This document shows positions 1 through 64,000 of a DNA stretch of 64,000 nucleotides, piece after piece. The stretch covers positions 5,519 through 69,518 of the forward strand of contig JACQPG010000050.1 in the NCBI GenBank assembly GCA_016207665.1, written 5' to 3'. The notes below the pieces were generated by a model that was not told the DNA's origin, searched no databases, and saw nothing but the letters and a program-made list of their open reading frames with translations. This DNA comes from Elusimicrobiota bacterium (lineage in GTDB: Bacteria; Elusimicrobiota; Elusimicrobia; UBA1565; UBA9628). Made by a program: the position numbers and the translations under genes. Each line of letters starts with the position of its first letter. Within the stretch, counting starts at the first letter, position 1.

Positions 1-1465
1 TCTTGACCTCGCCCAAGGCCTGGGCTTCCCGGACTTTCTCGAGCAACTGTCCGATGCGCGGGCCGGGCTGTAGTTTGAGGGCCTTCATCACCTCATGCCC
101 GTTGACTATAGGCCTGGGCAGAGGGCCTGGGCCTGGAGCGAGCAGTTTCTTGAGAAGATGGGAGACGACCTGCAGGTGATAAATGGTCTTGCGCGCTTCC
201 ACGGGCTTGATCCGAGATAGGGAGCGGCCCTCCGGCCCCTGGGGCTCGAGCCGGGCGCGGCCGAGATGCTTAAGAAGGACCGGGTGCGGCAAATAACTCG
301 CATGATCGGCCCAGCAGACCAGGAGCAGGTCCAGGGCCCGGGGGCCCAGGTCCCGGAAGAAGCGATAGGCCGCCTTGTCCGTGATCATGCCGGAAGCCGC
401 GAGATTGCCGGGCCGCAGATGATGCGCTATCACGGTCGACAGCGTATCCACCACCTCTCCCGGGAAGCGCAGCTCCCTGAGTAGCTCGGCCGCCTGGCGG
501 GCGCCAAGCTGGTCGTGGCCGAAGAATCTCAGGCGTCCGCCGACCTTGCGCGCCGTGGCCGGCTTGGCGATGTCATGGAGAAGGGCGCCGAGCATCAATA
601 CGGACTTGCGCGTCGCCGCGCCGAATGGGCGCTCGAGCTCGGCCGACAAGGCCGAGGCGTGATCCGGGAAAACCTTGGAGAGATTATGAAAGAGAAAATC
701 CGCTCGAGACGCGGTGTCGAGAGAATGCCGAAGCACCCCTCCCGAGCCATAATAGACAGTGGCGCAGGCCCGCTCGGGCTCGAGCTCCGGCAGCAGGGCG
801 GTAAGCAAGGAGCACTCGTCCATGCGCTTGAGCCATTCGGACGCGCCCGGGTTGCCGAGCAGCAGTCCGAGCTCGGCCTGTATCCGTTCTCCGGTAGGTT
901 TGCGCGCCAAAGACCGGCATCGGCGTATGTGCTTCAAGGTGCCGGCTTCGATGTTGAATCCAAGTTGGGAGGCGAAACGAAAGGCTCGCAGTAGGCGCAA
1001 TGGATCGGACTCGAATAAATCGGCGCTTTCGGCCCGCAATAGGCGACCCTTGATGTCGCGCAGCCCGCCGCGAGGGTCTATCACTTTCGAGGGCTCGAGC
1101 GTGGCCGGCTGTTTGGATGAGATCTCGACTGCAAGCGCGTTGACCGTGAAATCCCGCCGGGCGAGGTCCTGCAGAATGCCAGGGCCTTGCAAGCGTGCGA
1201 CGTCGAGTCGGCGGACCTGGCGGAAGGAGGCGGGAAGGGCGACGCGATAGACTCCCTCCTTCGCGTCAAGGGTTACGAATTTTCCCCCGAAGGCCGAGGC
1301 CAGGCGGCGGGACAAGGCCTCTGGCCGGCGACAGGCTAGATCGAGGTCGACCCAGGGTCGTTGAAGGAGAATATCCCGGATCGCTCCTCCCACCAGGAAG
1401 ATGGATCCCGAGCCTATACGCGCCGCCTCGCGTAAAAGCCGGATGGACTCGTCATTGAGACGCAT
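1..1465 (-). CDS. tRNA nucleotidyltransferase (CCA-adding)/poly(A) polymerase family protein with HD domain; C-terminus runs off window edge
   Basis: Minus-strand frame is open from ATG at 1465..1463 to position 1. N-terminus MRLNDESIRLLREAARIGSGSIFLVGGAIRDILLQRPWVDLDLA matches the class II nucleotidyltransferase GGxxRD motif region. A later HD-type motif LLHDIAKP is present. The ORF track does not list it because no stop codon lies inside the window. Confidence 0.75.
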   Translation of the reverse strand, partial: MRLNDESIRLLREAARIGSGSIFLVGGAIRDILLQRPWVDLDLACRRPEALSRRLASAFGGKFVTLDAKEGVYRVALPASFRQVRRLDVARLQGPGILQDLARRDFTVNALAVEISSKQPATLEPSKVIDPRGGLRDIKGRLLRAESADLFESDPLRLLRAFRFASQLGFNIEAGTLKHIRRCRSLARKPTGERIQAELGLLLGNPGASEWLKRMDECSLLTALLPELEPERACATVYYGSGGVLRHSLDTASRADFLFHNLSKVFPDHASALSAELERPFGAATRKSVLMLGALLHDIAKPATARKVGGRLRFFGHDQLGARQAAELLRELRFPGEVVDTLSTVIAHHLRPGNLAASGMITDKAAYRFFRDLGPRALDLLLVCWADHASYLPHPVLLKHLGRARLEPQGPEGRSLSRIKPVEARKTIYHLQVVSHLLKKLLAPGPGPLPRPIVNGHEVMKALKLQPGPRIGQLLEKVREAQALGEVK

Positions 1466-1579
1466 CGGAGCGAGTTTTCTCTGGCTCACGATCTGATTCT
1501 ATCTAATTGGCGCTATTTGAAATGGAACTTTAACGCGTCGTCAATCGTATGCCATGGGGGGGCGAGAGGGGACTGGCTA

Positions 1580-1603
1580 AAGTATACGTGACAGTGTATA
1601 CTT
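1580..1603. promoter_or_regulatory. 8-bp inverted repeat AAGTATAC-N8-GTATACTT immediately upstream of the phd start; likely antitoxin operator overlapping a TATACT -10-like box
   Basis: Seen directly in sequence. The palindrome ends 4 nt before the ATG at 1608. Type II antitoxins commonly autoregulate through such palindromes. Confidence 0.45.
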
Positions 1604-1607
1604 AGGC

Positions 1608-1880
1608 ATGGCCAAGACCGTGAGCCTCAAGGAGCTGAGACCCAATCTTCCCAAGATCATGGCGAATGTAGACCAGAAGTTCGATCGCTATATCGTGACT
1701 AAACGCGGCCGTCCGCTGGCGGTCATCCTCAGCACGGACGACTACGAGGGCCTGCTCGAGACCATCGAAATTCTTCAGGCCCCAGCCTGTTTGAGGCGCA
1801 TAAGTCGCGCCAAGAAAGAGATGCGAGCGGGAAAGGTCAGAAGCTTGGAAGAGATTCACCGGTCTCTGGATCGTGTTTAA
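1608..1880 (+). CDS. Phd/YefM family type II antitoxin
   Basis: 90 aa, MAKTVSLKELRPNLPKIMANV...GRPLAVILSTDDYEGLLETIEIL. Typical Phd/YefM fold signature. Overlaps the downstream toxin gene by 8 nt. Confidence 0.85.
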   Translation: MAKTVSLKELRPNLPKIMANVDQKFDRYIVTKRGRPLAVILSTDDYEGLLETIEILQAPACLRRISRAKKEMRAGKVRSLEEIHRSLDRV

Positions 1881-2133
1881 GATCTATCTAACCCGCGACG
1901 CGGAGGCGACCTATCGCTGGCTTCAAGATCGGGATTTTCGGCTCTGGCAGAGGATTCGCCTGGCCTTGGACGGTTTGCGAACCGATCCCCGTCAAGGGAA
2001 GCTTCTCAAGGGAGCATTTCGGGGCGATTATTCGTTGCGAGTAGGTTCCTACCGCATCATCTATACGGTCGAGCATAGGATTTTGACTGTGATTGTCATC
2101 GACATCGGGCACAGGCGGGAGATTTATCGGTAG
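1873..2133 (+). CDS. RelE/ParE family type II toxin
   Basis: 86 aa, GTG start. Motif GKLLKGAFRGDYSLRVGSYRIIYTVEHRILTVIVIDIGHRREIY is characteristic of RelE/ParE. Confidence 0.8.
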   Translation: MFKIYLTRDAEATYRWLQDRDFRLWQRIRLALDGLRTDPRQGKLLKGAFRGDYSLRVGSYRIIYTVEHRILTVIVIDIGHRREIYR

Positions 2134-2139
2134 GCGGAA

Positions 2140-3726
2140 TTAAGCGGGACCAGAGGAAGGCGGGGCCGCGGTTCTCTTGTCCAGCTCTCTCTGGCGAAGG
2201 GCGCGCTTGAGCACCTTCTGAAGGGCGTTCTTGGGCAGGGCTTCGACTATCTCGATATCCCGAGGCCGCTTATAGGGATCGAGCTTGCTGCGGCAAAATT
2301 GCATCAGTCCCGACTTATCGGTCGAGGCGCCTTTCTTGAGCACGACGAAAGCCTTGATGGTCTCGTCGCCATGCTCGTCTGGTATGCCGATGAGCGCCGC
2401 CTCCTGGACGTCGGGATGCTCGAGCATCACGGATTCGACCTGGGCCGAAAAGACCTTCAGGCCCTTGATGATGATCATGTCCTTCTTGCGGTCGCGGATG
2501 TAGAGATAGCCTTCCGAGTCCAAGGCCCCGATATCCCCGGTCTTGAACCAGCCGTCGGTGGTGAACGCCTCGCGCGTGGCCTGGGGAAGGTTATAATAGC
2601 CCTTCATCACGTTGTCGCCCTTGACGCAGATCTCCCCCTCCTGTCCCAACTCGAGATCATGCTCTTGATCGTCGATGATTCGGACCTTGACTCCATCGAT
2701 CATCGTGCCCACGCTGCCGGGCTTTCGCTTCTCCACCGGATTGACGCTGATGATGGGAGCGGTCTCGGTCAGGCCATAGCCTTCCACGATAGGCACGCGG
2801 AGATTCTTCTCGAAGGCCTCGAGTACCACCGGCGACAGCGGAGCCGCTCCGGAGACGGCCAGCCGGACCTTCCGGAAGAACCAGTAGCGCAGCACCAATC
2901 CCTGCAGCCCGGTCGCCTGCTTGGCCAGGATCGAAAAAAGCTGCGGCACCGCCGAGAACATGGTCACTCCATGCTTGGCCATGAGCCCGAGCCAGGGCCT
3001 GGGCGGGGTGATGGAGGGCGAGATGACGAGCTTGGTTCGCGCCAGCAGCGAGACAAGCACGTTAGCGGTCCATCCGAAAATATGGAACATGGGCAGCAGG
3101 GCCAATTGCACGTCGTTGGGCCTGATAGCGAGCTTCTTGACGCCGGCCACGGCGTTGCTGGCCAGGTTGCGATGGGTGAGCATGACGCCCTTGGGATTGC
3201 CGGTCGTTCCCGAGGTATACAGTATGGCGACCGTATCCTGGTCCTGGGCTTGGGGATAGGAGAGCGCGGCCGGCTCCTGGAGCAGGTTGGAGAAGGGTTC
3301 CTCCCGAGGTCTTTCCCCTTTCTCATCCGCAATGGGATCGGACACCCAGATCATGGCCACGGAGCGGGCCTTGGCCGCTGCGCCGCGCAGACCCTTGAGG
3401 AACTCGCTTTGGGTGACTATCCCTTTGGCCTGGCAGTCGTTGAGCATATAAGCCAGCTCATCGGGCTTTTGCACCATGAAATTGATGGGCACGGCCACGG
3501 CGCCCAGCCTGGCCAGGGCGAAATACGAGATGACGAATACGGGGCTGTTGCGATGAACGATGGCGACCGCGTCGTTCTTGCCGATGCCCCGGGCGGAGAA
3601 GCCGGCCGCTACGAAGAGCACCCGCCGCTGCAGCTCGGAAAAGCTGAGAGTCTCTTCCGGGGTGACCAAGGCGGGTCCTTGCGGAGCCCGGCGCGCCGCC
3701 TCATCGAGAAGGTCGTTGAGGGTCAT
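2140..3726 (-). CDS. long-chain fatty-acid--CoA ligase (AMP-dependent synthetase/ligase)
   Basis: 528 aa. AMP-binding motif YTSGTTGNPKGV and adenylate-forming C-terminal motifs (GWFKTGD, KGLKV) are present. Confidence 0.9.
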   Translation of the reverse strand: MTLNDLLDEAARRAPQGPALVTPEETLSFSELQRRVLFVAAGFSARGIGKNDAVAIVHRNSPVFVISYFALARLGAVAVPINFMVQKPDELAYMLNDCQAKGIVTQSEFLKGLRGAAAKARSVAMIWVSDPIADEKGERPREEPFSNLLQEPAALSYPQAQDQDTVAILYTSGTTGNPKGVMLTHRNLASNAVAGVKKLAIRPNDVQLALLPMFHIFGWTANVLVSLLARTKLVISPSITPPRPWLGLMAKHGVTMFSAVPQLFSILAKQATGLQGLVLRYWFFRKVRLAVSGAAPLSPVVLEAFEKNLRVPIVEGYGLTETAPIISVNPVEKRKPGSVGTMIDGVKVRIIDDQEHDLELGQEGEICVKGDNVMKGYYNLPQATREAFTTDGWFKTGDIGALDSEGYLYIRDRKKDMIIIKGLKVFSAQVESVMLEHPDVQEAALIGIPDEHGDETIKAFVVLKKGASTDKSGLMQFCRSKLDPYKRPRDIEIVEALPKNALQKVLKRALRQRELDKRTAAPPSSGPA

Positions 3727-3735
3727 GGCTTCGCG

Positions 3736-4674
3736 TCACTTCTGGCGGGGATCGAGAATGTCGCGGACCGCGTCCCCCAGCAGGTTCCAGCCCAGGACGA
3801 AGAGGAATATGGTAAATCCCGGGATGAACACGGTGTGCCAGTATTCGAAGGGGTTGCCCGAGGTGCCGAGTATCCAATTGCGCGACAGCGAGATCAATTG
3901 TCCCCAATCGGCGTAGCCTACCGGAGCTCCCAAGCCCAGGAAGCTCAGCGCCGCCGCGGTGATCACGATGCGGCCCATGCTCAGGGAGGCGACCACCAAC
4001 AGGGGATAGATGGAGTTGGGGATGATGTGCCTGAAAAGGATCCTGAAGTCCGAAGCACCGAGCGCGCGCGCCGCCGAGACGAAGTCCCGTTCCTTGATCG
4101 AGAGCACCTCTCCGCGGAGCAGCCGGGCGTAGGAAGGCCAGGAGACGGCCGTCACCGAGAGCATCACGTTATGGAGGCTGGGTCCGCTCACCGCGACGAT
4201 CACGACGGCCAGCACGAGATCGGGGAAAGCCAATATGATGTCAGTGAATCGCATGAGGACGTCATCGACCCAGCCGCCATAGAATCCAGAAAGCCCTCCC
4301 ACGATGATGCCGATGACCAGGGACACGAACACCACGGTCAGCGCCACCCGGAAGGCCGTGCGCGTGCCCCAGACCATGCCGTAATAGAGGTCGTATTGCT
4401 GCTCGGTCGTGCCGAAGATATGCGCGTCGTTGGGCCTAACCGGGTCAGGGCTGTAGCCGTCTTGCGGGATGATATAGGCGTCCCGCGCGTTGGGCGCGGG
4501 AGGAGCGAGCACCGGCGCCAAGGCCGCCGCCAGGGCGAAGAAAGAGATCAGGCCGAAACCCAAAAGCGACATCGGCTTCTTGCGCAGCATGCGCCAGATC
4601 CTTTGAAACCGCGTCTTTTCGGAAGCGGTCTGGGCCGGGGCCGGAGCCGTCGCCGTGGCGCTTTTCGTTTCCAT
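3736..4674 (-). CDS. ABC peptide/nickel transporter permease (DppC/OppC family)
   Basis: Start placed at METKSAT...; the ATG overlaps the dppB stop (TGATG at 4672-4676). BPD-transporter signature region and 6 predicted TM segments. The upstream 181 codons of the listed ORF overlap dppB and are not counted as coding. Confidence 0.85.
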   Translation of the reverse strand: METKSATATAPAPAQTASEKTRFQRIWRMLRKKPMSLLGFGLISFFALAAALAPVLAPPAPNARDAYIIPQDGYSPDPVRPNDAHIFGTTEQQYDLYYGMVWGTRTAFRVALTVVFVSLVIGIIVGGLSGFYGGWVDDVLMRFTDIILAFPDLVLAVVIVAVSGPSLHNVMLSVTAVSWPSYARLLRGEVLSIKERDFVSAARALGASDFRILFRHIIPNSIYPLLVVASLSMGRIVITAAALSFLGLGAPVGYADWGQLISLSRNWILGTSGNPFEYWHTVFIPGFTIFLFVLGWNLLGDAVRDILDPRQK

Positions 4675-5699
4675 CAGCCTATGCGTATGCGCGGGTCTAC
4701 GAGGGCGTAGACGATGTCCGAGATTAAGTTGGCCAAGACGAACAGGAACGCGGCCAGCAGGCTCGAGCCGAGCACCCCGGGGACGTCGAGCTGCTGCGCC
4801 GCGACCACGGTCCAGCGGCCTATGCCGGGATAGTCGAAGACGGTCTCGGTGATGACCACGCCGCCCAGCAGGCCGATGAAGAGCAGGCTCGAGAGCGTCA
4901 CCACCGGGATCAACGCGTTGCGCAGGGCGTGCTTCTTGACGATCACCGGCCCGGGCAGGCCCTTGGCGCGCGCCGTTCTGATATAGTCCTTGCCCAGCTC
5001 CTCGAGCATCGAGGAGCGGGTGATGCGCAGCAAGAGCGCCAAGCTGATGTAGATGAGCGTCGTCGCCGGCAGTATCAGATGCTTGATCACGTCGACGAAG
5101 GCGGCGAATTGCCCGTTGAGCAGCGTGTCCACGGTCAGAAGGCCGGTGTAATGCCTGAAGGCCTCGGAGTGCACCAGAAGATCGACGTCGAGGGAATAGC
5201 GCCCCGGCGGGAACCAATGCAGCCGGCCGTAAAAGATCATGAGCAGCAACAGGCCCAGGACGAAGCTCGGCAGGGAATAGCCGGTGATGGCGATGAAGCG
5301 CGTTAGGTGGTCTATGAATCGATCCTTGTAGACGGCCGAAAGCGTGCCCAAATAGACCCCGATGATCAGGATCGGCAGGAACGCCAGCACCGCCAGCTCG
5401 AAGGTCGCAGGGAAGAAGGCACGGACGGCCTCGGCCACGGGCATCTTGGCGGTCTCGGAATATCCCAGGTCGCCTCGCAGCACCTGCTTAAGCCAGATCC
5501 AGTACTGCACCGGCATGGGGTCGCGCAACCTGTACTTCTCGATCACCTGCTCCAGGGCCGAGAGTTGGCGCGGGTCCTTGATGTAGAGCGAGGCCCTCAT
5601 CTCCGGCGTCAGGAACTGGAGCGCCCCGAACAAAAGGGCCGTCACGCCGAACATGACGAAAGGCAGGAACAAGAGGCGGCGGCCGATGAATTTAAGCAC
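4674..5699 (-). CDS. ABC peptide/nickel transporter permease (DppB/OppB family)
   Basis: 341 aa. Typical DppB N-terminus MLKFIGRRLLFLPFVMFGVTALLF and EAA-like loop (YIRTARAKGL). Confidence 0.9.
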   Translation of the reverse strand: MLKFIGRRLLFLPFVMFGVTALLFGALQFLTPEMRASLYIKDPRQLSALEQVIEKYRLRDPMPVQYWIWLKQVLRGDLGYSETAKMPVAEAVRAFFPATFELAVLAFLPILIIGVYLGTLSAVYKDRFIDHLTRFIAITGYSLPSFVLGLLLLMIFYGRLHWFPPGRYSLDVDLLVHSEAFRHYTGLLTVDTLLNGQFAAFVDVIKHLILPATTLIYISLALLLRITRSSMLEELGKDYIRTARAKGLPGPVIVKKHALRNALIPVVTLSSLLFIGLLGGVVITETVFDYPGIGRWTVVAAQQLDVPGVLGSSLLAAFLFVLANLISDIVYALVDPRIRIG

Positions 5700-5701
5700 T
5701 G

Positions 5702-7468
5702 TCAGCGCCCTTTTCCAGCGGCACCCGCCTTGTAGATCGGGTAATAGTAGCTGCCATAGGGCGAATCCGGGAACACCGGGTTATGATACCAGCCCTTGAC
5801 CCAATCCCGCTGGGTGCGATAGCGCACCCCGTCCAAGACCACGATATGCGGCACGTCCTCATATTCGATCTCCTGGGCCTTGCGATAGAGCTCCTTGCGT
5901 TTGGCGATATTGGTCTCGCGATTGGCGGCCTCGATGATCTTGTCGAGCTCCTCGTTCTTGTACTTTTGAGTGATCGGATAATCCCCCAGCGAATGCAGCA
6001 GGGGGAAGGCGAAGTTGTGCGGGTCGGGGTAATCGGCGTTCCAGCCCATCACGAACACGGGCAGCTTGGAGGATTTGTAGTTGTCCAGGAACGTGGGCCA
6101 CTCGATGGCCCGCACGTCGATCTTGAATTTGGGATTAAGGCTCTCCACGTTGCGCTTGATCATCTGGCAGATGGTCTGGCGCGGGACGTTGCCCGTATTG
6201 AAGGACAGGGTGAACTTGAAGCCGGTTTCCCAGGCCCGGCCTCCCCAGGCCTTTTCGAAATGCTCCTTGGCCTTTTCCATGTCGAACTTATAGGTCTTTT
6301 GCTTCGGATTGTGGCCGGGCAAGGCCTTGGGAATGGCGCCCGTGGCTTGGGTGGCCTTGCCGCGCATCACGTCGCGGATATAGCCCTCGTAATCGAAAGC
6401 ATGGGCGAAGGCCTTGCGCACGTCCTTGTCCGAGTAGAAATCGGGCGGGATGCCGTTGCCGTCGAATTTCCCGGATCCGATATTGGGGTTGGCCACGTGG
6501 TTGATCTTGAAGGTGAAGAAAGCCACGGGATTCATCTCCATGGTGGGAAGATCATCCTTGATCTCGACCCCGTGGATGCCCTGGAGTTGATTGAGCACGG
6601 GGCGGTCCGCGTAGATGGCGTCGGCGTCCCCTGCCTGGAGCATCAGCTTCCGCGTGCCGAACTCGTCGACGCCCTTGACGATCACGTGCTTGAGCTTGGC
6701 CGGCGCCCGCCAATAGCCGTCGTTTCGGGTCAGCACCACTTCCTTGGTCTTTTGATCCCAGCGCTCGAGCTTGAATGGGCCGCTGCCATTGGACCGCTCG
6801 TAGTAAGGGGAGTTCCTCTTCTCGGGATTGTTATGCTTGGCCCAGTTGGCCTCCGCGCCGTCCCAATCCCCGTTCTTGGCCGACCAGGATTTCGAGAGCA
6901 CCGGCGCCCAGGACGCCAATATTCCGAGCAACGGAGCGTAAGGAGCGGGAAGATTGAGCACCAGGTTGTTGCCTTGCGCCTGGACGGCTCTTTCCACGTC
7001 CTTATAGACGTTGGGCTTGAGTTTTCCCCCTTCGTCCCGGGTGGAGGGATAGCCGACCAAGGGCTCGAGCAGCAACGAGGACGGGCCCGCGACGCGGTCG
7101 TAAAGGACGAATCGCATGATGGAGTAACGCACATCCTCCGCGGTCAAGGGGCTGCCGTCATGGAATTTCACGCCCTGGCGAATCGGTATGGTGTAGCGTT
7201 TGCCGTCGGCGGAGATCAGGCCGTTCTCCTTGCTGGGGACCTTGGCGGCTATCAAAGGGACCAGCTTTTCGGTGGACTCCCCATCGAAGAAGAAAAGGGG
7301 CTCGTAGATGTTGAGTATCAGATTGTGGCTGGCCGTATCATAAGACCAGGCGGGATCCAGGCTGTCCGCGCCCGAGATGGTGACATAGATATAGGTGTCC
7401 GGGTTCTTGATCTGCGCGGAAGCAAAAAGTGGCAAGAAGGAGAAAACGAGCGCAAATAATCGTTTCAT
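5702..7468 (-). CDS. ABC transporter substrate-binding protein, family 5 (peptide/nickel)
   Basis: Signal peptide MKRLFALVFSFLPLFASAQ, then an SBP_bac_5-like body. Start moved to the ATG at 7468, which has an AGGA 9 nt upstream. Confidence 0.85.
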   Translation of the reverse strand: MKRLFALVFSFLPLFASAQIKNPDTYIYVTISGADSLDPAWSYDTASHNLILNIYEPLFFFDGESTEKLVPLIAAKVPSKENGLISADGKRYTIPIRQGVKFHDGSPLTAEDVRYSIMRFVLYDRVAGPSSLLLEPLVGYPSTRDEGGKLKPNVYKDVERAVQAQGNNLVLNLPAPYAPLLGILASWAPVLSKSWSAKNGDWDGAEANWAKHNNPEKRNSPYYERSNGSGPFKLERWDQKTKEVVLTRNDGYWRAPAKLKHVIVKGVDEFGTRKLMLQAGDADAIYADRPVLNQLQGIHGVEIKDDLPTMEMNPVAFFTFKINHVANPNIGSGKFDGNGIPPDFYSDKDVRKAFAHAFDYEGYIRDVMRGKATQATGAIPKALPGHNPKQKTYKFDMEKAKEHFEKAWGGRAWETGFKFTLSFNTGNVPRQTICQMIKRNVESLNPKFKIDVRAIEWPTFLDNYKSSKLPVFVMGWNADYPDPHNFAFPLLHSLGDYPITQKYKNEELDKIIEAANRETNIAKRKELYRKAQEIEYEDVPHIVVLDGVRYRTQRDWVKGWYHNPVFPDSPYGSYYYPIYKAGAAGKGR

Positions 7469-7521
7469 GCTCAATATCCTATCAAAAAATGCAGTCCGAG
7501 TCTCGATAGCTCGACGTGCTG

Positions 7522-7857
7522 TTATAGGGCCAGATGCAGTTTTACGGCTCTTTCGACATGCGGAATCAAATCTTGAGGAAGGTTTCCAAGCAATCGACCG
7601 ATACGGCGTTTGTCTACGGTTCGGATTTGGTCGGCCTTGATTTTGACGGGCTTATCATTGTCGAACGAGTCCGGTTTGACCAGGACTTCAAAGGGATGGA
7701 CGTGCTTGACCGAGCTCGTCAAGGGCAATATGGTCACCGTCTCGGCGTGGACATTATTGATGTCGTTGGATAGGATGAGTCCGGGGCGGGTTTTTTGAAT
7801 CTCCGATCCTATCGTCGGATCGAGGTTTATCCAATAAATTTCTCCCCTCTTGATCAT
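7522..7857 (-). CDS. mazF: MazF/PemK family endoribonuclease toxin
   Basis: MIKRGEIYWINLDPTIGSEIQKTRPGLILSND...VTILPLTSS shows the PemK/MazF hallmarks. The ATG overlaps the upstream antitoxin stop as ATGA (7854-7857). Confidence 0.85.
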   Translation of the reverse strand: MIKRGEIYWINLDPTIGSEIQKTRPGLILSNDINNVHAETVTILPLTSSVKHVHPFEVLVKPDSFDNDKPVKIKADQIRTVDKRRIGRLLGNLPQDLIPHVERAVKLHLAL

Positions 7858-8063
7858 AAGCCATCCCCGGAAAGGGCGTCCCATTCTTCATTAAAGGCCT
7901 TGTCCTCTTGGGCGGCTTGACGATAGGCGACCGCAAGCCGCTCGGCGGCCTTTTCCCGCTCGACACCCTCTAGTTTTTCTTTGACGGCCTGAGTGATAAA
8001 CGCGCTTTTGTTGGGCACCTTTTTAAGCAATTCGGCATACTCTTTTGGTATTGTAATATTCAT
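7854..8063 (-). CDS. ribbon-helix-helix (CopG/MazE-like) antitoxin
   Basis: About 70 aa, MNITIPKEYAELLKKVPNKSAFITQAVKEKLE. Sits directly upstream of and overlapping mazF. In-frame alternative starts exist at 8078 and 8084. Confidence 0.7.
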   Translation of the reverse strand: MNITIPKEYAELLKKVPNKSAFITQAVKEKLEGVEREKAAERLAVAYRQAAQEDKAFNEEWDALSGDGL

Positions 8064-8064
8064 T

Positions 8065-8102
8065 CTATGTGTATTCATATACATATTTTAATACACACAT
8101 AG
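8065..8102. promoter_or_regulatory. AT-rich imperfect palindrome CTATGTGTAT...ATACACACATAG with TAAAAT/TATATG -10-like boxes; putative mazEF promoter/operator
   Basis: Seen in sequence: a sharp GC drop and an inverted repeat just upstream of the antitoxin start, inside an otherwise GC-rich operon. Confidence 0.45.
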
Positions 8103-8123
8103 AATTTGGTCAAGGGGGTGTCG

Positions 8124-10292
8124 TTAAGGGCGAGAGTGCTTCTTGCCCAGGGCATGCCGGTAGAGCGAATAGACCACGGCGGCGTATAGTCCCGTGGAGA
8201 GGAGGGTCTCGAACGCCGGGTGGCCGGCCTCCGGGCGGCGCAATTGCAAGAACTGGGAGAGGCCGCCGGCCCATGGGAGCGTGCTGATCACCGCGATGCC
8301 GGCGATCACGATGCCCATCAAGGCGTCGCCGGCTATGAGCCCGGAGGCGTAGAGCGAGCCCGGATCGTGCTCGGCCACGGCCTGCCGTTTTTTGCGCGCC
8401 ACATACCAGGCCAACAGGCCTCCGACCATCATCATCGGCCAGTTGGTGATGGGCAGGTAGAGTCCGATAGCGAAAGCCAAGGCGGAGATGCCGCACATCT
8501 CCACGATGAGGCCGATGCCGGCTCCGGTGAGCAGCAAGGTCCAAGGCAGCTGGCCGCCCGTGGCGCCCTGGACCAGGCTGGCCATGAGGCTGGCTTGAGG
8601 GGCCTCCAAGGGATTGGGATGCTCCGGAGTCGGGGCCCCGAAGCCGTAGGCCATATAGAGCAGGAGCAGAATGAAGCCGGTCCGGACGGCTGAGACCAAG
8701 GTGCCCATGATCTCGGCCAGCTGCACTTTCCAGGGAGTGGCTCCGACCAGGGCGGCCGTCTTGAGATCCTGGGATAGATCCCCGGAAAGCGCGATGGCGA
8801 CGCAAACCACGGCCCCCCCCATGATGGCGGCCGTCTTGAGCGTGGCGGGGTCATGGCCCAGGGCGGCGAAGAGCAGGGTCATGGAAAGAAGCGCCGTGAT
8901 CGTCATCCCCGAGACCGGCTGATTGGTCGTGCCGATGAGCCCCACCATGCGGGCCGAGACGGCCACGAAGAAAAAGGCGAAGAGGAGGACGATGGCCGCC
9001 TCGACGGCGGATAATCCGAAGATGGGATGGAGCCACAGCAGCAGGCCGACCGACGCCACCCCCAAGCCGACCACGGGGATCGGAAGGTCGTGCTCGGTTC
9101 GAGGCAGGCCTGCGCCGAAGCGCGAGGCCGTCCGGCTCAGATAGAAGAAGAGCACGGCGCCGACCGCGGCGCCCACGGCCCCGCCTAACGCCATCCGAGC
9201 CAATCCCATCCATGACCAGTCGATTTCGCCGGCGAAAGCGCCGACCAGGAATCCCAAGGCCGCGCCGCCGAATACGATGGCGCCGTTCTCCCAATCCACG
9301 GCGGGCAACGCATTTCCTGATGCCCGCCGGGACGGTTCGCTCCCGCTCACCGTCCACAACCGATTGAGTGAGCCCAGTATCAGGGGCAGGGAACGCAGCA
9401 AGCTCAACAAACCGCCGAAAGCCACGCCTCCCGCTCCTATATAGCGCACATAGGTGGACCGTATTTGGCCCATGGACATCTGGTCGATCGGCATGGTCCC
9501 CGGCTCTATCACGTTCGATCCTCCGAGAGCGTCGATGAGAGGGATGAGCACCAGATAACCCAGGAGGCTGCCCGCGAACATGACGGCCACGATACGAGCC
9601 CCGATGAGATAGCCGACGCCGACGAACAGGGGAGAGACCTCGTAGCCGAAGCCCGCTTTATGGAGATTGGGCCAGGTCCAGACGATGGCGTCCTTGAACA
9701 GCATGAGCGCCGACATGGCGAATTTGAAAAGCCCCCCGACCAAGGCTCCTTGCAGCACCGGCGCGGCGGTGGCGCCTCCTTTATCCCCCGCTACCAGGAC
9801 CTCGGCCGCGGCTCTCCCCTCGGGGAATGGAAGGGTCTCGTGCTCCAGCACGACCAAGGAGTGGCGCAAAGGGATCATCATCAGAAGCCCGAGCAGCCCG
9901 CCCGCCACGCCCAGCCAAAACACCTTCGCGTTGGAGAGCTCCCCTCCCAGGAAAAGCAGCGCCGGGACGGTGAAAATCACGGCGGCGGCCAGCGACTCGC
10001 CGTTGGAGGCGATGGTGTGCACGATGTTGTTCTCGAGAATGGTGCCGTTGCGGCCGATCAGCCGCGGCAAGAGCATGCGCAACACGCCCATGGAGATGAT
10101 GGCCGAGGGGATCGACGCCGAAACGGTCAGTCCGATCTTGAGCCCCAGATAGGCGTTGGCCGCGTTGAAGATGATGGAGAGGATGAAGCCCAGCAAGACG
10201 GCCTGAACGGTGAACTCGGGGACGCGGCGATCGTCGGGGATATAGGACAACGCGGCGCTGGAGCTCTGTTCTCCGGAGGAAGGGCTTTTCAT
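8124..10292 (-). CDS. OPT-family oligopeptide transporter
   Basis: Start at MKSPSSGEQ...; the ATG overlaps the oppF stop as ATGA (10289-10292). Many TM helices. N-terminal region [36 protein letters not shown] is typical of bacterial OPT transporters. Confidence 0.8.
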
Positions 10293-11308
10293 CCGAGCGC
10301 TGTCAGAGCGGCGTCGCTGGGTTTCTGCCTGAAAGGCTGAATAGGACAGGCGGCCCAATGCCCGGGCTTGACCTCGATGAAGTCGGGCGAGTCGCGGCGG
10401 CAGGGCTTTTGGGCATAACGGCAGCGGGGATGAAAATGGCAGCCCGGCGGCGGCTTGAGCGGGCTAGGCACGTCTCCGGTCAGCAGGATGCGCTTGCGCC
10501 TTTTCTCGATGTTGGGATCAGGGATCGGCACCGCGGAGAGCAGGGCCTCGGTGTAAGGATGCTGGGGATCATTGAAGAGGGTCTCGGATTCCGCCAGCTC
10601 CACGACTCGGCCCAGGTACATGACCGCGATGCGGTTGCAGAGATGCCGCACCACGGAGAAATCATGGGAGATGAAGATATAGGTGAGCTTAAGCTCCCGC
10701 TGCAGATCCTTGAGGAGATTGAGGATTTGGGCCTGGATCGAGACGTCGAGCGCGGAGACGGGCTCGTCGGCGACGATCAGCTTGGGATTGAGAGCCAGGG
10801 CCCGGGCGATGCCGATGCGTTGGCGCTGGCCGCCCGAGAACTCATGGGGATGCCGCTCGAGGTGGCTTTGCGCGATGCCGCAGAACTCCAGCAGCTGGAG
10901 AAGGCGCTTGCGGCGCTCGGCCTTGTCCGGGTAGACGCCATGGATGATGAAGGGCTCGGTGATGATCGATTCGACCGTCATCCGGGGATTGAGACTCGAG
11001 AAGGGATCCTGGAATATGACCTGCATCTCGCGGCGCAGTCCGCGCAATTCGGAGGAGCGCATGCCGTAGATGGAGCGTCCCTCGAAGACCACGTCTCCCG
11101 CCGTGGGCTTGTCGAGGGCCAGTATCATGCGGCCGAGCGTGGTCTTGCCGCAGCCGGATTCTCCAACCACCGCGAAGCTCTCCTGGGGAAAAACCGAGAA
11201 GCTGACCCCATCGACGGCCTTGACCGTGCCCTTTTCGCCGAATAGTCCCTTGCGCACGGTGAAATGCTTCTTGATGTCCTTGACCTCGAGCAGCGGACGG
11301 GTGCTCAT
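10289..11308 (-). CDS. ABC oligopeptide transporter ATP-binding protein (OppF/DppF type)
   Basis: Walker [10 protein letters not shown], signature LSGGQRQR, Walker [13 protein letters not shown]. Has the C-terminal oligopeptide ABC extension. The ATG at 11308 overlaps the oppD stop (ATGA). Confidence 0.9.
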
Positions 11309-12327
11309 GAAGGCGCGGCGCTCTGGGCCGGGGAATAACGGTGCCGGGACTGCTCGGATTCCGATTCCTGTTTCCAGCAATTGGAGACGCGGCCGCCCGG
11401 AAGATGAAAGTGCGGCGGGTCCTGGATGCGGCAGCGGTCCATGGCCACCGGACAGCGGACCACGAAAGGACAACCCGGGAACTCCCGAGTCAGCTCAGGG
11501 GGCTGGCCGCCGATGGCCTCGAGCCTCTCCTTGCGCGCGTAGATCGACGGCACGGAGCTCAGCAGGCCTTGGGTGTAGGGATGCTTGGGATCCTTGAAAA
11601 GCGAGTGTATGGACGCCTGTTCGATCTGCCGGCCGGCGTACATCACAGCCACGTCGTCGGCCATCTCGGCCACCACCCCGATATTGTGGGTGATGAGCAC
11701 GATTGCCATCCGGTATTCCTTTTGAAGGTCCCGCATCAGCTCGAGTATCTGGGCCTGTATGGTCACGTCCAAGGCCGTGGTCGGCTCATCGGCGATGAGC
11801 ACGTCCGGCTCGCAGGACAGGGCGATGGCGATCATGGCCCTTTGCCTCATGCCGCCCGAGAACTGATGCGGATAATCCTGCACGCGCTCTTCCGCGTGAG
11901 GGATCCCGACTTTCTTAAGGAGCTCGACGGCCTTGGCCCAGGCCTTTTCGCGGGTGGCTCCCTGGTGGAGCATCACCGCCTCCGCGATCTGCTCGCCCAC
12001 CGGCAGCACCGGATTGAGCGAGGTCATGGGCTCCTGGAATATCATGGCTATGCGATTGCCCCGGATGTCCCCCATGCCCTGCGGGCCGAGCGCCAGGAGA
12101 TCCCGCCCGTTGAACAATATTTCCCCCGCCACGATGCGGGCGGGCGGCTCGGGCAACAGCCTCAGGATGGAGAGGGCATGCACGCTCTTGCCCGAGCCTG
12201 ATTCGCCCACGACGGCCAGGGTCTTTCCCGGGTAAAGGTCGTAGCTGATGCCGTCTACGGCGCGGATGACCGAATCGTCAAGATGAAAATAAGTCCGCAA
12301 ACCGCGGACCGAAAGGACAGGCTCCAC
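11305..12327 (-). CDS. ABC oligopeptide transporter ATP-binding protein (OppD/DppD type)
   Basis: GTG start. Walker [28 protein letters not shown]. Confidence 0.9.
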
Positions 12328-12353
12328 TCAGGATTTTCTCTACTTTGCCGCCG

Positions 12354-12587
12354 TTAGATAGCGGTCGTTATGAGGCTCTCGGTTGACAAGACTCCGGGGA
12401 TCGCGCGGATGCCCCTGACGACCACGTTCGAAAGGGTGGAAAGATCGTCCGTCTCGATATCCAGCACCAGGTCCCAGCGGCCGAACACCGCGGTGACGTG
12501 CGAAACGCCCCTGGTGGCCTTGATCTGAGCTAGAGCCCCCTTTTCCTTGCCCGCCATCAGACGAACCAGAACCAGTCCGGTGACCAT
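12354..12587 (-). CDS. stand-alone Lrp/AsnC ligand-binding (RAM) domain protein
   Basis: 77 aa from ATG 12587, with GAGGGGTGA upstream. Pattern VTGLVLVRL...ALAQIKATRGVSHVTAVFGRWDLVLDIETDDLSTLSNVV...IPGVLSTESL is typical of the RAM domain. No helix-turn-helix domain. Confidence 0.7.
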   Translation of the reverse strand: MVTGLVLVRLMAGKEKGALAQIKATRGVSHVTAVFGRWDLVLDIETDDLSTLSNVVVRGIRAIPGVLSTESLITTAI

Positions 12588-12659
12588 GTTCACCCCTCGA
12601 TATACGGCCTCAAATATGCCGAAGTCGAACGATGTTTTCAGTATATCAAAAAAGTTGAT

Positions 12660-14255
12660 ATGATTGACGCTCGCCTACTGGCGCGGATTAGGAAGTGCGT
12701 CAGCTCCTTCATGAAATCCCAGCATAGAAAGAAGGGCCTGAAGGTTTTCGCGGCGCTGGCGGTGTTGTACGCCATCGCCTTCTCTGGCGAGACTCTCTGG
12801 CGGCGGCGCACCCGGGCCGTGGTGCTGGAACCCTCCAAATCCTCCTATTTCCACTATGAGTTCATCGAGATACGCCTAAGCAGCCGCGATCCGGCCCTGA
12901 GACGCCGGTGGCGGCAGTCGCCTCCCAAGGTCGTGGTCACGCGCGGGGGCCAGCCCGTCACGACCATCGCCTCCATCAGGGAAATGGCGTTGCAGCCCGA
13001 CGAATCGACCGGGATGTGGTCCGCGCGTTGGCCCTGCCCATGGAACGCGCCTACCGGTGTCTATGAGCTGAAGCTGGTCGAACCCGGCGACTTGGGCGAG
13101 CGCCTGACCGCCCGTCCGTTTTCCATCCGGCGCCGCAAGCCCAAGCCCGTGCCCCACCGTTTCGCCGTCCTGACCTTGGAGAGCGTGAGGCCGTTGCGGA
13201 CCATGAAGGTGAGGACTCCGGACGGAGAGATCAAGGATTGGCGCGGTCTCTTCGATTGGGTGGAATATATCGGCGCCGACGCCTTCTGGGTATTGGCGGG
13301 ACGGACTCCAGGGGACCGGCCGCAAGAGGTCTGGTTGAGCCACAACCTTCCCATGATCCCGGAGCTGGCCAAGGAATCTCGCCGGCGGGGCATCAAGTTC
13401 GGCGTCTATGTCATGTGCTATCTGACGCTTTCTAGCGACCGGCTGTCGCGCTACGAGTACGCTCTCGACGTCCAGGACGGGCGGCCCGTGCCGACCCGCG
13501 CCATTTCCATACGCGATCCCCGGCGCGCCGAGGACGTGGGCGCGCTCCTCGAGCGCATGCGCGATATCCCGGAGGTCGATTATCTGGGCCTGGATTACAT
13601 ACGCAATCCCTTGGGAGGGTATGAGCTGGTGGACGATTTCTATCGCGAGATGCCGGTGTCCCCCCCTCCCGGCTGGGACAAATTGAGCCGGGAGGAGCGC
13701 ATGGTGTATTTCGTGCGCAAGAAGATCATGCGCCTCGATAGGGACTTCATCGACGCCTGGCAGTGGTGGCGGGCGCATCGCGTGGCCGGCATAGTCAGGG
13801 GCATCAAGGCGAGGCTCGGCGACTCCAAGCCCTTGTGGGCCTTCACCTTGACCTGGGACAAGGGCTGGCATCACGGTCAGGATCCGGTGATGATGAACGA
13901 CGCCGGAGTCGATGCCGATGCTCTGATGCTTTATGAGGCCGATGAGTCGCAGTTCGCGGCCATGATGCGGGACTGGAGCCGCTATGTCCGGAAAGACGAC
14001 GTCCAGCTCATCGTCGGCGACGTGATCGATTGGAATCTCCATCAGAAACACCCGGAGGGTCCCAAGGAGTTTTATCGACGCACGGTCGAGGCCATCAACA
14101 AGATCCACGCGGACGGGATGGCGACCGGAGTCTTTTTTCACGATCTCGACCGCGCGCTTTGGGGGCGCTTGGGCCCCTGGGACAGCCGGGCATGGATGGA
14201 CGAGGCGCGCCGCGCCGTCCAGTATTTCAAGGCCTCGGGAGTCGTCGCGCGATGA
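12660..14255 (+). CDS. membrane-anchored hypothetical protein, possible glycoside-hydrolase-like TIM-barrel domain
   Basis: 531 aa. N-terminal TM LKVFAALAVLYAIAFSG. No confident family match from sequence alone. A glycoside-hydrolase-like fold is an inference from composition (many W/D/E/Y, DYLGLDYIRNP) and locus context. Confidence 0.45.
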   Translation: MIDARLLARIRKCVSSFMKSQHRKKGLKVFAALAVLYAIAFSGETLWRRRTRAVVLEPSKSSYFHYEFIEIRLSSRDPALRRRWRQSPPKVVVTRGGQPVTTIASIREMALQPDESTGMWSARWPCPWNAPTGVYELKLVEPGDLGERLTARPFSIRRRKPKPVPHRFAVLTLESVRPLRTMKVRTPDGEIKDWRGLFDWVEYIGADAFWVLAGRTPGDRPQEVWLSHNLPMIPELAKESRRRGIKFGVYVMCYLTLSSDRLSRYEYALDVQDGRPVPTRAISIRDPRRAEDVGALLERMRDIPEVDYLGLDYIRNPLGGYELVDDFYREMPVSPPPGWDKLSREERMVYFVRKKIMRLDRDFIDAWQWWRAHRVAGIVRGIKARLGDSKPLWAFTLTWDKGWHHGQDPVMMNDAGVDADALMLYEADESQFAAMMRDWSRYVRKDDVQLIVGDVIDWNLHQKHPEGPKEFYRRTVEAINKIHADGMATGVFFHDLDRALWGRLGPWDSRAWMDEARRAVQYFKASGVVAR

Positions 14256-14749
14256 GAGCGTGGGCGGCGGCGGCGCTTCTGTGGATCGGAGCAGCGTTTC
14301 CTTCTTTGTGCTCGGCTCAAGTGCCGGAGCCGGCCCGGGAGGACGTTCGCCTGCCCGCTCCCGAGCCCTCTCCCGCAAAAAAAAGGAAGGGCAAGGACAA
14401 TCCTCCCTTAGCCCTGGCCCTGGACCTCGCTTTCGGCCCCACGGTATGGGCTCAAGTCCAGATCTCCACGGCGGGGCCCGTGGTCGAGCTGAGCAAGCTG
14501 GTCAAGGAGGGCTATTACAAGCTGGAGCTCATCCAGCTCATCCTGATGAGTTCTCAGTCCAAACGGCCGCTCAAGGAGCTGCTCGAGAAGCGCCGCAAGG
14601 GCGCCAAGCTGGCCGAGATCGCTTGGGACCTGGGCCTCGATTATGAGAAGCTCTACGGCTCGGCTCTGGCCGTCCAGGAGCTCGTGGACAAGGAGTATCT
14701 TCCCCGCTTTCCCGAGACTCGCCTGCGTCGCGCCGGCGAGGAGCCTTGA
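14252..14749 (+). CDS. secreted hypothetical protein
   Basis: About 166 aa from the ATG at 14252 (ATGA overlap with the upstream gene). Signal peptide MRAWAAAALLWIGAAFPSLCSAQ. Confidence 0.5.
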   Translation: MRAWAAAALLWIGAAFPSLCSAQVPEPAREDVRLPAPEPSPAKKRKGKDNPPLALALDLAFGPTVWAQVQISTAGPVVELSKLVKEGYYKLELIQLILMSSQSKRPLKELLEKRRKGAKLAEIAWDLGLDYEKLYGSALAVQELVDKEYLPRFPETRLRRAGEEP

Positions 14750-15213
14750 GCGGGTTCCTGGCTTGCGCGCTGGCGCTGGCTCTCAACGCCGGCCCCGCGG
14801 CGCCTCTCAAGGCGCCGAAGCGGACCCGCTTGGAGCTTCCCAGCGGCGACAGGCTCATGGTCGACGTGGTCGACACTCCGGCCGAGCGCATGAAAGGGCT
14901 GATGTTCCGCCGTTCGCTTCCCAAGGATTATGGGATGCTTTTCGTGTTTCCGGCGCAGACCTGGCAGACCTTCTGGATGAAGAACACCTGGGTGAGCCTC
15001 GATATCGTATTCATCGACAAGGATAAAAAGGTGACCGCCATCTATCACGAGGTTCGCCCTTCCACGCCCAAGACCAGCGACTTGGAAGTCGCGCGCGTCA
15101 GCGGATTGGGCCAATTCGTGCTGGAGTTGCCGGCCGGCGCGGCGCGGCGCTACTCGCTTGATAAAGGCCGACTCGTCGACTTCAACCCCCCTATAACGCC
15201 CCCAAGGCGCTAA
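14746..15213 (+). CDS. DUF192 family protein
   Basis: 155 aa. Motif PAERMKGLMFRRSLPKDYGMLFVFP...FWMKNTWVSLDIVFID...VLELPAG matches the DUF192 consensus. TTG start overlapping the upstream stop (TTGA). Confidence 0.75.
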   Translation: MSGFLACALALALNAGPAAPLKAPKRTRLELPSGDRLMVDVVDTPAERMKGLMFRRSLPKDYGMLFVFPAQTWQTFWMKNTWVSLDIVFIDKDKKVTAIYHEVRPSTPKTSDLEVARVSGLGQFVLELPAGAARRYSLDKGRLVDFNPPITPPRR

Positions 15214-15327
15214 AGGCCCAGGTTCCGCTTCATCTTATAGACGGTGTTCAAGGTCACCCCGAGCACCGACCGGCCAATCGCATACCACCGCGCGGGTAAT
15301 TGTCATATAATCTTCACACGTCCGTCG

Positions 15328-16416
15328 ATGAGCCCCTCCCTAATGTCTTTCGAACCGATATTCCGCCTGAGCCTGCTGATCAGCCTGGCCTTGCTCGGCT
15401 TCGTGGCGCTGCTCATCGTGGCCCTCATCATCTCCAAGGGCCTGCGCCAGCTCTGGCTTCGTTACTCGAGCTGGCGAGAGGATCGGTTTAGACGTTTGGT
15501 GCTGGGGGCGATCGCGACCGATCATCCCCAGGCGGCCGGCCGGCTTTTGTCTTGCTTGTCCTGGCCCGGGGACAGGAGGGTGGTCAAGGCGTATCTATTG
15601 CGCCTGGCCGAGGGGCTCAGCGGGCATGGACGGGAGCGCATATACGCGCTGTTCGAGAGCGCCGGATTTGCCGACGACGAGATAGGACGGTTGGGCAGTT
15701 GGCGCTGGTGGGTCCGAGCCCAGGCCGCCCAGAGGCTGGGGATCATGATGTGCAGCAAGGCCGCGCCCGAGCTGGTGCTGGCGCTCGATGACCGCTCCAT
15801 CGAGGTGAGGCTCATGGCCGCCTGGGCCCTGGGCCGCTTCGGCGATTGGCCGGCGCTTTTCCGGATCGTGGAGGCCTTGGCGCGCTACTCGAAGCTGGCC
15901 ACGCTCCGGGTGACCGAAATCATCATGCAGATCGGCGCGGCCGCCGGTCCCATGGTCGAGCTGTTGCTCAAGCATGCCGATGAGGACGTCAGGCTCCTGG
16001 CCGTTCGGCTGGCCGGGCTGATCAAGGATGAGAAGGCCGCCGGGCAATTGCGGGAGTTCGTGAAGGATCCATCCGTCGACATCAGGGTCGCTTCCTGCGA
16101 GGCCCTCGGGGCCTTGGGCGGGGCGCGGGGCGCGAGCTCGCTGGTGGAGGCTCTCTCGGACGCGGCCTGGCCGGTGCGCGCCAAGGCGGCGCTCATGCTG
16201 GGCCGTCTGGCCTTGCCCCAGACCGCCGAGGCCTTGAGGACGACTCTTTCGGACCCGGCCTGGTGGGTGAGGCTCAACAGCGGACGGGCCTTGAGCCGGA
16301 TGGGTCAAGCGGGGCGCGAGATACTCCAGTCCGCGCTCTCCCATCCCGATCGCTTCGCCCGTGATATGGCGGCGCAATGGCTCGATGAATCCGAGCCGGC
16401 GCTGGGGACCCGATGA
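15328..16416 (+). CDS. HEAT/PBS-lyase repeat membrane protein
   Basis: N-terminal TM LSLLISLALLGFVALLIVALII, then multiple HEAT-like repeats (VRLMAAWALGRFGD, VRLLAVRLAGL, VRVASCEALGALG, VRAKAALMLGRL, VRLNSGRAL). Start moved to the ATG at 15328, downstream of a TGTCATATAAT box. Confidence 0.65.
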   Translation: MSPSLMSFEPIFRLSLLISLALLGFVALLIVALIISKGLRQLWLRYSSWREDRFRRLVLGAIATDHPQAAGRLLSCLSWPGDRRVVKAYLLRLAEGLSGHGRERIYALFESAGFADDEIGRLGSWRWWVRAQAAQRLGIMMCSKAAPELVLALDDRSIEVRLMAAWALGRFGDWPALFRIVEALARYSKLATLRVTEIIMQIGAAAGPMVELLLKHADEDVRLLAVRLAGLIKDEKAAGQLREFVKDPSVDIRVASCEALGALGGARGASSLVEALSDAAWPVRAKAALMLGRLALPQTAEALRTTLSDPAWWVRLNSGRALSRMGQAGREILQSALSHPDRFARDMAAQWLDESEPALGTR

Positions 16417-18587
16417 CGGGTTTCAATCTTTACGCGGCTCTCGAGATATACCAGGCGGGCCTGCTCTTCTATTTCATCGCGGTCAATATAGTCTATCTGG
16501 CCCTTTTCCTGATCTCGCTCTCGGCCATCGTCGATTATCTGCATCACAAGGGCTATCGCAACGCGCAGGAGGTGTTGCGCTCCCGATTGACGCCCCCGAT
16601 CTCGGTGCTTGTCCCGGCCCACAATGAAGCCGTGAGCATCGTCGCCAGCGTGCGCAGCCTGCTTCAATTGAACTATCCTGAATACGAAGTGATCGTGATC
16701 AACGACGGCTCGACAGATCGCACCCTGCAAGCCTTGACCGAGGCCTTCGGCCTGAGGAAGACCAAGCGCGTCTATCACCGCACCTTGCCCACGGCCGAGG
16801 TGCGCGGCCTATACGCAGGAGCCAAGACCTTTCCTTGGGTCACGCTCACGGTCATAGACAAGGAGAAGGGCGGCAAGGCCGATGCTCTCAACGCGGGCAT
16901 CAACGTCTCCCAATACCCGCTCTTCTGTTCGGTGGACGCCGACTCGATACTCGAGCGCGATTCTCTATTGCGCGTGGTCATGCCCTTCATGGAACGCTTC
17001 GCGGTCATGATGGGGGTCGGCGGCATCGTGCGGGTGGCCAACGGTTGCGCGATATCCGACGGATTCGTGCAACGGATCCGGTTGCCGAGGCGCTGGCTGC
17101 CGTGCTTCCAGGCCGTCGAATACCTCAGGGCGTTCTTATCCGGCCGCGTCGCCTGGAGCCGTATGAACGGTCTGCTGATTCTTTCCGGGGCCTTTTCTCT
17201 GTTCCGCAAGGACCCCGTCTTGGCGGCCGGCGGCTATCAACGCGGCAGCGTGGGCGAGGACATGGACCTGGTGGTGAGGCTGCACATGAACGCCGCGGGA
17301 CGGTCCGGGCCGCGCGAGATCGCCTTTGTCCCGGATCCGGTCTGCTGGACCGAGGTGCCGGAGAGCTTCAAGACGCTTTGGCGGCAACGCAATCGCTGGC
17401 ATCGGGGGCTGGGCCAGTCCTTGGCCGGCCACGCCAGCCTGATCTTTAACCCGCGCTTCGGCCTGATCGGGATTTTCGCGGCCCCGTATTTCTGGTTCGT
17501 GGAGTTCCTAAGTCCGGTGATCGAGCTTTCGGGCTACGCGGTGTTCGCGCTCTCGTGGGCGCTCGGGTCGGTACGCTGGGACGCCTTCGCCGCCTTCCTA
17601 ATACTATCCATATTGATGGGAGTGAACCTGTCCTTGCTGGCCGTTCTCCTTGAGGAGTTCACCCTTCATCGCTACCCCAGGATACGGGACTTGCTCAAGC
17701 TCCTGGCCTGCGCCGTCGCGGAAAATCTGGGCTATCGGCAGTTCGTCAGCCTTGCCCGCCTTCATGGGCTGATCGATTGGCTGCGCAACGAGACCTTGTG
17801 GGGCTCCATGGATAGAAAGGGCCTGCAGTCGGCGGCTCTGTTCCTGGGCCTTTTGGCCACCGCTTGCTTGTGCCGGGCTTCCATGGCGCTCAACGCTGGG
17901 CTCGGCTATGAGGATTTCTCTTTCGCCGGAGCGGGCCGCAGCTCGTGGATCAGGGTTGATCGCCGTCTTTCCCGGGGGTCCATCTCCGGCGGCCTTACGC
18001 GCATCGAGCGCTTCGGCGAACGCGAGGCCCAAGGGGAGCTGGGTCTGGGCGCCAGGCTCGGCCCGAGCGCGGGACTCGAGTTGGGGGCCAGCGCTTCCCC
18101 GGAGGCTCATATACTCCCCGAGTGGTCGGCCGCGGCGGTGCTTTACTGGAACCCCCGGAGGCCGGTGACGATCAGCCCCGGCCTGCGCAGCGCCGGCTTT
18201 CGCGCGGCCGGGGTGCATACGGCCAGCCTGGGGATCGAAGCCCAGGCCGCGCCCGGCCTCGCGGTTTTGGTCCGCGGCTTCGGCAGCGTGACTCAATTCC
18301 GCGGCTCGCGCGCCGAGGACTGGACCCCCGCCGTCCTGCTCGCGCTCCGCGCTCAGCCGATGGATTGGCTTCTTGTCGCGCCCTCGTTCGCCTATCGGGA
18401 GGAATCCTTCGAGGCCGGCGCTCCGGGCAGCGGCATCTCGCGCACCTTCCAAGCGCATGCCGCCCGTCTCGATCTATCGGCCGGCCGAGAGCGGGGCTGG
18501 GCCGCGAGGGCGGCTTGGGAATACGAGAGAAGGGTCCCTAAGAACTTCGTCAGGCGCTACGAGTTGGGACTCAGCTACCGGTTCTAG
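16413..18587 (+). CDS. processive family-2 glycosyltransferase (PgaC/IcaA/NodC-like synthase) with about 260-aa C-terminal extension
   Basis: 724 aa. N-terminal TMs, DGS (VINDGSTD), DxD (SVDADSILERD) and QRNRWHRG (the Q/RxxRW processivity motif), then C-terminal TM helices. The frame stays open a further 260 codons (see finding). ATGA overlap with the HEAT gene. Confidence 0.85.
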   Translation: MTGFNLYAALEIYQAGLLFYFIAVNIVYLALFLISLSAIVDYLHHKGYRNAQEVLRSRLTPPISVLVPAHNEAVSIVASVRSLLQLNYPEYEVIVINDGSTDRTLQALTEAFGLRKTKRVYHRTLPTAEVRGLYAGAKTFPWVTLTVIDKEKGGKADALNAGINVSQYPLFCSVDADSILERDSLLRVVMPFMERFAVMMGVGGIVRVANGCAISDGFVQRIRLPRRWLPCFQAVEYLRAFLSGRVAWSRMNGLLILSGAFSLFRKDPVLAAGGYQRGSVGEDMDLVVRLHMNAAGRSGPREIAFVPDPVCWTEVPESFKTLWRQRNRWHRGLGQSLAGHASLIFNPRFGLIGIFAAPYFWFVEFLSPVIELSGYAVFALSWALGSVRWDAFAAFLILSILMGVNLSLLAVLLEEFTLHRYPRIRDLLKLLACAVAENLGYRQFVSLARLHGLIDWLRNETLWGSMDRKGLQSAALFLGLLATACLCRASMALNAGLGYEDFSFAGAGRSSWIRVDRRLSRGSISGGLTRIERFGEREAQGELGLGARLGPSAGLELGASASPEAHILPEWSAAAVLYWNPRRPVTISPGLRSAGFRAAGVHTASLGIEAQAAPGLAVLVRGFGSVTQFRGSRAEDWTPAVLLALRAQPMDWLLVAPSFAYREESFEAGAPGSGISRTFQAHAARLDLSAGRERGWAARAAWEYERRVPKNFVRRYELGLSYRF

Positions 18588-19273
18588 CCCTTGGCGTCGA
18601 AGCGATAACCGAATCCCCGCACCGCGGTGATCATGCTCGCCACCGGCCCCAGCTTGTCGCGCAGATGGCTCAAGGTGACGTCGACCACCTTGGTGGTCAG
18701 GTTGAGGCCCGCCTCGTAGCCCCAGACGTATTGCAGGAGGAAGTCGCGGGTCAGCACGTGGTTGCGGCGATACATCAAATACCAGAGCAGGTCGAACTCC
18801 TTGGCGCTCAAAGGGACTTCCTTGTTCTTGATGAAGGTCTTGCGCGACTCGCGCTCCAGGCGCAAATCCCCCGCGGTCTGTATCGCGGGCTCCTCCATCC
18901 GTCCGGTGCGACGCAGCAAGGTCTCGACACGGGCGACCAACTCCTCGGTATTGAAGGGCTTGGCCAAGTAATCGTCGGCGCCGCTCTTGAGCCCGGAGAC
19001 TCGTTCCTCGACGGCCTTCTTGGCGGTCAGGATCAGCAGGGGCAGATTGTTGGATCTCTGGTCGCCCCTGATCTGGCGGCAGAGATCGATGCCGTCGCCG
19101 TCGGGGAGATTGCGGTCCAGTATCATGATCGTCGGCAGGGACTTCTCGAGGGCGTTCCTGGCCTTGGCCAAGGACTCGACGACCTTGACCTCGTAGCCCT
19201 CCTGCTTGAGCACCTCGGAGATCAAGTTCGATGTGGCGGCCTGATCCTCAACGACCAACACTGATGCCTTCAT
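18584..19273 (-). CDS. OmpR-family response regulator (REC + winged helix)
   Basis: MKASVLVVEDQ...D55-like ILDRNLPDGDGIDLC...LTAK..., C-terminal trans_reg_C (YVWGYE...). Start placed at the ATG at 19273. No histidine kinase is adjacent. Confidence 0.85.
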   Translation of the reverse strand: MKASVLVVEDQAATSNLISEVLKQEGYEVKVVESLAKARNALEKSLPTIMILDRNLPDGDGIDLCRQIRGDQRSNNLPLLILTAKKAVEERVSGLKSGADDYLAKPFNTEELVARVETLLRRTGRMEEPAIQTAGDLRLERESRKTFIKNKEVPLSAKEFDLLWYLMYRRNHVLTRDFLLQYVWGYEAGLNLTTKVVDVTLSHLRDKLGPVASMITAVRGFGYRFDAKG

Positions 19274-19299
19274 GATCGCATTATGATAGCACAACGGGG

Positions 19300-20895
19300 C
19301 TAGAGCGGGATATTCCCCCTGTTTTCGAACTGGCCCGGCATCCGCTTGTCCTTCAAAAAGCGAAGCCCGCGGATGATCTTATAGCGGATCTGGCTGGGCT
19401 CTATCACCTCGTCGATGGAGCCGGTGGACGCGGTCTGGTAAGGCGAGGCGAATTTCTCGGAATACTCGGAAGTCAGCCTATCGCGCAGGCGCGTCCTGTC
19501 CTCGGGCGTCTTGGCGTTGGCCAATTCCCGCGAGTAAAGTATCTCGATGGCGCCCTGAGGGCCCATGACCGCGATCTCGGCGCAAGGCAGGGCGAAGTTA
19601 AAGTCGCCTCGGAGGTGTTTGGAGCTCATGGCGATGTAGGCGCCGCCATAGGCCTTGCGCAGTATCACCGATATCTTCGGAACCGTCGCCTCGGCGTAGG
19701 CGTGCAGGAGCTTGGCCCCGTGCCTGATGATGCCTCCATGCTCCTGGTGGACTCCGGGCCAATAGCCGGGAACGTCGACGAAGGTCACGATCGGGATGTT
19801 GAAGGCGTTGAGCAGCCGGATGAAGCGGGCCGCCTTGTCCGAGGCGTCGATATTGAGCGCTCCCGCGAGATGGGCCGGATTGTTGGCGATCACGCCCACC
19901 ACCTCGGCGCCCATGCGCATGAAGCCCGTGATGATGTTCTTGGCGAACGCCGACTGGACCTCGAAGAACTTGTGCTCGTCCGACACCTGCCAGATGATGT
20001 GGTGCATGCGATACGGCTTGCGGGGATCGAGCTCGCAGAGCTTCTCGAGAAGCGGGGTCGCCCTGCGCACCGGATCCGGGTTGGCTATGCGCGGCGCCTT
20101 CTCCCAGCGGTTTTGGGGCAGATAGGCCAGCAGCTCGCGCACTTGCCGGAAACAGTCGGGCTCCGATTTGGCGACGAACTGGCAGACCCCGGACTTGGCC
20201 GCGTGGGCCTCGCAGCCGCCCAGCGCGTCGAAGCTCACCTCCTCGCCCGTCGCCGCCTTGACCACGTCGGGACCGGTCACGAACATATGGCTGATGCCTT
20301 CCACCATGAAGACGAAGTCGGTCAGCGCCGGGGAGTACACGGCTCCGCCCGCGCAGGGGCCCAATATCACGGAGATCTGAGGTATCACCCCTGAGCAGCG
20401 GGTGTTGCGAAAAAAGATCTCGGCGTAACCGTCGAGCGAGTCGACGCCCTCCTGTATGCGCGCCCCTCCGGAGTCGAGCAGGCCGATGACCGGGACGCGG
20501 TTGTCGTAGGCCAGATCCATGATCTTGCAGATCTTCTCCGCGTGGGCCAGGCCGAGAGAGCCGCCCAATACGGTGAAGTCCTGGGAATAGACGCACACCT
20601 CGCGGCCGTTGATGGTCCCGAAGCCCGTGATCACGCCGTCTCCGGAAGCGGCCTTCTCCTGGAGACCGAAGTCATGGGAGCGGGTCCGGACCAGAAGATC
20701 GGTCTCCTGGAAGCTGCCCTCATCCAGCAGATAATGGACGCGTTCGCGCGCGGTGAATTTTCCGCGAGCCTTTTGAGCCTGGATCTTGTCCGGCCCTCCC
20801 CCGGCCATGGCGGCCTCGATGGATTGCTTGAGCTTCTTGGCGGCGGCGGAGAGCCGTTGAGGCTGAATGGGCTTGGCTGGGACGGTCTTATCCAT
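19300..20895 (-). CDS. acyl-CoA carboxylase carboxyltransferase subunit (propionyl-CoA carboxylase beta / methylmalonyl-CoA carboxyltransferase family)
   Basis: Start MDKTVP at 20895, preceded by AGGGAGGA. Two carboxyl-transferase domains, with typical VGLLDSGGARIQEG and PGYWPG motifs. Confidence 0.85.
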   Translation of the reverse strand: MDKTVPAKPIQPQRLSAAAKKLKQSIEAAMAGGGPDKIQAQKARGKFTARERVHYLLDEGSFQETDLLVRTRSHDFGLQEKAASGDGVITGFGTINGREVCVYSQDFTVLGGSLGLAHAEKICKIMDLAYDNRVPVIGLLDSGGARIQEGVDSLDGYAEIFFRNTRCSGVIPQISVILGPCAGGAVYSPALTDFVFMVEGISHMFVTGPDVVKAATGEEVSFDALGGCEAHAAKSGVCQFVAKSEPDCFRQVRELLAYLPQNRWEKAPRIANPDPVRRATPLLEKLCELDPRKPYRMHHIIWQVSDEHKFFEVQSAFAKNIITGFMRMGAEVVGVIANNPAHLAGALNIDASDKAARFIRLLNAFNIPIVTFVDVPGYWPGVHQEHGGIIRHGAKLLHAYAEATVPKISVILRKAYGGAYIAMSSKHLRGDFNFALPCAEIAVMGPQGAIEILYSRELANAKTPEDRTRLRDRLTSEYSEKFASPYQTASTGSIDEVIEPSQIRYKIIRGLRFLKDKRMPGQFENRGNIPL

Positions 20896-20906
20896 GGCGT
20901 CCTCCC

Positions 20907-21569
20907 TCATATATAGGCAACCGAAATGCAGGCTCCGGCGTACACGCCGTGATCCAGCCGGATGGAAGGGCGGCCGAGCTTTTCCCAACGTTTCAGGGCC
21001 TGCCCGGAAAGGGATAGCTTCCCGGCGGCAAGCAGCTCGATCTCCCGCAAGTCGTGATTGAGCTCCTCGGAGAGCAGCTTGAACACCGCCTCCTTGGCGG
21101 TCCAGAGCCTGATCTGGTCCTCGGGCGACCTGAGGGATTCCTGTTCCCGCGCCGTCGCGTAATAGCCTATCACCGCGGGAGTTTGGGTCCTGATGGCCTC
21201 CCAGTCCACTCCTATCACGGATGAGGCCGCCGCCCCCAGGCCTCCGGCCTCGCAGTGGGATATAGAGATATTCATCTTCCGCCCGCCGGGCAGCTCGGCG
21301 TAGGGACGGCCGGACTCGGCGTTGGCTATCTCTATGTCCTTGGGCTGGCCTTCGCCAAGAGCCCTCTTAGCGGCGATCCTCCCCGCGAGCCAGTCTCTGC
21401 GGCGCTTCTCCGTCTTGAGCGAGTCGAGAACGGCTCGTTCGCTGTCAGTAAGCCAATCGGAGCAATGATGGAGCAGCTCGGCCGCTTCTTGGGCCAGGCA
21501 TAGACCCAGGCGATAATTCGCCGAAGCGGACAGGAGCGGTTCGCGCTGGCCTGCCTTATGCCCGTTCAT
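20907..21569 (-). CDS. 4'-phosphopantetheinyl transferase (Sfp/EntD type)
   Basis: 220 aa. Motifs MNISISHCE (PPTase SxSH) and WTAKEAVFK (WxxKEAxxK). Confidence 0.75.
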   Translation of the reverse strand: MNGHKAGQREPLLSASANYRLGLCLAQEAAELLHHCSDWLTDSERAVLDSLKTEKRRRDWLAGRIAAKRALGEGQPKDIEIANAESGRPYAELPGGRKMNISISHCEAGGLGAAASSVIGVDWEAIRTQTPAVIGYYATAREQESLRSPEDQIRLWTAKEAVFKLLSEELNHDLREIELLAAGKLSLSGQALKRWEKLGRPSIRLDHGVYAGACISVAYI

Positions 21570-21627
21570 GGGCTATGATTATAGCTAATCCTGGGAAAAA
21601 TCAACTGGGAGGCGCCGTCATCCCGTA

Positions 21628-21656
21628 TTGACACTCTTGGGATATTCCGATAATAT
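21628..21656 (+). promoter_or_regulatory. sigma70-like promoter TTGACA-N17-TAATAT
   Basis: Near-consensus -35 and -10 with 17-nt spacing. Followed by AGGAGA and the ATG at 21677. Confidence 0.55.
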
Positions 21657-21676
21657 TCTTCGCGCCAGGAGAAGAA

Positions 21677-22477
21677 ATGACGACGATCTGGGCTGATGGA
21701 TGGTTCTATATATCCGGCGGCGGTTTTTTGATCAGCTCGGTGCTTTTCGTATTCCTCCTTAATCAATATCGCGCCGCGATCGAATCCGAGGATGAGTCTG
21801 TTTCGCCCGAAGATATCGCGCCGATGCCCAAGCCGGAGGTCTACATCCCCAAACCCGTCGAATCCCCGGCTCCGGCGCCAGTCGCCGAGCCGCCGCAGGC
21901 CGCGCCTGGCCATATGGAAATGGGCCAGGCACCGCGGAACAATCCTCCTTATTCCGCGGCGCCCAAACCGGTGGAGCTGCCTCAGGTCAAGGCGGCCGAG
22001 CCTCCGGCCGAGAGAAGGAAGTCGGAGACCACCACGGGGGGCCTGTCCCCGGCTGTGGTCTATCTCCAGAATCTGACCATGCAGATGGCCTATGTGGAAA
22101 AGGAGTTGGCCGGATTGCGTTCCACCGTCTCCCAGCAGGCCGCGCAAAGCGAGCTGATATTGCAAAGGTTGGCGGATTTGAACGAGAGATTCGCGCAGCA
22201 GACTTTCCAGGTCATGGCGCCCACGCCTTCGAGCGCGCCCGAGTCCTCGCAGCCGAGCGCGGCCGCGGCCGATCCTATCGCCGAGCTGGAGAAGACCATC
22301 GTGCTTCAACCCGCGCCGTTATCGGCCGCGGCGACCGAGCCCGAGGGAACGCCCCCTACGGCGGCGGAGCCCGCGCCCCAAGCAGAGCTCAAGCTGGCTC
22401 CTCCTCCCCAAGAGAATACGGCCGAGCAAGGCCCCGAGGCCAAGCCGGGCCGGAAGGGTCCTGTCTGGCCAATCTAA
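21677..22477 (+). CDS. membrane-anchored Pro/Ala-rich hypothetical protein with coiled-coil segment
   Basis: 266 aa. TM FYISGGGFLISSVLFVFLL. Long low-complexity P/A/E region. Confidence 0.55.
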   Translation: MTTIWADGWFYISGGGFLISSVLFVFLLNQYRAAIESEDESVSPEDIAPMPKPEVYIPKPVESPAPAPVAEPPQAAPGHMEMGQAPRNNPPYSAAPKPVELPQVKAAEPPAERRKSETTTGGLSPAVVYLQNLTMQMAYVEKELAGLRSTVSQQAAQSELILQRLADLNERFAQQTFQVMAPTPSSAPESSQPSAAAADPIAELEKTIVLQPAPLSAAATEPEGTPPTAAEPAPQAELKLAPPPQENTAEQGPEAKPGRKGPVWPI

Positions 22478-22494
22478 AGATACCGCTGCTCCTC

Positions 22495-23421
22495 TTGATG
22501 GCCGCCGCTCCAGCGACGGCCACGTCTCTTTTTCCCGACTCGCCCTTCACCGATAAGGCCGTGGGGACGACCTCGGCCGCCTTCTTGAAGCTTCCCGTGG
22601 GCGCCCGGGCCGAGGCCATGGGCGGGGCCGCGGCCGGCTCCTCCAGCGGCGCCGAGTCGATTTTCCGCAACCCGGCCGGCCTGGCCCGTCTCAACGCTCC
22701 GAAGGCGACGGAGCTCATCATGACCTACAGCCAGCTTTTGGCCGATTCCTACGCCGGAGGCATGGGCCTGGGACGCCGCGCCATGGGCGGAACCGTGGGA
22801 ATGGGCTTGATCTATTTTTCCCAGAGCTCCTTGACCTCCTACGACGCGCAGGGCGACGTGACCGGAGAGTTCAGGCCCGTGGATCTGGCCTTGTCTTTGT
22901 CCTATGCCCGGCCGGTCGAGAACTTTCTGATCGGCGGAAGCTTCAAGGGCATCCGTTCTTCTTTGGCCGGCGAGACAGGCTCTAGCGTGGCAGCCGATGT
23001 CGGGGTCCAGGCCCTGCATGTGACCAATGTGGGCGAAGGGCCCCTGGATGTGGGCGCCTATTTGAGCCAGCTGGGGCCGCCCTTGAAACTCGGATCGGTC
23101 TCCTCTCCGCTTCCCTTCCAAGCACGCACGGGCTTTCTCTGGCACGCCTCCGAGAGGATGCTGGGCGCGGTCGACATCGTGCTGCCCGTGGATCACGATC
23201 CTTACGTGGCCCTGGGCGTCGAGCTGTCGCACCGGCATCGACAGTGGGCTGGATTCTTGAGAGCGGGATACAACCAGGCCCGTTCGCGCGGGTTGGATGG
23301 TTTGGCCGAAGTCACCGCCGGCGCGGGCCTCGAGTTCGGGAGCTTCCGGCTCGACTACGCCTGGATACCTTTCGGCGACCTGGGGGTCACCAATCGCGTG
23401 GCTCTCGGCTTCAAGCTTTAG
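22495..23421 (+). CDS. PorV-like outer membrane protein (T9SS PorV/LptO family-like)
   Basis: N-terminal region FLKLPVGARAEAMGGAAAG...FRNPAGLARL resembles the PorV/LptO signature GARAxAMGGA. Beta-rich with alternating hydrophobics. The start is probably a few codons upstream (signal peptide ...LLLLMAAAPATA). Confidence 0.55.
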   Translation: MMAAAPATATSLFPDSPFTDKAVGTTSAAFLKLPVGARAEAMGGAAAGSSSGAESIFRNPAGLARLNAPKATELIMTYSQLLADSYAGGMGLGRRAMGGTVGMGLIYFSQSSLTSYDAQGDVTGEFRPVDLALSLSYARPVENFLIGGSFKGIRSSLAGETGSSVAADVGVQALHVTNVGEGPLDVGAYLSQLGPPLKLGSVSSPLPFQARTGFLWHASERMLGAVDIVLPVDHDPYVALGVELSHRHRQWAGFLRAGYNQARSRGLDGLAEVTAGAGLEFGSFRLDYAWIPFGDLGVTNRVALGFKL

Positions 23422-24547
23422 CCGACTCGACGGCCACCGCGATTCCCAGTCCGCCTCCCACGCAGATGGAGGCGATCCCTCTCCTGAGATCGCGCCTGCC
23501 CAATTCGCGCAACAGGGTCAGGACCAGCCGGGCTCCAGTGCCGGCGAAGGGATGGCCTAGGGCCAGAGCTCCCCCGTTGACGTTGACGCGCTCCCCAGAC
23601 AGGCCCAGGAGCTTGAGATCGACCAGGAGTTGGGCCGCGAAGGTCTCGTTGATCTCGAAAAGGTCGAAGTCCGAGAGTTTGAGCGATGTCTGGCCGAGCA
23701 GGGAGCGTATGGCCTCCACGGAGCCCAAGGGCATCTTTCGAGCGGGAAGGCTGACCACCGCGGCGCCGAGATAGCGCCCCAGCGGCGGACGCGCGAGGGT
23801 CTCGAGCTTGCCGCAGCCCAGCAGCAAGGCCGAGCCTCCGTCGACGATGGCGTGGGTGTTGGCGGCCGTGGCCTGGGAGTCCTCGATCAAGGGTTTGGAC
23901 CGGGCGAAAATCTCGGGGCGCGGGTCGGCCAGTATCGCGTCGTCTTCCGAGCAGCCGGCCGCGGGCGCGATCTCTTCCGCGAGTATCCCGCGGCCGCGCG
24001 CGGCGAAGGCCCGCCGATGGCTTTCCATGGCACATCCATCTTGTTCATCCCGGCCGATTCCCATCTCGCGGGCCAACTCCTGCGCGGTCTGGGCGATATG
24101 AAGCCCGCAGGAGACGTCCTGGAACGACGGGACGAACACGTCCCTTCGCACCAAGCTCGGGCTATCGGCTCCCGCGCACGCGACGATCCGGCCCTGTCCC
24201 AAGGCGATCGATTCGGCCGCGGTCTTTAGCGCGTAGAGTCCCGTTCCGCAGGCGAGGGCGCAAGTGACCGAGGGGACTCCGTCGGGCAGGCCCGCGCGAT
24301 GAGCCGCGTATCTTCCACCGTAGCAGGCATGCGGGCCCGCATGATACATGTTGCCGAAGACCAAGAGCTCCAAATCCCCGGCGGCCAGCCCGGCCTTTTC
24401 AAGCGAGGCCTTGAGGCTTATGGCCGCCAGGTCGAACGGGTCCAAACCCTTGAGAGCGCCTCCCTTTTGCCCGTCGCCGCGGGTTCCGGCCGACCAAGCG
24501 GCGAAGGGAGTGCGCGCTCCCTCCAGTATCCAAATCGGGTCCTTCAC
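23411..24547 (-). CDS. acetyl-CoA C-acetyltransferase (thiolase)
   Basis: GTG start at 24547 with GGAGG upstream, overlapping the upstream stop (GTGA). Thiolase motifs VTCALACGTGLYAL, NVNGGALALGHPFAGTGARL, CVGGGLG. Confidence 0.85.
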   Translation of the reverse strand: MKDPIWILEGARTPFAAWSAGTRGDGQKGGALKGLDPFDLAAISLKASLEKAGLAAGDLELLVFGNMYHAGPHACYGGRYAAHRAGLPDGVPSVTCALACGTGLYALKTAAESIALGQGRIVACAGADSPSLVRRDVFVPSFQDVSCGLHIAQTAQELAREMGIGRDEQDGCAMESHRRAFAARGRGILAEEIAPAAGCSEDDAILADPRPEIFARSKPLIEDSQATAANTHAIVDGGSALLLGCGKLETLARPPLGRYLGAAVVSLPARKMPLGSVEAIRSLLGQTSLKLSDFDLFEINETFAAQLLVDLKLLGLSGERVNVNGGALALGHPFAGTGARLVLTLLRELGRRDLRRGIASICVGGGLGIAVAVESAKA

Positions 24548-25338
24548 CGAGCCTCCGCGAAAAGGGACAGCATCTGGCGATGGAGCGCGCCATTGGTAGC
24601 CAAGGTCTCTCGTCCCAGATCCGCGATCCCCCTCCAGGCTTGCCCCGAGAAATCCGTGACCATCCCTCCCGCCTCGCTGACTAGAACGGCGCCGGCGGCG
24701 ACGTCCCAAGGGTTGAGCTTGAACTCCCAGAAGCCGTCCGCCCGCCCAGCCGCCACCCAAGCCAGGTCCAGAGCGGCCGAGCCGCTGCGGCGCACATCGT
24801 GGCAGACAACCATGAATCGGCGATAGAACTCGACGTAAAACCGGGATCGCCGCGCGCGGTCATAAGCGAACCCCGTGACCAGGAGCGAGGCCCTGAGATC
24901 GGAGACTTTCGAGACGCGCATGGGCCGGCCGTTCAAGCGCGCGCCCCGGCCTTGCCGGGCGACGAAGCACTCGTCCCGGAATGGATCATAGACTCCGCCC
25001 AGCAACGGGCGGCCCCGGTAAAGCAGGCCGATCGAGACGCAGGCCACGGGATAGCCATGGGCGTAGTTGGTCGTTCCATCCAACGGGTCGATGATCCAGC
25101 AATAATCCGAGCCGCTTTCCTTGACAGCGCTCTCTTCGCTGCGATAGTCGTGTTCGGGGAAGCGGCGCCTGAGCACCGCCAGGATGGCGGCCTGGCTGCG
25201 GAGATCGGCGAGCGTGACGATATTGGCCTTGCCCTTGTAGCGGACCTCGACCCGGCCGAAATGGCGGCGCAGCACAGCGCCCGCCTTCTCCAAGGCCTCG
25301 GAAAGCGCTGAGTCCAGAGCGTGGTCGGTAGGCTTCAT
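24544..25338 (-). CDS. inositol monophosphatase family protein
   Basis: Start MKPTDHAL at 25338 (ATGA overlap with hemD). Motifs WIIDPLDGTTNYAHG and WDVAAGAVLVSEAGG. Confidence 0.85.
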   Translation of the reverse strand: MKPTDHALDSALSEALEKAGAVLRRHFGRVEVRYKGKANIVTLADLRSQAAILAVLRRRFPEHDYRSEESAVKESGSDYCWIIDPLDGTTNYAHGYPVACVSIGLLYRGRPLLGGVYDPFRDECFVARQGRGARLNGRPMRVSKVSDLRASLLVTGFAYDRARRSRFYVEFYRRFMVVCHDVRRSGSAALDLAWVAAGRADGFWEFKLNPWDVAAGAVLVSEAGGMVTDFSGQAWRGIADLGRETLATNGALHRQMLSLFAEAR

Positions 25339-26102
25339 GAGAGCGCCGAGGCGATGCGCCGGGCCAGGGATTCGAGAGTCGCCTCCGGCGCCTCTATGAT
25401 GCGGCGTACGCCGCGTAACCGAAGTTCGGCCGATGTCACGGGGCCGATGGAGGCCGCCTTGGCGTGCCGGAACATCCTCCGGCAACGGGCGGAGCCGAGC
25501 TGGGAAAACAGGGATTTGACGGCGGAGCCGGAAGTGAAGGCTACCACCGTGATCTCATTTTTAGCCGCGGCCTTGAGCTTGGGGAGGCCCGTCGGATCCG
25601 GAAGGGTCTGGTAAGCCTCCACGGCGGCGACCGATACCCTGTGCGAGCGCAAAACCCGCGGCAATTCCTCCCTCCCCTCCCTTGCGCGCGGCAAAAGCAC
25701 CCGGCGGGCGCCCGCGCGCAGTATCAGACGTGCGAGCTGCTCGGCGCGGAAGGTCTTGGGAATGACGGCCCGGCCGAGGGCGTGCGATCTCATAGCTCGG
25801 GCCGTGCCAGGTCCTACGGCGAAGAGCGCGTCGGGAAGCGCAGGCCGTCCCATTTTGCGCCAACGGCGCAGGAAGAACTCGACCGAATTTTGGCTGGCGA
25901 AAACCAAGGCATCATAACGGCCCAGGTTCTTGATCGCTCGATCCAAGGCCGCGTAGGACCTGGGCGGCGCGATGCGTATCATGGGAGCGAATACCAAGCG
26001 CGCTCCGGCGCGCGCGAGCGGCTCCGCCATGCGAAGGCTTCGCCGCCGCGGCTGGGTCAGGACCACCACGGGCCTGGATATCCGCGCGCGGCTATTCCCC
26101 AT
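25335..26102 (-). CDS. hemD: uroporphyrinogen-III synthase
   Basis: About 255 aa HemD-like two-domain protein (VVLTQP..., VAFTSGSAV). Start at the ATG at 26102. Confidence 0.65.
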   Translation of the reverse strand: MGNSRARISRPVVVLTQPRRRSLRMAEPLARAGARLVFAPMIRIAPPRSYAALDRAIKNLGRYDALVFASQNSVEFFLRRWRKMGRPALPDALFAVGPGTARAMRSHALGRAVIPKTFRAEQLARLILRAGARRVLLPRAREGREELPRVLRSHRVSVAAVEAYQTLPDPTGLPKLKAAAKNEITVVAFTSGSAVKSLFSQLGSARCRRMFRHAKAASIGPVTSAELRLRGVRRIIEAPEATLESLARRIASALS

Positions 26103-26140
26103 CACGAGGCATATTACCAAATGTTGTAAAATCAAAAACT

Positions 26141-26668
26141 ATGTCGGCCTGGCTCAAGAGGGAAGAGGCCTCTGGCTGGCCCGGAGCCTCCCGCTCCGAG
26201 CCGACGCTGGTCTCGCCCTACCTTTCGGAGGGCGCGATACTCCTTTTGCGCGAGCCGCAAGAGCGTTTCCAGGTGATGGAGGCGCTGGTGCGGCTGGGCT
26301 GCCAAGCCCACTCTCTCGACGGTTGGAGCGATTTCCTTTCCAAGATCAAGGACCGGGAGAAAGGGATCAGCACGACGCTCGACACGGGGCTTTCCCTGCC
26401 GCATGCCCGCATCGATGACCTCGACCGTATCGTCAGCGCGCTGGCGCTGCTGCCGCAAGGCCTCAAGGAGCCGGATCAGGGCGTCATGGTCAAGGCCATG
26501 TTCCTTTTCGTCTCGCCGAACAAGCAGCCGTTCTTCCCCCTTCATTTGCGGCTGCTGCGCGCGGTCTCGCTGTTGTTCCAGCCCGCGCTTATCGACGAGC
26601 TTGCGAGAGCGCAGAGCCCGGCCGAGGCCTTGACCCTCATCCGCTTAAGCGAGGGCCGAGGACGCTGA
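26141..26668 (+). CDS. PTS EIIA(Fru/Ntr-type) domain protein (PtsN-like)
   Basis: 175 aa. Motif GISTTLDTGLSLPHARI with conserved His; VKAMFLFVSP. Confidence 0.7.
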   Translation: MSAWLKREEASGWPGASRSEPTLVSPYLSEGAILLLREPQERFQVMEALVRLGCQAHSLDGWSDFLSKIKDREKGISTTLDTGLSLPHARIDDLDRIVSALALLPQGLKEPDQGVMVKAMFLFVSPNKQPFFPLHLRLLRAVSLLFQPALIDELARAQSPAEALTLIRLSEGRGR

Positions 26669-26669
26669 C

Positions 26670-27182
26670 ATGCCGGCATTGCGCATCACCAAGCAAGGAG
26701 AGCCGGTGCTCAAGAAGGTTTCCCAGCCGGTGGATTACGAGGCCATCCGGGAAAAGCTTCCCGCCTTGCTCAAGGACATGTGGGCGACCATGTACGCGGT
26801 CCGAGGTGTCGGGCTGGCCGCGCCGCAGATCGGGCTCAACATCCGGCTTTCCATCATCGACATCAAGCCGGGCGGCAAGTCCCGCCCGCTCGTGCTCATC
26901 AATCCGAAGATGCTTTCCAGCGAGGGCGAGCTGCGCGAGGAGGAGGGTTGCCTGTCGCTGCCCGGGATCTACGCCCGGATCATAAGGGCCTCTCGCGTGC
27001 GCATACGCGCTCTCGATGCCGAAGGCAAGCCTTACGAGATGTCCGGAGAGGGATTGCTGGCCCGGGCCTTCCAGCACGAGATTGACCATCTTGACGGCAA
27101 GTTGTTCATCGATCATCTGCCCTTCGAGGAGCGACTCAAGGTCATGGGCCTGATACGGGACCTGAAAAAGACTTGGAACTGA
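26670..27182 (+). CDS. def: peptide deformylase
   Basis: GVGLAAPQIG, EGCLSLPG, HEIDHLDG motifs. Confidence 0.95.
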   Translation: MPALRITKQGEPVLKKVSQPVDYEAIREKLPALLKDMWATMYAVRGVGLAAPQIGLNIRLSIIDIKPGGKSRPLVLINPKMLSSEGELREEEGCLSLPGIYARIIRASRVRIRALDAEGKPYEMSGEGLLARAFQHEIDHLDGKLFIDHLPFEERLKVMGLIRDLKKTWN

Positions 27183-27197
27183 CGCCTAGCCCATCGA

Positions 27198-28145
27198 ATG
27201 AAAGCCCTTTTTTACGGAACCCCGGCCGTGGCCGTCCCCTATCTCGAACTGCTGGCGCGGCGCGCGGAGCTGGTCGCGGTCGTGACGCAGCCGGACAGGC
27301 CCGCGGGCAGGGGCCTGGAACTGCGGCCCTCTCCGGTCAAGGCCAAAGCCCTCGAGCTGGGGCTGGCCGTCTTGCAGCCTGAGAAGCCCTCCGAGATCGT
27401 GGCTCGGCTGGCCGGTCTCAAGCCCGACCTGGCCGTGGTGGTGGCGTATGGCCGTATCCTCAAGCGGGACGCGCTTCTGGTCCCGAGGCTAGGCAGTTTG
27501 AACGTCCACTTCTCGCTGCTTCCCCGCTACCGCGGAGCGGCGCCGGTGCAATGGAGCCTCATACGCGGCGAGACCAAGACGGGCGTCACGCTGTTCTGGC
27601 TGGATGAGGGAATGGACACGGGCCCGGTTTTCCTTCAGAGAGAACAGGCCATCGATCCCGAGGATGACGCCCGCACTCTCATGGAAAAGCTGCAAGCCCT
27701 GGGCGTAGTCCTGCTCGGCGAGGCCCTGGATGAGATCGAAGCGGGGCGCCTGCCGCGCCGCGAGCAAAGCGGCGAGCCCTCGGCGGCCCCCTTGCTTCGC
27801 TCCTTGGACGCCCGTTTGGAGGTGGATCGCCCGGCGATCGAGTTGCATAACCGGGTCAGAGGGCTGGCCCTTGGTCCCAAGCCCTATTTGGAGCTGCGCG
27901 CGGGCGCCGGACTGACGAGATTGATCGTGCTCAAGACCAAGATCGGCGCGGGGCCGGGCGATGAAAAAGCGCCGCCCGGCGCTATCTTACGCGTTGATCC
28001 AGGCGCCGGTTTTTTGCTAAAATGCCGGACCAGCTGTTTGTGGCTCCTTTCAGTTCAACCTGAGGGAAAAAAGCCGGTAACTGCTGCGAATTTTCTTAAC
28101 GGCCTCCGCTTAGGAGCGGGGGACTTTTTGCCATTGTGTCTATAG
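27198..28145 (+). CDS. fmt: methionyl-tRNA formyltransferase
   Basis: N-terminal formyl-transferase domain (SLLPRYRGAAPVQWSLIRGE) and C-terminal domain. def-fmt synteny. Confidence 0.9.
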   Translation: MKALFYGTPAVAVPYLELLARRAELVAVVTQPDRPAGRGLELRPSPVKAKALELGLAVLQPEKPSEIVARLAGLKPDLAVVVAYGRILKRDALLVPRLGSLNVHFSLLPRYRGAAPVQWSLIRGETKTGVTLFWLDEGMDTGPVFLQREQAIDPEDDARTLMEKLQALGVVLLGEALDEIEAGRLPRREQSGEPSAAPLLRSLDARLEVDRPAIELHNRVRGLALGPKPYLELRAGAGLTRLIVLKTKIGAGPGDEKAPPGAILRVDPGAGFLLKCRTSCLWLLSVQPEGKKPVTAANFLNGLRLGAGDFLPLCL

Positions 28146-29149
28146 ACGATAACGAAGCCGCCACGTCGACCAGCGAGCCGGAGATCGAAACATCCGGCCC
28201 TCGCATGGTGGGCCGTTGGGAAATGATCGGGATCGCCTTGGTCTTGGCCGGCTTGGCCCTGTATCTGTTTCAGTGGGCCCTCGAGGGCGCCATACATAGC
28301 CGCGGCGCGCAGACCGTCCCCGACCTCAAGGGGAAATCCGTCACGGCCGCCCTGGAGATGCTGTCGGCCCTTAATCTCGGTCTGAAAAAGGAAAGCGCCG
28401 AATTCAACAGCTCCGTTCCCATAGCCTCGGTGATCCGCCAAGATCCCCCCGGCGGAACCGTGGTGCGCGAGGGAAAGATCATCAGGATCGTCGTCAGCCA
28501 GGGCGGCGAGACCGTGCTCACGCCCGGGGTGGCGGGCTTGCCTCTGCGAAACGCGGAGATGCTGCTGCGCCAGAACCAGCTGCTCTTGGGCGAGGTGGGC
28601 GAGAGCTATTCCCTGCGTCATTCCAAGGGAGTGGTATTGTCCCAGGATCCCAAGGCCGAATCAAGCGTCGAGCGCAACTCATTGGTCAACGTGGTCGTCT
28701 CGGACGGGCCGCCTCCGGCGGGAGTCGTTCTCATGCCCGATTTCCTCCGCAAGAACATCAGCGAGGCGCGTTCCTGGGCCGCGGGCGCGGAAGTCCAGGT
28801 CAAGGAATCCAAGGATTCCGCCTCGCTCTTCCCTTTCGGCACGATACTGAGCCAGGATCCCCAGCCGGACGCGGTCTTGAGCGCCGGCTCCAGGGTCTCT
28901 TTCGTGATCAGCGGGCGCTCCGGCAAGCCCGGCGAAGGACCGGCTACCCAAAATTTCAGCTACGAGCTTCCGCCGGGCGGCAGCGAGAGCTTGGTCCGCA
29001 TCGTGGTGGTGGATAAATACGGCGAACGCGAGCTCTTCAACGGCCTGCGCAAGCCCGGATCGAAAATCGATCTTCCCCTTCAGGAATCCGGAGGCGCTCG
29101 GATGAAGATCTATCTCAACGGCATCCTCGTCGAGGAGCGGGATCTGTGA
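28136..29149 (+). CDS. membrane-anchored PASTA-repeat protein (no kinase or PBP domain)
   Basis: TM MIGIALVLAGLALYLF, then three PASTA-like repeats (VPDLKGKSVTAALEML..., LTPGVAGLPLRNAEMLL..., VLMPDFLRKNISEARSW...). Confidence 0.7.
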   Translation: MSIDDNEAATSTSEPEIETSGPRMVGRWEMIGIALVLAGLALYLFQWALEGAIHSRGAQTVPDLKGKSVTAALEMLSALNLGLKKESAEFNSSVPIASVIRQDPPGGTVVREGKIIRIVVSQGGETVLTPGVAGLPLRNAEMLLRQNQLLLGEVGESYSLRHSKGVVLSQDPKAESSVERNSLVNVVVSDGPPPAGVVLMPDFLRKNISEARSWAAGAEVQVKESKDSASLFPFGTILSQDPQPDAVLSAGSRVSFVISGRSGKPGEGPATQNFSYELPPGGSESLVRIVVVDKYGERELFNGLRKPGSKIDLPLQESGGARMKIYLNGILVEERDL

Positions 29150-29823
29150 TGACCGCCGGGCGCAAGACCCTGGAGATCGTGCCGTCCTTGCTGGCGGCCG
29201 ATCTCTCGCGGATGGGAGAGCTGGTCGCGCAGGTGAGATCGGCCGGGATGCGTTGGATATCGGTCGACGTGATGGACGGCCATTTCGTCCCCAATTTGAG
29301 CTTCGGCCCGGACCATGTGCGCATGGTCAAGGCTTTAGGCGTTCCCGTGGTCGACGCCCATCTGATGGTGGACAATCCCGGACGGGCCGTCCCCTGGTTC
29401 ATCGACGCGGGAGCCGACTTCGTGACCATACACGCGGAGTCTTGCGCCGACCCGGGACCCGTGCTGGCGGCCATCCGCAAGAGCGGAGCCAAGGCTGGCC
29501 TCGCCGTCAAGCCCGCCACGGCCGCCTCCGCCCTCACGCCGTGGCTGGCCTCGATCGACCTGGCTCTGATCATGACCGTCGAGCCCGGTTTCGGCGGAGC
29601 CAGGTTCCTTTCCGGCATGCTGCCCAAGATCAAGGCCGTCCGCCAGGCCATCGACGCCGGCGGCCATGATTGCTGGCTCCAGGTCGATGGGGGCATCAAT
29701 TCCGAGACCATCGTGGCGGCCGCGCAGGCCGGCGCGGACAGCTTGGTGGCGGGAAGCGCCGTTTTCGGCGCTTCCGACCCCGCCTCGGCCTTCAAGGGGC
29801 TGCGGGAAAAGATTTCAGTCTAG
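29146..29823 (+). CDS. rpe: ribulose-phosphate 3-epimerase
   Basis: SLLAADLSRMGE, VDVMDGHFVPNLSFG, VDGGIN motifs. GTGA overlap with the upstream gene. Confidence 0.9.
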   Translation: MMTAGRKTLEIVPSLLAADLSRMGELVAQVRSAGMRWISVDVMDGHFVPNLSFGPDHVRMVKALGVPVVDAHLMVDNPGRAVPWFIDAGADFVTIHAESCADPGPVLAAIRKSGAKAGLAVKPATAASALTPWLASIDLALIMTVEPGFGGARFLSGMLPKIKAVRQAIDAGGHDCWLQVDGGINSETIVAAAQAGADSLVAGSAVFGASDPASAFKGLREKISV

Positions 29824-29847
29824 ACGTCAGATATCAGGAGGTTGTTC

Positions 29848-30090
29848 ATGGCAGTCGTCATCAGGTTGCAGCGTACGGGCAAGCCCAAGCAGGCCTATTA
29901 TCGGGTCGTGGCCATCGAGAAATCGCGAGGCGCGGCCGGGAAGCCCTTGGAGGTGCTCGGTTCCTACAATCCGCGGGCCGATGTTCCGGCCAAGAAGGTC
30001 CAGCTCAATCGGGACCGCTTCGATCATTGGGTCAAGAACGGGGCTCTTCCGTCCGATACCGTCGCCCAGCTCGTCAAGAACGCGGGCTAG
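29848..30090 (+). CDS. rpsP: 30S ribosomal protein S16
   Basis: MAVVIRLQRTGKPKQAYYRVVA... Start at the ATG at 29848, 7 nt after AGGAGG. Confidence 0.9.
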   Translation: MAVVIRLQRTGKPKQAYYRVVAIEKSRGAAGKPLEVLGSYNPRADVPAKKVQLNRDRFDHWVKNGALPSDTVAQLVKNAG

Positions 30091-30095
30091 AGCTG

Positions 30096-30329
30096 ATGGC
30101 AGCGAAGGATTTGGTGCTCTTCGTAGTCAAGCGCCTAGCCGGCCAGCCGGACCGGGTCGAGCTCAAGGAGAGCGAGCAGGACGGCGTTCTCCAGCTCCAG
30201 CTCGTGGTTGCCGAGGAGGACAAGGGAAAGATCATCGGCAAGCAGGGAAAGGTGATCAAGGCCATACGGGCGATCGCGGCGGCGGCCGAGTCCAAGCCCG
30301 GCCGCAAAGTGTCGGTGGATATCGATTAA
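30096..30329 (+). CDS. KH-domain RNA-binding protein (UPF0109/YlqC-like)
   Basis: 77 aa with GKIIGKQGKVIKAIR (GxxG KH motif). Conserved position between rpsP and trmD. Confidence 0.8.
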   Translation: MAAKDLVLFVVKRLAGQPDRVELKESEQDGVLQLQLVVAEEDKGKIIGKQGKVIKAIRAIAAAAESKPGRKVSVDID

Positions 30330-30333
30330 GCGC

Positions 30334-31023
30334 ATGAGGATAGACTTCGTCACCCTATTCCCCTCGCTCTTTAGCGAGGCCGCCGGCACCGGATTGATGC
30401 GGCGGGCCGGCGAGAAGGGGCGCTTGCGCATCGGGGTGGTCAACCCTCGCGATTTCGCCTCGGACAGGCATAGGCGCGTCGACGACAGGCCTTATGGCGG
30501 CGGGGCCGGAATGGTGCTCATGGCCGAGCCTTTATACCAGGCCATCAAGAGCGTCGGCCGGCGCGGCAGCCATGTGATAGGCCTGTCGGCCGCGGGACGG
30601 CCTTTCGATTGCGAGACCGCCATGCGTCTGTCCCGAAAGAGACATTTGATCCTCGTCTGCGGCCGCTACGAGGGCATAGATCACCGGGTTTCGAGGCTCT
30701 TTGACGAGGAGATTTCCATAGGAGATTATGTGCTCAGCGGCGGCGAATTGGCCGCCCTGGTCGTGGCGGACGCGGTGACCCGGTTGGTGCCGGGCGTCAT
30801 CGAGAAGGAACAGTCCCGCCTTCAGGAATCGTTCCTGAGCGAAGGTTTGGACTATCCCCAGTATACGCGGCCCCCGGTTTGGCGGGGAAGACGGGTTCCA
30901 TCCGTGCTCCTCTCGGGCGATCATAAGCGCATCGCCGATTGGAGGCGACGGCAAAGCTTGATTTTGACGCAAAAACGGCGGCCCGATTTGTTGAGCGGCA
31001 AGCGAAAGCAGTTATCACATTAA
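30334..31023 (+). CDS. trmD: tRNA (guanine37-N1)-methyltransferase
   Basis: [10 protein letters not shown]...[11 protein letters not shown]...GDYVLSGGE TrmD signature. Confidence 0.9.
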
Positions 31024-31036
31024 CTTAGGAGTCAAT

Positions 31037-31519
31037 ATGGTGGCAGAACCGTTGGAGAAGAAGAAGGATGTGCCGGAATTTAGGCCCGGGGACACGGTCC
31101 GGGTCTTCATCAAGGTCGTGGAAGGCGAGAGCGAGCGCATTCAGGCCTTCGAGGGAACGGTGATCAGCCGCCGTGGAGCGGGCCTCTCGCAGACCTTTAC
31201 GGTCCGCAAGATCTCGTTCGGCGTGGGCGTGGAGAGGACTTTCCCCTTGTTCTCGCCGCATATCGACCGCATTGAGGTGGTCAAATCCGGCCGGGTGCGT
31301 CGCGCCCGCCTCTATTATCTTAGGGGTCTCTCCGGCAAGGCCGCCCGCCTGAGCGAGGAGGACGGCAAGAAGGCGGAATCGGCCGCGCCTTCCTCCTCCG
31401 CGACTCCTGCCGCGGACGCCAAGCCCGAGTCGCAATCCAATTCGACCCATACCGACAAGGCCGCCAAGAGCCGCCCCGCGGGAGCTACTCGAGCCTTGGG
31501 AGCCGCGTCCTCCTCCTGA
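31037..31519 (+). CDS. rplS: 50S ribosomal protein L19 with low-complexity C-terminal extension
   Basis: L19 core (FRPGDTVRV...[10 protein letters not shown]...TFTVRKIS) plus an Ala/Ser/Lys-rich tail of about 40 aa. Confidence 0.9.
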
Positions 31520-31525
31520 CGCACG

Positions 31526-32167
31526 GTGAATCCGGGCAGCGTCTTCGACGCCGGCGTGCGGTCTCGCGCCGGGGCCCTGGATCTGATCGGCGTGGACGAG
31601 GCCGGCCGCGGACCTCTGGCCGGACCGGTGGTCGTGGCCGCCGTTCTATTGGGCGACGGCCTGGCGGATGAGCTCTCGGGAGTGCGCGACTCGAAGCGGC
31701 TCTCCCATCGTCAGCGGGAGGCCCTTTACCTTCCCATCCGCCGCAGCGCGCGCGCCATCGCCATCGCCTGGTCCCACCCCCGTCAAATCGAGCGGTTGAA
31801 TATACTGCGGGCTACTCTTAGCGCCATGAGGCGCGCGGTCTTGAGGACTCTTAGGTTCTCAACGCGGGAGAGGCGCCCGTTCGTTCTGGTCGACGGCAAC
31901 CGCTGCATTCCGGACTTGCCGGCTCCCCAGATGGCGGTCATCGACGGCGACGATCGGTCCCTGGCGGTCGGCTGCGCCAGCATCATCGCCAAGGTGTTCC
32001 GCGACCGATGCATGGCGCGGCTCGACCGTCGCTATCCGGGCTACGGGCTGGCGCAGAACAAGGGCTATGGGACCGAGGAACATCTGCGCGCGCTCCAACG
32101 GCTTGGCCCCAGCCCCATACATCGCAGGACTTACGCTCCGGTCCAGGAGCTGCTGCTCCCCGTCTAG
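31526..32167 (+). CDS. rnhB: ribonuclease HII
   Basis: GVDEAGRGPLAGPVVVAAV; GTG start. Confidence 0.85.
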   Translation: MNPGSVFDAGVRSRAGALDLIGVDEAGRGPLAGPVVVAAVLLGDGLADELSGVRDSKRLSHRQREALYLPIRRSARAIAIAWSHPRQIERLNILRATLSAMRRAVLRTLRFSTRERRPFVLVDGNRCIPDLPAPQMAVIDGDDRSLAVGCASIIAKVFRDRCMARLDRRYPGYGLAQNKGYGTEEHLRALQRLGPSPIHRRTYAPVQELLLPV

Positions 32168-32200
32168 GGAACTTTTCCGCGTCTCGATCGTATCCCATTC

Positions 32201-32557
32201 ATGCGGGATATCGGCCGGATTGCGGAGCATCGCGCCGCTCGATGGCTCGAGGACAAAGGCCATCTCATCCTGGCGCGCAATTGGCGCTCGGTTTTCGGCG
32301 AGATCGACATCATCATGAAGGACGGGGACTGCCTCGTCCTCGTCGAGGTGCGTTACCGGGCCCGCGCGGACTACGGTACTCCCGGTGAGACCGTAAACTG
32401 GTGGAAGCAGCGGCGCATCATCAAGACGGCCTTGATTTATATGCTGGACCTAGGCTGGGAAGGGCCCGTAAGGTTCGACGTGTTGGCGATGGGCCCCGAA
32501 GGGATCGAGCATATAAAGGATGCCTTTCAGCCTGGTCAGCGGCTGCCCTTCAGATAG
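32201..32557 (+). CDS. yraN: YraN-family (UPF0102) endonuclease-like protein
   Basis: 118 aa. GEIDIIMKDGDCLVLVEVRYR fits the UPF0102 pattern. rnhB-yraN synteny. Confidence 0.8.
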   Translation: MRDIGRIAEHRAARWLEDKGHLILARNWRSVFGEIDIIMKDGDCLVLVEVRYRARADYGTPGETVNWWKQRRIIKTALIYMLDLGWEGPVRFDVLAMGPEGIEHIKDAFQPGQRLPFR

Positions 32558-34062
32558 CTTTGTAGCTCGTCCAGGCTCATTTCCGAGACGCTCTTGCGCC
32601 CGGATTTCTCGTTTTCCCCGGCCGTGGACTTGGGTTCGGACGCGGGTTTGGGCGCTGCCACGGCCTGAGGAGCGGGCATGGGCCTGGGCGGCGCGCTGGT
32701 GGGAATGGCCGCCGTCGGAGTCGGCTCCGGCGACTGGGCGGCCGAGGGAGCCGGCTTTGCCGGAGCGGCCGAGGGAGCCGGCTTTGCCGGAGCGGCCGAG
32801 GGCGGCGTCTTCTGCGGTGCCGCTATAGGAGCGGGCTCTTCCTGCGCTTCGGAGCTCGCCGTGCTAGGCTCGGCCTCCGCTTGTGACGGGGCTGGCTCGG
32901 CCGGCATGGCGCCCCGCGCTCTTTCCCGGCGCGTTCGCGGCGCCGGTCTATTCGACGCCGGCTTGGGCATCGGCCGCCCGGCTATCGGAGCCTTGGCCCA
33001 TAGTCGATAAGCCGGCGCTTCTATCGCCATTCCCTCGAGCGCTTCGGCCAGCCTCAGATTCTTGCCTCCCCAGCGCGAGGCCTTGAGCGCGTCGAGATCA
33101 TGCCAGGAATTGAAATCCAAGGGCTTGATCGTCTGTTCGCGCAAATCGACTTGGAACGAGCGATCCTCCTCCGGAGCTCCCCTCCAATATCTCGCCTTGA
33201 CCGAGACCCGATATATCTCGGTCGATCCGGAGACCGCGTCGGCTTCCCACGCCAGCCGGTGATTGGCCTTAAGGAAACGACGGCCCAGAACGGCCCATTT
33301 TTCCTTGTCCTTGAGAATCTCGCTTTCCCCATCCTTGATCTTGCGGCCCTGTTTATCCAAGGCTTGGCTGGCCGACACCGCGAGAGCGGCCAGGGCCCGC
33401 CGCTCGTAGTATTCCCCGAGCGACTTGGGCGCCGACCAGCGCGAGGGACTGAGCGCGTCGGCGGCATTGGACGGCATGCGCGGCCCGGGGCGAGGCAGCG
33501 GGAAGGCGCGCGCGGAATCGATGGAGCGCTGGCGGCCTTGCTCCAAGGCGAGCTCCTGAGGGCTGGGCTGAGCCGGGGTCTCGACGGGAGAGGCCGGCTC
33601 GCTCGAGGCCGCGAGGGGCCCGTCCTGCCGCGGCAGGTCTCGGCTGGGAGAGGGTCTGCGCGTGATGTAATAGCCCATTCCCACGCCGAAGAGCGCGATG
33701 AACACCGCGGCCCAGGTGGAGCTGGACCAACGCGGCAATCCGATGCTTCCGCGCGGAGTCACGGTCGAGGGTCCGGGTTTGACCGCCTTCTCCGGCTCGG
33801 GTTGAGCCGAATCGGCCGCCGGCTCGGCCTTGGCGGGAGACTGAGCCGCCTTGAGGGGTTTGGGCGAGGGGGCCGGCTCGTTCCTTTCGCTCTTGCTGCC
33901 TGGCGGCCTAATGAGATAGTACTGCGCCGGTTTCCATTGGTCGGGGCTTTCGGTCCCTTCGGGGCAAATCAGGGTCTCGGGCGTGAATCCCTGGAGCTTC
34001 TTGAGCTCCTCGGCCTCGTAGGGACCTTGGGGCTGCTGGCCGTCGAACATCCAGTATTTCAT
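32536..34062 (-). CDS. membrane protein with N-terminal GYF/DUF4339-like cytoplasmic domain, one TM and Pro/Ala-rich repetitive periplasmic region
   Basis: 508 aa. N-terminus MKYWMFDGQQPQGPYEAEELKKL, TM WAAVFIALFGVGMGYYI, repeats PSAAPAKPA encoded by a 27-bp tandem repeat. Confidence 0.6.
   Translation of the reverse strand: MKYWMFDGQQPQGPYEAEELKKLQGFTPETLICPEGTESPDQWKPAQYYLIRPPGSKSERNEPAPSPKPLKAAQSPAKAEPAADSAQPEPEKAVKPGPSTVTPRGSIGLPRWSSSTWAAVFIALFGVGMGYYITRRPSPSRDLPRQDGPLAASSEPASPVETPAQPSPQELALEQGRQRSIDSARAFPLPRPGPRMPSNAADALSPSRWSAPKSLGEYYERRALAALAVSASQALDKQGRKIKDGESEILKDKEKWAVLGRRFLKANHRLAWEADAVSGSTEIYRVSVKARYWRGAPEEDRSFQVDLREQTIKPLDFNSWHDLDALKASRWGGKNLRLAEALEGMAIEAPAYRLWAKAPIAGRPMPKPASNRPAPRTRRERARGAMPAEPAPSQAEAEPSTASSEAQEEPAPIAAPQKTPPSAAPAKPAPSAAPAKPAPSAAQSPEPTPTAAIPTSAPPRPMPAPQAVAAPKPASEPKSTAGENEKSGRKSVSEMSLDELQSYLKGSR
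32741..32802. repeat. 27-bp tandem direct repeat (2 perfect copies + partial third) inside coding sequence
   Basis: gccgagggagccggctttgccggagcg repeated at 32741-32767 and 32768-32794, then a diverging partial copy. Encodes PAKPAPSAA repeats on the minus strand. Confidence 0.8.
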
Positions 34063-34934
34063 GGTTCCATTTTGATCGTGGGTCCCCGATCGGCGGACAC
34101 CACGGCCACCGTGATCTCTCCCCTTTCTCCGATGGGTTGTATCTCCAATTCGATCCGATTGGCATTGATCAGCAGGAAGCGCGAAAAATAGCGCTTGAGA
34201 AGGGCGGCCCGGGACTTAGCGAAACGGCTCTGAGGCTGCTCATCGTAGAGGATCATCTTGCAGGCCTTTTGACGCAGGTCCGTGCGCCGCAGCGCCCTGC
34301 CCATGGCCTCGAGAAACGGCTCCGCCTCCGAGCGCAGCGCCGGTTTGTCCGGTTCGAATAGCAAGGAATTGGCAGCCTCGAGATGGATGTCCCCTAAGTA
34401 CTGCTTCACCGCCAAGGATTTCAGGGCGATAGGCTCGCTGGCCACGACAAACGATCCTTCCGCGCGCTTGCCGGTGAAGCGAAAATGATAAGGCCGGCCC
34501 ACCCGGGCGGCCTGGCGTCCCTCCTGATCCGATCCGCTCCACTCTATCCGTTCCTTGAGCGGACCCTGGCCCTCCGTCTTCCAGAGCACCTGGCCCCCAT
34601 CGAGCACCTCGAACACCCAGCTCTCGTAAGGAGAGGCGATGGAACGCGGCGAAAGGCTGAGATAAGGCGGTTCCGGGAATGGCTGCTCCAGCCGGGAAAA
34701 CCGCGCTTGAACCTTGACCTCCGGGGTCTTGATCTCCACCGGCTTCTTGTAGATGTCGAGAGTGCGCACCACCTCGTCGATCACGGCGGGCGATACCTCG
34801 GGCTGGGGCAGCTGCACCGGAGGACCGCTCGAACCTCGCGACTTGATCGTGATCTTCTGCCGTATCTGCGAGGTTTCCGGCTCCGAGGCGGTCGAGGCCG
34901 CCAGAAGAACCGCCGAAAGCGCGATGATCATCAT
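34059..34934 (-). CDS. periplasmic protein with degenerate C-terminal OmpA-like domain (Pal/MotB-like)
   Basis: Signal peptide MMIIALSAVLLAASTASE. C-terminal region LLFEPDKPALRSEAEPFLEAMGRALRR...ILYDEQPQSRFAKSRAALLKRYF...RIELEIQPIGE follows the OmpA_C pattern but lacks the GHTD motif. ATGA overlap with exbD2. Confidence 0.5.
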   Translation of the reverse strand: MMIIALSAVLLAASTASEPETSQIRQKITIKSRGSSGPPVQLPQPEVSPAVIDEVVRTLDIYKKPVEIKTPEVKVQARFSRLEQPFPEPPYLSLSPRSIASPYESWVFEVLDGGQVLWKTEGQGPLKERIEWSGSDQEGRQAARVGRPYHFRFTGKRAEGSFVVASEPIALKSLAVKQYLGDIHLEAANSLLFEPDKPALRSEAEPFLEAMGRALRRTDLRQKACKMILYDEQPQSRFAKSRAALLKRYFSRFLLINANRIELEIQPIGERGEITVAVVSADRGPTIKMEP

Positions 34935-35359
34935 TTCTTGGCCGGTTCGGTGGCCATGGCTATCTCCCGCGCTCCCGCTCTTTTGGCCGCGGCCAACAGT
35001 CGCTGCACGATCTTGTATGGGACGCTTTCGTCGACTCTCAGCAGGACCACAACGGAAGGCGATTTGGAAAGCTCCACCTTCAAGGCGGGCTCGAGCCGGT
35101 CCCATCCGACGTCCACGGCGCGCAAGGCGATGCGCCCGTCCTTGGTATAGGTCACGACCAGGGACTGGTCCTCGACCGGAGGCAGCGAGGCCTTCGGCAG
35201 TATGACGGGATGGTTGGGATAGGACAGGAGAGGGGCGGTCACGAAGAGGATCACCAGCAGCACCAAAGAGATGTCTATGACCGGGATGATGTTCACCTCG
35301 GTCACCGGCTCGGCTTCAGCCTGGAGACGCCGTAGCTTGAGAAGCTGGTATTTCGCCAT
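34931..35359 (-). CDS. ExbD/TolR family protein (second copy)
   Basis: 142 aa. Single TM IIPVIDISLVLLVILFV and periplasmic ExbD domain. Confidence 0.8.
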   Translation of the reverse strand: MAKYQLLKLRRLQAEAEPVTEVNIIPVIDISLVLLVILFVTAPLLSYPNHPVILPKASLPPVEDQSLVVTYTKDGRIALRAVDVGWDRLEPALKVELSKSPSVVVLLRVDESVPYKIVQRLLAAAKRAGAREIAMATEPAKK

Positions 35360-35810
35360 CCTCGTCTTCCGCGATCGTCTGCACCAGCGCCACCGACTCG
35401 GCGCCGCAGGACTTGATGAGTTCCAGGGTCCGCACTACCATGCCATGGGCGATCTCCGGGCCGGGGGCCAAGAACACCTTCCGGTCCGTGCGCCGAGCCA
35501 GCTCTTGCCTCATGAAAATAGCGAAACGGTCGGTGTCGGAGAAGAATTGATTCCCCACCACCAGGCCCGTCGGTCCGAGAGCCACCACCAGCACCACTTC
35601 CGCGGGCTTCTGCGGCTCGGGGGGCGTAAGATCCTCGCTTTCCAGCCTCTCCTGTTTGGCCGCGGTCTTGACCTTGAGCATCGATTGAGTCATCATCGGA
35701 GAGAGCACCAGCAGGATGATCAGCAGCACCAGAGACACATCAGCCAGGGGCACGACGTTCACTTCGCTGATCTCCCGCGCTTCCTCCGCCTGATGAAAGG
35801 GAGAGCTCAT
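35316..35810 (-). CDS. ExbD/TolR family protein (first copy)
   Basis: Start MSSPFHQAEE at 35810 (ATGA overlap with exbB). TM VVPLADVSLVLLIILLVL. The long upstream part of the listed ORF is not coding. Confidence 0.8.
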   Translation of the reverse strand: MSSPFHQAEEAREISEVNVVPLADVSLVLLIILLVLSPMMTQSMLKVKTAAKQERLESEDLTPPEPQKPAEVVLVVALGPTGLVVGNQFFSDTDRFAIFMRQELARRTDRKVFLAPGPEIAHGMVVRTLELIKSCGAESVALVQTIAEDEDGEIPASQATASPG

Positions 35811-36469
35811 GGTCCTAGCCGGGGACCGGGGCGCATCGGAGCTTGGATCGGAGGAGAGGCCTGGGGAAGCAGTTCGGCGAGCTCGAAGACCCAAAGATCG
35901 GCTTGGCTGAGCCTTTGCCGGGCCGCTAGGGTGAAATAGTTGTAGAACACCGCGCTCATCACGGCGACTCCTATGCCGGCCGCGGTGGCGACCAAGGCCT
36001 CGGAGATGCCGGCCGCCACGACCACCGGTCCGCCTGCTCCGGCGATAGCCAGGTCGTGAAAGGCGCGCATGATTCCCAGCACCGTCCCCATCAAGCCGAT
36101 CAATGGCGCGATGAAGCTGGCCGTGCCGAAGAAGCCGAGCCGCCGATTGAGCTCCATGTGCATGCGCTGGCGGTAAAGCTGAAAAGCCTCGACCAGCCGC
36201 TCCGTGTTTGGGTCCTTGAGATTGAGCAGCCTCTCGAGGGCTTCTCCCATGATTCCGGACTGGACTTGGCATATCCCTAGGGCGCCTTCGTGGTCTCCTT
36301 TATCCAATTTGGCCTTGACCTTTTCCCAAAAACCGCCGGGCAAGGGGCAAGCCACCCAAAACACGTAGAAACGCTCGATCGCCTGGGCTACGATAAGGAT
36401 AGACAGCACCAGGAGAATCGGCATGGTGATGCTGACTTTCAGCATCTGTCCGAAACTCATCTGTTCCAT
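35807..36469 (-). CDS. ExbB/TolQ/MotA family proton-channel protein
   Basis: 220 aa. Three TMs with the conserved GLMGTVLGIMRAF...GISEAL region. Confidence 0.85.
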   Translation of the reverse strand: MEQMSFGQMLKVSITMPILLVLSILIVAQAIERFYVFWVACPLPGGFWEKVKAKLDKGDHEGALGICQVQSGIMGEALERLLNLKDPNTERLVEAFQLYRQRMHMELNRRLGFFGTASFIAPLIGLMGTVLGIMRAFHDLAIAGAGGPVVVAAGISEALVATAAGIGVAVMSAVFYNYFTLAARQRLSQADLWVFELAELLPQASPPIQAPMRPGPRLGP

Positions 36470-36529
36470 ACGTTTGGAGTATAGGCCAGAATGGATTTGG
36501 CCGCAAGGGCGAATATATTAAGGAACAGG

Positions 36530-38917
36530 TTAAAGAGCGGCGCCGGAGGAACTTCGTGCGGACGAGTGAAGTAGCGCGTCTAGACGGCGGCGCGCCGCCT
36601 CGAAATCCACATGGCCCTTGGACGCGACCCGCAATATCTCATGGTAAAGAGGCATGGCCTTGCGCCTGTCCTGGCGCAACTCATAGAGAAGTCCGAGCCG
36701 GAGAAGGCCATGGACCCTGAGGGGATGGCGGGCGGGCTTGGCCGCGCGAAGGGTCTCGTAGGCCTTGATGGCCAAGGCCGGCTGCTTGAGCTTTTCGCGG
36801 ATCTTGGCCGTGTTGTACACGGCTTGTATATGGTTGGGATCCGAGCTTGAGACCTTGGCATAGGACTCGGCCGCGGGAGCCAAATGCCCCAAGGACTCCC
36901 TGAGTTGGCCCATCTGAAAATGGATCCAGGACGATTTCGCGTGTTTGGGAAAGCGCTTGATCAGATCCTCATAGGCGGCCAGGGCGCGGCCCTTGTTCTC
37001 CGTCTTTCCCGAGGCGACGGCTCGGTTGAAGAGGGCATCCGCGGCCGAGCCATCCTTGGCCGAGCCTCCCAAGGCGAAGGCGGAGGCGGCTTCTTCGTAG
37101 CGGCGGAGCTCGTAGAGCAGGTGGCCGAGGCGCAGCGCCGCCTGTGGCAGCAGCTTATGGGATCGGTGCTCGGAGAGGAATCGACGGAATGTCTTGATGG
37201 CTTGCTCAGTGTCGTCCGTTTTCAGCTGCGACTCGGCCAGAAAGAACACGCTTTCAGCGACATGGGCCGATTTGGGGAAGTCCGAAGCGTAGGTGGCGAA
37301 GAGTTTTTGGGCTCTTTGGAAATCCCCGCTCTGGAAAGCCTTGACCCCGAGCTCCCAGCGGATATGGGAGACGATCGGATGCCTGATGTATTGGTTGGCC
37401 GCCTTGATCAAGCCTGGGTTATCGCGATCGCCCATCCAGTAAGAGGTGAGCAGAAGCTCCTCGACCTCATAGGCGCGGGAGTCGCCCGGGTATTTCTCCA
37501 GGAATCTCGAATACAGCGGGATCGCCTCCTTGAAGCGCTTCCCGTTGTAATGAACCTGCGCCATGAGAAGCAGGGATTCCTTGGAATCGGAATCACCTCC
37601 CCCCTCCCCCAGGTTGCGGTAATGGGTGATCGCCTGTTGCGAGCGGCCTAGACGGGCATAGAGTTGGCCCAGCTGGAGATGGGCGTCGCGGGTGAAGACC
37701 GAATCGGGGCTGCGGCTGAGTATTTGCGAAAAGGCGTCTATGGCCTCCTGACTGCGATCGAGCCTCTTAAGAGCCAGTCCCTGCTGGTACAAGGCCATGC
37801 CCAATTGGGGATGTTCCGGGTGCCTCTTAGCGAAGCGCGCATAGGCCGCGGCCGCTTCCCGAAGCTTGGCGGTCTTGTAAAGGATGTGAGCCTCGGAGAT
37901 GCGAGCGGAGGCTCCGAGATGGATCAGGCCCCAGCGCTCCGCCGAGGCTTGGGCCCGGCGCAGCTCGGCCAAGGCTTGATCCGGGCGGCCGGATCGATCG
38001 AACTGGGCCGCGCTCGCGCCCAAGGCATAGGCGGTCAGCGGAGAATCGAGTTTGGAATCGATCACGGCCCTATAGCGGCGGAGGGCTTGGCTCAGCTTTC
38101 CCTCCCGCTCTTCGGCCGCGGCCTGCCAGACCTGGGCGAGAGTGGACCATCGGTCGGTCTTGGAGCCGGAAAGCGCGTTGACGGCCGACCACACGCCGAG
38201 ATTATCGCCTTGGGCCAGCGCGGAGGCGGCCAGCAGGTAAAGGGCTTTGTTCTTGAGCGCTCCTTCGGCAGCGCCGTCGGCCACGGCTTGTAGTATGCGC
38301 GCGGCCCGCGCGGGATCCTTGAGACGCAGATAAAGAGCGCCCGCCAGCAGTTTTAATTCAGAGGCGGATCTGTGGTTCGGATGCATCTCCAGGAATTGCC
38401 GGCAGGCCTCGAGCGCGTCGGCCGGAGAGTTTTGGCGCAGGGCGTCCTGGATCCTCGCCAGGGCGGACTCCGGCCGCCGGCCCACCACCACCGGGATTTC
38501 GGGCTCGGGGTCGGAGTAAGGAAGCTGATACTCTTCGGGGAAGGTCTGCATCAACTGACGGGCCCGGTCGGACCATTCGGAGTCCGGATAGCGTCCCACG
38601 AGAATGTCGATGTGGTGGCGAGCGCCGGTAAAGTCCCCTTTCCGCGCCGCCAGTTGGGCCATGCGGTAGAGGTCCAGCTCCATGAGATGATCGCGAGGCG
38701 CGGTCATTTTGGTGCTCCAATTCAATGAGCTCCTATAGTTGGCCTGGGCTCCCGCGTAATCGCCCAGTTGATAGGCGGTCTCGGCCAGGAAGGCCGTGGC
38801 TTCCATGTTGAGCTGATGCCAGTTCTCCAGGGGAGCCGGAGCGCCCTCTTCCTGGGCCTCGGCGTAGGCGCTTGCCGAGGTCATGGCCAAGATCAGGGCG
38901 GTCAGCATCCGTTTCAT
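36530..38917 (-). CDS. large secreted TPR-repeat protein (YbgF/CpoB-like repeats)
   Basis: 795 aa. Signal peptide MKRMLTALILAMTSASAYA. Many TPR-like A/Y/L-rich helical repeats. Confidence 0.75.
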   Translation of the reverse strand: MKRMLTALILAMTSASAYAEAQEEGAPAPLENWHQLNMEATAFLAETAYQLGDYAGAQANYRSSLNWSTKMTAPRDHLMELDLYRMAQLAARKGDFTGARHHIDILVGRYPDSEWSDRARQLMQTFPEEYQLPYSDPEPEIPVVVGRRPESALARIQDALRQNSPADALEACRQFLEMHPNHRSASELKLLAGALYLRLKDPARAARILQAVADGAAEGALKNKALYLLAASALAQGDNLGVWSAVNALSGSKTDRWSTLAQVWQAAAEEREGKLSQALRRYRAVIDSKLDSPLTAYALGASAAQFDRSGRPDQALAELRRAQASAERWGLIHLGASARISEAHILYKTAKLREAAAAYARFAKRHPEHPQLGMALYQQGLALKRLDRSQEAIDAFSQILSRSPDSVFTRDAHLQLGQLYARLGRSQQAITHYRNLGEGGGDSDSKESLLLMAQVHYNGKRFKEAIPLYSRFLEKYPGDSRAYEVEELLLTSYWMGDRDNPGLIKAANQYIRHPIVSHIRWELGVKAFQSGDFQRAQKLFATYASDFPKSAHVAESVFFLAESQLKTDDTEQAIKTFRRFLSEHRSHKLLPQAALRLGHLLYELRRYEEAASAFALGGSAKDGSAADALFNRAVASGKTENKGRALAAYEDLIKRFPKHAKSSWIHFQMGQLRESLGHLAPAAESYAKVSSSDPNHIQAVYNTAKIREKLKQPALAIKAYETLRAAKPARHPLRVHGLLRLGLLYELRQDRRKAMPLYHEILRVASKGHVDFEAARRRLDALLHSSARSSSGAAL

Positions 38918-38918
38918 A

Positions 38919-39941
38919 TCAGCTCATCAGGAAGTGGAACGTGACGGTTCCCCAGGTCGCCGGATTGTCCGGCCGAGCCGGGATGGATTCGAATTTCCAT
39001 TTCTTGAGCGCCTCGAGGGCCAGTTGATCGATCTCGGGAAAGCCCGAGGTCTTGCGTATCACCGCGCCGAGCTTGACCGATCCATCCTCCAAAACTTGGA
39101 ATTTCACCTCGACGGTCAGCTCCAGACCCCGCTTGGAGACCCAATCGGGGCTTTGCGGCAGCACTCGCCGTATCAGACGCCGATTTCCCGCGGGCCCGTC
39201 GATGGACCAGGACAGTCCTCCGCCGTTGGGCCCCAGGCCTCCGCCCGAGGCCTTGCGGTATTTCTGGTCGCGCCCCTCGGCCTCAAGATCGTAGACCGGC
39301 TCGGCGCCGCTTCCCACGCCCTCAAGACCGCCCTTGGCCGGCGCCAGCCCCGGCTCGGCATGGGACACGGAGCCGGTCGGGGCGACGTCCTCATCTGCGT
39401 TCGAGTCGTTGGGCGCGTCAGACAGGACCTCGTCCGGATCGCGCAGGCTGGCTATTTCCTGCTCAAGCAGGGCCTTCTGCCGGACTTTTTCCGCCTTCAT
39501 TTCCGCCAGCCGCTGCGCTCGCTCGGCCCGCTCCTGGGCCAGCCGCAGCGCCTTTTCCCGCGCTTGAGCCGCGCGTTCGGCAGCCAGGGCCTCAGCGCGA
39601 GCCTTGCGCTCCGCAGCCAGAGCCTTGGCTCGGGGATTGGTCTTCTGCTTGTTCTTGGTCTTGATCGGGGTCTTGGGCTTGGCGACGCGCTCCGGTCGAT
39701 AAGCTCCAGGTCCATGCCGGGGAACGCCTTCTCGGCCCTGTCCTCCCGGCATGGGGGCCAGGGTCGGGGTGGGAGGAGGGGCGGCGACGAAATCGACCGA
39801 GACTATGGCGGTTGGAGGCGGCTTATGAGATCCGGCCCAATACAGCGTCGGGTTGGCCGAGAGCACGGCCGTATGGATGAGGCAAGCGGCCATCAACGAG
39901 GCTATATCCCGGGCCCTCTCGCTCCGTCGTAATATTCCCAT
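38919..39941 (-). CDS. TonB/TolA-family energy transducer
   Basis: N-terminal TM IASLMAACLIHTAVLSA, Pro-rich segment, Lys/Ala/Glu-rich helical region (KALAAERKARAEALAAERAAQAREKALRLAQERAERAQRLAEMKAE), C-terminal TonB_C-like domain (LELTVEVKFQVLEDGSVKLGAVIRKTSGFPEIDQLALEALKKWKFE). Confidence 0.75.
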   Translation of the reverse strand: MGILRRSERARDIASLMAACLIHTAVLSANPTLYWAGSHKPPPTAIVSVDFVAAPPPTPTLAPMPGGQGREGVPRHGPGAYRPERVAKPKTPIKTKNKQKTNPRAKALAAERKARAEALAAERAAQAREKALRLAQERAERAQRLAEMKAEKVRQKALLEQEIASLRDPDEVLSDAPNDSNADEDVAPTGSVSHAEPGLAPAKGGLEGVGSGAEPVYDLEAEGRDQKYRKASGGGLGPNGGGLSWSIDGPAGNRRLIRRVLPQSPDWVSKRGLELTVEVKFQVLEDGSVKLGAVIRKTSGFPEIDQLALEALKKWKFESIPARPDNPATWGTVTFHFLMS

Positions 39942-40096
39942 TATTTAATAAGTGTATGGTCCCTCTTTGGAGCGATCAAGCAAAAATTCGGTTATGTTTC
40001 GGTAAAGTGAAATCCGTCGTTCCCGTAACAACTTTTAAACACAGGACTGCTAAAAACTACCGCTGGTGGGTTAAACGAATGACGGAGGACCTTGGG

Positions 40097-40258
40097 ATGA
40101 TCAACGTGCTTGAGCTCAGCCGCCTCTATGAAAACCAGTGGGTTGTCTTGGATCGCAGCCAAAAGGTGCTTGACCATGGCCCGCAGCTTGACAGCCTGTG
40201 GAGCAAATATGGACCCATCGCGGGCAAGATCACTTTCTATTTCGCCTCGGCGACCTGA
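40097..40258 (+). CDS. small hypothetical protein (DUF5678-like pattern)
   Basis: 53 aa MINVLELSRLYENQWVVLDRSQKVLDHGPQLDSLWSKYGPIAGKITFYFASAT. GGAGGA 7 nt upstream. The rest of the listed ORF upstream is AT-rich and probably non-coding. Confidence 0.4.
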   Translation: MINVLELSRLYENQWVVLDRSQKVLDHGPQLDSLWSKYGPIAGKITFYFASAT

Positions 40259-40648
40259 TCAGCCGCCGGCGAGCTCAGCCGGATAAGGTCCCGACGGCCT
40301 TTCATCGAGGTTGCGAAGGCAGGTCTCGATGATCGCTTCCCATGAGTCGGCCGGCTTGGCGCTGACCGCCGGGGTTCGCGGCCGAGCCAGATGACGGATC
40401 TCCTGGATGAGGGCCTCTGCATCCTCCTCGGCCGCCAAAACCCAGCGTTCGCTCTCCTGCGCCCAGGCCGCGCATTGCTCGCGCCAAAGCCCGCGCAAGC
40501 CGGAGATATCCATGACCCGGGCGGAAAATCCGCGCCGCCATAGCTCCTGCGCCGCTTTCACCGCCTCGGGCAGGAACTTCGGGGAGGCGAAAATAGTGGC
40601 CTGATAATGGCGGGTCGCGTGAGGAGGAGTCCAGGCTGCGGCGGCCAT
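40259..40648 (-). CDS. hypothetical protein, weak resemblance to transketolase/E1-beta C-terminal domain
   Basis: 129 aa; ATIFASPKFLPEAVKAAQELWRRGFSARVMDISGL resembles the TK_C pattern. Stand-alone; may be a gene remnant. Confidence 0.35.
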   Translation of the reverse strand: MAAAAWTPPHATRHYQATIFASPKFLPEAVKAAQELWRRGFSARVMDISGLRGLWREQCAAWAQESERWVLAAEEDAEALIQEIRHLARPRTPAVSAKPADSWEAIIETCLRNLDERPSGPYPAELAGG

Positions 40649-40671
40649 GGCGGGATTGTATCAAAGTTTGG

Positions 40672-40704
40672 CTCCGGCCATTTTTGCTAAAATCCTGGCC
40701 GGAG
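40672..40704. promoter_or_regulatory. perfect 9-bp inverted repeat CTCCGGCCA-N15-TGGCCGGAG; loop contains TAAAAT, right arm contains the GGAG ribosome-binding site of punA
   Basis: Seen in sequence. Ends 4 nt before the ATG at 40709. Confidence 0.5.
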
Positions 40705-40708
40705 CTGG

Positions 40709-41536
40709 ATGACTAACGAGCACGTCGAGACGATTCGAAGGGCCGTTGAACGCATCCGCTCCCAGGCGCCCGGCGCCCCTCCCGATACCGCGGTCATCCT
40801 TGGTTCCGGCCTGGCCGGCGCCATTCCCGAGCTCTCCGCGGCCGTGAGCATCCCCTACGCCGACATTCCCGGCTTTCCTCGCGCCACCGTCGCCGGACAT
40901 GCCGGGAAGCTGGTCGCGGGCCGGCTCAAGAGCGCTCGCGTCGCGTTCATGCAAGGTCGCTTTCATTATTATGAAGGCCATTCCATGGAATCGATCGCCC
41001 TGCCCATTCGAGTACTGGGTTCCTGGGGAGTCAAGACCTTGATCGTCACGGCCGCCGTGGGTTCCATGCGTCCCGCCATCAAGCCCGGACATTTCACCGT
41101 CATCAGCGACCATATCAATCTCATGGGACATAACCCGCTGCGAGGAGGGCACAGCCAGTCTTTCGGCCAGATGTTCCCCGACTTATCCCTCGCTTACGAT
41201 TCCAAGCTCCGTTCGATGGCTCGGCGTGCGCTTAAGGCCCGGAAATTCAGGGTCCATCAAGGCGTATACTTGGCCGTCGGAGGTCCCTCCTACGAGACCC
41301 CCGCGGAGATCGGGGCTTTCCGCACCCTGGGCGGCGATGTGGTGGGCATGTCCGTGGTTCCCGAGGTCATCGTGGCCCGGCAAATGGGCCTGCGCGTGCT
41401 TGCGTTGACCTGGACTTCCAACATGGCTAGCGGGATGGGCGCGGCGGCGCTCAGCCATGCCGAGGTGCTCGCCTTGGGCGAGCGGGTCTCGGTCCGGTTA
41501 AAGGCTGCTCTGGGGGATATTCTGGGGCAGGTGTGA
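40709..41536 (+). CDS. purine nucleoside phosphorylase (PNP-I/PunA family)
   Basis: 275 aa. AVILGSGLAG, FHYYEGH, GMSVVPEVIVARQMGLRVLALT motifs. Confidence 0.85.
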   Translation: MTNEHVETIRRAVERIRSQAPGAPPDTAVILGSGLAGAIPELSAAVSIPYADIPGFPRATVAGHAGKLVAGRLKSARVAFMQGRFHYYEGHSMESIALPIRVLGSWGVKTLIVTAAVGSMRPAIKPGHFTVISDHINLMGHNPLRGGHSQSFGQMFPDLSLAYDSKLRSMARRALKARKFRVHQGVYLAVGGPSYETPAEIGAFRTLGGDVVGMSVVPEVIVARQMGLRVLALTWTSNMASGMGAAALSHAEVLALGERVSVRLKAALGDILGQV

Positions 41537-42843
41537 TGGAGATGATCGAGCTTATCGCCAAGAAACGGAGAGGCCTGGCGCATACCCCCGAGGAGATCCG
41601 TTTCATCGCGCGTGGCGCGGGAGAAGGGACCTTGCCCGATTATCAGCTCTCCGCTTGGCTGATGGCCGTCTGTCTGCGTGGCATGAGCCAGGCCGAATCG
41701 GTCGAGATGACTCGGGCGATGGCCGACTCCGGCCAGAAGCTCGACCTCTCCTCGATCCGGTCGGCCAAGGTGGACAAGCATTCCACGGGCGGAGTGGGCG
41801 ACGGGGTATCCCTGGCCTTGGCGCCCTTGGTGGCGGCCGCGGGCGTGGCCGTGCCCATGATGAGCGGCCGCGGGCTCGGACATACCGGGGGCACGCTCGA
41901 CAAGCTGGAGTCGATACCGGGTTTTCGCGTGCGCCTGGACGCCGCGCAGATCAGGACCCAGATTGAAAAAATCGGGGTCTGCCTCTTCGGTCAGAGCGAA
42001 AGCCTGGCGCCCGCGGATCGGCGCCTCTATCACTTGAGGGACGCCACCTCGACCGTGGAGTCCTTGCCTTTGGTCGTGGCGAGCATACTCTCCAAGAAAT
42101 TGGCGGAGGACTTGGATGCCTTGGTGCTCGACGTCAAGACCGGCTCCGGGGCCATATTCCCCGAGCTCTCGCGTTCCGAGGAGTTGGCCAAGGCGCTGTT
42201 GAGAGTCTCCAAGCGCCTGGGCCTTCGCGGCGTCGCCTTGGTGACCGGGATGGACGAGCCCCTGGGTCGCGCGGTGGGAAACGCCTTGGAGATGCGACAG
42301 ACCATCGAGCTGCTGCAAGGCGACAGGCGAGCGGGGGATTTTCTGGAGCTCACACTCGAGCTCGGAAGCTGGATGGTGCATCTCGGCGGCAAGTCCCGGA
42401 CGCCGGCCGAGGCCCGAATCCTCCTGGAGGGTCTTATCCGGGACGGAGTCGCTTTGGCCAAGCTGCGCCAGATCGTCGACCATCAAGGGGGCGATCCCCG
42501 GGTGCTCGACGACCCCGGGCTGCTGCCCAAGGCCGCGGCCTCTCGCGCGCTGTCCAGCCCCCGCTCCGGCTTCCTCTCTCGCCTTGATGCCAGGAAGATC
42601 GGCGAGGCGGCCGTGCTCTTGGGCGCTGGACGCGCTTTTATGGAGCAGGCCATTGATTATGGCGCGGGCATCCTGTTGGAAAAGAAACTAGGAGACCAGG
42701 TGCTCAAAGGCCAGACCGTGGCCACGCTTTACGGGTCCGATGATGATAAACTTCGCCGAGCCGAAGGGATCGTCCTTTCGGCCATGAATATCGTGCCTCG
42801 AGCCCCGAAGCTCAAGCCTCTCATCAGAAAGGTGCTCAAATAA
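41533..42843 (+). CDS. thymidine/pyrimidine-nucleoside phosphorylase
   Basis: 436 aa. KHSTGGVGDG, SGRGLGHTGGTLDKLE motifs. GTGA overlap with punA. Confidence 0.9.
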   Translation: MMEMIELIAKKRRGLAHTPEEIRFIARGAGEGTLPDYQLSAWLMAVCLRGMSQAESVEMTRAMADSGQKLDLSSIRSAKVDKHSTGGVGDGVSLALAPLVAAAGVAVPMMSGRGLGHTGGTLDKLESIPGFRVRLDAAQIRTQIEKIGVCLFGQSESLAPADRRLYHLRDATSTVESLPLVVASILSKKLAEDLDALVLDVKTGSGAIFPELSRSEELAKALLRVSKRLGLRGVALVTGMDEPLGRAVGNALEMRQTIELLQGDRRAGDFLELTLELGSWMVHLGGKSRTPAEARILLEGLIRDGVALAKLRQIVDHQGGDPRVLDDPGLLPKAAASRALSSPRSGFLSRLDARKIGEAAVLLGAGRAFMEQAIDYGAGILLEKKLGDQVLKGQTVATLYGSDDDKLRRAEGIVLSAMNIVPRAPKLKPLIRKVLK

Positions 42844-42844
42844 T

Positions 42845-43471
42845 ATGCCCTCGAAACTGACGGTCTGCGACCATCCGGTGGTTCAAGACAAGCTTTCCGC
42901 GCTGCGCGATAAGCATACCCGGCCGGACGATTTCCGATTGCTCATGTCCGAGATCAGCGCCCTCATGGCTTATGAAGTGCTCAAAGGCGTGCGCACCAGG
43001 CGCACCATGGTGCAGACCCCGCTGCGCAGCGCCAGCGCCGAATTTCTCGCCCAGCCCATCGCCTGCGTCGCGGTGCTGCGCGCGGGCTTGGGCATGCTCA
43101 CGGGTCTGCTCTCGGTCGTTCCCCGCTGCCGGGTAGGTCATATCGGCCTCTATCGCAACGAGGAGACGCTCAATCCCGTCCGCTATTACGTGCGCCTGCC
43201 CAAGGATCTCGCGGAGTCGTTCGTGATCTTGTGCGATCCGATGCTCGCCACCGGAGGCTCGGCCTGCGAGGCCATCCGCATCCTCAAGACCGACGGAGCC
43301 CGGCAGATCGTCCTCATGTCCGTGCTGGCCTGCCGGGCAGGGGTCAGGCGCGTGCACGAGCTCTTTCCCGAGGTCCCGATCTACGCCGCGGCGGTCGACC
43401 CCCAATTGAACAAGTCGGGGTATATCGTCCCGGGACTGGGCGACGCGGGGGACCGGTTGTTCTGGACCTGA
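42845..43471 (+). CDS. upp: uracil phosphoribosyltransferase
   Basis: 208 aa. HPVVQDKLSALRDK, VILCDPMLATGGSA, YIVPGLGDAGDRLF. Confidence 0.9.
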   Translation: MPSKLTVCDHPVVQDKLSALRDKHTRPDDFRLLMSEISALMAYEVLKGVRTRRTMVQTPLRSASAEFLAQPIACVAVLRAGLGMLTGLLSVVPRCRVGHIGLYRNEETLNPVRYYVRLPKDLAESFVILCDPMLATGGSACEAIRILKTDGARQIVLMSVLACRAGVRRVHELFPEVPIYAAAVDPQLNKSGYIVPGLGDAGDRLFWT

Positions 43472-43475
43472 ACCT

Positions 43476-44183
43476 CTAGGACGACGAAGAGGCGAGTTGC
43501 CGCAGCTTGGCCTCGTCGAGTATCAAGAGATCCTTATCCCGCTTGCGCAGCAACGAGCGTTGCTCGAAATCCTTGAGCAATCGCACCGCTGTCTCAAGCG
43601 TCAAGCCGGCCATCTCGGCGAGGTCGCGGCGCTTGAAGCCCGCCACCATGGGATGGGGCTTGCTCGAGCGCATCATGCGCAGGAGGGTGTCCGCAAGCCG
43701 TCCGCGCGCGGGCTTGAAAGCGATGTCCCGAGCCTTGTTCTCCCCTCGGCGCACGTCGCGGGCCAATTCCTTCATGAGCGCCCGGGCCGCCTGGGGAAAA
43801 CGCGAGAGGAAGTCGAAGAAATTCTTCTGATCCACCATGGAGACGGTGCTGGTTTCCAGGGCTTGGGCGGTTCCCATGTAGCTGCCTTCCTCGGAGAGAA
43901 GGGCCACGTGGCCGAGCAGGTCTCCGGGCGACTCGATGCGGGTGATGAGCTCCTGGCCGCTGCGCCCTGACTTGAATATTTTCACCTTACCCGAACACAC
44001 CACGAAGAGGGCCGCGGGCTGGGCGCCCTCATGGAATATCGACTCCCCCGGCTTGAAGCGATTTGCCACCCGCATCTCCTTCCAAACCTGCCGAGCCTCT
44101 GCCGTCCCCAGATAATCGAAGAGGCAATTCTTGCGATGAGGGCACCACTGGCAGTTGGGGGCTTCACGCTTTGAAAAGGGCAT
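43476..44183 (-). CDS. Crp/Fnr-family transcriptional regulator with N-terminal Cys cluster (FNR-like)
   Basis: 235 aa. CQWCPHRKNC near the N-terminus, cNMP-binding fold, C-terminal helix-turn-helix (RRDLAEMAGLTLETAVRLLK). Confidence 0.75.
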   Translation of the reverse strand: MPFSKREAPNCQWCPHRKNCLFDYLGTAEARQVWKEMRVANRFKPGESIFHEGAQPAALFVVCSGKVKIFKSGRSGQELITRIESPGDLLGHVALLSEEGSYMGTAQALETSTVSMVDQKNFFDFLSRFPQAARALMKELARDVRRGENKARDIAFKPARGRLADTLLRMMRSSKPHPMVAGFKRRDLAEMAGLTLETAVRLLKDFEQRSLLRKRDKDLLILDEAKLRQLASSSS

Positions 44184-44222
44184 AGCTTGAGGATCAAAAT
44201 ATCATTTTGCCGGCCGAGGCGG

Positions 44223-44783
44223 CTACTCGCCCGACAAAAGACGCTTCAGGGAGCGCCAAAGAGAGGAGGCCGATAATCCCAGGTTGCGGAAGAACTCCAC
44301 GGCGCCTACCCCCAGTCCGCCTAAGAGCCCGATGAGAAAACCTACGGCGGCGCCAAGGGCCGCTCCCGCGTCGTCGCCTCCCTTTCCGCCATCGCGGACC
44401 AGGTTAAAGCCCCAGGCGGCGGCTCTCGGAATGGCGATGGCCAGGGTTCCCGGAACCGATATCAAGGCGCGATAGAGCCGGATGATAAAACCATCATCGT
44501 GCTGGCCGTGAATATGGTCCATTCCTGGGAAATCAGCCACGATATGCTCGAGCCAATTGTCGCCCTGCCGCATGGAAAGCGGCAACTCGGGCTCGGAGAC
44601 CGGCACGGGTCTGGGACCGGTCAGATCGGGGACGCCTCCCGCGGGAGCCTGGACGGGCAAGGCCTCGGCCGGCTGGTTCAGATCGAAATCCCTGGAGGCC
44701 GCGCTCCATGCCGACTCATCCGAGGGTGGTTCGGCGCCGAGAAGAGGCGCGGCAAGGCAGAGAAGGAGAAGGCGCAAGATCAT
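44223..44783 (-). CDS. secreted/membrane hypothetical protein with C-terminal glycine-zipper TM
   Basis: 186 aa. Signal peptide MILRLLLLCLAAPLLGA. C-terminus GAALGAAVGFLIGLLGGLGVGAV. Confidence 0.5.
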   Translation of the reverse strand: MILRLLLLCLAAPLLGAEPPSDESAWSAASRDFDLNQPAEALPVQAPAGGVPDLTGPRPVPVSEPELPLSMRQGDNWLEHIVADFPGMDHIHGQHDDGFIIRLYRALISVPGTLAIAIPRAAAWGFNLVRDGGKGGDDAGAALGAAVGFLIGLLGGLGVGAVEFFRNLGLSASSLWRSLKRLLSGE

Positions 44784-46069
44784 CGCGACACCCTCCGCCG
44801 GTAGGTCGGAGAACGCGGAGTTCGAGGGATCTCCTGTCCCGGGCTGTCCAGTTCCGACAGCAGGAATTTGAATCGCCGCGGGCCTCCGTCCGGCTCGAAA
44901 TAGTGGCGCGCGGCCACGCTCGCGATGATCTCATCCCCGATGGCGCCCTCGAGCGAACCGGCCTCGATGGCCACGTCCAACACCTCGACCGCTTTGCCGG
45001 CCCTGTTCGTGAAGTGGAGAGTCCAGCTTCCATTACCGGAAGGCCGAGCGATCGCGTTCAGGCCGTGAGGGAAGAAGAGCGCTTGGTCGACCGAGCCTAT
45101 GCGCACGGCCCGATAGGCGGGTCCTCCGAAAGAATCATGGGGCCGATCCGCCGGGAAATCGCCGAAGGAATCATGGATGATGAAATAAGCGCTCTCGGCC
45201 CACTCCGATTCATCGCGGTTGCGCGAGCAATCAAAGGGACCCTGTCCCGGCTTAAGGCAAAAGTAGCCGATGGCTGCCGTAGTGTGCGACCCGGTCAGCC
45301 GAGGATTCTTTTGATCCTCGAGTTGCACGTAAGCGATGCCCCATTTCTCTAGGCCCCGGACCAGGAGCTCAGCCTTATCCTGGGACGTTTTCCCCTCCAG
45401 GAAACGATTGGTAAAGAGTTGCACGTAACGGCCTTCCATCACGTCGTCGGGATGAAACGCCAGTTTCTCCCCCGTCACGGGATCCACCGCCACGTAGGGT
45501 CGATCCTCGATGAGAAGCTCGGCGAATCCCCTTGGCTGGATCGGGACCGAGATTCGCCTGACCGGATCCATGGTGAAAAGGCGGGGAACGAGCAGGTAGT
45601 ACGGGTCCTGGCGCTGCGCCCTCCGGAAATATTCCAGCTCTATGAGCCGCGGGTTCAACCCGCGCTCCTCGCGCCCATTATTGGCGTTGCGATAGAGCGG
45701 TAGCTCGCGGCCCAACTGCAACGCCCACCAATCATAAACCGTGCTTGCGCCGAAGGAGAGGCAGGTATAAGGCACATAATCCGATCCTGGGGTGTAGACC
45801 CATTCGGGCATCTTATGCCGCCGATTCGCGTTTCCGGACCTGATCGCCTCGTTGATCTCCTCCAGGCGCTCCAAGGTGAGTCCTTGGTTCTTGTGAAAGA
45901 GCTGTTCGTAGCCCTTGATCAGCACATGCTCCATCCCGGCCAGCGCCTCCAGGTCCAGGCCGAAGCGAGGCGCGGGGGCGTCATCGTGGCGCTCGGGATG
46001 GAGTACTCGGGGGGCGCTATGGGACAGCGTCGCGAGAAAGGCCGCAGCGATCAGGACGGCGAGCGTCAT
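44780..46069 (-). CDS. secreted hypothetical protein (possible Cys/His hydrolase-like)
   Basis: 429 aa. Signal peptide MTLAVLIAAAFLATLSHSA. Conserved-looking C (YTCLSFGAS) and H (GSHTTAAIGY) residues; no confident family match. Confidence 0.5.
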   Translation of the reverse strand: MTLAVLIAAAFLATLSHSAPRVLHPERHDDAPAPRFGLDLEALAGMEHVLIKGYEQLFHKNQGLTLERLEEINEAIRSGNANRRHKMPEWVYTPGSDYVPYTCLSFGASTVYDWWALQLGRELPLYRNANNGREERGLNPRLIELEYFRRAQRQDPYYLLVPRLFTMDPVRRISVPIQPRGFAELLIEDRPYVAVDPVTGEKLAFHPDDVMEGRYVQLFTNRFLEGKTSQDKAELLVRGLEKWGIAYVQLEDQKNPRLTGSHTTAAIGYFCLKPGQGPFDCSRNRDESEWAESAYFIIHDSFGDFPADRPHDSFGGPAYRAVRIGSVDQALFFPHGLNAIARPSGNGSWTLHFTNRAGKAVEVLDVAIEAGSLEGAIGDEIIASVAARHYFEPDGGPRRFKFLLSELDSPGQEIPRTPRSPTYRRRVSR

Positions 46070-46145
46070 CCGGCAATTCTAGGATTTCGCAGCCATCCAG
46101 GCATGGGACCTTGAGGTAAGGCGGGCCAAGGCAAAGGGCCCACGG

Positions 46146-46382
46146 TTATCGTATCACCGCCAGGACTCCGCGCGCCCGCCGGCCCAGCCCGTCGGTTCCC
46201 AGATAGAGATAGAGTCCCGAGGCCACTTTCTGACCCGCGTCGTTGTTGAGGTCCCAGCCGTCTTCGGCGGGGATGGTGCGCACCCAGCGGCCAGGCCCGT
46301 GATCCTGATCGGGGCCGAGCCATGGCGATCGGCGCGCCAGGGGTTGGGGAAAGCCAATACGGTTAAGCAGAGCACTGTCCAT
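46146..46382 (-). pseudogene. orphan fragment encoding a T9SS/FlgD-Ig-like C-terminal sorting-domain remnant
   Basis: 78-aa ORF ending ...WVRTIPAEDGWDLNNDAGQKVASGLYLYLGTDGLGRRARGVLAVIR matches the Por_Secre_tail/FlgD_ig consensus (WDG.D..G..v.sGvY.y). No room exists for the rest of the protein: the antiporter gene starts at 46454. Confidence 0.45.
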
Positions 46383-46453
46383 AATGAGGCGCGCATGGAT
46401 TGGACCGTAGCAGTTCCGAGATTGACTTCCCGCGCCGGCTCTGTTAGATAATT

Positions 46454-48469
46454 ATGATGACCGCCTCGGCGTTTCTCCAGGATCTCACGGTGGTATTGAC
46501 CACGGCCGCGGCCGTCATTTTCCTGTTCCGTAAGCTGGGCCAGCCCCCGGTGCTGGGATATCTGGCGGCCGGCTTGCTCATCGGCCCATACACCCCCCTT
46601 AGGATGTTCGTTTCGGATGTGCTGAGCCTCGAGGCCTTGGCGCAGATCGGAGTGATTTTCCTTCTCTTCGCCCTGGGAATCGAGTTCAATCTCGATCGGC
46701 TCTCAAAAATCGGGATCCGGGCCCTGATCTGCGCCCTCATCGAGGCGGCCATGCTCGTCCCCTTGGGCTATCTGGTCGGGCGCTGGCTGGGCTGGCGTCC
46801 CATGGAAAGTCTGCTGCTGGGCGGGATCGTGGCCCTGGCCAGCACGGCCCTGGTGGCCCGCACCTTGCTGGAGAGATCGCGCTCTCCCTCGGGTTGGGAG
46901 GCATTGGCCTCGGGCACGCTCATCGCCGAGGATATGATCGCCGTGCTGCTTGTGGCTTTTTTCTCATCGGCCCCGGCTTCCGACGGGCTGAGCCTGGCGG
47001 GGCTGTGGCCCTCCATGGTGCGTCTCACCGTGCTGGTCACGTTCGTGTTGATCATAGGGCTGCTCGCCTTCCCTAGGCTATTCGCGGCCTTGGAGAGGTT
47101 CGGCGTGGCCGAGATCAGGACATTGATGATCATCGGCATATGCTTCGGGATCTCGCTCATCACCGAAAAGCTCGGTTTTTCGGCCGCCCTCGGCGCTTTC
47201 TTGGCGGGCGCGACCGTGGCCACGGGCGGATCGGCCGGCCGGCTCGACCAAGTGGTCACGCCTTTCAAGGACCTTTTCGGCGCGGTGTTCTTCGTTTCCG
47301 TGGGCATGTTGATCGATCCGGCTTGGGTGCTCTCGCATTGGCAGATCACCTGCGCTCTGGGGTTGGCGGTGATAGCGGCCCGGGCCTATGCCAATTTCAT
47401 CGCTTTCCTGGCGGTGGGCGAGACCAAGTCCAGCTCGGCCCAGGCGGCGCTGGCACGCCTGCCGATCGGGGAGTTCTCCTTCATACTGGCCCAGGTCGGA
47501 CAGGCCCAGGGGGTTTCCGACAAGCCGGTCTATCCCCTGGCCGTCACTCTTTGCCTCTTCACCACCACGGCGTCTTCCTTTCTGTTTCCCCGCTCCCTCA
47601 AGCCCGGAGGGCTGGCCTGGATATTTCCGGGCTTTAATGGAGCCTGGTTGAGCCGTTATCAGCGCCGGGTGAAGGACCTGGCCTTGCCCGAGCGCCAGGC
47701 GCTTGTGTGGCGCTTGATTAGGCCCTCCCTCTTGCAGATCTTGATCAATGGTCTGATCATCACGGGGCTCTTTTTCGCCGCCCCGGCCGTCGAGAGACGT
47801 TACGCCTGGTCCTTGGATATTCCGGGAGCATCCTGGCTCGCCGCGGCGATGCTGTCCCTCCCGTTCCTCCTCGCCCTTTTCCGCAAGACGCACGCCGTCA
47901 TGCTCGTCATCCTCGAGGCCGCGATCTCGCAGCCGGGCCGGGACCCGGTCGGGCTTAACCCCTTCTGGGCCAGGCTCGCGCTGGGCTTCTCCATGCTGGT
48001 GGTGGGAGCCTGGTATTTGAGCTTGAGCGCCGATCTACTGCCGGGATGGCCCCATGCCGCTCTGCCCGTCTCGCTGTTGGCCATCGCCGTGCTCTTGCTT
48101 TGGCGCTACATGAACCGCCTCTATTCCCGAATCCAGGTGGCCTTGCGCGACGGGCTGGCGCGCAAGCATGTCGAGCCGGAGGCCGCGACCAAGGCCCTGC
48201 TGCACTTCGTCAGCGCGTTGACCCCGGAGAGTGTCCATATCAACTCAATCGTGCTCGAGCCCGGCTGCTGGGCTCAGGGCCGATCCATCCGAGAGATCGA
48301 GTTGAGGTCCAAGTCTGGGGCGAGCATTCTCCAGATCAGCCGCGGTGGCGAGATGCTCCCCGCGCCGGGTCCGGAGCTGCGTCTTCACGAGGGCGACAAG
48401 CTTCTCTTGATCGGAGAGGATGAGCAGATCGAAAAAGCCCGAGCCGTGCTCTTCACCGGCGGCCTTTGA
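46454..48469 (+). CDS. CPA2-family cation:proton antiporter with C-terminal TrkA-C/RCK_C domain
   Basis: 671 aa. 12-13 TMs (Kef/NapA-like N-terminus). C-terminal ...IREIELRSKSGASILQISRGGEMLPAPGPELRLHEGDKLLLIGE. Confidence 0.85.
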   Translation: MMTASAFLQDLTVVLTTAAAVIFLFRKLGQPPVLGYLAAGLLIGPYTPLRMFVSDVLSLEALAQIGVIFLLFALGIEFNLDRLSKIGIRALICALIEAAMLVPLGYLVGRWLGWRPMESLLLGGIVALASTALVARTLLERSRSPSGWEALASGTLIAEDMIAVLLVAFFSSAPASDGLSLAGLWPSMVRLTVLVTFVLIIGLLAFPRLFAALERFGVAEIRTLMIIGICFGISLITEKLGFSAALGAFLAGATVATGGSAGRLDQVVTPFKDLFGAVFFVSVGMLIDPAWVLSHWQITCALGLAVIAARAYANFIAFLAVGETKSSSAQAALARLPIGEFSFILAQVGQAQGVSDKPVYPLAVTLCLFTTTASSFLFPRSLKPGGLAWIFPGFNGAWLSRYQRRVKDLALPERQALVWRLIRPSLLQILINGLIITGLFFAAPAVERRYAWSLDIPGASWLAAAMLSLPFLLALFRKTHAVMLVILEAAISQPGRDPVGLNPFWARLALGFSMLVVGAWYLSLSADLLPGWPHAALPVSLLAIAVLLLWRYMNRLYSRIQVALRDGLARKHVEPEAATKALLHFVSALTPESVHINSIVLEPGCWAQGRSIREIELRSKSGASILQISRGGEMLPAPGPELRLHEGDKLLLIGEDEQIEKARAVLFTGGL

Positions 48470-48474
48470 GTTCT

Positions 48475-48483
48475 TGCTATAAT
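48475..48483 (+). promoter_or_regulatory. extended -10 element TGCTATAAT
   Basis: Exact TGnTATAAT match about 115 nt upstream of the atoE-like start. Confidence 0.45.
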
Positions 48484-48598
48484 CTCGAAGTCCCATGCCG
48501 CGGTGGTCGCGTTTTCGCTGTCACGACGGCAGTCGAGGTCGGGATCGACACGACCGGACTGCAGGCCAGGTTGCGCGTCTGAGCGCGATCAGGGACAA

Positions 48599-49405
48599 AT
48601 GCCCTTCCTGACTCGGGCCGCTCTTCGCCTGACGGATTTCTCCGGGCGCTATGTTCCCGGCGCCTTCGTCATCGCGTGCCTGTTGACCGCGATCACCTTC
48701 GCCCTGGCGCTGTCCGTGGCCGGCCGCTCTGTGGCGGCGACCGTCGGCTATTGGGGAGACGGAGTCTGGACCTTGCTCGAGTTCGGCATGCAGATGGCGT
48801 TGATCATGGTCACGGGCTCCATACTCGCCGACTCGCCTCATTTGCGCCGCGGGCTCGACGCCTTGGCCGCGGTCGCAGCCTCGCTGTTGCTGTTGGCGTG
48901 GGCTCTCTATCCCAGCCGCCGCGAGGATGTCTTTACGTTGAGCGCGGAACAGCTTCAGGCTCTGGAGGACGAGAGCCCTCCCGAGCCATTCTCGCCGCCC
49001 TCCCGTTTTATCGCTTGGGCCGAGGACAGCTGGGCTCTCTGCGCGTTCTTGGGCGGGCTGGGTCTGGCCTGGCTGGCCAGGGATTGCGCGCTTCACGGCA
49101 TGGCCCTCACCCTCAACAAGCTCAATCTGGCTTTCTTTTCAGCGGCCTTGCTGCTTCATCCCAGTCCACGCTCTTTCGCTCGTTCCGCCGAGAAGGCGGC
49201 GGGCTACGTTCATGGGGTCATCGTCCAGTTTCCGCTGTATGCGGGCATGTACGGCATTATCAAGGGTTCGGGCCTCGACCAGGCGATCGGCGCCTGGTTC
49301 GTGAGCTGCGCGACCCCGGCGACCTTCCCTCTGGTGGTCTATTGGTATTCCGGGGTGTTGAACTATTTCATACCTTCCGGAGGATCGAAGTTCGCGGGCA
49401 TTTAA
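48599..49405 (+). pseudogene. short-chain fatty acid transporter (AtoE family), apparently C-terminally truncated
   Basis: 268 aa from MPFLTRAALRL. AtoE-like motifs (FGMQMALIMVTGSILADSP, FIPSGGSKF). Family members are about 440-470 aa; here a stop at 49403 is followed 20 nt later by a convergent GNAT gene. Confidence 0.5.
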
Positions 49406-49425
49406 TTGGCGGGACGGCCTGGAGA

Positions 49426-49941
49426 TCACGGCCGCCACTGATGCTTAAGAAGGCCGAACAGCACTTCATTGACGGGATGGCCATTGATGAGATAATGCTC
49501 CCGCAAAAGGCCCTCCCTTCTGAAACCGAGCCGGTCGAGCAACCTGCAGGACGCGAGGTTCTGGTCGTGCACGAAGGCGATCAATCGGCGCAGCGACGAC
49601 TCTTGGAAGGTCTTTTGAAGCAACAGGCGGACGGCGGCCGTGCCGATCCCCAATCCCTGGTACTGCTCATCGATGCCGTAACCGACCTCCGCGTAGAGCA
49701 TCGAGCGGCTGATATTCTTTATGGAGACGTTGCCTACCACCGAGTCATCGGTCTTGATGAACCAACGATAGCGCTCGAATCCCGGCTCGGCCAGGTCGCT
49801 TCCCTCGGAGGCCAGCATCTTGTCTATATCCATGATGCTCATCGGCTCCAGCGGGTTATGGAGGGTCGCCGAAGGTTGTTTCCTCCATTCGAAGAACAGC
49901 TTGGCGAAGTCCGGCCTATAAGGGACAAGCTCGATCTTCAT
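49426..49941 (-). CDS. GNAT-family N-acetyltransferase (RimL-like)
   Basis: 171 aa. Acetyl-CoA binding QGLGIGTAAVRLLL. Confidence 0.8.
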   Translation of the reverse strand: MKIELVPYRPDFAKLFFEWRKQPSATLHNPLEPMSIMDIDKMLASEGSDLAEPGFERYRWFIKTDDSVVGNVSIKNISRSMLYAEVGYGIDEQYQGLGIGTAAVRLLLQKTFQESSLRRLIAFVHDQNLASCRLLDRLGFRREGLLREHYLINGHPVNEVLFGLLKHQWRP

Positions 49942-49988
49942 CGATTGATTATGCCAAAGGCGGGTCTTTCAGTCGATGAGTTTGTCGT

Positions 49989-50561
49989 TTAGGGCGGCAA
50001 GGCCTTGCCGAGAATGCCGGCTCGCCCCACCAATCCCAGCCTTCCGCTGTCGAGCGATCCCCCGGGCTGATTGCCCAAGAGAAGATACGCTTCGGGCGGG
50101 ATACAGCTATCATGGCTTTTCTGGTATGCGGAAAGCACGCTCCGGGCCCGCTCATCGAAACGGTAGGCCATCCCCTCGCTGTTGACGGCCAAGGCTCCAT
50201 TGATCCAAAGAGACCAGCTTCCGGCCTTCTCTTTGAGTTCGAAGCGATCCCCGGGAACGGCCTTGACTATCTTGATCGACGGGGTCTCTCTCCCCGAGTG
50301 GCGGAACAACACCCACTCTCCCCTTCTGGGTCGGCGGCAGCGATAATAACCCATCAGCACGTCCACCTTCTGCCCGGGCTCGAGCAGCCCGGCCATGGAG
50401 CGGCCGCGCACCGAGCGCTGCTCGAGCGCCACCAGGCAGGCCAATAGGCCCGCGCCTATCTGCGGCACAAGGTCTGATAGACGCAACGGTAACGGCAGCC
50501 TGGAAAGCCCGAGGCGATCCACACCGGCCAGCTGCTCAGGCCGGTCCAGCCCGACGGGCAA
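49989..50561 (-). CDS. small S26-family signal peptidase I (TraF/SipW-size)
   Basis: GRSMAGLLEPGQ (Ser-Met catalytic box), IKIVKAVPGDRF, YLLLGNQPGGSLDSGRLGLV (GDNRxxSxDSR-like). The 5' end overlaps the upstream gene; the true start may be the GTG at 50468. Confidence 0.65.
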   Translation of the reverse strand: MPVGLDRPEQLAGVDRLGLSRLPLPLRLSDLVPQIGAGLLACLVALEQRSVRGRSMAGLLEPGQKVDVLMGYYRCRRPRRGEWVLFRHSGRETPSIKIVKAVPGDRFELKEKAGSWSLWINGALAVNSEGMAYRFDERARSVLSAYQKSHDSCIPPEAYLLLGNQPGGSLDSGRLGLVGRAGILGKALPP

Positions 50562-50965
50562 GTCAGGGGCAATATCGCGGGACAGGTCGGGTCGCCGCGG
50601 CAGATGGCCGCGTCGGGCGTGATATGGGCGTCGCTCCCGACCGTGGCCGCGTCCACGTATTCCTTATTGGCCGCGTCGCTATCGAGCAGCGGCAGACCCA
50701 CGTTTTGTACGCGATAGATCGCCGCGCCTCCCACCAAAGAAAGGCTCAGGTCGCCGTTGACCTCGAGCTTGGTCGCCGGGCTGCTGGTGCCTATGCCGAC
50801 GTTCTGCCCGTCGCGCGCCAGGATGGAACGGCCGGTGGTGATGATCTGCGTGTAGACGCCGGAAGGAGCCGGATAGTAGGTGGAAAGCGTGACATTCTCG
50901 GAGGCGGTGTGTTCAAAGGCGAAAAAAACGAGAGCAAAAGCCCAAAGAGCGTTTTGTCGTTTCAC
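50456..50965 (-). CDS. secreted Cys-rich protein with phage tail-fibre-like motifs
   Basis: 169 aa. Signal peptide; YYPAPSGVY, GQNVGIGTSSPATKLEVNGDLSL and ANKEYVDAA motifs as seen in tail-fibre-domain proteins. Eight Cys in the last 45 residues. Confidence 0.5.
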   Translation of the reverse strand: MKRQNALWAFALVFFAFEHTASENVTLSTYYPAPSGVYTQIITTGRSILARDGQNVGIGTSSPATKLEVNGDLSLSLVGGAAIYRVQNVGLPLLDSDAANKEYVDAATVGSDAHITPDAAICRGDPTCPAILPLTCPSGWTGLSSWPVWIASGFPGCRYRCVYQTLCRR

Positions 50966-51036
50966 GAAGAGTTGTAATATAGATAATTAAGCTCCTTCCT
51001 TCAAGCCCTTTGCCGCGACCTCGTGGTGCACAGACC

Positions 51037-51255
51037 CTATTTGCTTTTCGTGTTCTGGAACATCTTCCCGAAGTCTTTAAGGCTTTGGGGGACTGCGACT
51101 TCCATGTCCCGCTCGGCGGGGATGTGGGGACCGATTTTTTTGATAGTGACTTTCATGCCGGCTTCGGAAATCATGGCGGCCAGGAAAATCCCGAATAATC
51201 CGGCGGCATATAGGCTGAAATGTCTTTTGATCATCGCCACCTCGCTTTTCCCCAT
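51037..51255 (-). CDS. small hypothetical membrane protein
   Basis: 72 aa with one hydrophobic helix (LYAAGLFGIFLAAMI). Lies in a low-GC stretch. Weak call. Confidence 0.25.
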   Translation of the reverse strand: MGKSEVAMIKRHFSLYAAGLFGIFLAAMISEAGMKVTIKKIGPHIPAERDMEVAVPQSLKDFGKMFQNTKSK

Positions 51256-51347
51256 ATCAGCTCAATATTTGGAGGCGGGGACGATGTAGGGTATGAGAAC
51301 GGGTTCTTGCGGCGCTGTCTCCCAGCCCGGCGATCCGGAGGCGATCC

Positions 51348-51914
51348 TTAACGCTCAGCGCTAGCTAGATTAGGCAAGGGATGGCGCTCAAAAAAATCCC
51401 ACATCGCCTCGCTGGCTGAAATATCGGTGGTAGTGTGTCCGAGACGGCGTTCCAATATGGCCGTGCCGCCGGGCCAGGTATGGCCGCCCCCCTCCACTTG
51501 GCAGTAGACCAGATCGGTCCCCGCTGAGCATGGGCCATGGCTGGTGCAGGTGACTTCTCCCTTCTGGTACGTGAGCCGGCCCGTGGACGAACACTGATTT
51601 CGCTTGACCCAAGACCGGATCGTATCGGCCATGGGAGGGAAGGCCCTGCGTGGACCCGCTTTTGGATTCAATCCGCCTTCGATCGGTACGGATTTGTCCC
51701 TGGTTCCATGAAATATCATGAGCGAGATAGGACGCGTTGGACGGCAGTCCTCAAGCATGGGCGCAGCCGCGACCGGAGCGATCGCAGCCACCTTGTGCGA
51801 TAGATCGCAGGCCAATCGGTAAGCCATGATGCCTCCATTGGAGAGCCCGGATATCATGAACAACAAGAATGTTATGAGAACTATATAATGCGCTCGTGGA
51901 AACAAGCAGAACAT
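51348..51914 (-). pseudogene. 5'-truncated PHB-depolymerase-family esterase (LpqC-like alpha/beta hydrolase) fragment
   Basis: The ORF begins only about 22 codons before the nucleophile elbow GLSNGG. The rest matches LpqC-like esterases (RLACD...AAIAPVA...IFHGTRDKSVP...GGGHTWPGG). The roughly 110 N-terminal residues with signal peptide are missing. The 5' end abuts the tRNA-His 3' end. Confidence 0.6.
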
Positions 51915-51944
51915 TAAAATTTGGTCATGGTGTTCCGGGCAAAA

Positions 51945-52022
51945 TGGGGTGACTGACGGGATTTGAACCCGCGACCTCGTGGTTCACAGCCACGCGCTCT
52001 AACCAGCTGAGCTACAGCCACC
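51945..52022 (-). tRNA. tRNA-His (anticodon GTG) with encoded G-1 and CCA
   Basis: Minus-strand sequence G-GTGGCTG-TA-GCTC-AGCTGGTTA-GAGC-G-CGTGG-CTGTGAA-CCACG-AGGTC-GCGGG-TTCAAAT-CCCGT-CAGTCAC-C-CCA folds as a canonical cloverleaf. Extra 5' G pairs with C73, as expected for His. Confidence 0.9.
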
Positions 52023-52066
52023 GCAAAGCGGTGCAGTCGCCGAAGGCGGCGGTCACCGGCGAGAAA

Positions 52067-52540
52067 TTATAGCACTATGCGAGTGACCGTCTCCAGGACG
52101 GCGAAGGCGTGCCCCTTGGGCCTCGAGCGTAGGCATTTCTTCCAGAAAGCGATCTCGTTGGGCGACTGTTGCGAAAGATAGTGGATCCACAGCCGAGCGA
52201 GCAGCCCGCTGAAGGCCCATTGCGAAATGCGTTCATGCAGCGTGCTCCTGTGGCCGAAATCCTGCGGGAGGCGGCGCCAAGAGGCTCCATGCGCCAGAAG
52301 CCAAAGCAGCGCTTCGAAGCAGAGGCGATCATCATGTCTGGGTCGTCCCCCCTTTCTGAGGTGTTTAAGTTTCGGTTCTCTCTTTGGCGGGGGTAGATTT
52401 CTGGCGAGTTGGGTCCATTGTAGGTTGCTTAAAGGCAACCAGGCCCGGCATGCTGGGGACGATTTCAGACATTCCGAAGAGGGGTTTTCGGACAGAGGCA
52501 GATCTATGGATTCTCCGGTTGTTTCGGCGTTAAAATCCAT
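52067..52540 (-). mobile_element. IS5/IS1182-group transposase N-terminal (DUF4096-like) fragment; DDE domain absent
   Basis: LSNLQWTQLARNLPPPK...GRPRHDDRLCFEALLWLLAHGASWRRLPQDFGHRSTLHERISQWAFSGLLARLW matches the DUF4096 pattern of IS5-family OrfA. The ORF stops 45 nt from the tRNA-His 5' end. Confidence 0.6.
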
Positions 52541-52588
52541 TTATTTTGATACGATCGGCTGAAAAAATAGTTCGCTGTCCGAAAACCC
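52482..52588. repeat. 14-bp perfect inverted repeat pair GGGTTTTCGGACAG / CTGTCCGAAAACCC separated by 79 bp
   Basis: Seen in sequence at 52482-52495 and 52575-52588, at the 5' side of the IS5-like fragment in a lower-GC spacer. Confidence 0.6.
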
Positions 52589-52645
52589 TCCTCGAGCAAA
52601 TCGGAAAATTCGGGCGGAGCCCAAGAGAGAAGGCTCGCGGAGCGA

Positions 52646-53599
52646 CTAGGTGGAGGCCGTCGTCGCGGGTCCGGCCGGAGAGCTTTGCTGGGGAGCGCCC
52701 ATAAGGAGGGCGATGGTGCCGGACAAGGCGATGATGCCGCCGATGATTTGGCGGACTGACGGCAGCTCTTGGCCCATCAAGGGCGTCATCAGCAGGACCA
52801 GGAGAGGGTTCTGGGCCACGATCAGCGAGACCCGGGACACGCCCAGGGCGCGCACGGCCTCATAGCGAAAGCCCATGTTGCAAAACGGTCCGATCAGTCC
52901 CCCCGCCGCCAACACCGCCCAAGCCCAGGATGAGCCGACGGTGGGCCATTCCCGCAGCCAAATCAGCCCGGGCATGCTGATCAGGAAGTAGACCACATTG
53001 CGCAGATGGGCCAGGGCCCAGGGATTCTCGTCACGCATCAGCCGCTTCATCCAAAAATGGCTGAGCGCCCAGGTGAGGCTGGCGACCAGCGATAGGGCGA
53101 TCCCCAGCCGCTGGCCGCGCTGGGCGGTGTAGGCCATGAGCGCCAGGCCGGCTAGTATGAGCAGAGTGCCTGCGGCCTCGGCGCGGGTGTAGCGCTCTCC
53201 CAGCCAGCCGACCCCGATGAGGACGACGAAGAGCAGCCCGATCTGGCTCAAGAAGGAGCTCATGGCCGCGGGAAGATGCGAAAGAGACCAGAAAAAGGCC
53301 AGGGCCGACACGGTGTCGAGCGCGAAGAAGACCCCGAGCGCCTTGAGATTGGCGCGCCGGAAGCGCCAGGGAAGAGTCTCCGGCCGGGCCCGAGCCATGG
53401 CGGCGAAAGGGAACAGTCCGAACAGGTACCAGTAGAACAGGAATGACCAGAACGGGACAAGGCGAAGGCCCTCCCGGCCCAGCACGAAGACCAGGGCCGA
53501 GGCGTTGAGGCTGGCGAAGGCGAAGAATAGGCCTCGGGATCGGCTCACCCTAAAATACAAGCACTTTGCCGGCGCGCAGGTGTAGGCCTTTGGACCCAA
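52646..53599 (-). CDS. EamA/DMT-superfamily transporter
   Basis: 317 aa, about 10 TMs, two EamA-like halves. Confidence 0.75.
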   Translation of the reverse strand: MGPKAYTCAPAKCLYFRVSRSRGLFFAFASLNASALVFVLGREGLRLVPFWSFLFYWYLFGLFPFAAMARARPETLPWRFRRANLKALGVFFALDTVSALAFFWSLSHLPAAMSSFLSQIGLLFVVLIGVGWLGERYTRAEAAGTLLILAGLALMAYTAQRGQRLGIALSLVASLTWALSHFWMKRLMRDENPWALAHLRNVVYFLISMPGLIWLREWPTVGSSWAWAVLAAGGLIGPFCNMGFRYEAVRALGVSRVSLIVAQNPLLVLLMTPLMGQELPSVRQIIGGIIALSGTIALLMGAPQQSSPAGPATTAST

Positions 53600-53657
53600 G
53601 CCCTCCTAGGACGGAGGCCTCTCGTAGGCGGAGAGTCCGTCGTATACGATATAAGGT

Positions 53658-54854
53658 ATGAGGATCGTCTGCGCCGCGTTATTGGCTCTGGCCCTGAGCC
53701 TTCCGGCCGGCGCCGCCTTATCCGCGGCCCAGATCCATATCCAGGCGGGCGTGCGGCATTTCGACAGGGGCGAGTTCGGCTTGGCGATCGAACAGTTCGG
53801 CCGCTCGATGCGAGCCCGGGGCGGGAGCGCGGCCTATTTCCTGCTGGGCTATTCCCATTTCATGCGCGGATTCGCGGGAGGCAGCCCCGAGAACGCGGAT
53901 CGCCAGGACTCGACCGAGGCCATCGCGGCCTTCTCGCTGGCCGTGGCTCTCGATCCGGAGCTTAAGGCCGTGACCGAGCCGTATCGGCTTTACCTGAGCC
54001 TGGCGCTTTGCCATGAGGCGCTGGGCGCCTCGGAAAAGGCGATCGCCGCCTACAGCAAGGCCTTCGAGCTCGCCCCACGCAATCCCCTGATCCCGCTCTA
54101 CGCCGCGAGGCTGCGTTTTTCGCGCAACGAAACGGATAAGTCGATCGCCAATTTGAATCGAGCCCTCGAGACCGCGCGCCGGAACGGGAAGGAGCGGGAA
54201 CTCATCGATTTCATATCGAGGCATCCGATGTTCTCGCTGATGCGCCGCAGCCGTCCCCACCAAGAGCTTCTCAGACCGTCGGAGCAGGAGAGCGAGACCA
54301 TGGTGGTGCAGGCGGAGAGCCGGGCCGACATGTTCGGCCTGAGGGATTCCGTGCGTTCCGAGGCCTCCGTGGTCGCGGAATTCCCCAAGAGGGACAAGGC
54401 CGTGCTCGATAAGCTGGGAGAGGCCAACGTCGCCTTCCGCTCCCAGCGTTACGCGGACGCTCTGGAGGCTTACTCCAAGGCCTTGGTCCTTAACGAGGCT
54501 TCCGGAGTGCTTGGACCGGGTCAGGTCGCCTTCATCCATGAGCGGATGGGGACGGCCAGCTACAGGCTGGGCTTGTCGCAGGACGCGGTGAGTTGGCTGA
54601 GGCGATCCGTCCATTCGCTGCCGTTCAATCCTTCGGCGTATTATCAGCTGGCCCTCGCGTATTCGGTGCAGGGACGTTTTCACGAGGCGATGAAGGCCTT
54701 GCGAGAGGCCCTGAGCACCGCCCCTTCGGTGCCGGAGCTGCGCAAATACATGATGCTGGCCCGCACCGATGGCGAGCTCGAGCCCCTGCGCGATCTTCCC
54801 GGCTTTCAGTCCATGCTTTCGGAATTCCGGCAGCGCGCCGGAATCGGGCGCTGA
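53658..54854 (+). CDS. secreted TPR-repeat protein
   Basis: 398 aa. Signal peptide MRIVCAALLALALSLPAGA. AGGT 6 nt upstream of the ATG. Confidence 0.7.
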   Translation: MRIVCAALLALALSLPAGAALSAAQIHIQAGVRHFDRGEFGLAIEQFGRSMRARGGSAAYFLLGYSHFMRGFAGGSPENADRQDSTEAIAAFSLAVALDPELKAVTEPYRLYLSLALCHEALGASEKAIAAYSKAFELAPRNPLIPLYAARLRFSRNETDKSIANLNRALETARRNGKERELIDFISRHPMFSLMRRSRPHQELLRPSEQESETMVVQAESRADMFGLRDSVRSEASVVAEFPKRDKAVLDKLGEANVAFRSQRYADALEAYSKALVLNEASGVLGPGQVAFIHERMGTASYRLGLSQDAVSWLRRSVHSLPFNPSAYYQLALAYSVQGRFHEAMKALREALSTAPSVPELRKYMMLARTDGELEPLRDLPGFQSMLSEFRQRAGIGR

Positions 54855-56336
54855 TCAGCTCTTTTTGTAGCTGAGATAGATCAGTTTCCCACGCCGGTTG
54901 ACGTCGAGCAGTATTCCCTCCTTCAGATTGATCTCTGTGGAGACCTTGAGAAAACTCTCGAGATCGCGCGTCTCCTTCCGGTTGACCGAGATGATCAGAT
55001 CGCCGGGCCTTAGCCCTATATCGAAAGCCGAGCTGTCCGGCGGAAGCCCTATCACCACCACTCCCCGGCCGTTCTCCGGCAGGCCGAGCTTCTTGTTGAT
55101 GTCCGGGCCGGCCGTATGCAGCATCGCTCCTTCCCACGTGGCGGGTTGAGGCTCTCCCGGCTTGGCGTCCGGAGATTCCGGCCTGGACTCGGCCGTTTCG
55201 GCCGGCCTCTCCCCCGTCAAGAGGCTCACCTCGGTCTCCTTTGCGTCCCGAATCACGGTCAGGCGCATGAGCGTGCGGGGAGGCGTGTTGCCGATGGATT
55301 TGATGAGCGATTCGGGGGAATCGACTCGCGTGCCGTTGATGCCGATGATCACGTCCGATCGCCACAGCCCGGCCTTGTCGGCGGGAGAACCCTCGAGCAC
55401 GTGATTGACCAGGGCTCCCTTCTGTTCGGGAACCCGGAATTGCCGGGCCATGATGTCATCGATGGGGGCCAGCTCCACTCCCAGCCAGCCACGGACCACC
55501 CGGCCTTCCGCTATCAGTTGGCGCATGATCTCCTTGGCCTGGTTGGCAGGTATGGAAAACCCTATGCCGGCGAATACTCCGGTCGGCGCGAAGATCGCCG
55601 TGTTGACGCCGATGATCTCGCCCTTGGTGTTGACCAGCGGGCCGCCCGAGTTGCCACGATTGATGGCGGCGTCGGTCTGTATGAAATCGGTGTAAAGCCG
55701 TCCCTCCACGTTGAGCGACTGGCGGACCGCGGAGATGATCCCCACGGTGACGGTCTGCTGGAGGCCGAAGGGGCTTCCGATGGCCATGACCCAGTCCCCC
55801 ACCTCGATCCGGTCCGAGTCTCCGAGAGTGGCGGCCTTCAGGGGGCGGGGCACGTCGATCTTGATGACGGCGAGATCGCTGGTCACGTCCGTTCCTACCA
55901 CCCGGCCTTTATAGGTATTCTCCTCCGAATCTTTGACCGTGACGTTGATGACGTCGGCGTCATGGACTACGTGCTCGTTGGTCAGTATATAGCCCCGGGG
56001 ATCGGTGATCACGCCCGAGCCGAGCCCCTCGGTGCGGCGCTTGAAGCGCCGAGGAGTCCTTTCCGGAGCGGGCGCGCCCGGCGCGGGGGCCTCTCCGAAA
56101 TTGCGGAACAAATTCTCCAGAGGATCGCCGAAGAAGAACTCGAAGGGATGGGATTCGACGGTCTCCGTGGCCAGGGTGTTGATGCTGACCACCGAAGGCT
56201 TGACCGTGGCGGCCACCTTCTGGAAGGCTTCTTGCAGCGCCTGTAGTTGCCTCTGCCCGTTGGGCGGCTCGGCAGGAACGGGTCCCGAGGCCGCCCATGA
56301 GGTCCAGAGCAACGCGGCCAGCGCCGTGGCAGCCAT
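54855..56336 (-). CDS. HtrA/DegP-family periplasmic serine protease with two PDZ domains
   Basis: Catalytic triad context TNEHVV, DLAVIKI, GNSGGPL, plus two PDZ-like regions. Start placed at MAATALAALLW (56336) with GGGAAGGG upstream; a TATAAT sits about 35 nt further up. The listed ORF extends to a TTG at 56402. Confidence 0.85.
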   Translation of the reverse strand: MAATALAALLWTSWAASGPVPAEPPNGQRQLQALQEAFQKVAATVKPSVVSINTLATETVESHPFEFFFGDPLENLFRNFGEAPAPGAPAPERTPRRFKRRTEGLGSGVITDPRGYILTNEHVVHDADVINVTVKDSEENTYKGRVVGTDVTSDLAVIKIDVPRPLKAATLGDSDRIEVGDWVMAIGSPFGLQQTVTVGIISAVRQSLNVEGRLYTDFIQTDAAINRGNSGGPLVNTKGEIIGVNTAIFAPTGVFAGIGFSIPANQAKEIMRQLIAEGRVVRGWLGVELAPIDDIMARQFRVPEQKGALVNHVLEGSPADKAGLWRSDVIIGINGTRVDSPESLIKSIGNTPPRTLMRLTVIRDAKETEVSLLTGERPAETAESRPESPDAKPGEPQPATWEGAMLHTAGPDINKKLGLPENGRGVVVIGLPPDSSAFDIGLRPGDLIISVNRKETRDLESFLKVSTEINLKEGILLDVNRRGKLIYLSYKKS

Positions 56337-56434
56337 GCCCTTCCCGCTTTCTCTTCGAGACGCCATAACGGAAATTATAAGGACGGCCGCCCGCTCCACC
56401 AATGACCACCGTGTAATTTAGATACAATCGAAGA

Positions 56435-57070
56435 ATGACATCGTTTCTGGCGGCGCTGCTGCTGACGGCGGTATCGCCGGGGGCCGAAACAGGCGCCGCG
56501 CGGGAGCTCGGTCTCGCGGCTCGGACAGTCCGCCGTGACCGTGGAGTTCGAGCTGGGACGGGATATCGATCTGGCGCTCCAGGACGTCCAAGCCAAGGTG
56601 GCGCAGTTCACCACCATCGCCGGAGTGGGCGACGTGCAGCTGGGCGGCTATATCGAGCCGAGCCTGAGGGTATGGGTGGACGCGAGCAAGCTTCACGAGC
56701 GTTATCTGACCTTGACGACGTCATCGCGGGGCGCAGCGGCTCCCCTATTTGGAAGACCTTCCGTATCGGCGACGTGGCGCGGGTGGAGGACGGTCTGGCG
56801 GATATGCGCCGCCTGTCGCGCAATAACGGCAAGCCCGCCGTGGACCTCGGGATCAAGAAACAACGCGGCTCCAATTCCGTGGCGGTGCTCTTGTCCCTGC
56901 TCGAGGCCTGTCCGATCCGGCTGAGGCCCATATTGATGACCTCGGTGGCCACCATCGCCGCCGCGGTGCCGCCAGCCTTGGGCTTCGGGCCGGGATTGAG
57001 AGCCGCAAACACCAGGACTCCGTCTCGGAGGTGTTCAAGCAGTTGGGCCAGGGACCATCATCCGCCGGTA
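56435..57070 (+). pseudogene. highly degraded RND efflux transporter (AcrB/CzcA family) remnant
   Basis: Two overlapping frames carry AcrB-like pieces: TVEFELGRDIDLALQDVQAKVAQ (porter domain), MRRLSRNNGKPAVDLGIKKQRGSNSVAV, and the far-C-terminal ILMTSVATIAAAVPPALGFGPG, all compressed into about 640 bp instead of about 3.1 kb. Confidence 0.6.
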
Positions 57071-58147
57071 TAGCGCCTCGGTCCTCGTGATCGCGGTCTG
57101 CGAGTCGAACTCGGATAAGCGCTCGCGGCGCCAGCGTTGCGCCCAAGCCCGGACTTGCTCCTGGTGATCCAAGGCCCATTCCAGGCGGGCGGCCAGGGCC
57201 GCGGCATCTCCGGGCGGGAACAGGAAATCAGCCGAGCCGGGCCCCAGCAACTCGCGATTGCCGGCCACATCGCTGGCGATGACGGGTATGCCCTGGCATA
57301 ATGACTCACGCAAGGCGCCGGAAAGCCCCTCCCCTTTGACGGCCGCATTCACGCTCAAGGTCAAGGTCGAAAGCAGCTCGGGAATATCGGAGCGGAACCC
57401 CGCAAGAACGACGCGGTCCTCCAAGCCGAGCTCCTTGACTCGCTGCCGCATGAGCGCTCCGTCGGTATCGCGGCCCGCGAAGATGAAACGCCCTTGGCGT
57501 CCGCGGGTCTTGAGCAGGGCCGCGGCCCGCAGCAGCACTTCCTGGCCCTTCCATTCAGAGGCGTTGGCGATCTTGCCGATCACGGCCATCCCATCTCTCA
57601 ATCCGAAGGCCTTCTTGATTCCCGCGTCGGGCTCCCGCGGCCGGAAACGGGCCGAATCGACGCCGCTGCGTATCACCGACACGCGGGAGGGATCGACTCC
57701 CGAGTCCACCAATATCCCCTTGACCGCTTCCGCCACGGCCACGATCTGGTCGATGAGCCGGCTTTGATATTTCCAACGGCTGAAGGGGTTTTGCCCCGGA
57801 GGGAATGAGACCCGGCGGCTGACGATGAGCACGGGGCGCTCGCCCATCAGACGCAGCAGCGCCGAGGAAAGCAGGCACACCGCGTGAGAACGGTTGTGAT
57901 GAGCATGCACCACGTCCACTCTCTCGGACTTGATGAACCGCGCCAAGGTCCATGCCGAGAAAATGTCATAGTCCTCCTTGAGCCCGACCGCGAATGTCCT
58001 GAAACCGAGCTCGCCGGCCCGGCGCTCCAGCCCGCTGCCGGGCCGGCACGCGATGAGCACCCGCCAGCCGCGCTGGCTCAAGCCTTGGGAGAGGGCCAAA
58101 AGCTGCGCCGCGCCCCCGGACCATTCGTTCGATTCGGAGACCTGCAA
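57035..58147 (-). CDS. family-4 glycosyltransferase (group 1)
   Basis: 370 aa. N-terminal ...NEWSGGAAQ, C-terminal Glycos_transf_1 (EGLSGALRESLCQGIPVIAS). TTG start; the true start may be a few codons upstream. Confidence 0.75.
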   Translation of the reverse strand: MQVSESNEWSGGAAQLLALSQGLSQRGWRVLIACRPGSGLERRAGELGFRTFAVGLKEDYDIFSAWTLARFIKSERVDVVHAHHNRSHAVCLLSSALLRLMGERPVLIVSRRVSFPPGQNPFSRWKYQSRLIDQIVAVAEAVKGILVDSGVDPSRVSVIRSGVDSARFRPREPDAGIKKAFGLRDGMAVIGKIANASEWKGQEVLLRAAALLKTRGRQGRFIFAGRDTDGALMRQRVKELGLEDRVVLAGFRSDIPELLSTLTLSVNAAVKGEGLSGALRESLCQGIPVIASDVAGNRELLGPGSADFLFPPGDAAALAARLEWALDHQEQVRAWAQRWRRERLSEFDSQTAITRTEALYRRMMVPGPTA

Positions 58148-58161
58148 TACCGTCGGATTTT

Positions 58162-59082
58162 CTATGCGGATGGCGTCTTTCCGGCGAGGCTCTTGAGTAT
58201 ATTGTCGACGTCGTAGGCCGACAGCAGAAGCAGCGCGTCGCGGCCCTCGACGCGGGCGTAGTAGTAGGAGGGCTTTTCCCCTTTGGCGGCGACCTTGGCC
58301 TTGCCGATCATCCAGCGCGCCTTGCGCTCGCCGGCCTGCAGCTCCACGGAGATCAGGGGCTTGGCCAGGCCGGTCTCCGATACCTTTTCCGAGCCCGAGC
58401 CGAAATCGGAGACGCGAAGGGCGGACAAGGTGGAGATCAAGGCGTCGAGCCTGTCCTTGGGAAGGGAGCCCGACCAGCCCGCGCTGGATTTCCTGAGCTC
58501 GAATGCCTGATTGCCGTAGGTGAGGCGTATCGAGCCGGCGGAGCCGAGATCGATCGAGGAGAGCTGTCTCTGCCGGAAATCGTTGGCCGACCTGTTCATT
58601 TGATAGGAATCGACGCCCGAGGCGATGTAGACGGGCTTGTCCGATTCGTAACGGAAATAATGGCTGTCATGACCCATGGCGGTCTTGCCGAAGTATCCGT
58701 CGAAAACGGGCTCGGATTTTCCCTGAACGAAAAGGCGCACGCGCGAGGCGCTCGAGTCATTGAGCTCGTAATCGGGATAGGATGAAGGATCATCGGAGAG
58801 CCGGGAGCCGATCGACAGCCGGAAGAGGCCGGTCAAGAGCTCCTGGCAGGCCGAGGGATCGGCCCCATCCGGGGGCTGGGCCAGGCGCCAGCTCCCATCG
58901 CGGCTTTCCAATGAAACGGACCGTTCACCCTTCCTTATCTCGATGCGGGACACCGAGCCCTTATCCAGCTCCTTGAGCGGTTCTTGGGCCTTGGGAGGCC
59001 GGGAGGATCTCCAAAGCAACAAGCCGGCAGCGCCCGAAAGGATCAGGGCGCAAGAGGCTAGGACGAGAAAGCGCTTAGGCAT
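58162..59082 (-). CDS. DUF4340-domain protein (GldG-associated)
   Basis: TM FLVLASCALILSGAAGLLLW, then a periplasmic body. Start at the ATG at 59082. Confidence 0.6.
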   Translation of the reverse strand: MPKRFLVLASCALILSGAAGLLLWRSSRPPKAQEPLKELDKGSVSRIEIRKGERSVSLESRDGSWRLAQPPDGADPSACQELLTGLFRLSIGSRLSDDPSSYPDYELNDSSASRVRLFVQGKSEPVFDGYFGKTAMGHDSHYFRYESDKPVYIASGVDSYQMNRSANDFRQRQLSSIDLGSAGSIRLTYGNQAFELRKSSAGWSGSLPKDRLDALISTLSALRVSDFGSGSEKVSETGLAKPLISVELQAGERKARWMIGKAKVAAKGEKPSYYYARVEGRDALLLLSAYDVDNILKSLAGKTPSA

Positions 59083-60688
59083 GGGAGGAGGCGGCGGGCT
59101 CATGGGTCCGCGTGGTCTCGGGATTGTCGGCGTAAAGCCCAGGCAGTCGCGCCCTCAGCGAGCGCTGCCGATAGTAGAAGGCCGAGCCCGAAAGCAGGAG
59201 AAGGGCCGGAAGGAAAAAGATCAGGCCGTATTTGGCCGCGCTGCGCTGAAAATCCGAGAGCCGCCGCAAGGGCCTGAAGCTGAACCCCTTGGCGCGTATC
59301 GACAACAGCGACTCGTCCTGGAGAGACCATTCTATGAGGTTCATCAAGAACGCGATGTTCGAGGCCTTGTTGGCCAGGTTCTGATGCAATTGATAGGCCG
59401 TTCCCACCACCACCACACGGCCGGCCGCGGCCTTGTCGGCGCCCGCCTCGGTAGCCGCGACGGTGGAGGGCGCGAGCTTGTAGAAGTCTCCCTCCAAAAC
59501 GCCGGCCAAGGAGAAGGGGCCCTTGTCGGCGCTCTCGAGCTTTTCGAGAGGCTGTCCGGGTTGAATGCTGTTGCCGGTATGGTGCCAGCTTGCCCGGCTC
59601 GACTCGACTAGGGAGGTGAACTTCACCGGACTCGCGGGCACGGCCGCCGCTTTAAGTGGATGCACGAAGGGAAGCGTGACCGCGTCGATGCGGCGGGTGG
59701 CGGGGTGCTCTCGGTTAATCTGGGTCGCCACCGGAAGGAATGGATACTCCTGGATGCGCATCGCCACGAACATGCCGTATTGGGTCTCCATCTGTATGCG
59801 TTCGGATTGGGCGTCGACCACGAAGCCCTCGCGCAGGTCCAGGCCCCATTTTTGCAGCAACGCGGAGAGCCCGCTTTCCTGCGGCATGGCGTAGAAGGCC
59901 TGCAAATTGACGGCGCGCCGGTTGAGCAGCAAGCCCAGAGGCCGGCCCGCGTTGACCCAGGCCTTGAGGCGCTCGATCTCGCCGCTCTTCAAGGGCTGCG
60001 TGGGTCCCAGCAGCCAGAGCGCGTCCAACTTGGCCGGGAGAGGCTTGTCCAGGCTCACGGTCTCGATGTTCATCTGCTCGCTCAGGCCCTGGAAAAGATG
60101 CTGCAGTCCGGGATCGGATCCCGTTTTCTCGCCGTGTCCGCCGACCAGGCCCAGCGTCTTCATTTGAGGGACGGTCAGCTTCTTGATGCGCCGCGTCAGA
60201 TCGTACTCCAGACCGGCCGTGTTCTCAAGCACGGGCAGGGTCTCGGTGCGTCCTTTATAAAGGAACACCGCCCCCATATAGGCTTCCTTTACCTCGAACT
60301 TGTCCCGGGCCATCACGTTGATCTGCACGGGCGCTATCCCGGCGCTCTGGGCCTCGCGCTGCCGCTCGGGCGTGTCCGGATTGATGAACTCGAGCTTGAG
60401 CCTTCCCCGGCCGGAGCTCTTATACTCGCCGAGGAGATCCTTGAGATATTGCTCCTGAAGCCCGTAGGGAGGAGGCAATCGCGGCGTGTAATAGACCTTG
60501 ACGAGCAGCGTATCCTTGATCTGGTCGAGCACGGCCCGGGTGCCGTCGGAGATGGAATAGACCTTTCCGGAGGAGAAATCGAATCGGGCGTAGAAGAACT
60601 GGGACAGCACGTTGGTCGCGGCCAAGGCCGCGAGAAGGAGAGCCGCCCCGGTCACGGAGAAGGCCAGGCCCCGGATCTTGCGATTCAT
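59075..60688 (-). CDS. GldG-like ABC-transporter auxiliary protein (ABC_transp_aux)
   Basis: 537 aa. N-terminal TM, C-terminal TM (LIFFLPALLLLSGSAFYY). Typical GldG family architecture. Confidence 0.7.
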   Translation of the reverse strand: MNRKIRGLAFSVTGAALLLAALAATNVLSQFFYARFDFSSGKVYSISDGTRAVLDQIKDTLLVKVYYTPRLPPPYGLQEQYLKDLLGEYKSSGRGRLKLEFINPDTPERQREAQSAGIAPVQINVMARDKFEVKEAYMGAVFLYKGRTETLPVLENTAGLEYDLTRRIKKLTVPQMKTLGLVGGHGEKTGSDPGLQHLFQGLSEQMNIETVSLDKPLPAKLDALWLLGPTQPLKSGEIERLKAWVNAGRPLGLLLNRRAVNLQAFYAMPQESGLSALLQKWGLDLREGFVVDAQSERIQMETQYGMFVAMRIQEYPFLPVATQINREHPATRRIDAVTLPFVHPLKAAAVPASPVKFTSLVESSRASWHHTGNSIQPGQPLEKLESADKGPFSLAGVLEGDFYKLAPSTVAATEAGADKAAAGRVVVVGTAYQLHQNLANKASNIAFLMNLIEWSLQDESLLSIRAKGFSFRPLRRLSDFQRSAAKYGLIFFLPALLLLSGSAFYYRQRSLRARLPGLYADNPETTRTHEPAASSHA

Positions 60689-61429
60689 CTAAAACCTCCT
60701 CGCCTGCAGCCTCTCCACGGTCAAATAAAGGAAGGCCGCGATCACGCTGAGGAAATAGAGCAGGTCGCGGGTGTCGAGCACGCCCTTGGCCATGTTGCTC
60801 AGATGCGAATCGACGCCGACGAACTCGGCCAGCCCGCCTAAAGGCCCGGGCAACAGCCCCGCGAACTTGCCGCAAACGAAGAAGAAAAAGGAGATCATGA
60901 AAGAGCTGACGAAGGCCACGATCTGGTTCTTGGTCAACGAGGAGGCGAACAGCCCGGCCGCCCCGTACATGAGCGAAAGCCAGGCCAGGCCTGCGAGTAT
61001 GCCGAGGCTTTCCCCCCAATCCACGCCGCTCTGGGGCTGCACGAGCGCGCTCAAGGCCAGAGGGAAGAAAAGGAGGCCGCCGACGGCGGTCAAGGCCAGT
61101 CCCGCGAAGCCCAGGTATTTCCCCAGCACGATGTCCCAGTCCTGCAAGGGCAGGGTGGCCAAGGTCTCGAAAGTCCCCGACTTGATCTCTTCCGAGATCA
61201 GCCCCATGGTCAAGGCCGGTATGAGGAATGAGAGCAACAGCGGCGCGAAATCCATGAGAGACTTGATCGAGGCTTGGCCCAGAAGGAACAAGGGAAAGGC
61301 GAAGAGATAGCCGGCCAGAAGGTAAAAGACGAATAAGGCCACGTAGGCGCTGGGCGTCTCGAAATAGCCGCGCAGGCCGCGCAGGGCGAGAGTCTTCACC
61401 GCGTTCGACTGGAACAGGGATTGTCTCAT
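60689..61429 (-). CDS. ABC-2 type permease (GldF-like)
   Basis: 246 aa, 6 TMs. ATGA overlap with the ATPase gene. Confidence 0.75.
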   Translation of the reverse strand: MRQSLFQSNAVKTLALRGLRGYFETPSAYVALFVFYLLAGYLFAFPLFLLGQASIKSLMDFAPLLLSFLIPALTMGLISEEIKSGTFETLATLPLQDWDIVLGKYLGFAGLALTAVGGLLFFPLALSALVQPQSGVDWGESLGILAGLAWLSLMYGAAGLFASSLTKNQIVAFVSSFMISFFFFVCGKFAGLLPGPLGGLAEFVGVDSHLSNMAKGVLDTRDLLYFLSVIAAFLYLTVERLQARRF

Positions 61430-62364
61430 TGGCTTTGGGTGAGCTTTCGGAATACTTCCTCGAGACTGAGCTTCTCCTGTCTCATGGCCATGATGGGCCA
61501 GCGCTTGAGGGAGGCCAGATTGAACACTTCCTCGCGCAGGTCCCGACCGGCCTCCGACTCGATGATGAAGCCCGAGCAGCCCGAGCCGGTCTGGCTTTCG
61601 GGCCGCACCGAGGTGGCGCCCTCGAGGCCTTGGAACGACGTCTCGATGGCCTCTCGAGGTCCCTTCAATTCGATGTAAAGGCGATTCTTGTTTTGCACAT
61701 CCCCGGAGATCTGCTCGGGCGTGCCGTCGGCCACGATGCGGCCGCTGTTGATGATGATGACGCGATCACAGGTGGCCGTGACCTCCGGAAGTATATGGGT
61801 CGAAAGAAGCACGGTCTTTTCCTGGCGGAGCTCGCGGATGAGCGAGCGCACCTCCTGGACCTGGTTGGGATCGAGGCCCGAGGTGGGCTCATCCAATATG
61901 AGAACGTCAGGGTCATGCACTATGGCTTGGGCCAGGCCCAGCCTCTGCCGATACCCCTTGGAGAGCTCGCCGACTTTCTTGCCGATCTCCCTTTTGAGCC
62001 CGCAGGCGCGGAGCACGAGCTTGACTCTTTCCCAGCGCTCCTTTGGGTCGTTCAAGCCCCGCAATTTGGCCACGTAATGAAGCGAGTCCGTGAGCTCGAA
62101 GTCGTCGTAGAGTGGGTTGTTTTCCGGAAGATAGCCGAGTCTCTGCCGCACCGAAAGGGGATCGGCGGACACGTCCTGGCCCATCAACTCAGCCCGGCCC
62201 TCGTCCGGCGGCAGATAGGCGGTCAGCAGGCGCATCGTGGTGGTCTTGCCGGCGCCGTTGGGGCCCAAAAACCCCACCACCTGGCCTCGCGGTATCTCGA
62301 AATCGAGATGGTCCACCGCGACGCGAGAGTCGAATTTCTTTGTCAAGGAGACGGCTCGGATCAT
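61426..62364 (-). CDS. ABC transporter ATP-binding protein (GldA-like)
   Basis: Walker A GPNGAGKTT, LSKGYRQRLGLA, Walker B LILDEPTSGLD, H-loop STHIL. Confidence 0.9.
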   Translation of the reverse strand: MIRAVSLTKKFDSRVAVDHLDFEIPRGQVVGFLGPNGAGKTTTMRLLTAYLPPDEGRAELMGQDVSADPLSVRQRLGYLPENNPLYDDFELTDSLHYVAKLRGLNDPKERWERVKLVLRACGLKREIGKKVGELSKGYRQRLGLAQAIVHDPDVLILDEPTSGLDPNQVQEVRSLIRELRQEKTVLLSTHILPEVTATCDRVIIINSGRIVADGTPEQISGDVQNKNRLYIELKGPREAIETSFQGLEGATSVRPESQTGSGCSGFIIESEAGRDLREEVFNLASLKRWPIMAMRQEKLSLEEVFRKLTQSQ

Positions 62365-62477
62365 CCCCTAATTATTAAAAAAAATACACGGCCCAGATCA
62401 AGACCTATTACCACCGGGACCAATAGACCTACAAAGATATGGGCCTAACGACCCAGGCCAGCGGAGGTCTCGGTCGC

Positions 62478-62483
62478 CTATAA
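62478..62483 (+). promoter_or_regulatory. TATAAT -10 box 8 nt upstream of the GTG at 62491
   Basis: Perfect TATAAT in a lower-GC intergenic region. May give a (near-)leaderless transcript. Confidence 0.35.
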
Positions 62484-62490
62484 TCGTAGG

Positions 62491-64000
62491 GTGGTGCGAG
62501 CTATCCTTATATTGGCCGCGCTTGGCATCGCGGGCTCGGCGTGGAGCAAGACCCAGCGTTCGGCTCCCCGGGGCCGAGGCGCGGTGCAAGCGCCGAGCCG
62601 GGCCGGGAACGCGACAAGGACTCTCGCTCCCAGCGTCTTCGCGCCTCGATCGGGATCAGGTTTTCGCTCTGATGGCGTCGTTACGGGCGCGACCAGCGCC
62701 GATGTGGGGCTAACCGAGGCGGATGCCTCGCCGACGGCGCAGGCCGAGCCCGCGCCGCTAGAGGCCGCGGCCGTCCGACATCGATCCCCATCCATCGCCG
62801 CGGGCACGGAAAGAGAGCTCAAGGCCGCCGTGACGGAGATCACGAGACGGCCGGAGCAAGGCTCCGCGGCCCAGGTTCTTTCCTCGATTTTCGAAGCGGC
62901 CAGGCGCAGACAGGATTCCTTGCCCGACCTTCCCGAGGCCCGGAGAGGCTCGGGTCAAGGCGATGCGGCCCACATTGACGGGCGGCTGGCCCGCACCGTG
63001 GCCTTGGCCGAGTCAGCCCGGGGAGAAAACGCGCCCTCTCTATACAAAGACGCCTTGCGCCAGGCCGAAGAGGCGGTTCGAGAGGGACTCTTGGGCGCCG
63101 ACACGGCCCGTATGGTCAAGGAGATCGTGTTGCGTTCGGCTCGCGCCAGGGCTCCCGCGGCCTTGAGCGCGCTTACGCAGGAAGCCCTTCAGGCGGCCGC
63201 GGGCGGCTCGCAGGCCGAGCGAAGGTTCAAGGGAGCGCTGGCGGGCTTGGCCGGATGGGAAGCGCTCTTAGGAAGTCCCGGGCGGCCCTTCATTCTCAAT
63301 CTTGGGCTGCTTCAAAGATTCTTGTCCGAGGCTTTCAGCCCGGCTCGCTCCTTTTCCCAAGGCTATGGCGCCGCTCCTCCGATAAGCTTCGAGCCCCGAG
63401 AGGGCGGATTGATAGCCAGGCTTCCCCCCTCCTCCTTGGCGAGAGTGCCTTCCCGTCTGGCCGCTTCCTTTAGCCTGAGCGGCGCATCCGCTGGGACCTT
63501 GGCCGCCGAGGGCCGATCATGGGATGAGCCCAGCGGCTCGCTCTGGGATGACGCCCTCCGGATCTATGCCTATCATGAACCTAGGGGCGCTCTCGGCGCC
63601 GCCTGGCGCGCCGGCGTTTTCTTGACCCGCAGAGCCGCGGCCGGCGCCGCTTGGAGCGGTTATTATCTCATCGCCGATCGTTTGGGCCGCGGTCCGGCTT
63701 GGCGGCCAGGCTCGGCTCGGGGCTTCACCGTGACCGGACCGACGAAAATCGGACAGCCGGTCGACCCGTCCACGATGGAGATGTTCGCCCGATTGGAATC
63801 TTTGCGGCGCTCCCAGGCCTTGTTCCTGGGCGGCCTAGCCCGCATGCCGCTGCGCCTATCCGCGGTCCGTTCGGAGTTGCTGGCCGCGTCGGAGCAGGCC
63901 GCGCGGGCCTATGGCGCCCTCAGCGGCGACCCCTCGGCCGAGCGCTCGGTCAAGCTTTTCGCCGCCAGGCTCGAGCGAGAGGCCGAGCTGTTGGATGTGG
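62491..64000 (+). CDS. secreted Ala/Arg-rich hypothetical protein, 3' end beyond window
   Basis: Frame open from GTG 62491/62494 to the window end (about 503 codons, no stop, so absent from the ORF track). N-terminus VVRAILILAALGIAGSAWS is signal-peptide-like. Confidence 0.55.
   Translation, partial: MVRAILILAALGIAGSAWSKTQRSAPRGRGAVQAPSRAGNATRTLAPSVFAPRSGSGFRSDGVVTGATSADVGLTEADASPTAQAEPAPLEAAAVRHRSPSIAAGTERELKAAVTEITRRPEQGSAAQVLSSIFEAARRRQDSLPDLPEARRGSGQGDAAHIDGRLARTVALAESARGENAPSLYKDALRQAEEAVREGLLGADTARMVKEIVLRSARARAPAALSALTQEALQAAAGGSQAERRFKGALAGLAGWEALLGSPGRPFILNLGLLQRFLSEAFSPARSFSQGYGAAPPISFEPREGGLIARLPPSSLARVPSRLAASFSLSGASAGTLAAEGRSWDEPSGSLWDDALRIYAYHEPRGALGAAWRAGVFLTRRAAAGAAWSGYYLIADRLGRGPAWRPGSARGFTVTGPTKIGQPVDPSTMEMFARLESLRRSQALFLGGLARMPLRLSAVRSELLAASEQAARAYGALSGDPSAERSVKLFAARLEREAELLDV

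Follow-up and report, generated by a model that had tools for sequence, protein, structure and literature searches.

Two separately conserved envelope modules, probably brought together in one Elusimicrobia lineage, and a putative fusion of a glycosyltransferase to a YaiO-type barrel

The window analyzed here is a stretch of 64,000 nucleotides from a contig of an Elusimicrobia metagenome-assembled genome (MAG). Five open reading frames (ORFs), all on the plus strand, form a block of 5.9 kb flanked on both sides by genes on the opposite strand: g1 (12660-14255), g2 (14252-14749), g3 (14746-15213), g4 (15244/15328-16416) and g5 (16413-18587). All five are genuine genes, and g3, g4 and g5 score above the Pfam curated cut-offs. 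The sequence-only reading described them as same-strand genes chained by 4-nt overlaps. The common strand stands, as do three of the four junctions, g1/g2 (ATGA), g2/g3 (TTGA) and g4/g5 (ATGA), each a true 4-nt overlap; the junction between the DUF192 gene g3 and the HEAT-repeat gene g4 is, however, a gap of 30-114 nt. The g3 stop at 15213 is followed by the g4 start either 30 nt on (GTG) or 114 nt on (ATG 15328), the latter agreeing with the lengths of the homologues. Within this sole non-overlapping junction (15214-15327, unstranded) lie the in-frame GTG at 15244, where g4 might start instead, and, at 15306-15311, a hexamer resembling TATAAT; a sigma-70 scan of the junction called no full promoter. 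It is the seam between what we call module A (g1-g3) and module B (g4-g5), and the interruption of the overlap chain exactly at this point counts against a single unit.

The product of g1 (plus strand, 531 aa) is predicted to be a type-II membrane-anchored protein with a transmembrane (TM) helix at residues ~29-47, an Ig-like beta-sandwich at ~54-156 and a (beta/alpha)8 glycoside-hydrolase-like barrel at ~168-525. It has more than 280 homologues (55-66% identity) and no matches in Pfam or NCBIfam. The TIM barrel was modelled with high confidence (pLDDT 92), and the structural neighbours of the model are glycoside hydrolases throughout, the nearest being Cwp19/GHL10 and PgaB/GH153; thus, the possible glycoside-hydrolase-like fold proposed earlier for this protein was borne out. 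PgaB, through its PNAG hydrolase domain, ranks second among these neighbours, a likeness that would suit a role in processing the product of the g5 glycosyltransferase.

The start of g2 (plus strand, 165 aa from the ATG) overlaps the g1 stop. Its product carries a signal peptide (MRAWAAAALLWIGAAFPSLCSAQ) and a linker rich in Pro and Lys, is helical in its C-terminal part, and belongs to no Pfam or NCBIfam family, both of which were searched. Since a homologue is also found in 20 of 53 g1 loci, the small secreted protein of the earlier parts list is retained. The DUF192 assignment of g3 (plus strand, TTG start, 155 aa), a secreted DUF192/COG1430 protein, is likewise secure (PF02643, 106 bits); its PDB relatives, 3pjy and 3m7a, both lack an assigned function. 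A DUF192 gene lies downstream of g1 in 40 of the 53 loci, and in the locus L006, where g2 is absent, g1 and the DUF192 gene overlap directly. We envisage module A as a translationally coupled set, in which the N-terminal helix of g1 would anchor the protein in the inner membrane, its Ig-like domain and GHL10/GH153-like TIM barrel would face the periplasm, and the small secreted g2 protein and the secreted DUF192 protein would complete the set. The g1 protein, with DUF192 as its constant partner, may cleave or remodel peptidoglycan or some other polysaccharide of the envelope; here, as for the other proteins of the block, topology and enzyme activity are predicted.

The expected HEAT-repeat membrane protein is encoded by g4 (15328-16416, plus strand; 362 aa, or 390 aa from the GTG). 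It matches HEAT_2 with 104 bits, its repeats resemble the PBS-lyase/alphaRep type, and it has a single N-terminal TM helix. In the positive-inside analysis, the window protein and five of six homologues had a strongly positive flank C-terminal to this helix, so that the HEAT domain would lie in the cytoplasm and be no substitute for a periplasmic TPR scaffold. The initial idea of HEAT repeats taking the place of TPRs was therefore dropped, the more so as many relatives own TPR proteins besides the HEAT one. As a single-pass protein at the cytoplasmic face, g4 would be an obligatory partner of the synthase. Neither c-di-GMP domains nor other known regulatory domains turned up; because a REC-only response regulator is encoded just upstream in most relatives, our guess is that the HEAT protein likely acts as a regulator or adaptor.

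The last ORF, g5, encodes 724 aa, and the same 724-aa protein is present in the NCBI annotation. Pfam, NCBIfam, motifs and Foldseek mark residues 1-465 (16413-17807, plus strand) as a membrane-embedded, processive-type family-2 glycosyltransferase (GT2). The Pfam matches are Glyco_tranf_2_3 (90 bits) and Chitin_synth_2; the best NCBIfam match is PgaC_IcaA (120.8 bits, below the cut-off of 422.3), with NodC and CelA also among the best. The protein contains DGSTD (98-102), DAD (175-177), GED (281-283), QRNRW (325-329) and the conserved tail WGxM(E/D)RKG; DAD, GED and QRNRW are invariant or almost so in the alignment of the GT2 family. This complete set of processive-synthase motifs is accompanied by post-GT TM helices. 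Foldseek matched the g5 model, which is of low confidence, to the Chlorella virus hyaluronan synthase over 531 columns. As the GT2 half was poorly modelled by AF2 (pLDDT <50, only 3 sequences), the TM arrangement rests on hydropathy and analogy. A DPM- or ceramide-GlcT-type enzyme was ruled out by the best matches to PgaC/IcaA, NodC and CelA and by the hyaluronan synthase match. The GT2 would polymerise a nucleotide-sugar and thread the chain across the inner membrane.

The C-terminal part of g5, mature residues 493-724 (17889-18587, plus strand), is a YaiO-family outer-membrane beta-barrel (PF19413, 33.8 bits against a cut-off of 23.9; TIGR04390, 55.1 bits against 32). With these scores and the DAD and QRNRW motifs, the earlier description of a processive GT2 with DxD and QRNRW, whose ORF continues into a beta-barrel, proved correct. 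The barrel region of the AF2 model (509-723) has 13 strand segments and pLDDT of ~70-86, the Foldseek matches are outer-membrane barrels (NanC, KdgM, OmpG, PelB, PgaA, BcsC), the C-terminus (...LSYRF) is an aromatic beta-signal, and stand-alone homologues are 254-267 aa long. A YaiO-type barrel with ~12-14 strands would form the outer-membrane exit.

The two parts are joined by a signal-peptide-like segment, M466-DRKG-LQSAALFLGLLATACLC-RASMA492 (17808-17888, plus strand), with three K/R residues ahead of it and none after; the in-frame ATG at 17808 is the start site of the separate barrel gene in relatives. The fusion could be an assembly or sequencing error in the MAG, as none of the 46 metagenome loci with downstream sequence is fused. 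A single-base indel near 17800-17830 would suffice to merge two overlapping genes with ordinary protein products, and in the closest relatives the GT2 and barrel genes are indeed separate, lying in different frames with overlaps of 8-32 nt (in L001, the barrel gene begins at the equivalent codons in another frame, overlapping the GT2 end by 32 nt). However, the hydrophobic core of the signal peptide sits in the GT2 frame past the point where the relatives stop, which suggests more than read-through of junk, and two further GT2-barrel fusions from unrelated samples, P0010 (721 aa) and P0104 (898 aa; here TPRs sit between the synthase and the barrel), with identities of 47% and 52%, share the tail/hydrophobic/small-residue layout of the g5 joint. 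We thus consider the error unlikely. The GT2-YaiO fusion is rare but recurrent, and, judged by the uninterrupted ORF, the matching NCBI annotation and the shared layout, it is most probably real. The joint still shows the features of a signal peptide (positive n-region, hydrophobic core, ASMA), and the barrel still has its beta-signal; most likely, therefore, signal peptidase cuts the barrel free or translation from the internal ATG 17808 yields it separately, both routes being predictions.

We then consider two alternatives: the block could be a single exopolysaccharide operon, or two sets of genes that happen to adjoin. Comparison was made over 53 g1 loci from different Elusimicrobiota species, each with at least 4 kb downstream, and 80 metagenome loci with GT2 relatives. 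The g1-(g2)-DUF192 set holds the same chromosomal position in 80 Elusimicrobiota species; among the 53 loci, a minus-strand response regulator was seen in 40 and a carboxyltransferase in 39, and no HEAT gene, YaiO gene or close GT2 relative was near g1 in any. In L004-L006, the flanks of the window are kept (AsnC-like, OppDF and OPT genes on one side, the response regulator and carboxyltransferase on the other), and module B is absent. Vice versa, g1, g2 and DUF192 are near the GT2 relatives in none of the 80 loci, while HEAT is directly upstream of GT2 in 64 of 65, a REC-only regulator precedes HEAT-GT2 in 42 of 54, and a YaiO or TPR-YaiO-like gene directly follows GT2 in 19 of 46 (examples of module B are L001-L003 and L088-L090). 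In the closest relatives (65-66% identity) the sets lie apart, HEAT-GT2-barrel in L171 and L173 and AsnC/g1/g2/DUF192/response regulator in L172; in the MAG GCA_041694815.1 the modules are on separate contigs (L001, L018).

The five genes had been proposed to form one compact locus, with a lack of synteny in relatives named beforehand as a finding that would refute it, and the block is indeed not syntenic in the relatives compared; the two sets adjoin in this Elusimicrobia genome only. We thus assign a probability of about 0.7 to the reading that two envelope modules, each conserved independently, have been placed next to each other in this lineage, and that the 5.9-kb block is no dedicated five-gene machine; directly observed in this picture are the gene structure, the domain identities, the folds and the statistics of synteny. 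GC and GC3 are uniform over the block, which points to rearrangement and not to recent foreign insertion. A single synthase-dependent exopolysaccharide operon, in which g1 would serve as its own hydrolase in the periplasm (compare PgaB-GH153, BcsZ and PelA), assisted there by g2 and DUF192 as accessory factors for the g5 polymer, is quite improbable: the genes are co-directional, with a gap of at most 114 nt between opposite-strand flanks, and at least one relative's genome holds both modules, so that they could act in trans, but linkage is absent from the 53 and 80 loci and from the closest relatives, and g1-DUF192 is fixed beside peptide-transport genes, where HEAT-GT2 adjoins it in none of the sampled loci.

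The same strand and short gap make co-transcription or functional coupling of the modules in this organism conceivable.

Taken separately, module B (15328-18587) would be a minimal set for synthase-dependent polysaccharide secretion. The PNAG- or cellulose-like parts list (synthase, hydrolase fold, outer-membrane pore) agrees with the domain calls for g1 and g5, and HEAT-GT2-YaiO plausibly is a synthase-dependent polysaccharide module. The polymer would presumably be exported. Alternatively, no free exopolysaccharide would be released: the product of module B might stay in the periplasm or linked to a membrane, as an OPG-like glucan or the head group of a glycolipid, with the YaiO barrel serving another role, for example in uptake or structure. 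The barrel is small, the uptake channels NanC, KdgM and OmpG are among its structural neighbours, YaiO has no function in the literature, and the window module lacks a TPR scaffold, deacetylase, lyase and c-di-GMP receptor; still, this alternative appears very doubtful given the complete processive-synthase motifs and post-GT TM helices of g5, the TPR repeats preceding the barrel in relatives (cf. PgaA, BcsC, PelB), and the order of GT2 then barrel with an overlap, typical of synthase-dependent systems. Our preferred reading of module B is a so far undescribed variant of polysaccharide secretion by a synthase-dependent route. We found no description of HEAT-GT2-YaiO in the literature. Module B would represent a widespread, unstudied polysaccharide synthase set, with synthase and pore here sharing one frame.

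Among known systems, PgaABCD of E. coli and IcaADBC share with module B an inner-membrane GT2 with D, DxD, ED and QxxRW (PgaC_IcaA being the best NCBIfam match of g5) and an outer-membrane beta-barrel exit, and in the window a GH153-like TIM barrel (g1) is nearby. In contrast to them, g5 reaches 120.8 bits with a family cut-off of 422.3, the window module lacks both a CE4 deacetylase and PgaD, a YaiO-type barrel (~230 aa) stands where Pga has the 16-stranded PgaA with TPRs, the HEAT partner is predicted to be cytoplasmic, and in relatives g1 is unlinked to the synthase. The lack of PgaD, BcsB and PilZ noted from the sequence holds for the window module.

The uncharacterised yaiS-yaiP-yaiX-yaiO cluster of E. 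coli K-12 also combines a GT2 (yaiP) and a YaiO barrel on one strand, with barrel sizes of 257 and 259 aa, but YaiP and g5 are 27% identical, the similarity of YaiO to the g5 barrel is detected by profiles only, and among the E. coli products are a deacetylase and an acyltransferase, while a HEAT protein is missing. BcsABCZ, Alg8/44/K/E and PelB-G couple an inner-membrane synthase with an outer-membrane barrel, and the TPR repeats on the barrel in BcsC, AlgK/E and PelB also occur in many module B relatives; NfrAB is, we presume, a further comparable system. Unlike Bcs, Alg and Pel, module B has no BcsB, PilZ, Alg44, PelD or MshEN-type c-di-GMP receptor, and its control, if any, apparently proceeds via the REC-only response regulator and the HEAT protein; moreover, the window module has no TPR, and its synthase and barrel form a single ORF.

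For the g1 barrel, the nearest known relatives are the GH153 domain of PgaB/BpsB and Cwp19 of Clostridioides difficile, a GHL10 peptidoglycan lytic transglycosylase. The g1 protein differs in having no GHL10 profile match (weak matches occur in 7 of 70 distant relatives) and in having an N-terminal membrane anchor and an Ig-like domain where Cwp19 has cell-wall-binding repeats. At the same time, residues of g1 can be mapped by strand position onto those of Cwp19 (PMC5765458): the conserved D312-Y313 that follows strand 4 onto D196-Y197, Y425 behind strand 6 onto Y297, and the invariant G453 on strand 7 onto G328.

The window, which comes from an Elusimicrobia MAG contig of 78.7 kb, has five plus-strand genes at 12660-18587. 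The neighbours on both sides are read from the opposite strand: upstream are genes for an AsnC-type protein of 77 aa, for OppD/F and for an OPT transporter, and downstream those for a response regulator of the OmpR type and for a carboxyltransferase. The genes encode, in order, a glycoside-hydrolase-like barrel protein of 531 aa (g1), a small secreted protein (g2), a DUF192 protein (g3), a HEAT-repeat protein (g4) and a 724-aa fusion of a family 2 glycosyltransferase (GT2) with a YaiO-type barrel (g5); the g1 and g5 products are 100% identical to NCBI proteins. The sequence-only reading had chained all five genes by 4-nt overlaps. Such overlaps are present at g1/g2 (ATGA), g2/g3 (TTGA) and g4/g5 (ATGA), but not at g3/g4, where the gap is 30 nt to a GTG or 114 nt to the ATG at 15328, the latter start fitting the lengths of homologues. 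This single break in the chain is the seam between two modules, A (g1-g2-g3, 12660-15213) and B (g4-g5, 15328-18587). A promoter and terminator scan gave no signal exceeding that of shuffled sequences; the g5 stop codon (TAG, plus strand) and the stop of the convergent response regulator (minus strand) overlap within CTAG at 18584-18587, hence there is no intergenic room for terminators. Farther along, the window contains envelope genes unrelated to the five: a weak PorV-like outer-membrane protein (22495-23421, plus strand; E 6e-4, below the cut-off) and a 795-aa TPR/YfiO-like protein adjoining an ExbD/TolR-like one (35316-38917, minus strand).

The five genes could constitute one operon of a new type, as had been proposed, or the two modules could be separate units lying side by side. 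Pattern scans covered g1 in 80 loci, drawn from different Elusimicrobiota species, of which 53 extend 4 kb or more downstream and were scored. DUF192 adjoined g1 in 40 of the 53, and the same minus-strand response regulator and carboxyltransferase were found in 40 and 39, respectively. No locus among the 53 encodes HEAT, YaiO or a closely related GT2; the g1 loci L004-L006 reproduce the flanks of the window without g4-g5. The GT2 side was represented by 80 metagenome loci with relatives at 45-62% identity. There, of the 65 loci that reach far enough upstream, 64 have a HEAT gene immediately before the GT2 gene; of the 46 that reach far enough downstream, 19 have a YaiO or TPR-YaiO-like gene immediately after it; and g1, g2 or DUF192 occurred in none of the 80. 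The two sets are also apart in the nearest relatives of the GT2 (66% identity; L171, L173) and of g1 (65% identity; L172), so the five-gene block is not conserved there, and in MAG GCA_041694815.1, which has both modules, they are on separate contigs (L001 and L018). A recent horizontal insertion of module B was considered and rejected, because the block is uniform in GC and GC3 and matches the neighbouring genes in both. Taken together, the lack of linkage in the g1 loci, the GT2 loci and the nearest relatives and the even composition point to a local rearrangement, by which HEAT-GT2-YaiO was dropped between DUF192 and the response regulator. Thus, while the initial observation was largely right and its domain reading good, one new five-gene operon is not supported, and the arrangement ought not to be listed as a novel type of operon.

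In module A, the g1 product has no sequence match in Pfam, NCBIfam or PDB. A model built from 44 homologues (pLDDT 92) starts with a helix, followed by an Ig-like sandwich and a (beta/alpha)8 barrel, with Cwp19 giving the top TM-score in Foldseek, which bears out the glycoside-hydrolase-like fold suspected earlier. The GHL10 profile (PF02638) does not match g1 up to E 0.1, and is matched weakly by seven of 70 distant relatives (best E 0.002, all below the cut-off). As Cwp19-like we regarded a TIM barrel with Asp-Tyr after strand 4 and Gly in place of the strand-7 glutamate. Invariant in the g1 family are D312-Y313 after strand 4, Y425 after strand 6 and G453 in strand 7, and, judged by position, these would correspond to D196-Y197, Y297 and G328 of Cwp19 (PMC5765458), a peptidoglycan lytic transglycosylase (PMC6016235). 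The g2 product carries a signal peptide, in line with its description as a small secreted protein, and belongs to no known family that we could find. The g3 product also has a signal peptide, and its match to DUF192 (PF02643) scores 106.4 bits against a cut-off of 27, with PDB relatives 3pjy and 3m7a; our search of the open-access literature found nothing on the function of this domain. Where g2 is absent, as in L006 (8001-10048) and many of the other g1 loci (L008-L087), g1 runs straight into the DUF192 gene, with a 4-nt overlap at its stop. Thus g1 and DUF192 form the conserved pair, coupled in translation, with g2 as an optional member (20 of the 53 loci). The module is always divergent from the 77-aa AsnC-type ligand-binding protein, beyond which lie OppD/F and the OPT transporter (8124-12590 in the window; likewise in L004-L006 and L172); if g1 acts on peptidoglycan like Cwp19, one may speculate that this neighbourhood serves cell-wall peptide recycling.

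In module B, g4 encodes a PBS-lyase-type HEAT-repeat protein with a single N-terminal TM helix, which fits the first description of a HEAT-repeat membrane protein. In the window protein and in five of the six homologues examined, this helix is preceded by a short, nearly uncharged flank and followed by one with 3-6 Lys/Arg, hence the HEAT domain should face the cytoplasm, its predicted location.

The GT2 half of g5 (residues 1-465) has Pfam matches above or near the cut-off to Glyco_tranf_2_3, Glyco_trans_2_3 and Chitin_synth_2. It carries the D, DxD, (T/G)ED and Q(R/Q)xRW motif set that processive membrane-embedded GT2 synthases (BcsA/PgaC/NodC/HAS/chitin synthase type) have in their cytoplasmic GT-A domain, as DGSTD 98-102, DAD 175-177, GED 281-283 and QRNRW 325-329, the key residues being invariant in 32 family members; this supports the processive-type GT2 identified from the DxD and QRNRW motifs. 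The nearest curated families are PgaC/IcaA, XrtG-associated GT, NodC and CelA, with scores far under the respective cut-offs (PgaC/IcaA equivalog TIGR03937, 120.8 bits against 422.3; CelA TIGR03030, 38 against 699). Such synthases also have TM helices on either side of the GT domain that build a translocation channel; the hydrophobic segments in this half of g5 are at 6-44, 349-367 and 384-402. Two MAFFT alignments of whole g5 (A3, A4) set stand-alone YaiO proteins on the GT2 region, and a third (A5) was used for modelling instead; as A5 has only three sequences across the GT2 half, the resulting model is usable for the barrel and poor for the GT2 half. The Foldseek match to CvHAS over 531 columns comes from this low-confidence AF2 model of the GT2 half.

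The reading frame does continue into a beta-barrel, as had been noted: residues 466-724 match the YaiO family above cut-off (PF19413, 33.8 bits against 23.9; TIGR04390, 55.1 against 32), and the model has approximately 13 strand segments (pLDDT 70-86), resembling small and polysaccharide-export barrels. This half opens with a signal-like segment (466-492) and ends in YRF, with F724 as the terminal residue. Family GT2s terminate 7-20 residues past a conserved WGxMERKG tail, and in L001 the barrel gene starts inside the GT2 tail codons in a different frame. In the window the frames coincide, and the GT2 tail runs through LQSAALFLGLLATACLC-RASMA into the first conserved barrel motif. The joint has three K/R before and none after, which fits an in-to-out helix. 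As this helix and the first strand are only about 25 residues apart, a fusion left uncleaved would scarcely span the distance to the outer membrane; the barrel would likely be released by cleavage after A492, or else be separately initiated at ATG 17808. Because such fusions are rare (0 of the 46 metagenome loci with enough downstream sequence), an indel error in the MAG is a conceivable source of this one; the same joint layout is seen in two other fused proteins from other samples, one of them with about 200 residues of TPR between joint and barrel. If the fusion is genuine, it is an unusual in-frame joining of synthase and pore, and a natural test case for how an outer-membrane barrel leaves an inner-membrane protein; to our knowledge, no synthase-pore precursor split by signal peptidase has been described.

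HEAT-GT2 forms the constant core of module B; what spans the envelope differs between loci: a stand-alone YaiO (L001, L092-L098, L171), a TPR-YaiO (L003 and many metagenome loci) or large TPR proteins upstream (L088, L090). Downstream of the fused GT2-TPR-YaiO gene in L003 (10705-14513) are genes for 745-aa and 511-aa proteins with many hydrophobic stretches and no Pfam match, which may be further parts of this variant; compared with g1, they proved not to be homologous. The GT2 and the YaiO barrel are contiguous in the window as they are adjacent in the 19 relatives, and an inner-membrane synthase with an outer-membrane barrel, often with TPRs, matches the logic of synthase-dependent secretion. 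It remains of interest that HEAT-GT2-(TPR)YaiO may be an uncharacterised, widespread variant of such secretion, with polymer export predicted. In the open-access literature, searches turned up no study of what YaiO or the HEAT-GT2 pair does, and no functional report linking YaiO with a glycosyltransferase or polysaccharide, or a HEAT repeat with a synthase-dependent system or PNAG synthase.

Known synthase-dependent systems (the cellulose, alginate, PNAG and Pel group) typically possess a periplasmic TPR scaffold and a co-polymerase or receptor that binds c-di-GMP. Pfam and NCBIfam profiles detect no TPR, PilZ, GGDEF or MshEN domain in g1-g5; TPRs are present in relatives. A REC-only response regulator of approximately 127 aa lies directly upstream of HEAT-GT2 in L088 (5376-5762), L090 (5389-5772) and 42 of the 54 metagenome loci with enough sequence (among L091-L170); the window has no such gene. 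The conserved pairing of REC with HEAT suggests a mode of control other than by c-di-GMP, and the position of the REC protein suggests that this control is phosphorylation-dependent and exerted via the HEAT protein. The only hint of c-di-GMP involvement in the family is a stand-alone PilZ-domain gene divergent from HEAT-GT2 in one relative, an Endomicrobiales genome (L089, 5374-5799, minus strand).

Jointly, these observations allow a tentative reading, to which we give a probability of roughly 0.3: [REC]-HEAT-GT2-[TPR]-YaiO would be an undescribed multi-phylum class of synthase-dependent polysaccharide secretion, in which control comes from the cytoplasmic side, through a HEAT adaptor anchored in the membrane and, in most lineages, also a REC protein that accepts phosphate, and not through c-di-GMP; the synthase-pore precursor of this Elusimicrobia lineage would be split by signal peptidase; and g1-DUF192 would provide the first functional context for DUF192, as partner of a periplasmic GHL10-like glycanase. 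The g1-DUF192 pair, found phylum-wide around the GHL10-like enzyme, would be a point of entry to the study of DUF192. Only a handful of synthase-dependent polysaccharide systems have been studied well (cellulose, alginate, PNAG, Pel and, of late, Nfr), and HEAT-GT2 with YaiO or TPR-YaiO, which recurs in hundreds of metagenome loci (Elusimicrobia, Acidobacteria and other groups), is a candidate extra class that would point to a control route other than c-di-GMP.

Unlike the Pga/Ica PNAG operon, the five products include no CE4 de-N-acetylase (PgaB/IcaB), no PgaD/IcaD and no TPR porin of the PgaA type; unlike the bacterial cellulose synthase (Bcs), they show neither PilZ nor BcsB, nor a BcsA-level match. 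The absence of PgaD, BcsB and PilZ noted from the sequence thus holds by Pfam and NCBIfam profiles. There is a likeness to E. coli K-12 (NC_000913.3, 380069-384616), where the same-strand cluster yaiS (deacetylase), yaiP (GT2), yaiX (acyltransferase, split by IS2) and yaiO (outer-membrane barrel), for which we found no functional study in the open-access literature, combines a GT2 with the barrel that gave the family its name, although YaiP is only 27% identical to g5. Hence the GT2-YaiO pairing exists also in the organism that named the YaiO family, and the HEAT-GT2-YaiO pairing would suggest a role for this orphan outer-membrane protein.

Follow-up and report, generated by a model that had tools for sequence, protein, structure and literature searches.

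A GT2 synthase reading frame that continues into a YaiO-family outer-membrane barrel in an Elusimicrobiota bacterium: a gene fusion and its possible maturation

Results

Organisation of the locus

The window, by which we mean the whole 64,000-nucleotide stretch of an Elusimicrobiota contig that we analysed, contains an open reading frame (16413..18587, forward strand) that the ORF listing gives as 724 residues in a single frame without an internal stop. As the original prediction, made from the sequence alone, had proposed, this frame runs from a membrane GT2 synthase straight into an outer-membrane barrel module (Table 1). The gene before it encodes a HEAT-repeat protein, and its stop and the synthase start share the ATGA at 16413-16416. 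A HEAT ORF lies immediately 5' of the GT2 gene in 66 of 87 related loci, and likewise in loci L001-L008, L126 and L127. A Pfam scan shows the HEAT protein, a DUF192 protein, a response regulator and proteins without Pfam matches as the neighbours of the ORF. Pfam and NCBIfam scans returned no match named for PgaB, PgaD, PgaA or Ica partners among these neighbours, no TPR match in either the ORF or the neighbouring genes and, with regard to c-di-GMP control of the synthase, no PilZ, GGDEF or MshEN match there.

Table 1 Features of the synthase-barrel locus, in coordinates of the window.
Feature	Position	Strand	Basis
HEAT-repeat protein gene, N-terminal hydrophobic segment	15244..16416	+	Pfam HEAT_2, 104 bits
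Complete membrane-embedded processive GT2 synthase module, residues 1-475	16413..17837	+	GT2 Pfam models
Possible internal ribosome-binding site and start: GGGG, CTCC, ATG (Met466)	17800..17810	+	Sequence
Internal signal-peptide-like segment, residues 466-492	17808..17888	+	Alignment to N-terminal signal peptides of standalone homologues
Fusion point	between 17836 and 17837	+	DNA alignment: L001 and L008 carry TTAG there
Predicted mature 14-stranded YaiO-family outer-membrane beta-barrel, residues 493-724, and stop codon	17889..18587	+	TIGR04390, PF19413, AlphaFold2

An open frame of this length after the synthase had been put at a chance of below 1%. This estimate holds, since a stop-free run of 259 codons at the local composition (69% GC) has a probability of 0.6-0.7% by formula and of 0.6% in 20,000 shuffles. 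GC3 is 0.81 in the ORF frame both 5' and 3' of position 17808. The region of the barrel half is, however, also spanned by an antisense ORF of 284 residues (17604-18458), so the open frame by itself is weak evidence; homology and fold, not openness, are decisive for the reality of the barrel half.

The two halves of the product

The synthase half carries D149, D175-A-D177, E282-D283 and Q325-R-N-R-W329, all of which are invariant across 36 homologues. Its best-scoring named GT2 model is PgaC_IcaA (TIGR03937), at 120.8 bits far under the cutoff of 422.3, and the window GT2 is by this score not a PgaC equivalog. AlphaFold2 models residues 1-460 with a pLDDT mostly of 80-97 (one 10-residue block is at 77) and places helices at residues 2-46, 319-339, 347-365, 367-383, 389-418 and 424-457. 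The best PDB matches of this model are hyaluronan (Cv-HAS), chitin (Chs1/2) and cellulose (BcsA) synthases, and by sequence and predicted fold the half belongs with the membrane-integrated processive GT2 synthases of the BcsA, HAS and chitin synthase type. The module stops at the natural C-terminus of its family, WGSMDRKGLQSAA; the WGx[MIL]ERKG motif runs undamaged in frame as far as G470, and the commonest tail among unfused homologues ends 13 residues past the W of this motif (21 of 66 scored).

The barrel half exceeds the curated cutoffs of two family models: TIGR04390 gives 59.2 bits where 32 are required and covers positions 5-227 of its 230, and PF19413 gives 36.7 bits where 23.9 are required. 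Structure prediction on the module, which the original prediction had suggested from Met466 onwards, gives a helix followed by 14 strands with a mean pLDDT of 92.5, and Foldseek returns OmpG-type barrels as the best solved-structure matches (TM about 0.7), with the PgaA and BcsC barrels also matched. The product ends in ...RRYELGLSYRF, with a C-terminal Phe, and both this end and the peptide read from ATG 17808, MDRKGLQSAALFLGLLATACLCRASMALNAG..., are as originally described. These data support the proposed module of a putative signal peptide and an outer-membrane barrel, and HMM score and fold together assign the half to the YaiO family. The window has every invariant column of 25 aligned barrels which, with the high-confidence model, indicates a barrel half free of decay. 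Its destination would be the outer membrane. A full-length AlphaFold2 run used a GT2-dominated alignment and left the barrel half at a pLDDT below 50, making it uninformative on domain placement and topology.

The junction between synthase and barrel

The segment that joins the two halves resembles a signal peptide, with MDRKGLQS as its n-region and AALFLGLLATACLC (17832-17873) as its hydrophobic core. The uncharged core measures 15 residues, compared with 13-19 in standalone barrel proteins. Signal peptidase I could cut at CRA|S or SMA|L (after A489 or A492), and the (-3,-1) rule and the alignment to standalone signal peptides both suggest cleavage here. In the barrel-module model the hydrophobic helix occupies local residues 3-18 and the first strand begins at local residue 26, leaving about 7 residues between them, and therefore an uncut protein could not reach the outer membrane. 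The earlier argument that an inner-membrane synthase could not double as an outer-membrane barrel is sound: the barrel would not work as long as the two stay joined. The positive-inside rule and the pattern of fusions both point to a cytoplasmic synthase C-tail. L-A-T-A-C (17853-17867) might also be taken for a lipoprotein motif; since homologues do not conserve its Cys, the likeness is probably coincidence.

The ATG at 17808 and a GGGG upstream of it had been put forward as signs of an internal start. The G-run (17800-17803) is separated from the ATG by 4 nt (CTCC), not by 6 as first stated, and forms part of the codons for the invariant Trp463-Gly464. Met occupies the position-466 column in 43 of 70 synthase homologues, most of them unfused, and is the commonest residue there. 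Upstream of 17808 the duplex with the anti-Shine-Dalgarno sequence has a predicted energy of -4.7 kcal/mol; the median of the window's 248 internal ATGs is -3.0, and the value at 17808 falls at their 30th percentile, which makes the Shine-Dalgarno test uninformative. Because the Met is a conserved synthase residue and the G-run is indistinct, neither is evidence for an internal start. Gene starts across the window have weak Shine-Dalgarno sequences in general. A programmed -1 frameshift onto the TAG at 17812-17814 was likewise considered and set aside, there being no slippery heptamer.

Two-gene relatives and the point of fusion

The original prediction had recommended looking among orthologs for a split gene or a stop codon at the junction, and both are found. 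About 35 related loci encode the barrel on its own, in a +1-frame gene that overlaps the 3' end of the synthase gene. Such pairs are present in L001, L006, L007 and L008; in L127 the overlap is ATGA; and in about 30 metagenome loci with two overlapping genes none is fused (0/30). The closest relatives of the window, at 62-67% identity, are all unfused. Compared with L001 and L008, its two closest full-context relatives, the window lacks exactly 4 nt, TTAG, which hold the TAG stop of the synthase, and deleting TTAG in silico from both (offset 38) yields fused peptides in the register of the window. The barrel gene of L001 and L008 begins at a TTG in the +1 frame, 1 nt downstream of the position equivalent to ATG 17808, and in the window this ancestral start reads TGG. 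At the level of sequence, these comparisons establish separate-gene ancestry and the exact fusion point.

A frameshift between two ordinary genes had been another suggestion. We read all three frames at the junction; from the last upstream stop to the hydrophobic core, neither alternative frame offers an ATG, GTG or TTG for the barrel, and the junction, GGCGGCTCTGTT, contains no homopolymer or repeat. For these reasons sequencing error at the junction, including a simple one-base frameshift, seems unlikely. The three options first listed for the ORF (internal start, proteolysis and frameshift) do bracket the evidence, with relatives that carry overlapping genes in two frames and a window that has lost 4 nt including the stop.

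Recurrence of the fusion

The fusion in the window is known from one contig of one metagenome-assembled genome (MAG). An exhaustive search with the barrel alone gave 18 representatives, all standalone and 116-400 residues long (17 of them 225-400); it took a profile of four fused proteins to bring other fusions to light. Together they indicate that synthase-barrel fusion arose independently at least four times. One fused clade comprises 8 Gemmatimonadales clusters of 710-711 residues, and another 7 clusters of 887-902 residues (P0104 and relatives) that also carry TPR repeats; the fused clusters were drawn from NCBI, JGI, ENA and Logan assemblies. All fused junctions have a positive n-region, an uncharged hydrophobic stretch of 15-18 residues and a small-x-small site. 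In L076, where a GT2 is fused to a non-barrel periplasmic domain, the junction holds a 24-residue segment of transmembrane length. L126, the nearest unfused relative of the Gemmatimonadales clade, has no barrel gene downstream, and the fusion event in that clade is therefore not reconstructable. The fusion is both recurrent and, in two clades, conserved.

Discussion

On balance, and with modest confidence, we favour a joint reading in which ORF 16413-18587 is an end-to-end fusion of two normally separate genes and its product a synthase-porin polyprotein that signal peptidase I would cut, while a share of the barrel may be initiated internally at 17808. The ancestral order would have been HEAT-repeat protein, membrane GT2 synthase and YaiO-family barrel, forming one exopolysaccharide secretion module, with synthase and barrel as translationally coupled cistrons and the barrel start lying about 30 nt ahead of the synthase stop, in the +1 frame. 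A 3n+1 deletion within the overlap, most simply the loss of TTAG, would then have removed the stop and shifted the synthase frame into that of the barrel. The Sec signal peptide of the barrel would persist internally, its positive n-region now supplied by the conserved cytoplasmic tail of the synthase (MDRKG) and its short hydrophobic core and small-x-small cleavage site retained. Ribosomes would make one polypeptide, whose internal signal segment may add one more membrane pass in N-in/C-out orientation; the barrel part would be translocated, signal peptidase I would cut after A489 or A492, and the freed barrel would pass to the BAM machinery and into the outer membrane, there to serve as export pore for the polymer of the synthase. 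Initiation at ATG 17808 may contribute some free pre-barrel. We infer both the membrane topology and the nature of the polymer in this scheme. A point against this scheme is that bacterial polyproteins are seldom processed at internal signal peptides. That synthase-porin polyproteins as a group, with or without TPR repeats, are a real and repeatedly evolved trans-envelope polysaccharide exporter, with an internal signal peptide cut by signal peptidase I, is a tentative proposal that we would not yet call probable.

The same locus could be explained in other ways. The locus might in function be two genes, the barrel coming mainly from an independent start at ATG 17808 in the ancestral ribosome-binding context and the full-length fusion being made in small amounts or degraded. 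Only 1 nt separates this ATG from the position of the ancestral TTG start seen in L001 and L008, and the G-rich TGGGG(G) before both is the same; a Met equivalent to Met466 is present in each of the four independent fusion lineages, and from Met466 on the peptide reads as a full signal peptide whose n-region is net positive. Yet Met is in any case the commonest residue of this synthase column, among homologues that are mostly unfused, and the G-run is imposed by the Trp-Gly codons, with its unremarkable duplex energy. In the TPR clade, moreover, 20-35 residues lie between that Met and the signal peptide downstream of it, several members lacking a Met near the signal peptide, and with no stop in the way all ribosomes translating the synthase run on into the barrel, so that the fusion is necessarily produced. 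We consider this explanation improbable. Much the same weight goes to an assembly or sequencing error, or a minority variant, in a genome that truly has two overlapping genes, 4 (or 3n+1) nt having been lost. A single observation on one MAG contig, a difference from L001 and L008 of exactly one 4-nt indel at the stop codon, and an unfused state that is the overwhelming norm would all fit such an error; against this, nothing in GGCGGCTCTGTT favours a 4-nt miscall, restoring the 4 nt brings back the stop and still leaves the barrel without a canonical start (the TTG being TGG), and stable fused clades from independent assemblies show the architecture to be biologically viable.

A genuine deletion could instead have produced a lesion, with a fusion that is neither cleaved nor exported, a barrel and possibly a synthase that are lost, and a locus in decay. 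In favour, this lineage is a singleton and so gives no sign that its own fusion has lasted through speciation. We nevertheless think such decay quite unlikely, as both halves keep all family-invariant residues and the GC3 of 0.81 without further frameshifts or stops, and equivalent fusions have been kept under selection in two clades whose diverged linkers never gain stops. The continuous ORF might even suggest an uncleaved chain across both membranes, attaching the synthase directly to its pore as a fixed 1:1 coupled trans-envelope machine. The 7 or so residues between hydrophobic helix and first strand fall far short of the width of the periplasm, and the junction segments have the length of signal peptides with conserved small-x-small sites, not that of transmembrane anchors, which makes this very improbable indeed.

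Among known proteins, E. coli YaiO belongs to the same barrel family (182 bits compared with 59 for the window, at the TIGR04390 cutoff of 32), while the pairwise BLASTP match between the two barrels is not significant (E 0.15). In the E. coli cluster yaiS-yaiP-yaiX-yaiO the barrel gene is co-oriented with the membrane GT2 YaiP, which is 27% identical to the window GT2 (E 5e-10). Unlike in the window, yaiO stands as a gene of its own whose product begins with a signal peptide; a deacetylase and an acyltransferase are also encoded in the cluster, a HEAT protein is not. In the literature searched, E. coli yaiO appears almost solely as a PCR marker for the species; searches on YaiO function, HEAT and GT2 systems, internal signal peptides and fbcH gave nothing relevant. 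Like the window, the PgaABCD system co-encodes an inner-membrane processive GT2 (PgaC) and an outer-membrane barrel (PgaA). Structural matches to the window barrel include that of PgaA (4y25), and the TPR-carrying fused clade resembles the TPR and barrel layout of PgaA. The window differs in having 14 strands rather than 16, a HEAT partner, synthase and porin in one ORF, and no Pga-named neighbours. More generally, the synthase-dependent systems (Pga, Bcs, Alg and Pel) co-encode an inner-membrane synthase and a barrel porin, as the window does in one ORF, and a match to their periplasmic TPR scaffold is missing from the window ORF and its neighbours and occurs only in the TPR fused clade.

Fusions as such have precedents among synthase-dependent systems. 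BcsA and BcsB can be one encoded chain (Bcs review), and BcsAB, BcsZC and GT-deacetylase (GT-PgaB) fusions have been catalogued (PMC7112194). As in the window, adjoining subunits have merged there into one ORF; the partners, however, belong to the same or adjacent compartments, and an inner-membrane synthase with an outer-membrane barrel is not among them. A fusion of the type seen in the window needs a release step. In the window ORF, a signal segment with n-, h- and c-regions appears to lie internally, after a membrane protein and before an exported one, as in precursors of the FbcH type. The Bradyrhizobium cytochrome b/c1 precursor FbcH consists of a membrane protein, an internal signal and an exported partner and is cleaved into two products in a 1:1 ratio; the AcsAB synthase is another cleaved bacterial polyprotein. 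The window differs from FbcH in that its exported partner is an outer-membrane beta-barrel, which must still be chaperoned to BAM, and in that cleavage is predicted.

To our knowledge, no synthase-dependent exopolysaccharide system (cellulose, PNAG, alginate, Pel) does without an inner-membrane synthase or an outer-membrane pore, and we know these two only as separate proteins. By a 'Rosetta-stone' argument, the fusions suggest that YaiO-family barrels are the export pores of an uncharacterised HEAT-GT2 synthase family. Current annotation calls such ORFs either 'glycosyltransferase' or 'YaiO family outer membrane protein', and with both names half of the protein stays hidden. The fusions are also a pointer to a membrane polyprotein that is processed at an internal signal peptide; for outer-membrane proteins of bacteria this would be an unusual way to mature. 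If this is true, synthase and pore would be delivered in a strict 1:1 ratio from one translation event, and for the first time the C-terminal half of an inner-membrane protein precursor would be seen to mature into an outer-membrane beta-barrel. HEAT-GT2-YaiO would then represent a previously undescribed exopolysaccharide system, spread across Elusimicrobia and Gemmatimonadota and, in the form of HEAT-GT2 pairs, as far as Firmicutes.

A glycosyltransferase reading frame that continues into an outer-membrane barrel

The original prediction was that a GT2 synthase runs in frame into a signal peptide and an outer-membrane module from an ATG at 17808. The ATG is present, and the peptide begins with MDRKGLQSAALFLGLLATACLCRASMALNAG... 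and ends in ...RRYELGLSYRF, as claimed; the upstream GGGG is also there (17800-17803), but its spacing from the ATG is 4 nt (CTCC) and not 6 nt. The claim that such an open run has a chance below 1% stands as well, with 259 open codons expected in ~0.6% of frames at 69% GC, and third-position GC in the frame is 0.81 both 5' and 3' of 17808. However, the openness of the frame is weak evidence because an antisense ORF, very likely a GC-rich shadow, spans the same region, and the identification is therefore based on homology and fold. The product is identical to an NCBI protein named 'MAG: glycosyltransferase [Elusimicrobia bacterium]'.

Coordinates of the features discussed, in the window unless a locus is named
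Feature	Sequence	Position	Strand	Remark
Synthase-barrel ORF	window	16413-18587	+	single ORF, 724 aa
531-aa ORF	window	12660-14255	+	upstream of HEAT gene; N-terminal hydrophobic segment; no Pfam/NCBIfam match
ORF with signal-peptide-like start	window	14030-14749	+	upstream of HEAT gene; no Pfam/NCBIfam match
DUF192 protein	window	14746-15213	+	upstream of HEAT gene
Antisense ORF	window	17604-18458	-	284 aa; across barrel-coding region
OmpR-type response regulator	window	18584-19294	-	convergent; ends 4 nt inside barrel ORF end
308-aa ORF	window	22495-23421	+	weak PorV outer-membrane barrel match, 19.9 bits, below cutoff 27
YaiO-like barrel gene, Elusimicrobia GWC2_65_9	L002	7422-8201	-	directly after GT2
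YaiO-like barrel gene, Elusimicrobia GWC2_65_9	L003	5124-5903	-	directly after GT2
Two large genes	L005	8705-12513	+	745 and 511 aa; no Pfam match
Myxococcales GT2	L076	64-2568	+	same family as window GT2
E. coli K-12 yaiO locus	L125, NC_000913.3	380069-384616		

GT2 models match residues 61-411, the best named one being the PNAG synthase PgaC/IcaA at 120.8 bits, which fails the equivalog cutoff of 422. Across 36 homologues there is no variation in the catalytic signatures D175-x-D177, E282-D283 and Q325-R-x-R-W329, the AlphaFold2 model is confident over residues 1-460, and hyaluronan, chitin and cellulose synthases are its top solved-structure matches. This half is a processive synthase that resembles PgaC without being its equivalog. 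YaiO family models match residues ~495-723 above curated cutoffs (TIGR04390, 59.2 bits vs. 32, positions 5-227 of 230; PF19413, 36.7 bits vs. 23.9). Structure prediction, which had been proposed as a check, gave a beta-barrel: the AlphaFold2 model of residues 466-724, built on an alignment of 27 homologues, starts with one helix (local residues 3-18), after which come 14 beta-strands; its mean pLDDT is 92.5. Its best PDB matches are to OmpG, a 14-stranded porin (TM about 0.7), and the list of matches includes two polysaccharide pores as well, PgaA (4y25) and BcsC (6tzk). The predicted reading of this region as a signal peptide followed by an outer-membrane barrel is supported. Within the internal signal peptide, L-A-T-A-C (17853-17867) agrees with a loosely defined lipobox; since standalone homologues do not conserve the Cys, a lipoprotein reading appears unlikely.

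The three ORFs between 12660 and 15213 are not conserved beside the module in relatives. As in the window, the module has response-regulator genes beside it in L004 and L126, and this recurrence hints at a regulatory link.

Two genes in relatives, one in the window

Of the 120 top-ranking homologues, 117 have lengths of 408-516 aa (nearly all 452-500) and span only 57-66% of the query, and therefore end at the junction. Their contexts show a conserved three-gene module of HEAT-repeat protein, GT2 and YaiO barrel. The proposed ortholog check shows the gene to be split: in L001, L006, L007 and L008 the barrel is its own ORF in the +1 frame, overlapping the final 8-32 nt of the synthase gene, and in L127 the overlap is a classic ATGA. 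L002 and L003 have the barrel gene on the opposite strand, convergent with the synthase; it has no Pfam match in the existing annotation, yet aligns with the YaiO family. When metagenomes were scanned with the barrel alignment, 37 loci were obtained. The upstream gene is included in ~30 of them, and in every one of these GT2 stands ahead of the barrel, the +1-frame overlap is the same and no fusion occurs. An exhaustive barrel-alone search returned only 18 representatives, every one standalone.

Of 87 related loci, 66 have the HEAT-repeat gene directly upstream of GT2, among them Gram-positive genomes, in which the barrel is naturally missing (Bacillus, Clostridium, Paenibacillus, Sporosarcina). 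The pair is widespread in genome loci L009-L087 (e.g. L014, L026, L030, L032, L047) and appears to be a polysaccharide synthase system not yet described; we found no literature on it.

Unfused synthases of this clade share a tail, WGx[MIL]ERKGL, and most commonly end 13 residues past the Trp (21 of 66 scored). The window tail, WGSMDRKGLQSAA, is 13 residues and runs straight into the hydrophobic core LFLGLLATACLC. At the DNA level, the closest full-context relatives L001 and L008 read ...GC-TTAG-(T/C)CTG... where the window reads ...GC-TCTG.... If TTAG is deleted in silico, at offset 38 from the Trp codon in both relatives, the two genes of each become one fused peptide, WGTIERKGLDTAALLSAAPAAAQSRIDAGAAVEDYSF or WGVLERKGLGNTALALLLAAAASARASPMRSRVAVNTGYGHEEYS, whose register matches that of WGSMDRKGLQSAALFLGLLATACLCRASMALNAGLGYEDFSF in the window; the window is therefore the ancestral arrangement minus 4 nt (3n+1). 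The loss removes the TAG stop and shifts the synthase frame into that of the barrel. A synthase/porin pair of the usual two-gene kind has in this way become one ORF, through the loss of 4 nt where stop and start overlap.

Recurrent fusions

A profile from four fused proteins retrieved 17 fused proteins. Nearest-neighbour identity over the GT2 portion divides these into four independent groups.

Groups of fused proteins and their small-x-small motifs (slash, candidate cleavage site)
Group	Members	GT2 identity	Motif
1	window	nearest relatives 62-67%, all unfused	CRA/S or SMA/L
2	P0010	nearest relatives 73-74%, unfused	ARAA/S
3	Gemmatimonadales clade, 8 clusters (90% level), 710-711 aa	mutual 87-98%; nearest unfused 79-83%	[SAG]-Q-[ST]
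4	TPR clade, 7 clusters, 887-902 aa	mutual 79-94%; nearest unfused ~70%	ARA/ or LRA/

Both fused clades are drawn from NCBI, JGI, ENA and Logan assemblies, some of them on contigs of 233-485 kb, and barrels of the fused clades score at or above the TIGR04390 cutoff (35.6, 41.6 and 157.6 bits). In the TPR clade, GT2 is followed by a linker, a signal peptide, TPR and YaiO. The linker varies in length and sequence among members and never acquires a stop, which indicates that the continuous ORF is under selection. Directly downstream of the GT2-TPR-YaiO fusion at L005 lie two large genes that may be further components of this variant system.

The junction and its possible processing

Three features recur at every fused junction: a positively charged run, a short segment with no charged residues, and a small-x-small motif directly ahead of TPR or of the barrel's first strand. 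The uncharged segment is 15-18 residues, vs. 13-19 in standalone signal peptides, and contains a still shorter hydrophobic core, of 14 residues in the window. In contrast, the Myxococcales GT2 is joined by a 24-residue, TM-length segment to a non-barrel C-terminal domain (~330 aa, no Pfam match). The original argument that barrel and synthase must be separated is supported by the model, in which only ~7 residues lie between helix and strand 1, so that a tethered barrel could not reach the outer membrane. The positive-inside rule suggests that the synthase C-tail is cytoplasmic, as R468 and K469 precede the core and three Arg lie in the 419-426 loop; that exported modules have repeatedly been attached here suggests the same. 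The segment would therefore insert N-in/C-out, like a signal peptide. The probable mechanism, and the most economical one, is a polyprotein: the internal signal peptide would make one further membrane pass and be cut by signal peptidase I, freeing the barrel for BAM-dependent insertion. The Bradyrhizobium cytochrome b/c1 precursor is a precedent for a bacterial membrane polyprotein processed at an internal signal peptide.

Two other explanations, both raised with the original prediction, bear on this reading. Internal initiation at ATG 17808 could possibly yield the barrel, since this codon and the ancestral TTG are offset by 1 nt and follow the same TGGGG(G) stretch. Met is, however, the majority residue at this synthase column, the G-run is imposed by Trp-Gly codons and the predicted anti-SD pairing is unremarkable; no positive evidence for such initiation was found. 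The fusion protein would be made regardless, because there is no stop codon.

As to a frameshift, the window differs from L001 and L008 by 4 nt at the junction, and the exact fused sequence is known from one contig only, a singleton. Several points speak against a trivial error: homopolymers and repeats are absent from the junction, the TTG that served as the ancestral +1-frame start reads TGG in the window, and neither alternative frame has an ATG, GTG or TTG ahead of the hydrophobic core. Putting 4 nt back regains the stop, but the start is still absent, and the fused architecture is demonstrably viable elsewhere. A sequencing error is therefore unlikely.

Comparison with known systems

The module shares the overall logic of the Pga, Bcs, Alg and Pel synthase-dependent systems, but Pfam and NCBIfam scans of neighbouring genes gave no Pga, Bcs or Pel partner by name. 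No TPR match was found in the window; its module's conserved partner is the HEAT-repeat protein. Fusions reported in synthase-dependent systems are BcsAB, BcsZC and a GT-PgaB deacetylase, with no synthase fused to an outer-membrane barrel among them (PMC8892547; PMC7112194). E. coli YaiO belongs to the same family as the window barrel, and in the literature found on YaiO function, yaiO appears essentially only as a PCR marker. Its cluster, in one orientation, comprises yaiS (deacetylase), yaiP (membrane GT2), yaiX (acyltransferase, IS2-split) and yaiO, and looks like a cryptic polysaccharide locus broken in K-12; YaiP is a distant relative of the window GT2 (27% identity, E 5e-10). The same collapse has been repeated and is stably inherited in two clades, with the signal peptide always kept, which makes the fusion more than a curiosity.

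Follow-up and report, generated by a model that had tools for sequence, protein, structure and literature searches.

Seven consecutive ORFs on the minus strand of an Elusimicrobiota contig (32536-39941 of the window, that is, the 64-kb stretch analyzed here), bounded on both sides by plus-strand genes, raise the question of what machine is formed by an ExbB/ExbD-type motor, a TonB-like protein and their neighbors. An earlier note on this DNA recognized a proton-motive-force-type envelope cluster of the Ton/Tol family, a reading that is supported by the present analysis. The interpretation that we favor, and to which we give an even chance, is a self-contained, proton-driven force transducer of this family, arranged in two units, in which the product of the sixth gene (P6) is the target of the TonB C-terminal domain and the function lies in the envelope.

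Gene content and layout of the locus

38919..39941, minus strand: TonB-like protein, putative force transducer, 340 aa (PF03544 and TIGR01352 above cutoff)
36530..38917, minus strand: periplasmic TPR protein, putative scaffold, 795 aa (TPR families)
36478..36507, minus strand: promoter-like element P2, before exbB (conservation)
35807..36469, minus strand: ExbB/TolQ-type proton channel subunit, 220 aa (PF01618, 91 bits)
35316..35810, minus strand: ExbD/TolR paralog 1 (ExbD1), 164 aa (PF02472, 49.8 bits)
34931..35359, minus strand: ExbD/TolR paralog 2 (ExbD2), 142 aa (PF02472, 74.3 bits)
34059..34934, minus strand: P6, 291 aa (AF2 model and Foldseek; no Pfam hit)
32536..34062, minus strand: accessory membrane protein (GYF), 508 aa (GYF_2 under cutoff)
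32738..32802, minus strand: perfect 27-nt tandem repeat, 2.4 copies (Tandem Repeats Finder, 100% matches, score 130)
39951..39979, minus strand: promoter-like element P1, before the tonB-like gene (sequence and orthologous loci)

The gene junctions are tiny or overlapping, as described earlier: +1 nt (TonB-like/TPR), +60 nt (TPR/ExbB), -4 nt (ExbB/ExbD1, ATGA overlap), -44 nt (ExbD1/ExbD2) and -4 nt, with ATGA overlaps, at both ExbD2/P6 and P6/GYF. Five assignments are solid, namely, the TonB_C transducer, the 795-aa TPR protein, ExbB and the two ExbD paralogs. The cassette is flanked by housekeeping genes, rpsP-trmD-rplS on one side and nucleoside salvage on the other. The host belongs to Elusimicrobiota, not to the FCB group with which the earlier note had aligned it.

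Motor and transducer

ExbB contains three TM helices and the conserved Thr in GLMGTVLG and ATAAG, and is 56-70% identical across the Elusimicrobiota loci. Both ExbD proteins retain the TM Asp (PLADVSL in ExbD1, PVIDISL in ExbD2). They share 29% identity with each other versus 43-64% (ExbD1) and 50-70% (ExbD2) with their own orthologs; judging from this divergence, they are old paralogs, a pattern (29% versus 43-70%) that agrees with the AglQ/AglS heterodimer model for the Agl-Glt motor (PMC11761067). All three motor proteins score higher with the TolQ/TolR models than with the ExbB/ExbD models (for ExbB, 82.8 bits against TolQ and 65.6 bits against ExbB), all these scores being far under the equivalog cutoffs. 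By analogy with the solved ExbBD and TolQR motors, the motor would be an ExbB pentamer surrounding an ExbD1/ExbD2 heterodimer.

The TonB C-terminal domain of the transducer, a check set in advance, is recovered above cutoff with both PF03544 (TonB_C; 34.4 bits, cutoff 24.6) and TIGR01352 (tonB_Cterm; 43.4 bits, cutoff 27.1); the score with the TolA model TIGR02794 is 26 bits, under the cutoff of 59.45. The TM helix carries His23 (CLIHTAVLS), and a motor-box-like strand, TAIVSVDFVA (aa 44-53), is followed by a Pro-rich segment. The TolA-like Lys/Ala/Glu helical region reported earlier is visible as a Lys/Ala/Glu/Arg-rich helical spacer (aa ~104-167), with the TonB_C domain at aa 260-338. The TM His, the motor box and the charged spacer are kept in at least 12 orthologs, and the K/A/E/R/Q fraction of the orthologs' middle region is 0.39-0.61.

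The periplasmic proteins

The TPR protein starts with a type-I signal peptide, without a lipobox, and contains five or more TPR triads of the YbgF/BamD type. It scores 177 bits, summed over five stretches, with TIGR02795 (ybgF), 92 bits with YfiO and 56 bits, under the cutoff of 383, with CpoB (PRK10803). The earlier remark that it is far larger than YbgF/CpoB holds, the protein being CpoB/BamD-like and three times the size of CpoB. The orthologs are 36-48% identical within Elusimicrobiota and 23-28% in the cassettes of other phyla.

P6 consists of a type-I signal peptide (aa 1-17), an N-terminal strand motif, QKITIKS (aa 26-32), a Pro-rich linker, the invariant FPEPPYL (aa 86-92), a FlgD-type Ig domain (aa ~92-177), which had been missed, and a degenerate OmpA-like domain (aa 183-279). 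The OmpA fold, also a check set in advance, is apparent from the AF2 model (mean pLDDT 79, >90 in both domains) and from Foldseek, where the OmpA-like matches are TagL, MotS, YfiB, Pal and OmpA (prob 1.0, TM 0.5-0.63 on target); FlgD structures are matched as well. The earlier label "Pal-like" is right about the fold; it nevertheless overstates the case because P6 has no Pfam match, PF00691 (OmpA) included, no lipobox Cys and no lipid anchor. The loss of GHTD was read correctly: LYDE stands in its place, with an Asp that is not conserved among orthologs, and about 10 loop residues are deleted. The identification of P6 as Pal is ruled out by the absent lipobox together with the absent canonical peptidoglycan-binding loop.

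P6 is a new family, with 33 representative orthologs (<1e-30) and about 250 relatives (<1e-3); no description of such an Ig plus OmpA-like partner gene was found in the literature searched. The motif D-[VI]-T-[IV]-[KR]-G, a regular expression composed after the sequences had been viewed, matches 79 of the 95 family members, mostly at positions 23-40, versus 6.0 ± 2.2 in shuffles, and the preceding residue is acidic in 37 of 43 close orthologs. In the P6 of the window (QKITIKS), Lys occupies the place of the Asp/Glu of the orthologs, and the regex match falls at aa 72 instead. None of the 95 members matches the classical TonB-box pattern (PROSITE PS00430). The AF2 model shows disorder in the motif region, as expected of a strand-augmentation box. 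The position of this conserved β-strand motif, right after the signal peptide, mirrors that of TolB residues 22-34, which bind TolA (PMC8928145). These sequence features suggest that P6 is the dedicated, putative target of the transducer.

Conservation, synteny and transcription units

The six genes TonB-like/TPR/ExbB/ExbD/ExbD/P6 are kept in about 45 Elusimicrobiota loci, and the same six, in the order TPR-ExbB-ExbD-ExbD-TonB-P6, are present in Eisenbacteria, Krumholzibacteriia, Latescibacterota and other uncultured lineages, only the position of TonB being rearranged between the two orders. Given this presence in other phyla, the cluster is not the lineage-specific variant that had been proposed. 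A P6-like gene directly follows the TonB_C gene in all six non-Elusimicrobiota contexts examined and in nine further genome loci. In locus L002, the motor genes adjoin neither TPR nor P6.

P1 comprises TTGATC, 17 nt and TACACT and is separated by 9 nt from the ATG at 39941; orthologous loci have TTGCGC-N17-TATCCT-N7-ATG at this site, and P1 is a candidate promoter. P2 (CTTGCGG, spacer, TATACT) ends 8 nt before the exbB ATG (36469). Of 39 Elusimicrobiota loci, 34 have the corresponding pattern, TTGNNN-N16-18-TA(T)ACT located 5-9 nt before the first ATG, and these include loci with a gene other than TPR upstream; in the window, the pattern occurs twice against an expectation of 0.00. This conserved promoter-like element directly before exbB implies two adjacent putative transcription units, and with the element so close to the start codon, the exbB mRNA would be leaderless or nearly so. 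The single operon assumed earlier is thus doubtful, all the more as several genomes have unrelated genes between TPR and exbB.

Proposed mechanism and alternative interpretations

Under the favored interpretation, unit 1 (tonB-like and TPR) would supply an inner-membrane-anchored transducer and a large periplasmic TPR scaffold, and unit 2 (exbB-exbD1-exbD2-P6 and, in this lineage, the GYF gene) the inner-membrane motor and the soluble periplasmic P6. The transducer, with its motor-coupling His in the TM helix and motor-box strand, followed by the charged helical spacer and TonB_C, would be driven by proton flow through the motor. TonB_C would then capture, by β-strand augmentation, the conserved N-terminal strand of mature P6 and pull or relocate this protein, and a partner in the cell wall or outer membrane would be held by the Ig and degenerate OmpA-like domains of P6. 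The TPR protein may organize the complex, and the probable role would be envelope maintenance following the TolA-TolB-Pal logic, without TolB or a lipoprotein.

A possible, if rather doubtful, alternative is a housekeeping TonB-ExbB-ExbD system that energizes TonB-dependent transporters for nutrient import, with TPR and P6 being accessory or stabilizing proteins rather than the target. The above-cutoff TonB_C and tonB_Cterm scores, the TM His and motor box, and the housekeeping surroundings are all compatible with such a system; ExbB-ExbD-ExbD-TonB clusters of Flavobacteria are taken to be the TonB system, and TonB genes are often sited apart from their transporters (PMC12204202). However, no TonB-dependent transporter gene was found among the large ORFs of the window or, using a crude filter, in 80 related loci, no Plug or TonB_dep_Rec is annotated in five Pfam-annotated cassette contexts, and the motor proteins lean to the TolQ/TolR models; moreover, a specific partnership is needed to explain why P6 strictly adjoins TonB across phyla and why its N-terminal strand is conserved. 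In the duplicated-ExbD TonB systems (ExbB-ExbD-ExbD-TonB; Bacteroidota/FCB, Xanthomonas), as in the cassette, a single ExbB goes with two different ExbD proteins and with a TonB_C protein that carries the TM His and the motor box; a large TPR gene also adjoins in the non-Elusimicrobiota cassettes retrieved. The cassette of the window differs from these systems in the position of TonB, which is upstream next to TPR rather than after the ExbDs, in having a dedicated P6 gene, and in that no TonB-dependent transporter gene was found in its vicinity. The reading as the true Tol-Pal of the lineage with shuffled gene order, which is close to the "rearranged Tol-Pal" of the earlier note and would cast the TonB-like protein as TolA, TPR as an expanded CpoB and P6 as a degenerate Pal, with TolB lost or elsewhere, we consider quite improbable. 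The cassette does resemble Tol-Pal in its proton-driven MotA/ExbB-family motor, for which TolQ/TolR are the best models, its inner-membrane transducer with TM His, charged helical spacer and TonB/TolA-type C-terminal domain, its TPR partner with YbgF-type repeats (the 177 bits with TIGR02795), its periplasmic OmpA-fold protein, and a soluble periplasmic protein with a conserved mature-N-terminal strand, comparable to TolB residues 22-34; furthermore, non-proteobacterial TolA has been described as indistinguishable from TonB (PMC12204202). In contrast to Tol-Pal, it has two ExbD/TolR paralogs rather than one, a TPR protein three times the size of CpoB and another gene order; the OmpA-fold P6 is not a lipoprotein and lacks both the PF00691 match and the peptidoglycan-binding loop; the scores with the TolA, TolQ, TolR and CpoB models all stay under the equivalog cutoffs; and E. 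coli Pal finds no match in the window or the 80 loci. The TolB β-propeller, noted as absent before, was found neither in the cluster nor among the larger ORFs of the window. Elusimicrobium minutum, in addition, has a separate tolQ-tolR-tolA locus, the TolA of which shows no significant similarity to the TonB-like protein of the window, and the TolQ of which is only 36% identical to its ExbB.

A relative of the Myxococcus Agl-Glt core complex, driving surface motility or other trans-envelope trafficking with the GYF protein as a GltJ-like link to the cytoplasm, is quite improbable even though the parts list matches the core (aglR/aglQ/aglS/gltG/gltC,D,E), which comprises one TolQ-like, two TolR-like, a TonB-like and TPR proteins (PMC3169522). 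As the Agl-Glt machine has been modeled, GltD, a TPR protein, binds TonB-like C-terminal domains, a strand of GltF pairs with the TonB-like domain of GltG, and GltJ crosses the membrane with one TM helix between a GYF domain in the cytoplasm and a disordered region in the periplasm (PMC11761067); the likeness thus covers the heteromeric TolR-like pair beside one TolQ-like protein, the transducer, the large periplasmic TPR proteins and a GYF-bearing single-pass membrane protein. Weak NCBIfam matches to Agl-Glt models point the same way, but they are under the cutoffs, far under them for the Glt families (GltG, 12.3 bits versus 650; GltC, 13.4 versus 450; AgmX/PglI tail, 20.6 versus 40). There is no FHA or zinc-ribbon domain, no outer-membrane Glt components lie nearby, and the GYF protein has no TonB-like domain (TonB_C) at its C-terminus, has a GYF match under threshold and is confined to a small sublineage, being missing from most cassettes. 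Two further systems invite comparison with the favored interpretation. The TPR/tolQ-like/two tolR-like/vWA-transducer cassettes of the PVC group (Williams-Jones et al. 2025, PMC12204202) differ in that the transducer here ends in TonB_C, not vWA, and is followed by P6, which in Elusimicrobiota comes after the motor. PorE of Bacteroidota, a lipoprotein with TPR, β-propeller, Ig-like CP and OmpA_C domains, has been proposed to be a compact Tol-Pal analogue, and its coupling to a TonB/TolA-like protein has been suggested; it likewise combines TPR, Ig-like and OmpA-fold modules for putative envelope tethering, whereas here these modules are distributed over two soluble proteins, TPR and P6, with no β-propeller or lipid anchor and a degenerate OmpA-like domain, and the genes are directly clustered with the motor.

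The GYF gene

The seventh gene, previously counted as a cluster member, is not conserved: it occurs in 3 of the 80 loci, all close relatives (L002, L005 and L007), and only five homologs were found. The GYF/DUF4339-like domain proposed earlier corresponds to a GYF-like N-terminus (aa 1-57) and is not confirmed: GYF_2 scores 22.3 bits against a cutoff of 25.8 and matches only one of the five family members. Beyond a TM helix (aa 112-133), the protein contains a globular domain that had gone unnoticed (180 aa, aa 165-345; AF2 pLDDT >90), with no Foldseek match below E=0.5, then a Pro/Ala-rich tail and a conserved C-terminal motif, KxxxEMSLDELQSYLK. The tail is Pro/Ala-rich as described, but its repetition is modest, amounting to the one perfect 27-nt repeat, the 2.4 copies of which encode SAAPAKPAP units.

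Gene content and distribution of the cassette

Seven consecutive minus-strand ORFs occupy positions 32536-39941 of the window and are flanked at both ends by plus-strand genes.

Genes of the cluster in 5' to 3' order, each with its junction to the next gene as read from the sequence
38919-39941 (-), TonB-like protein; 1-nt gap to the TPR gene
36530-38917 (-), TPR protein; 60-nt gap to exbB
35807-36469 (-), ExbB; ATGA overlap with exbD1
35316-35810 (-), ExbD1; 44-nt overlap with exbD2
34931-35359 (-), ExbD2; ATGA overlap with gene 6
34059-34934 (-), gene 6, encoding P6, 291 aa; ATGA overlap with gene 7
32536-34062 (-), gene 7, encoding the GYF protein, 508 aa

Five of the seven genes, those for the TonB-like protein, the TPR protein, ExbB, and the two ExbD proteins, are firmly assigned by profile search. 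The products of genes 6 and 7 have exact matches on record in an Elusimicrobia MAG, where both are hypothetical proteins (HY549_04300 and HY549_04295), and the search with ExbB produced 45 loci that are 56-70% identical and come almost exclusively from MAGs labelled Elusimicrobiota; the assumption of the earlier note that this is an FCB-group genome is thus wrong. The order TonB-like, TPR, ExbB, ExbD1, ExbD2, P6 recurs in essentially every sufficiently long Elusimicrobiota locus. The same query retrieved 35 loci from other phyla (Eisenbacteria, Krumholzibacteriia, Latescibacterota, Zixibacteria, and others) with the order TPR, ExbB, ExbD, ExbD, TonB, where the ORF right after TonB is a weak two-domain match to the P6 HMM in nine loci and a clear match in one (L046; L-numbers denote the retrieved loci).

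A search of 1.84 billion representative proteins with the P6 profile yielded 33 orthologs below 1e-30 and about 250 relatives below 1e-3, many of them proteins of 290-345 aa that likewise lack an OmpA Pfam match; P6 accordingly represents an unannotated protein family, defined here, for which there is no Pfam model. The profile is also matched by larger proteins that combine several FlgD_ig repeats with a canonical PF00691 domain, and this ties the P6 family to true OmpA-domain proteins. All six distant 300-aa relatives that were placed on contigs are encoded directly downstream of a TonB_C gene, and the contigs that are long enough contain the full TPR (~1000 aa)-ExbB-ExbD-ExbD-TonB-P6 cassette. 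This makes the cluster a widespread six-gene cassette, and Elusimicrobiota differ in the position of tonB. The description of the cluster as rearranged holds for this shifted gene, the rest of the six-gene order being common to other phyla; its description as a lineage-specific variant does not hold, given that the same six genes, with a P6-like gene next to TonB, are found in other phyla. No description of the P6 family or of the six-gene cassette was found in the literature searched. In one non-Elusimicrobiota cassette (L085, 9035-9859; L086, 8193-9017), the P6-like gene overlaps by 4 nt the next gene downstream, which encodes a 274-aa secreted protein without a Pfam match; the C-terminus of this protein resembles, by eye, another degenerate OmpA-like segment.

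The motor, the transducer, and the TPR protein

ExbB matches PF01618 (MotA_ExbB) with 91 bits and retains the Thr-bearing motifs GLMGTVLG and ATAAG; its ExbB membership is demonstrated at the family level only because the equivalog model TIGR02797 scores 65.6 bits against a cutoff of 206. ExbD1 and ExbD2 match PF02472 with 49.8 and 74.3 bits, respectively, and carry the proton-binding transmembrane Asp in PLADVSL and PVIDISL. The two share 29% identity, whereas each is 43-70% identical to its orthologs from other genomes; they are an old pair that has been maintained. The situation can be likened to that of AglQ and AglS of Myxococcus, modelled as a heterodimer within the AglR pentamer (PMC11761067).

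The TonB-like protein exceeds the cutoffs of PF03544 (TonB_C; 34.4 bits vs 24.6), TIGR01352 (tonB_Cterm; 43.4 vs 27.1), and PF13103 (28.5 bits, above 22), and scores 26.1 vs 59.45 with the TolA model TIGR02794. It contains a transmembrane helix with His23 (CLIHTAVLS), the counterpart of which in Escherichia coli TonB reads VCIHGAVVAG. About 15 residues beyond this helix lies the strand TAIVSVDFVA, the equivalent of the "motor box" that TonB and TolA proteins are all described as having (PMC12204202); it is followed by a 60-70-residue Lys/Ala/Glu/Arg-rich segment and then by TonB_C, so that the combination of a TonB C-terminus with a TolA-like helical region, claimed in the earlier note, is borne out as far as composition goes. 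Conserved in the orthologs are the His, the motor box ([AS][IV]P[IV]EFV), and the charged middle region, which spans 130-350 residues there, with a K/A/E/R/Q fraction of 0.39-0.61 and 6-12% Pro. Judging from these motifs, the motor and the transducer look functional. The TPR protein consists entirely of TPRs; its score of 177 bits with TIGR02795 (ybgF) is reached only by summing five repeats, and it scores 56.2 bits against a cutoff of 383 with the CpoB equivalog PRK10803.

P6 combines an Ig-like domain with a degenerate OmpA-like domain

P6 has no Pfam match, including to PF00691, and neither do eight of its 300-aa relatives match PF00691. A PDB sequence-profile search produced only weak OmpA-domain matches, to RmpM and OmpA (E=0.06-0.2). 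The AF2 model, built from an alignment of 16 homologs, all of them unannotated, has a mean pLDDT of 79, with values above 90 over residues 90-280. In a Foldseek comparison with the PDB, the C-terminal domain of the model (aa 183-279) matches OmpA-like and MotB-like domains, including those of PA0833, TagL, MotS, YfiB, Pal, and OmpA (entries 4b62, 9ljm, 6ikj, 5nhx, 1oap, and others), with probability 1.0 and target-normalised TM scores of 0.5-0.63; the middle domain matches the FlgD Ig-like domain. The OmpA fold, which the earlier note had named as a check on this protein, was thus recovered at the top Foldseek probability, and we consider the predicted fold to be real.

Alignment with canonical OmpA domains reveals extensive degeneration of the peptidoglycan-binding site. 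The GH(T/A)D motif is replaced by LY(D/Q/S/H), the following binding loop is about 10 residues shorter, with the conserved Asn lost in the deletion, and the C-terminal NRRxE strand is absent; the loss of the GHTD motif reported in the earlier note is borne out. The Asp of the peptidoglycan-binding Asp/Arg pair is not conserved in P6 orthologs, and of LSxxRA only the Arg-Ala is retained in those from Elusimicrobiota and varies in more distant relatives. Identification of P6 as Pal was rejected because its signal peptide lacks a Cys and hence a lipobox; together with the missing PF00691 match and the deleted loop, this removes the "Pal-like" label from gene 6. A tblastn search with E. coli Pal gave no matches in the window and 80 loci.

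A strand motif at the N-terminus of mature P6

Inspection of 95 P6-family members identified the motif D-[VI]-T-[IV]-[KR]-G-[KE]-A directly after the signal peptide, exemplified by VVSQDITIKGKG in Elusimicrobiota and by LDVTIKGEAKD, SEVVIKGEAKD, and SITVEGEDRV elsewhere. The corresponding regular expression matches 79 of the 95 proteins within the first 110 residues, mostly at 23-40, compared with 6.0 +/- 2.2 matches in shuffled N-termini, a contrast inflated by the composition of the expression after the sequences had been viewed; in the rest of the proteins, it matches 0.13 times per 110 residues. P6 of the window is an outlier: in its QKITIKS, Lys replaces the Asp or Glu found in 37 of 43 close orthologs, and the expression matches this protein at another position. 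The motif region is disordered in the AF2 model.

The motif is located at the start of the mature protein, the same position as the TolA-binding segment of TolB, residues 22-34 of which pair with TolA domain III by beta-strand augmentation, as TonB boxes do with TonB (PMC8928145). It also resembles DAVVV, the known box of a Bacteroides SusC (PMC11467351). A classical TonB box was rejected: PROSITE PS00430 matches none of the 95 family members, and the motif is therefore termed only TonB-box-like. A crude filter for ORFs resembling TonB-dependent transporters in the related loci retained only autotransporter-like proteins and thus supplied no local TonB boxes for comparison with the motif. A further motif, RPFPEPP[YF]L, is invariant throughout the P6 family; it is located before the Ig domain and is a plausible candidate for a TPR-binding peptide.

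Two predicted transcription units

The 60-nt spacer between the TPR gene and exbB contains CTTGCGG, a 17-nt spacer, and TATACT, the element ending 8 nt 5' of the exbB ATG (36469). Of 39 Elusimicrobiota loci, 34 have the element, including loci with a non-TPR upstream gene; its form is TTG(CGG/CAG/TCA), a spacer of 17 nt in 29 cases, and TATACT, with the first ATG following after 5-9 nt (mode 7). The window contains two copies of this pattern, where 0.00 would be expected, and 1.2 Mb of Elusimicrobiota sequence contains 41 on both strands, about 33 of which are the exbB site by estimate rather than separate count. The window's tonB-like gene (ATG at 39941) is preceded by TTGATC-17-TACACT-9-ATG, and TTGCGC-N17-TATCCT is conserved about 7 nt 5' of the tonB-like ATG in L009, L011, L014, L019, L020, L028, L038, and L045. 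A scan with the E. coli promoter consensus and for terminators found nothing above chance, the exbB element being missed because its -35 hexamer fits that consensus at 3/6 positions only; Rfam and tRNA scans of the cluster region were negative.

In five loci (L005, L007, L008, L014, and L029), 1.5-4.7 kb of unrelated genes separate TPR from exbB. The most economical reading is that there are two transcription units, tonB-like plus TPR and exbB-exbD1-exbD2-P6(-GYF), each probably leaderless; a conserved, apparently leaderless promoter would then separate the motor genes from the transducer genes. A single operon is disfavoured by the conserved exbB element and the intervening genes, which touches on separate transcription, a condition that the earlier note named as counting against its proposal. 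The functional link between the two predicted units is not weakened because it rests on conserved co-location. Such transcripts may be a common feature of these envelope genes or of the phylum in general. On the opposite strand, a small divergent ORF (39956-40258, +) without a Pfam match at 1e-4 starts 14 nt from the tonB-like ATG; it is protein-like only in its second half, from Met43 (MTEDLGMINVLELSRLYENQWVVLD...), and if Met43 is the true start, about 140 nt are left as divergent promoter space.

The GYF protein

Gene 7 is far less widespread than the cassette, with only five homologs of its product among 5.8 billion clusters and with presence in three of the 80 loci (L002, L005, and L007); after P6, most other genomes carry an isocitrate-dehydrogenase-like gene. 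The N-terminal 57 residues are highly conserved in the family and GYF-like, and score 22.3 bits with GYF_2 (PF14237), below the Pfam gathering threshold of 25.8, so that the GYF/DUF4339-like domain of the earlier note does not pass; one of five family members matches at E<=0.01, and aa 1-60 have no PDB sequence match. A single transmembrane helix (aa 112-133) and a 180-aa domain modelled with pLDDT >90 follow. For this central domain, Foldseek found nothing better than weak NTF2-like matches (E=0.59), and PDB profile and sequence searches gave none. The tail is Pro/Ala-rich, with one perfect 27-nt repeat, and a C-terminal motif, MSxDELxxYLK, is conserved. The default reading places the GYF part in the cytoplasm and the remainder in the periplasm; the charges flanking the helix do not discriminate.

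L002 (CAZRIP010000038.1, 7178-11889) encodes a TonB-like protein (266 aa), an isocitrate-dehydrogenase-like protein, a universal stress protein, ExbB-ExbD-ExbD, and the GYF protein. The GYF gene appears to be tied to the motor because here it immediately follows exbD2, with neither P6 nor TPR nearby. The layout recalls the cytoplasmic GYF domain, single transmembrane helix, and disordered periplasmic region of GltJ but lacks the TonB-like end domain.

Relationship to known force-transducing systems

Ton and Tol-Pal are the two textbook carriers of inner-membrane energy to the outer membrane. The closest described architectures are Tol-Pal, ExbB-ExbD-ExbD-TonB clusters, the Agl-Glt core complex (PMC3169522), the TPR/tolQ/tolR-pair/vWA cassettes of PVC bacteria, and PorE; the cassette lacks at least one defining feature of each named family, except for family-level membership in TonB-ExbB-ExbD. 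In the comparison with TolA, the TonB-like protein has a transmembrane His, a helical spacer, and the PF13103 match but stays below the TIGR02794 cutoff. The TolQ (TIGR02796, 82.8 bits vs 221) and TolR (TIGR02801, 54.2 and 72 vs 127.3) models fall short, there are two different TolR/ExbD genes instead of a single TolR, and the TPR protein has 795 aa, in contrast to CpoB/YbgF with ~260 aa, a coiled coil, and one TPR domain. Pal is an outer-membrane lipoprotein with a peptidoglycan-binding OmpA domain, and P6 has neither the lipobox nor the complete binding loop; no TolB-type domains (N-terminal or six-bladed beta-propeller) were detected in the seven genes or in 20 other large ORFs of the window. 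The Agl-Glt models score far below their cutoffs (GltG, NF033760, 12.3 bits vs 650; GltC, NF033756, 13.4 vs 450; AgmX/PglI tail, NF033768, 20.6 vs 40), no FHA or ZnR domains match in the seven genes, and no outer-membrane GltA/B/H/K-type genes are present in the cluster.

According to a 2025 survey, Elusimicrobia belong to the lineages that have tol-pal loci, and Elusimicrobium minutum has an identified tolA (PMC12204202). That locus (L087, 6968-9231; CP001055.1) consists of tolQ-tolR-tolA, with a single ExbD/TolR and a 244-aa TolA (TonB_2), plus a gene for an uncharacterised 146-aa protein. Its neighbours are ftsK, lolA, and phospholipid genes; the annotation shows neither TolB nor Pal domains up to 8 kb away, and a 1013-aa CarboxypepD_reg+OmpA protein is encoded 6 kb downstream. 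The TolA of this locus is not significantly similar to the TonB-like protein of the window, and the TolQ, with 36% identity, is about as close to the window's ExbB as are the ExbBs of other-phylum cassettes, which makes the window's cassette a different, paralogous system. No protein of this MAG was among the matches to an E. minutum TolA fragment.

The best-supported reading is a Ton/Tol-family force-transduction module conserved across phyla, in which the stator would be heteromeric, the TonB-type transducer helical, the giant TPR protein a scaffold, and the soluble Ig+OmpA-like protein a dedicated partner. The observations of the earlier note were largely correct; its interpretation was of the right kind but erred in the details. 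The chief alternative, still a plausible one, is that this is an ordinary TonB system for transporters encoded at other sites. The ExbB, ExbD, and TonB family features (transmembrane His, motor box, linker, and TonB_C) are all present, as such a system would have them; no TonB-dependent transporters were seen in the window or related loci, no Plug or TonB_dep_Rec is annotated in the neighbourhoods of the distant P6 relatives, and what recurs next to the TonB gene there is P6. Within the force-transduction module, P6 could tentatively be cast as the target that the transducer pulls.

An unlikely extension, in our judgement, is that the cassette is a third, undescribed Ton/Tol-family class in Elusimicrobiota and FCB-related candidate phyla, with P6 combining the roles of TolB and Pal: the N-terminal strand of mature P6 would be the box seized by TonB_C, and the degenerate OmpA-like domain would be the envelope-binding end. 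If true, this would be a Tol-Pal analogue that needs neither TolB nor a lipoprotein Pal. The survey anticipates that more motor-driven systems await discovery and notes Bacteroidota without identifiable Tol-Pal (PMC12204202); a multi-phylum cassette always pairing a TonB gene with one soluble Ig+OmpA-like protein would be a concrete candidate, and the proposed contacts (P6 N-terminal strand with TonB_C, FPEPPYL with the TPR protein, and ExbD1 with ExbD2) are testable.

Other genes in the window

Additional genes of the window
15244-16416 (+), HEAT-repeat protein
16413-18587 (+), family-2 glycosyltransferase fused to a YaiO-like beta-barrel domain (PF19413, 33.8 bits)
28136-29149 (+), stand-alone protein with an N-terminal transmembrane segment and three PASTA domains (126 bits)
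59075-60688 (-), ABC_transp_aux/DUF7088 protein, a GldG-like auxiliary component

The glycosyltransferase fusion, which the HEAT-repeat gene directly precedes and overlaps, is unusual for an exopolysaccharide synthase. The PASTA protein has no kinase or penicillin-binding domain and is encoded just upstream of rpe and the rpsP-trmD-rplS block. The GldG-like gene lies within a block of minus-strand ORFs (58162-62364), possibly an ABC transporter set of the gliding type or a related one.
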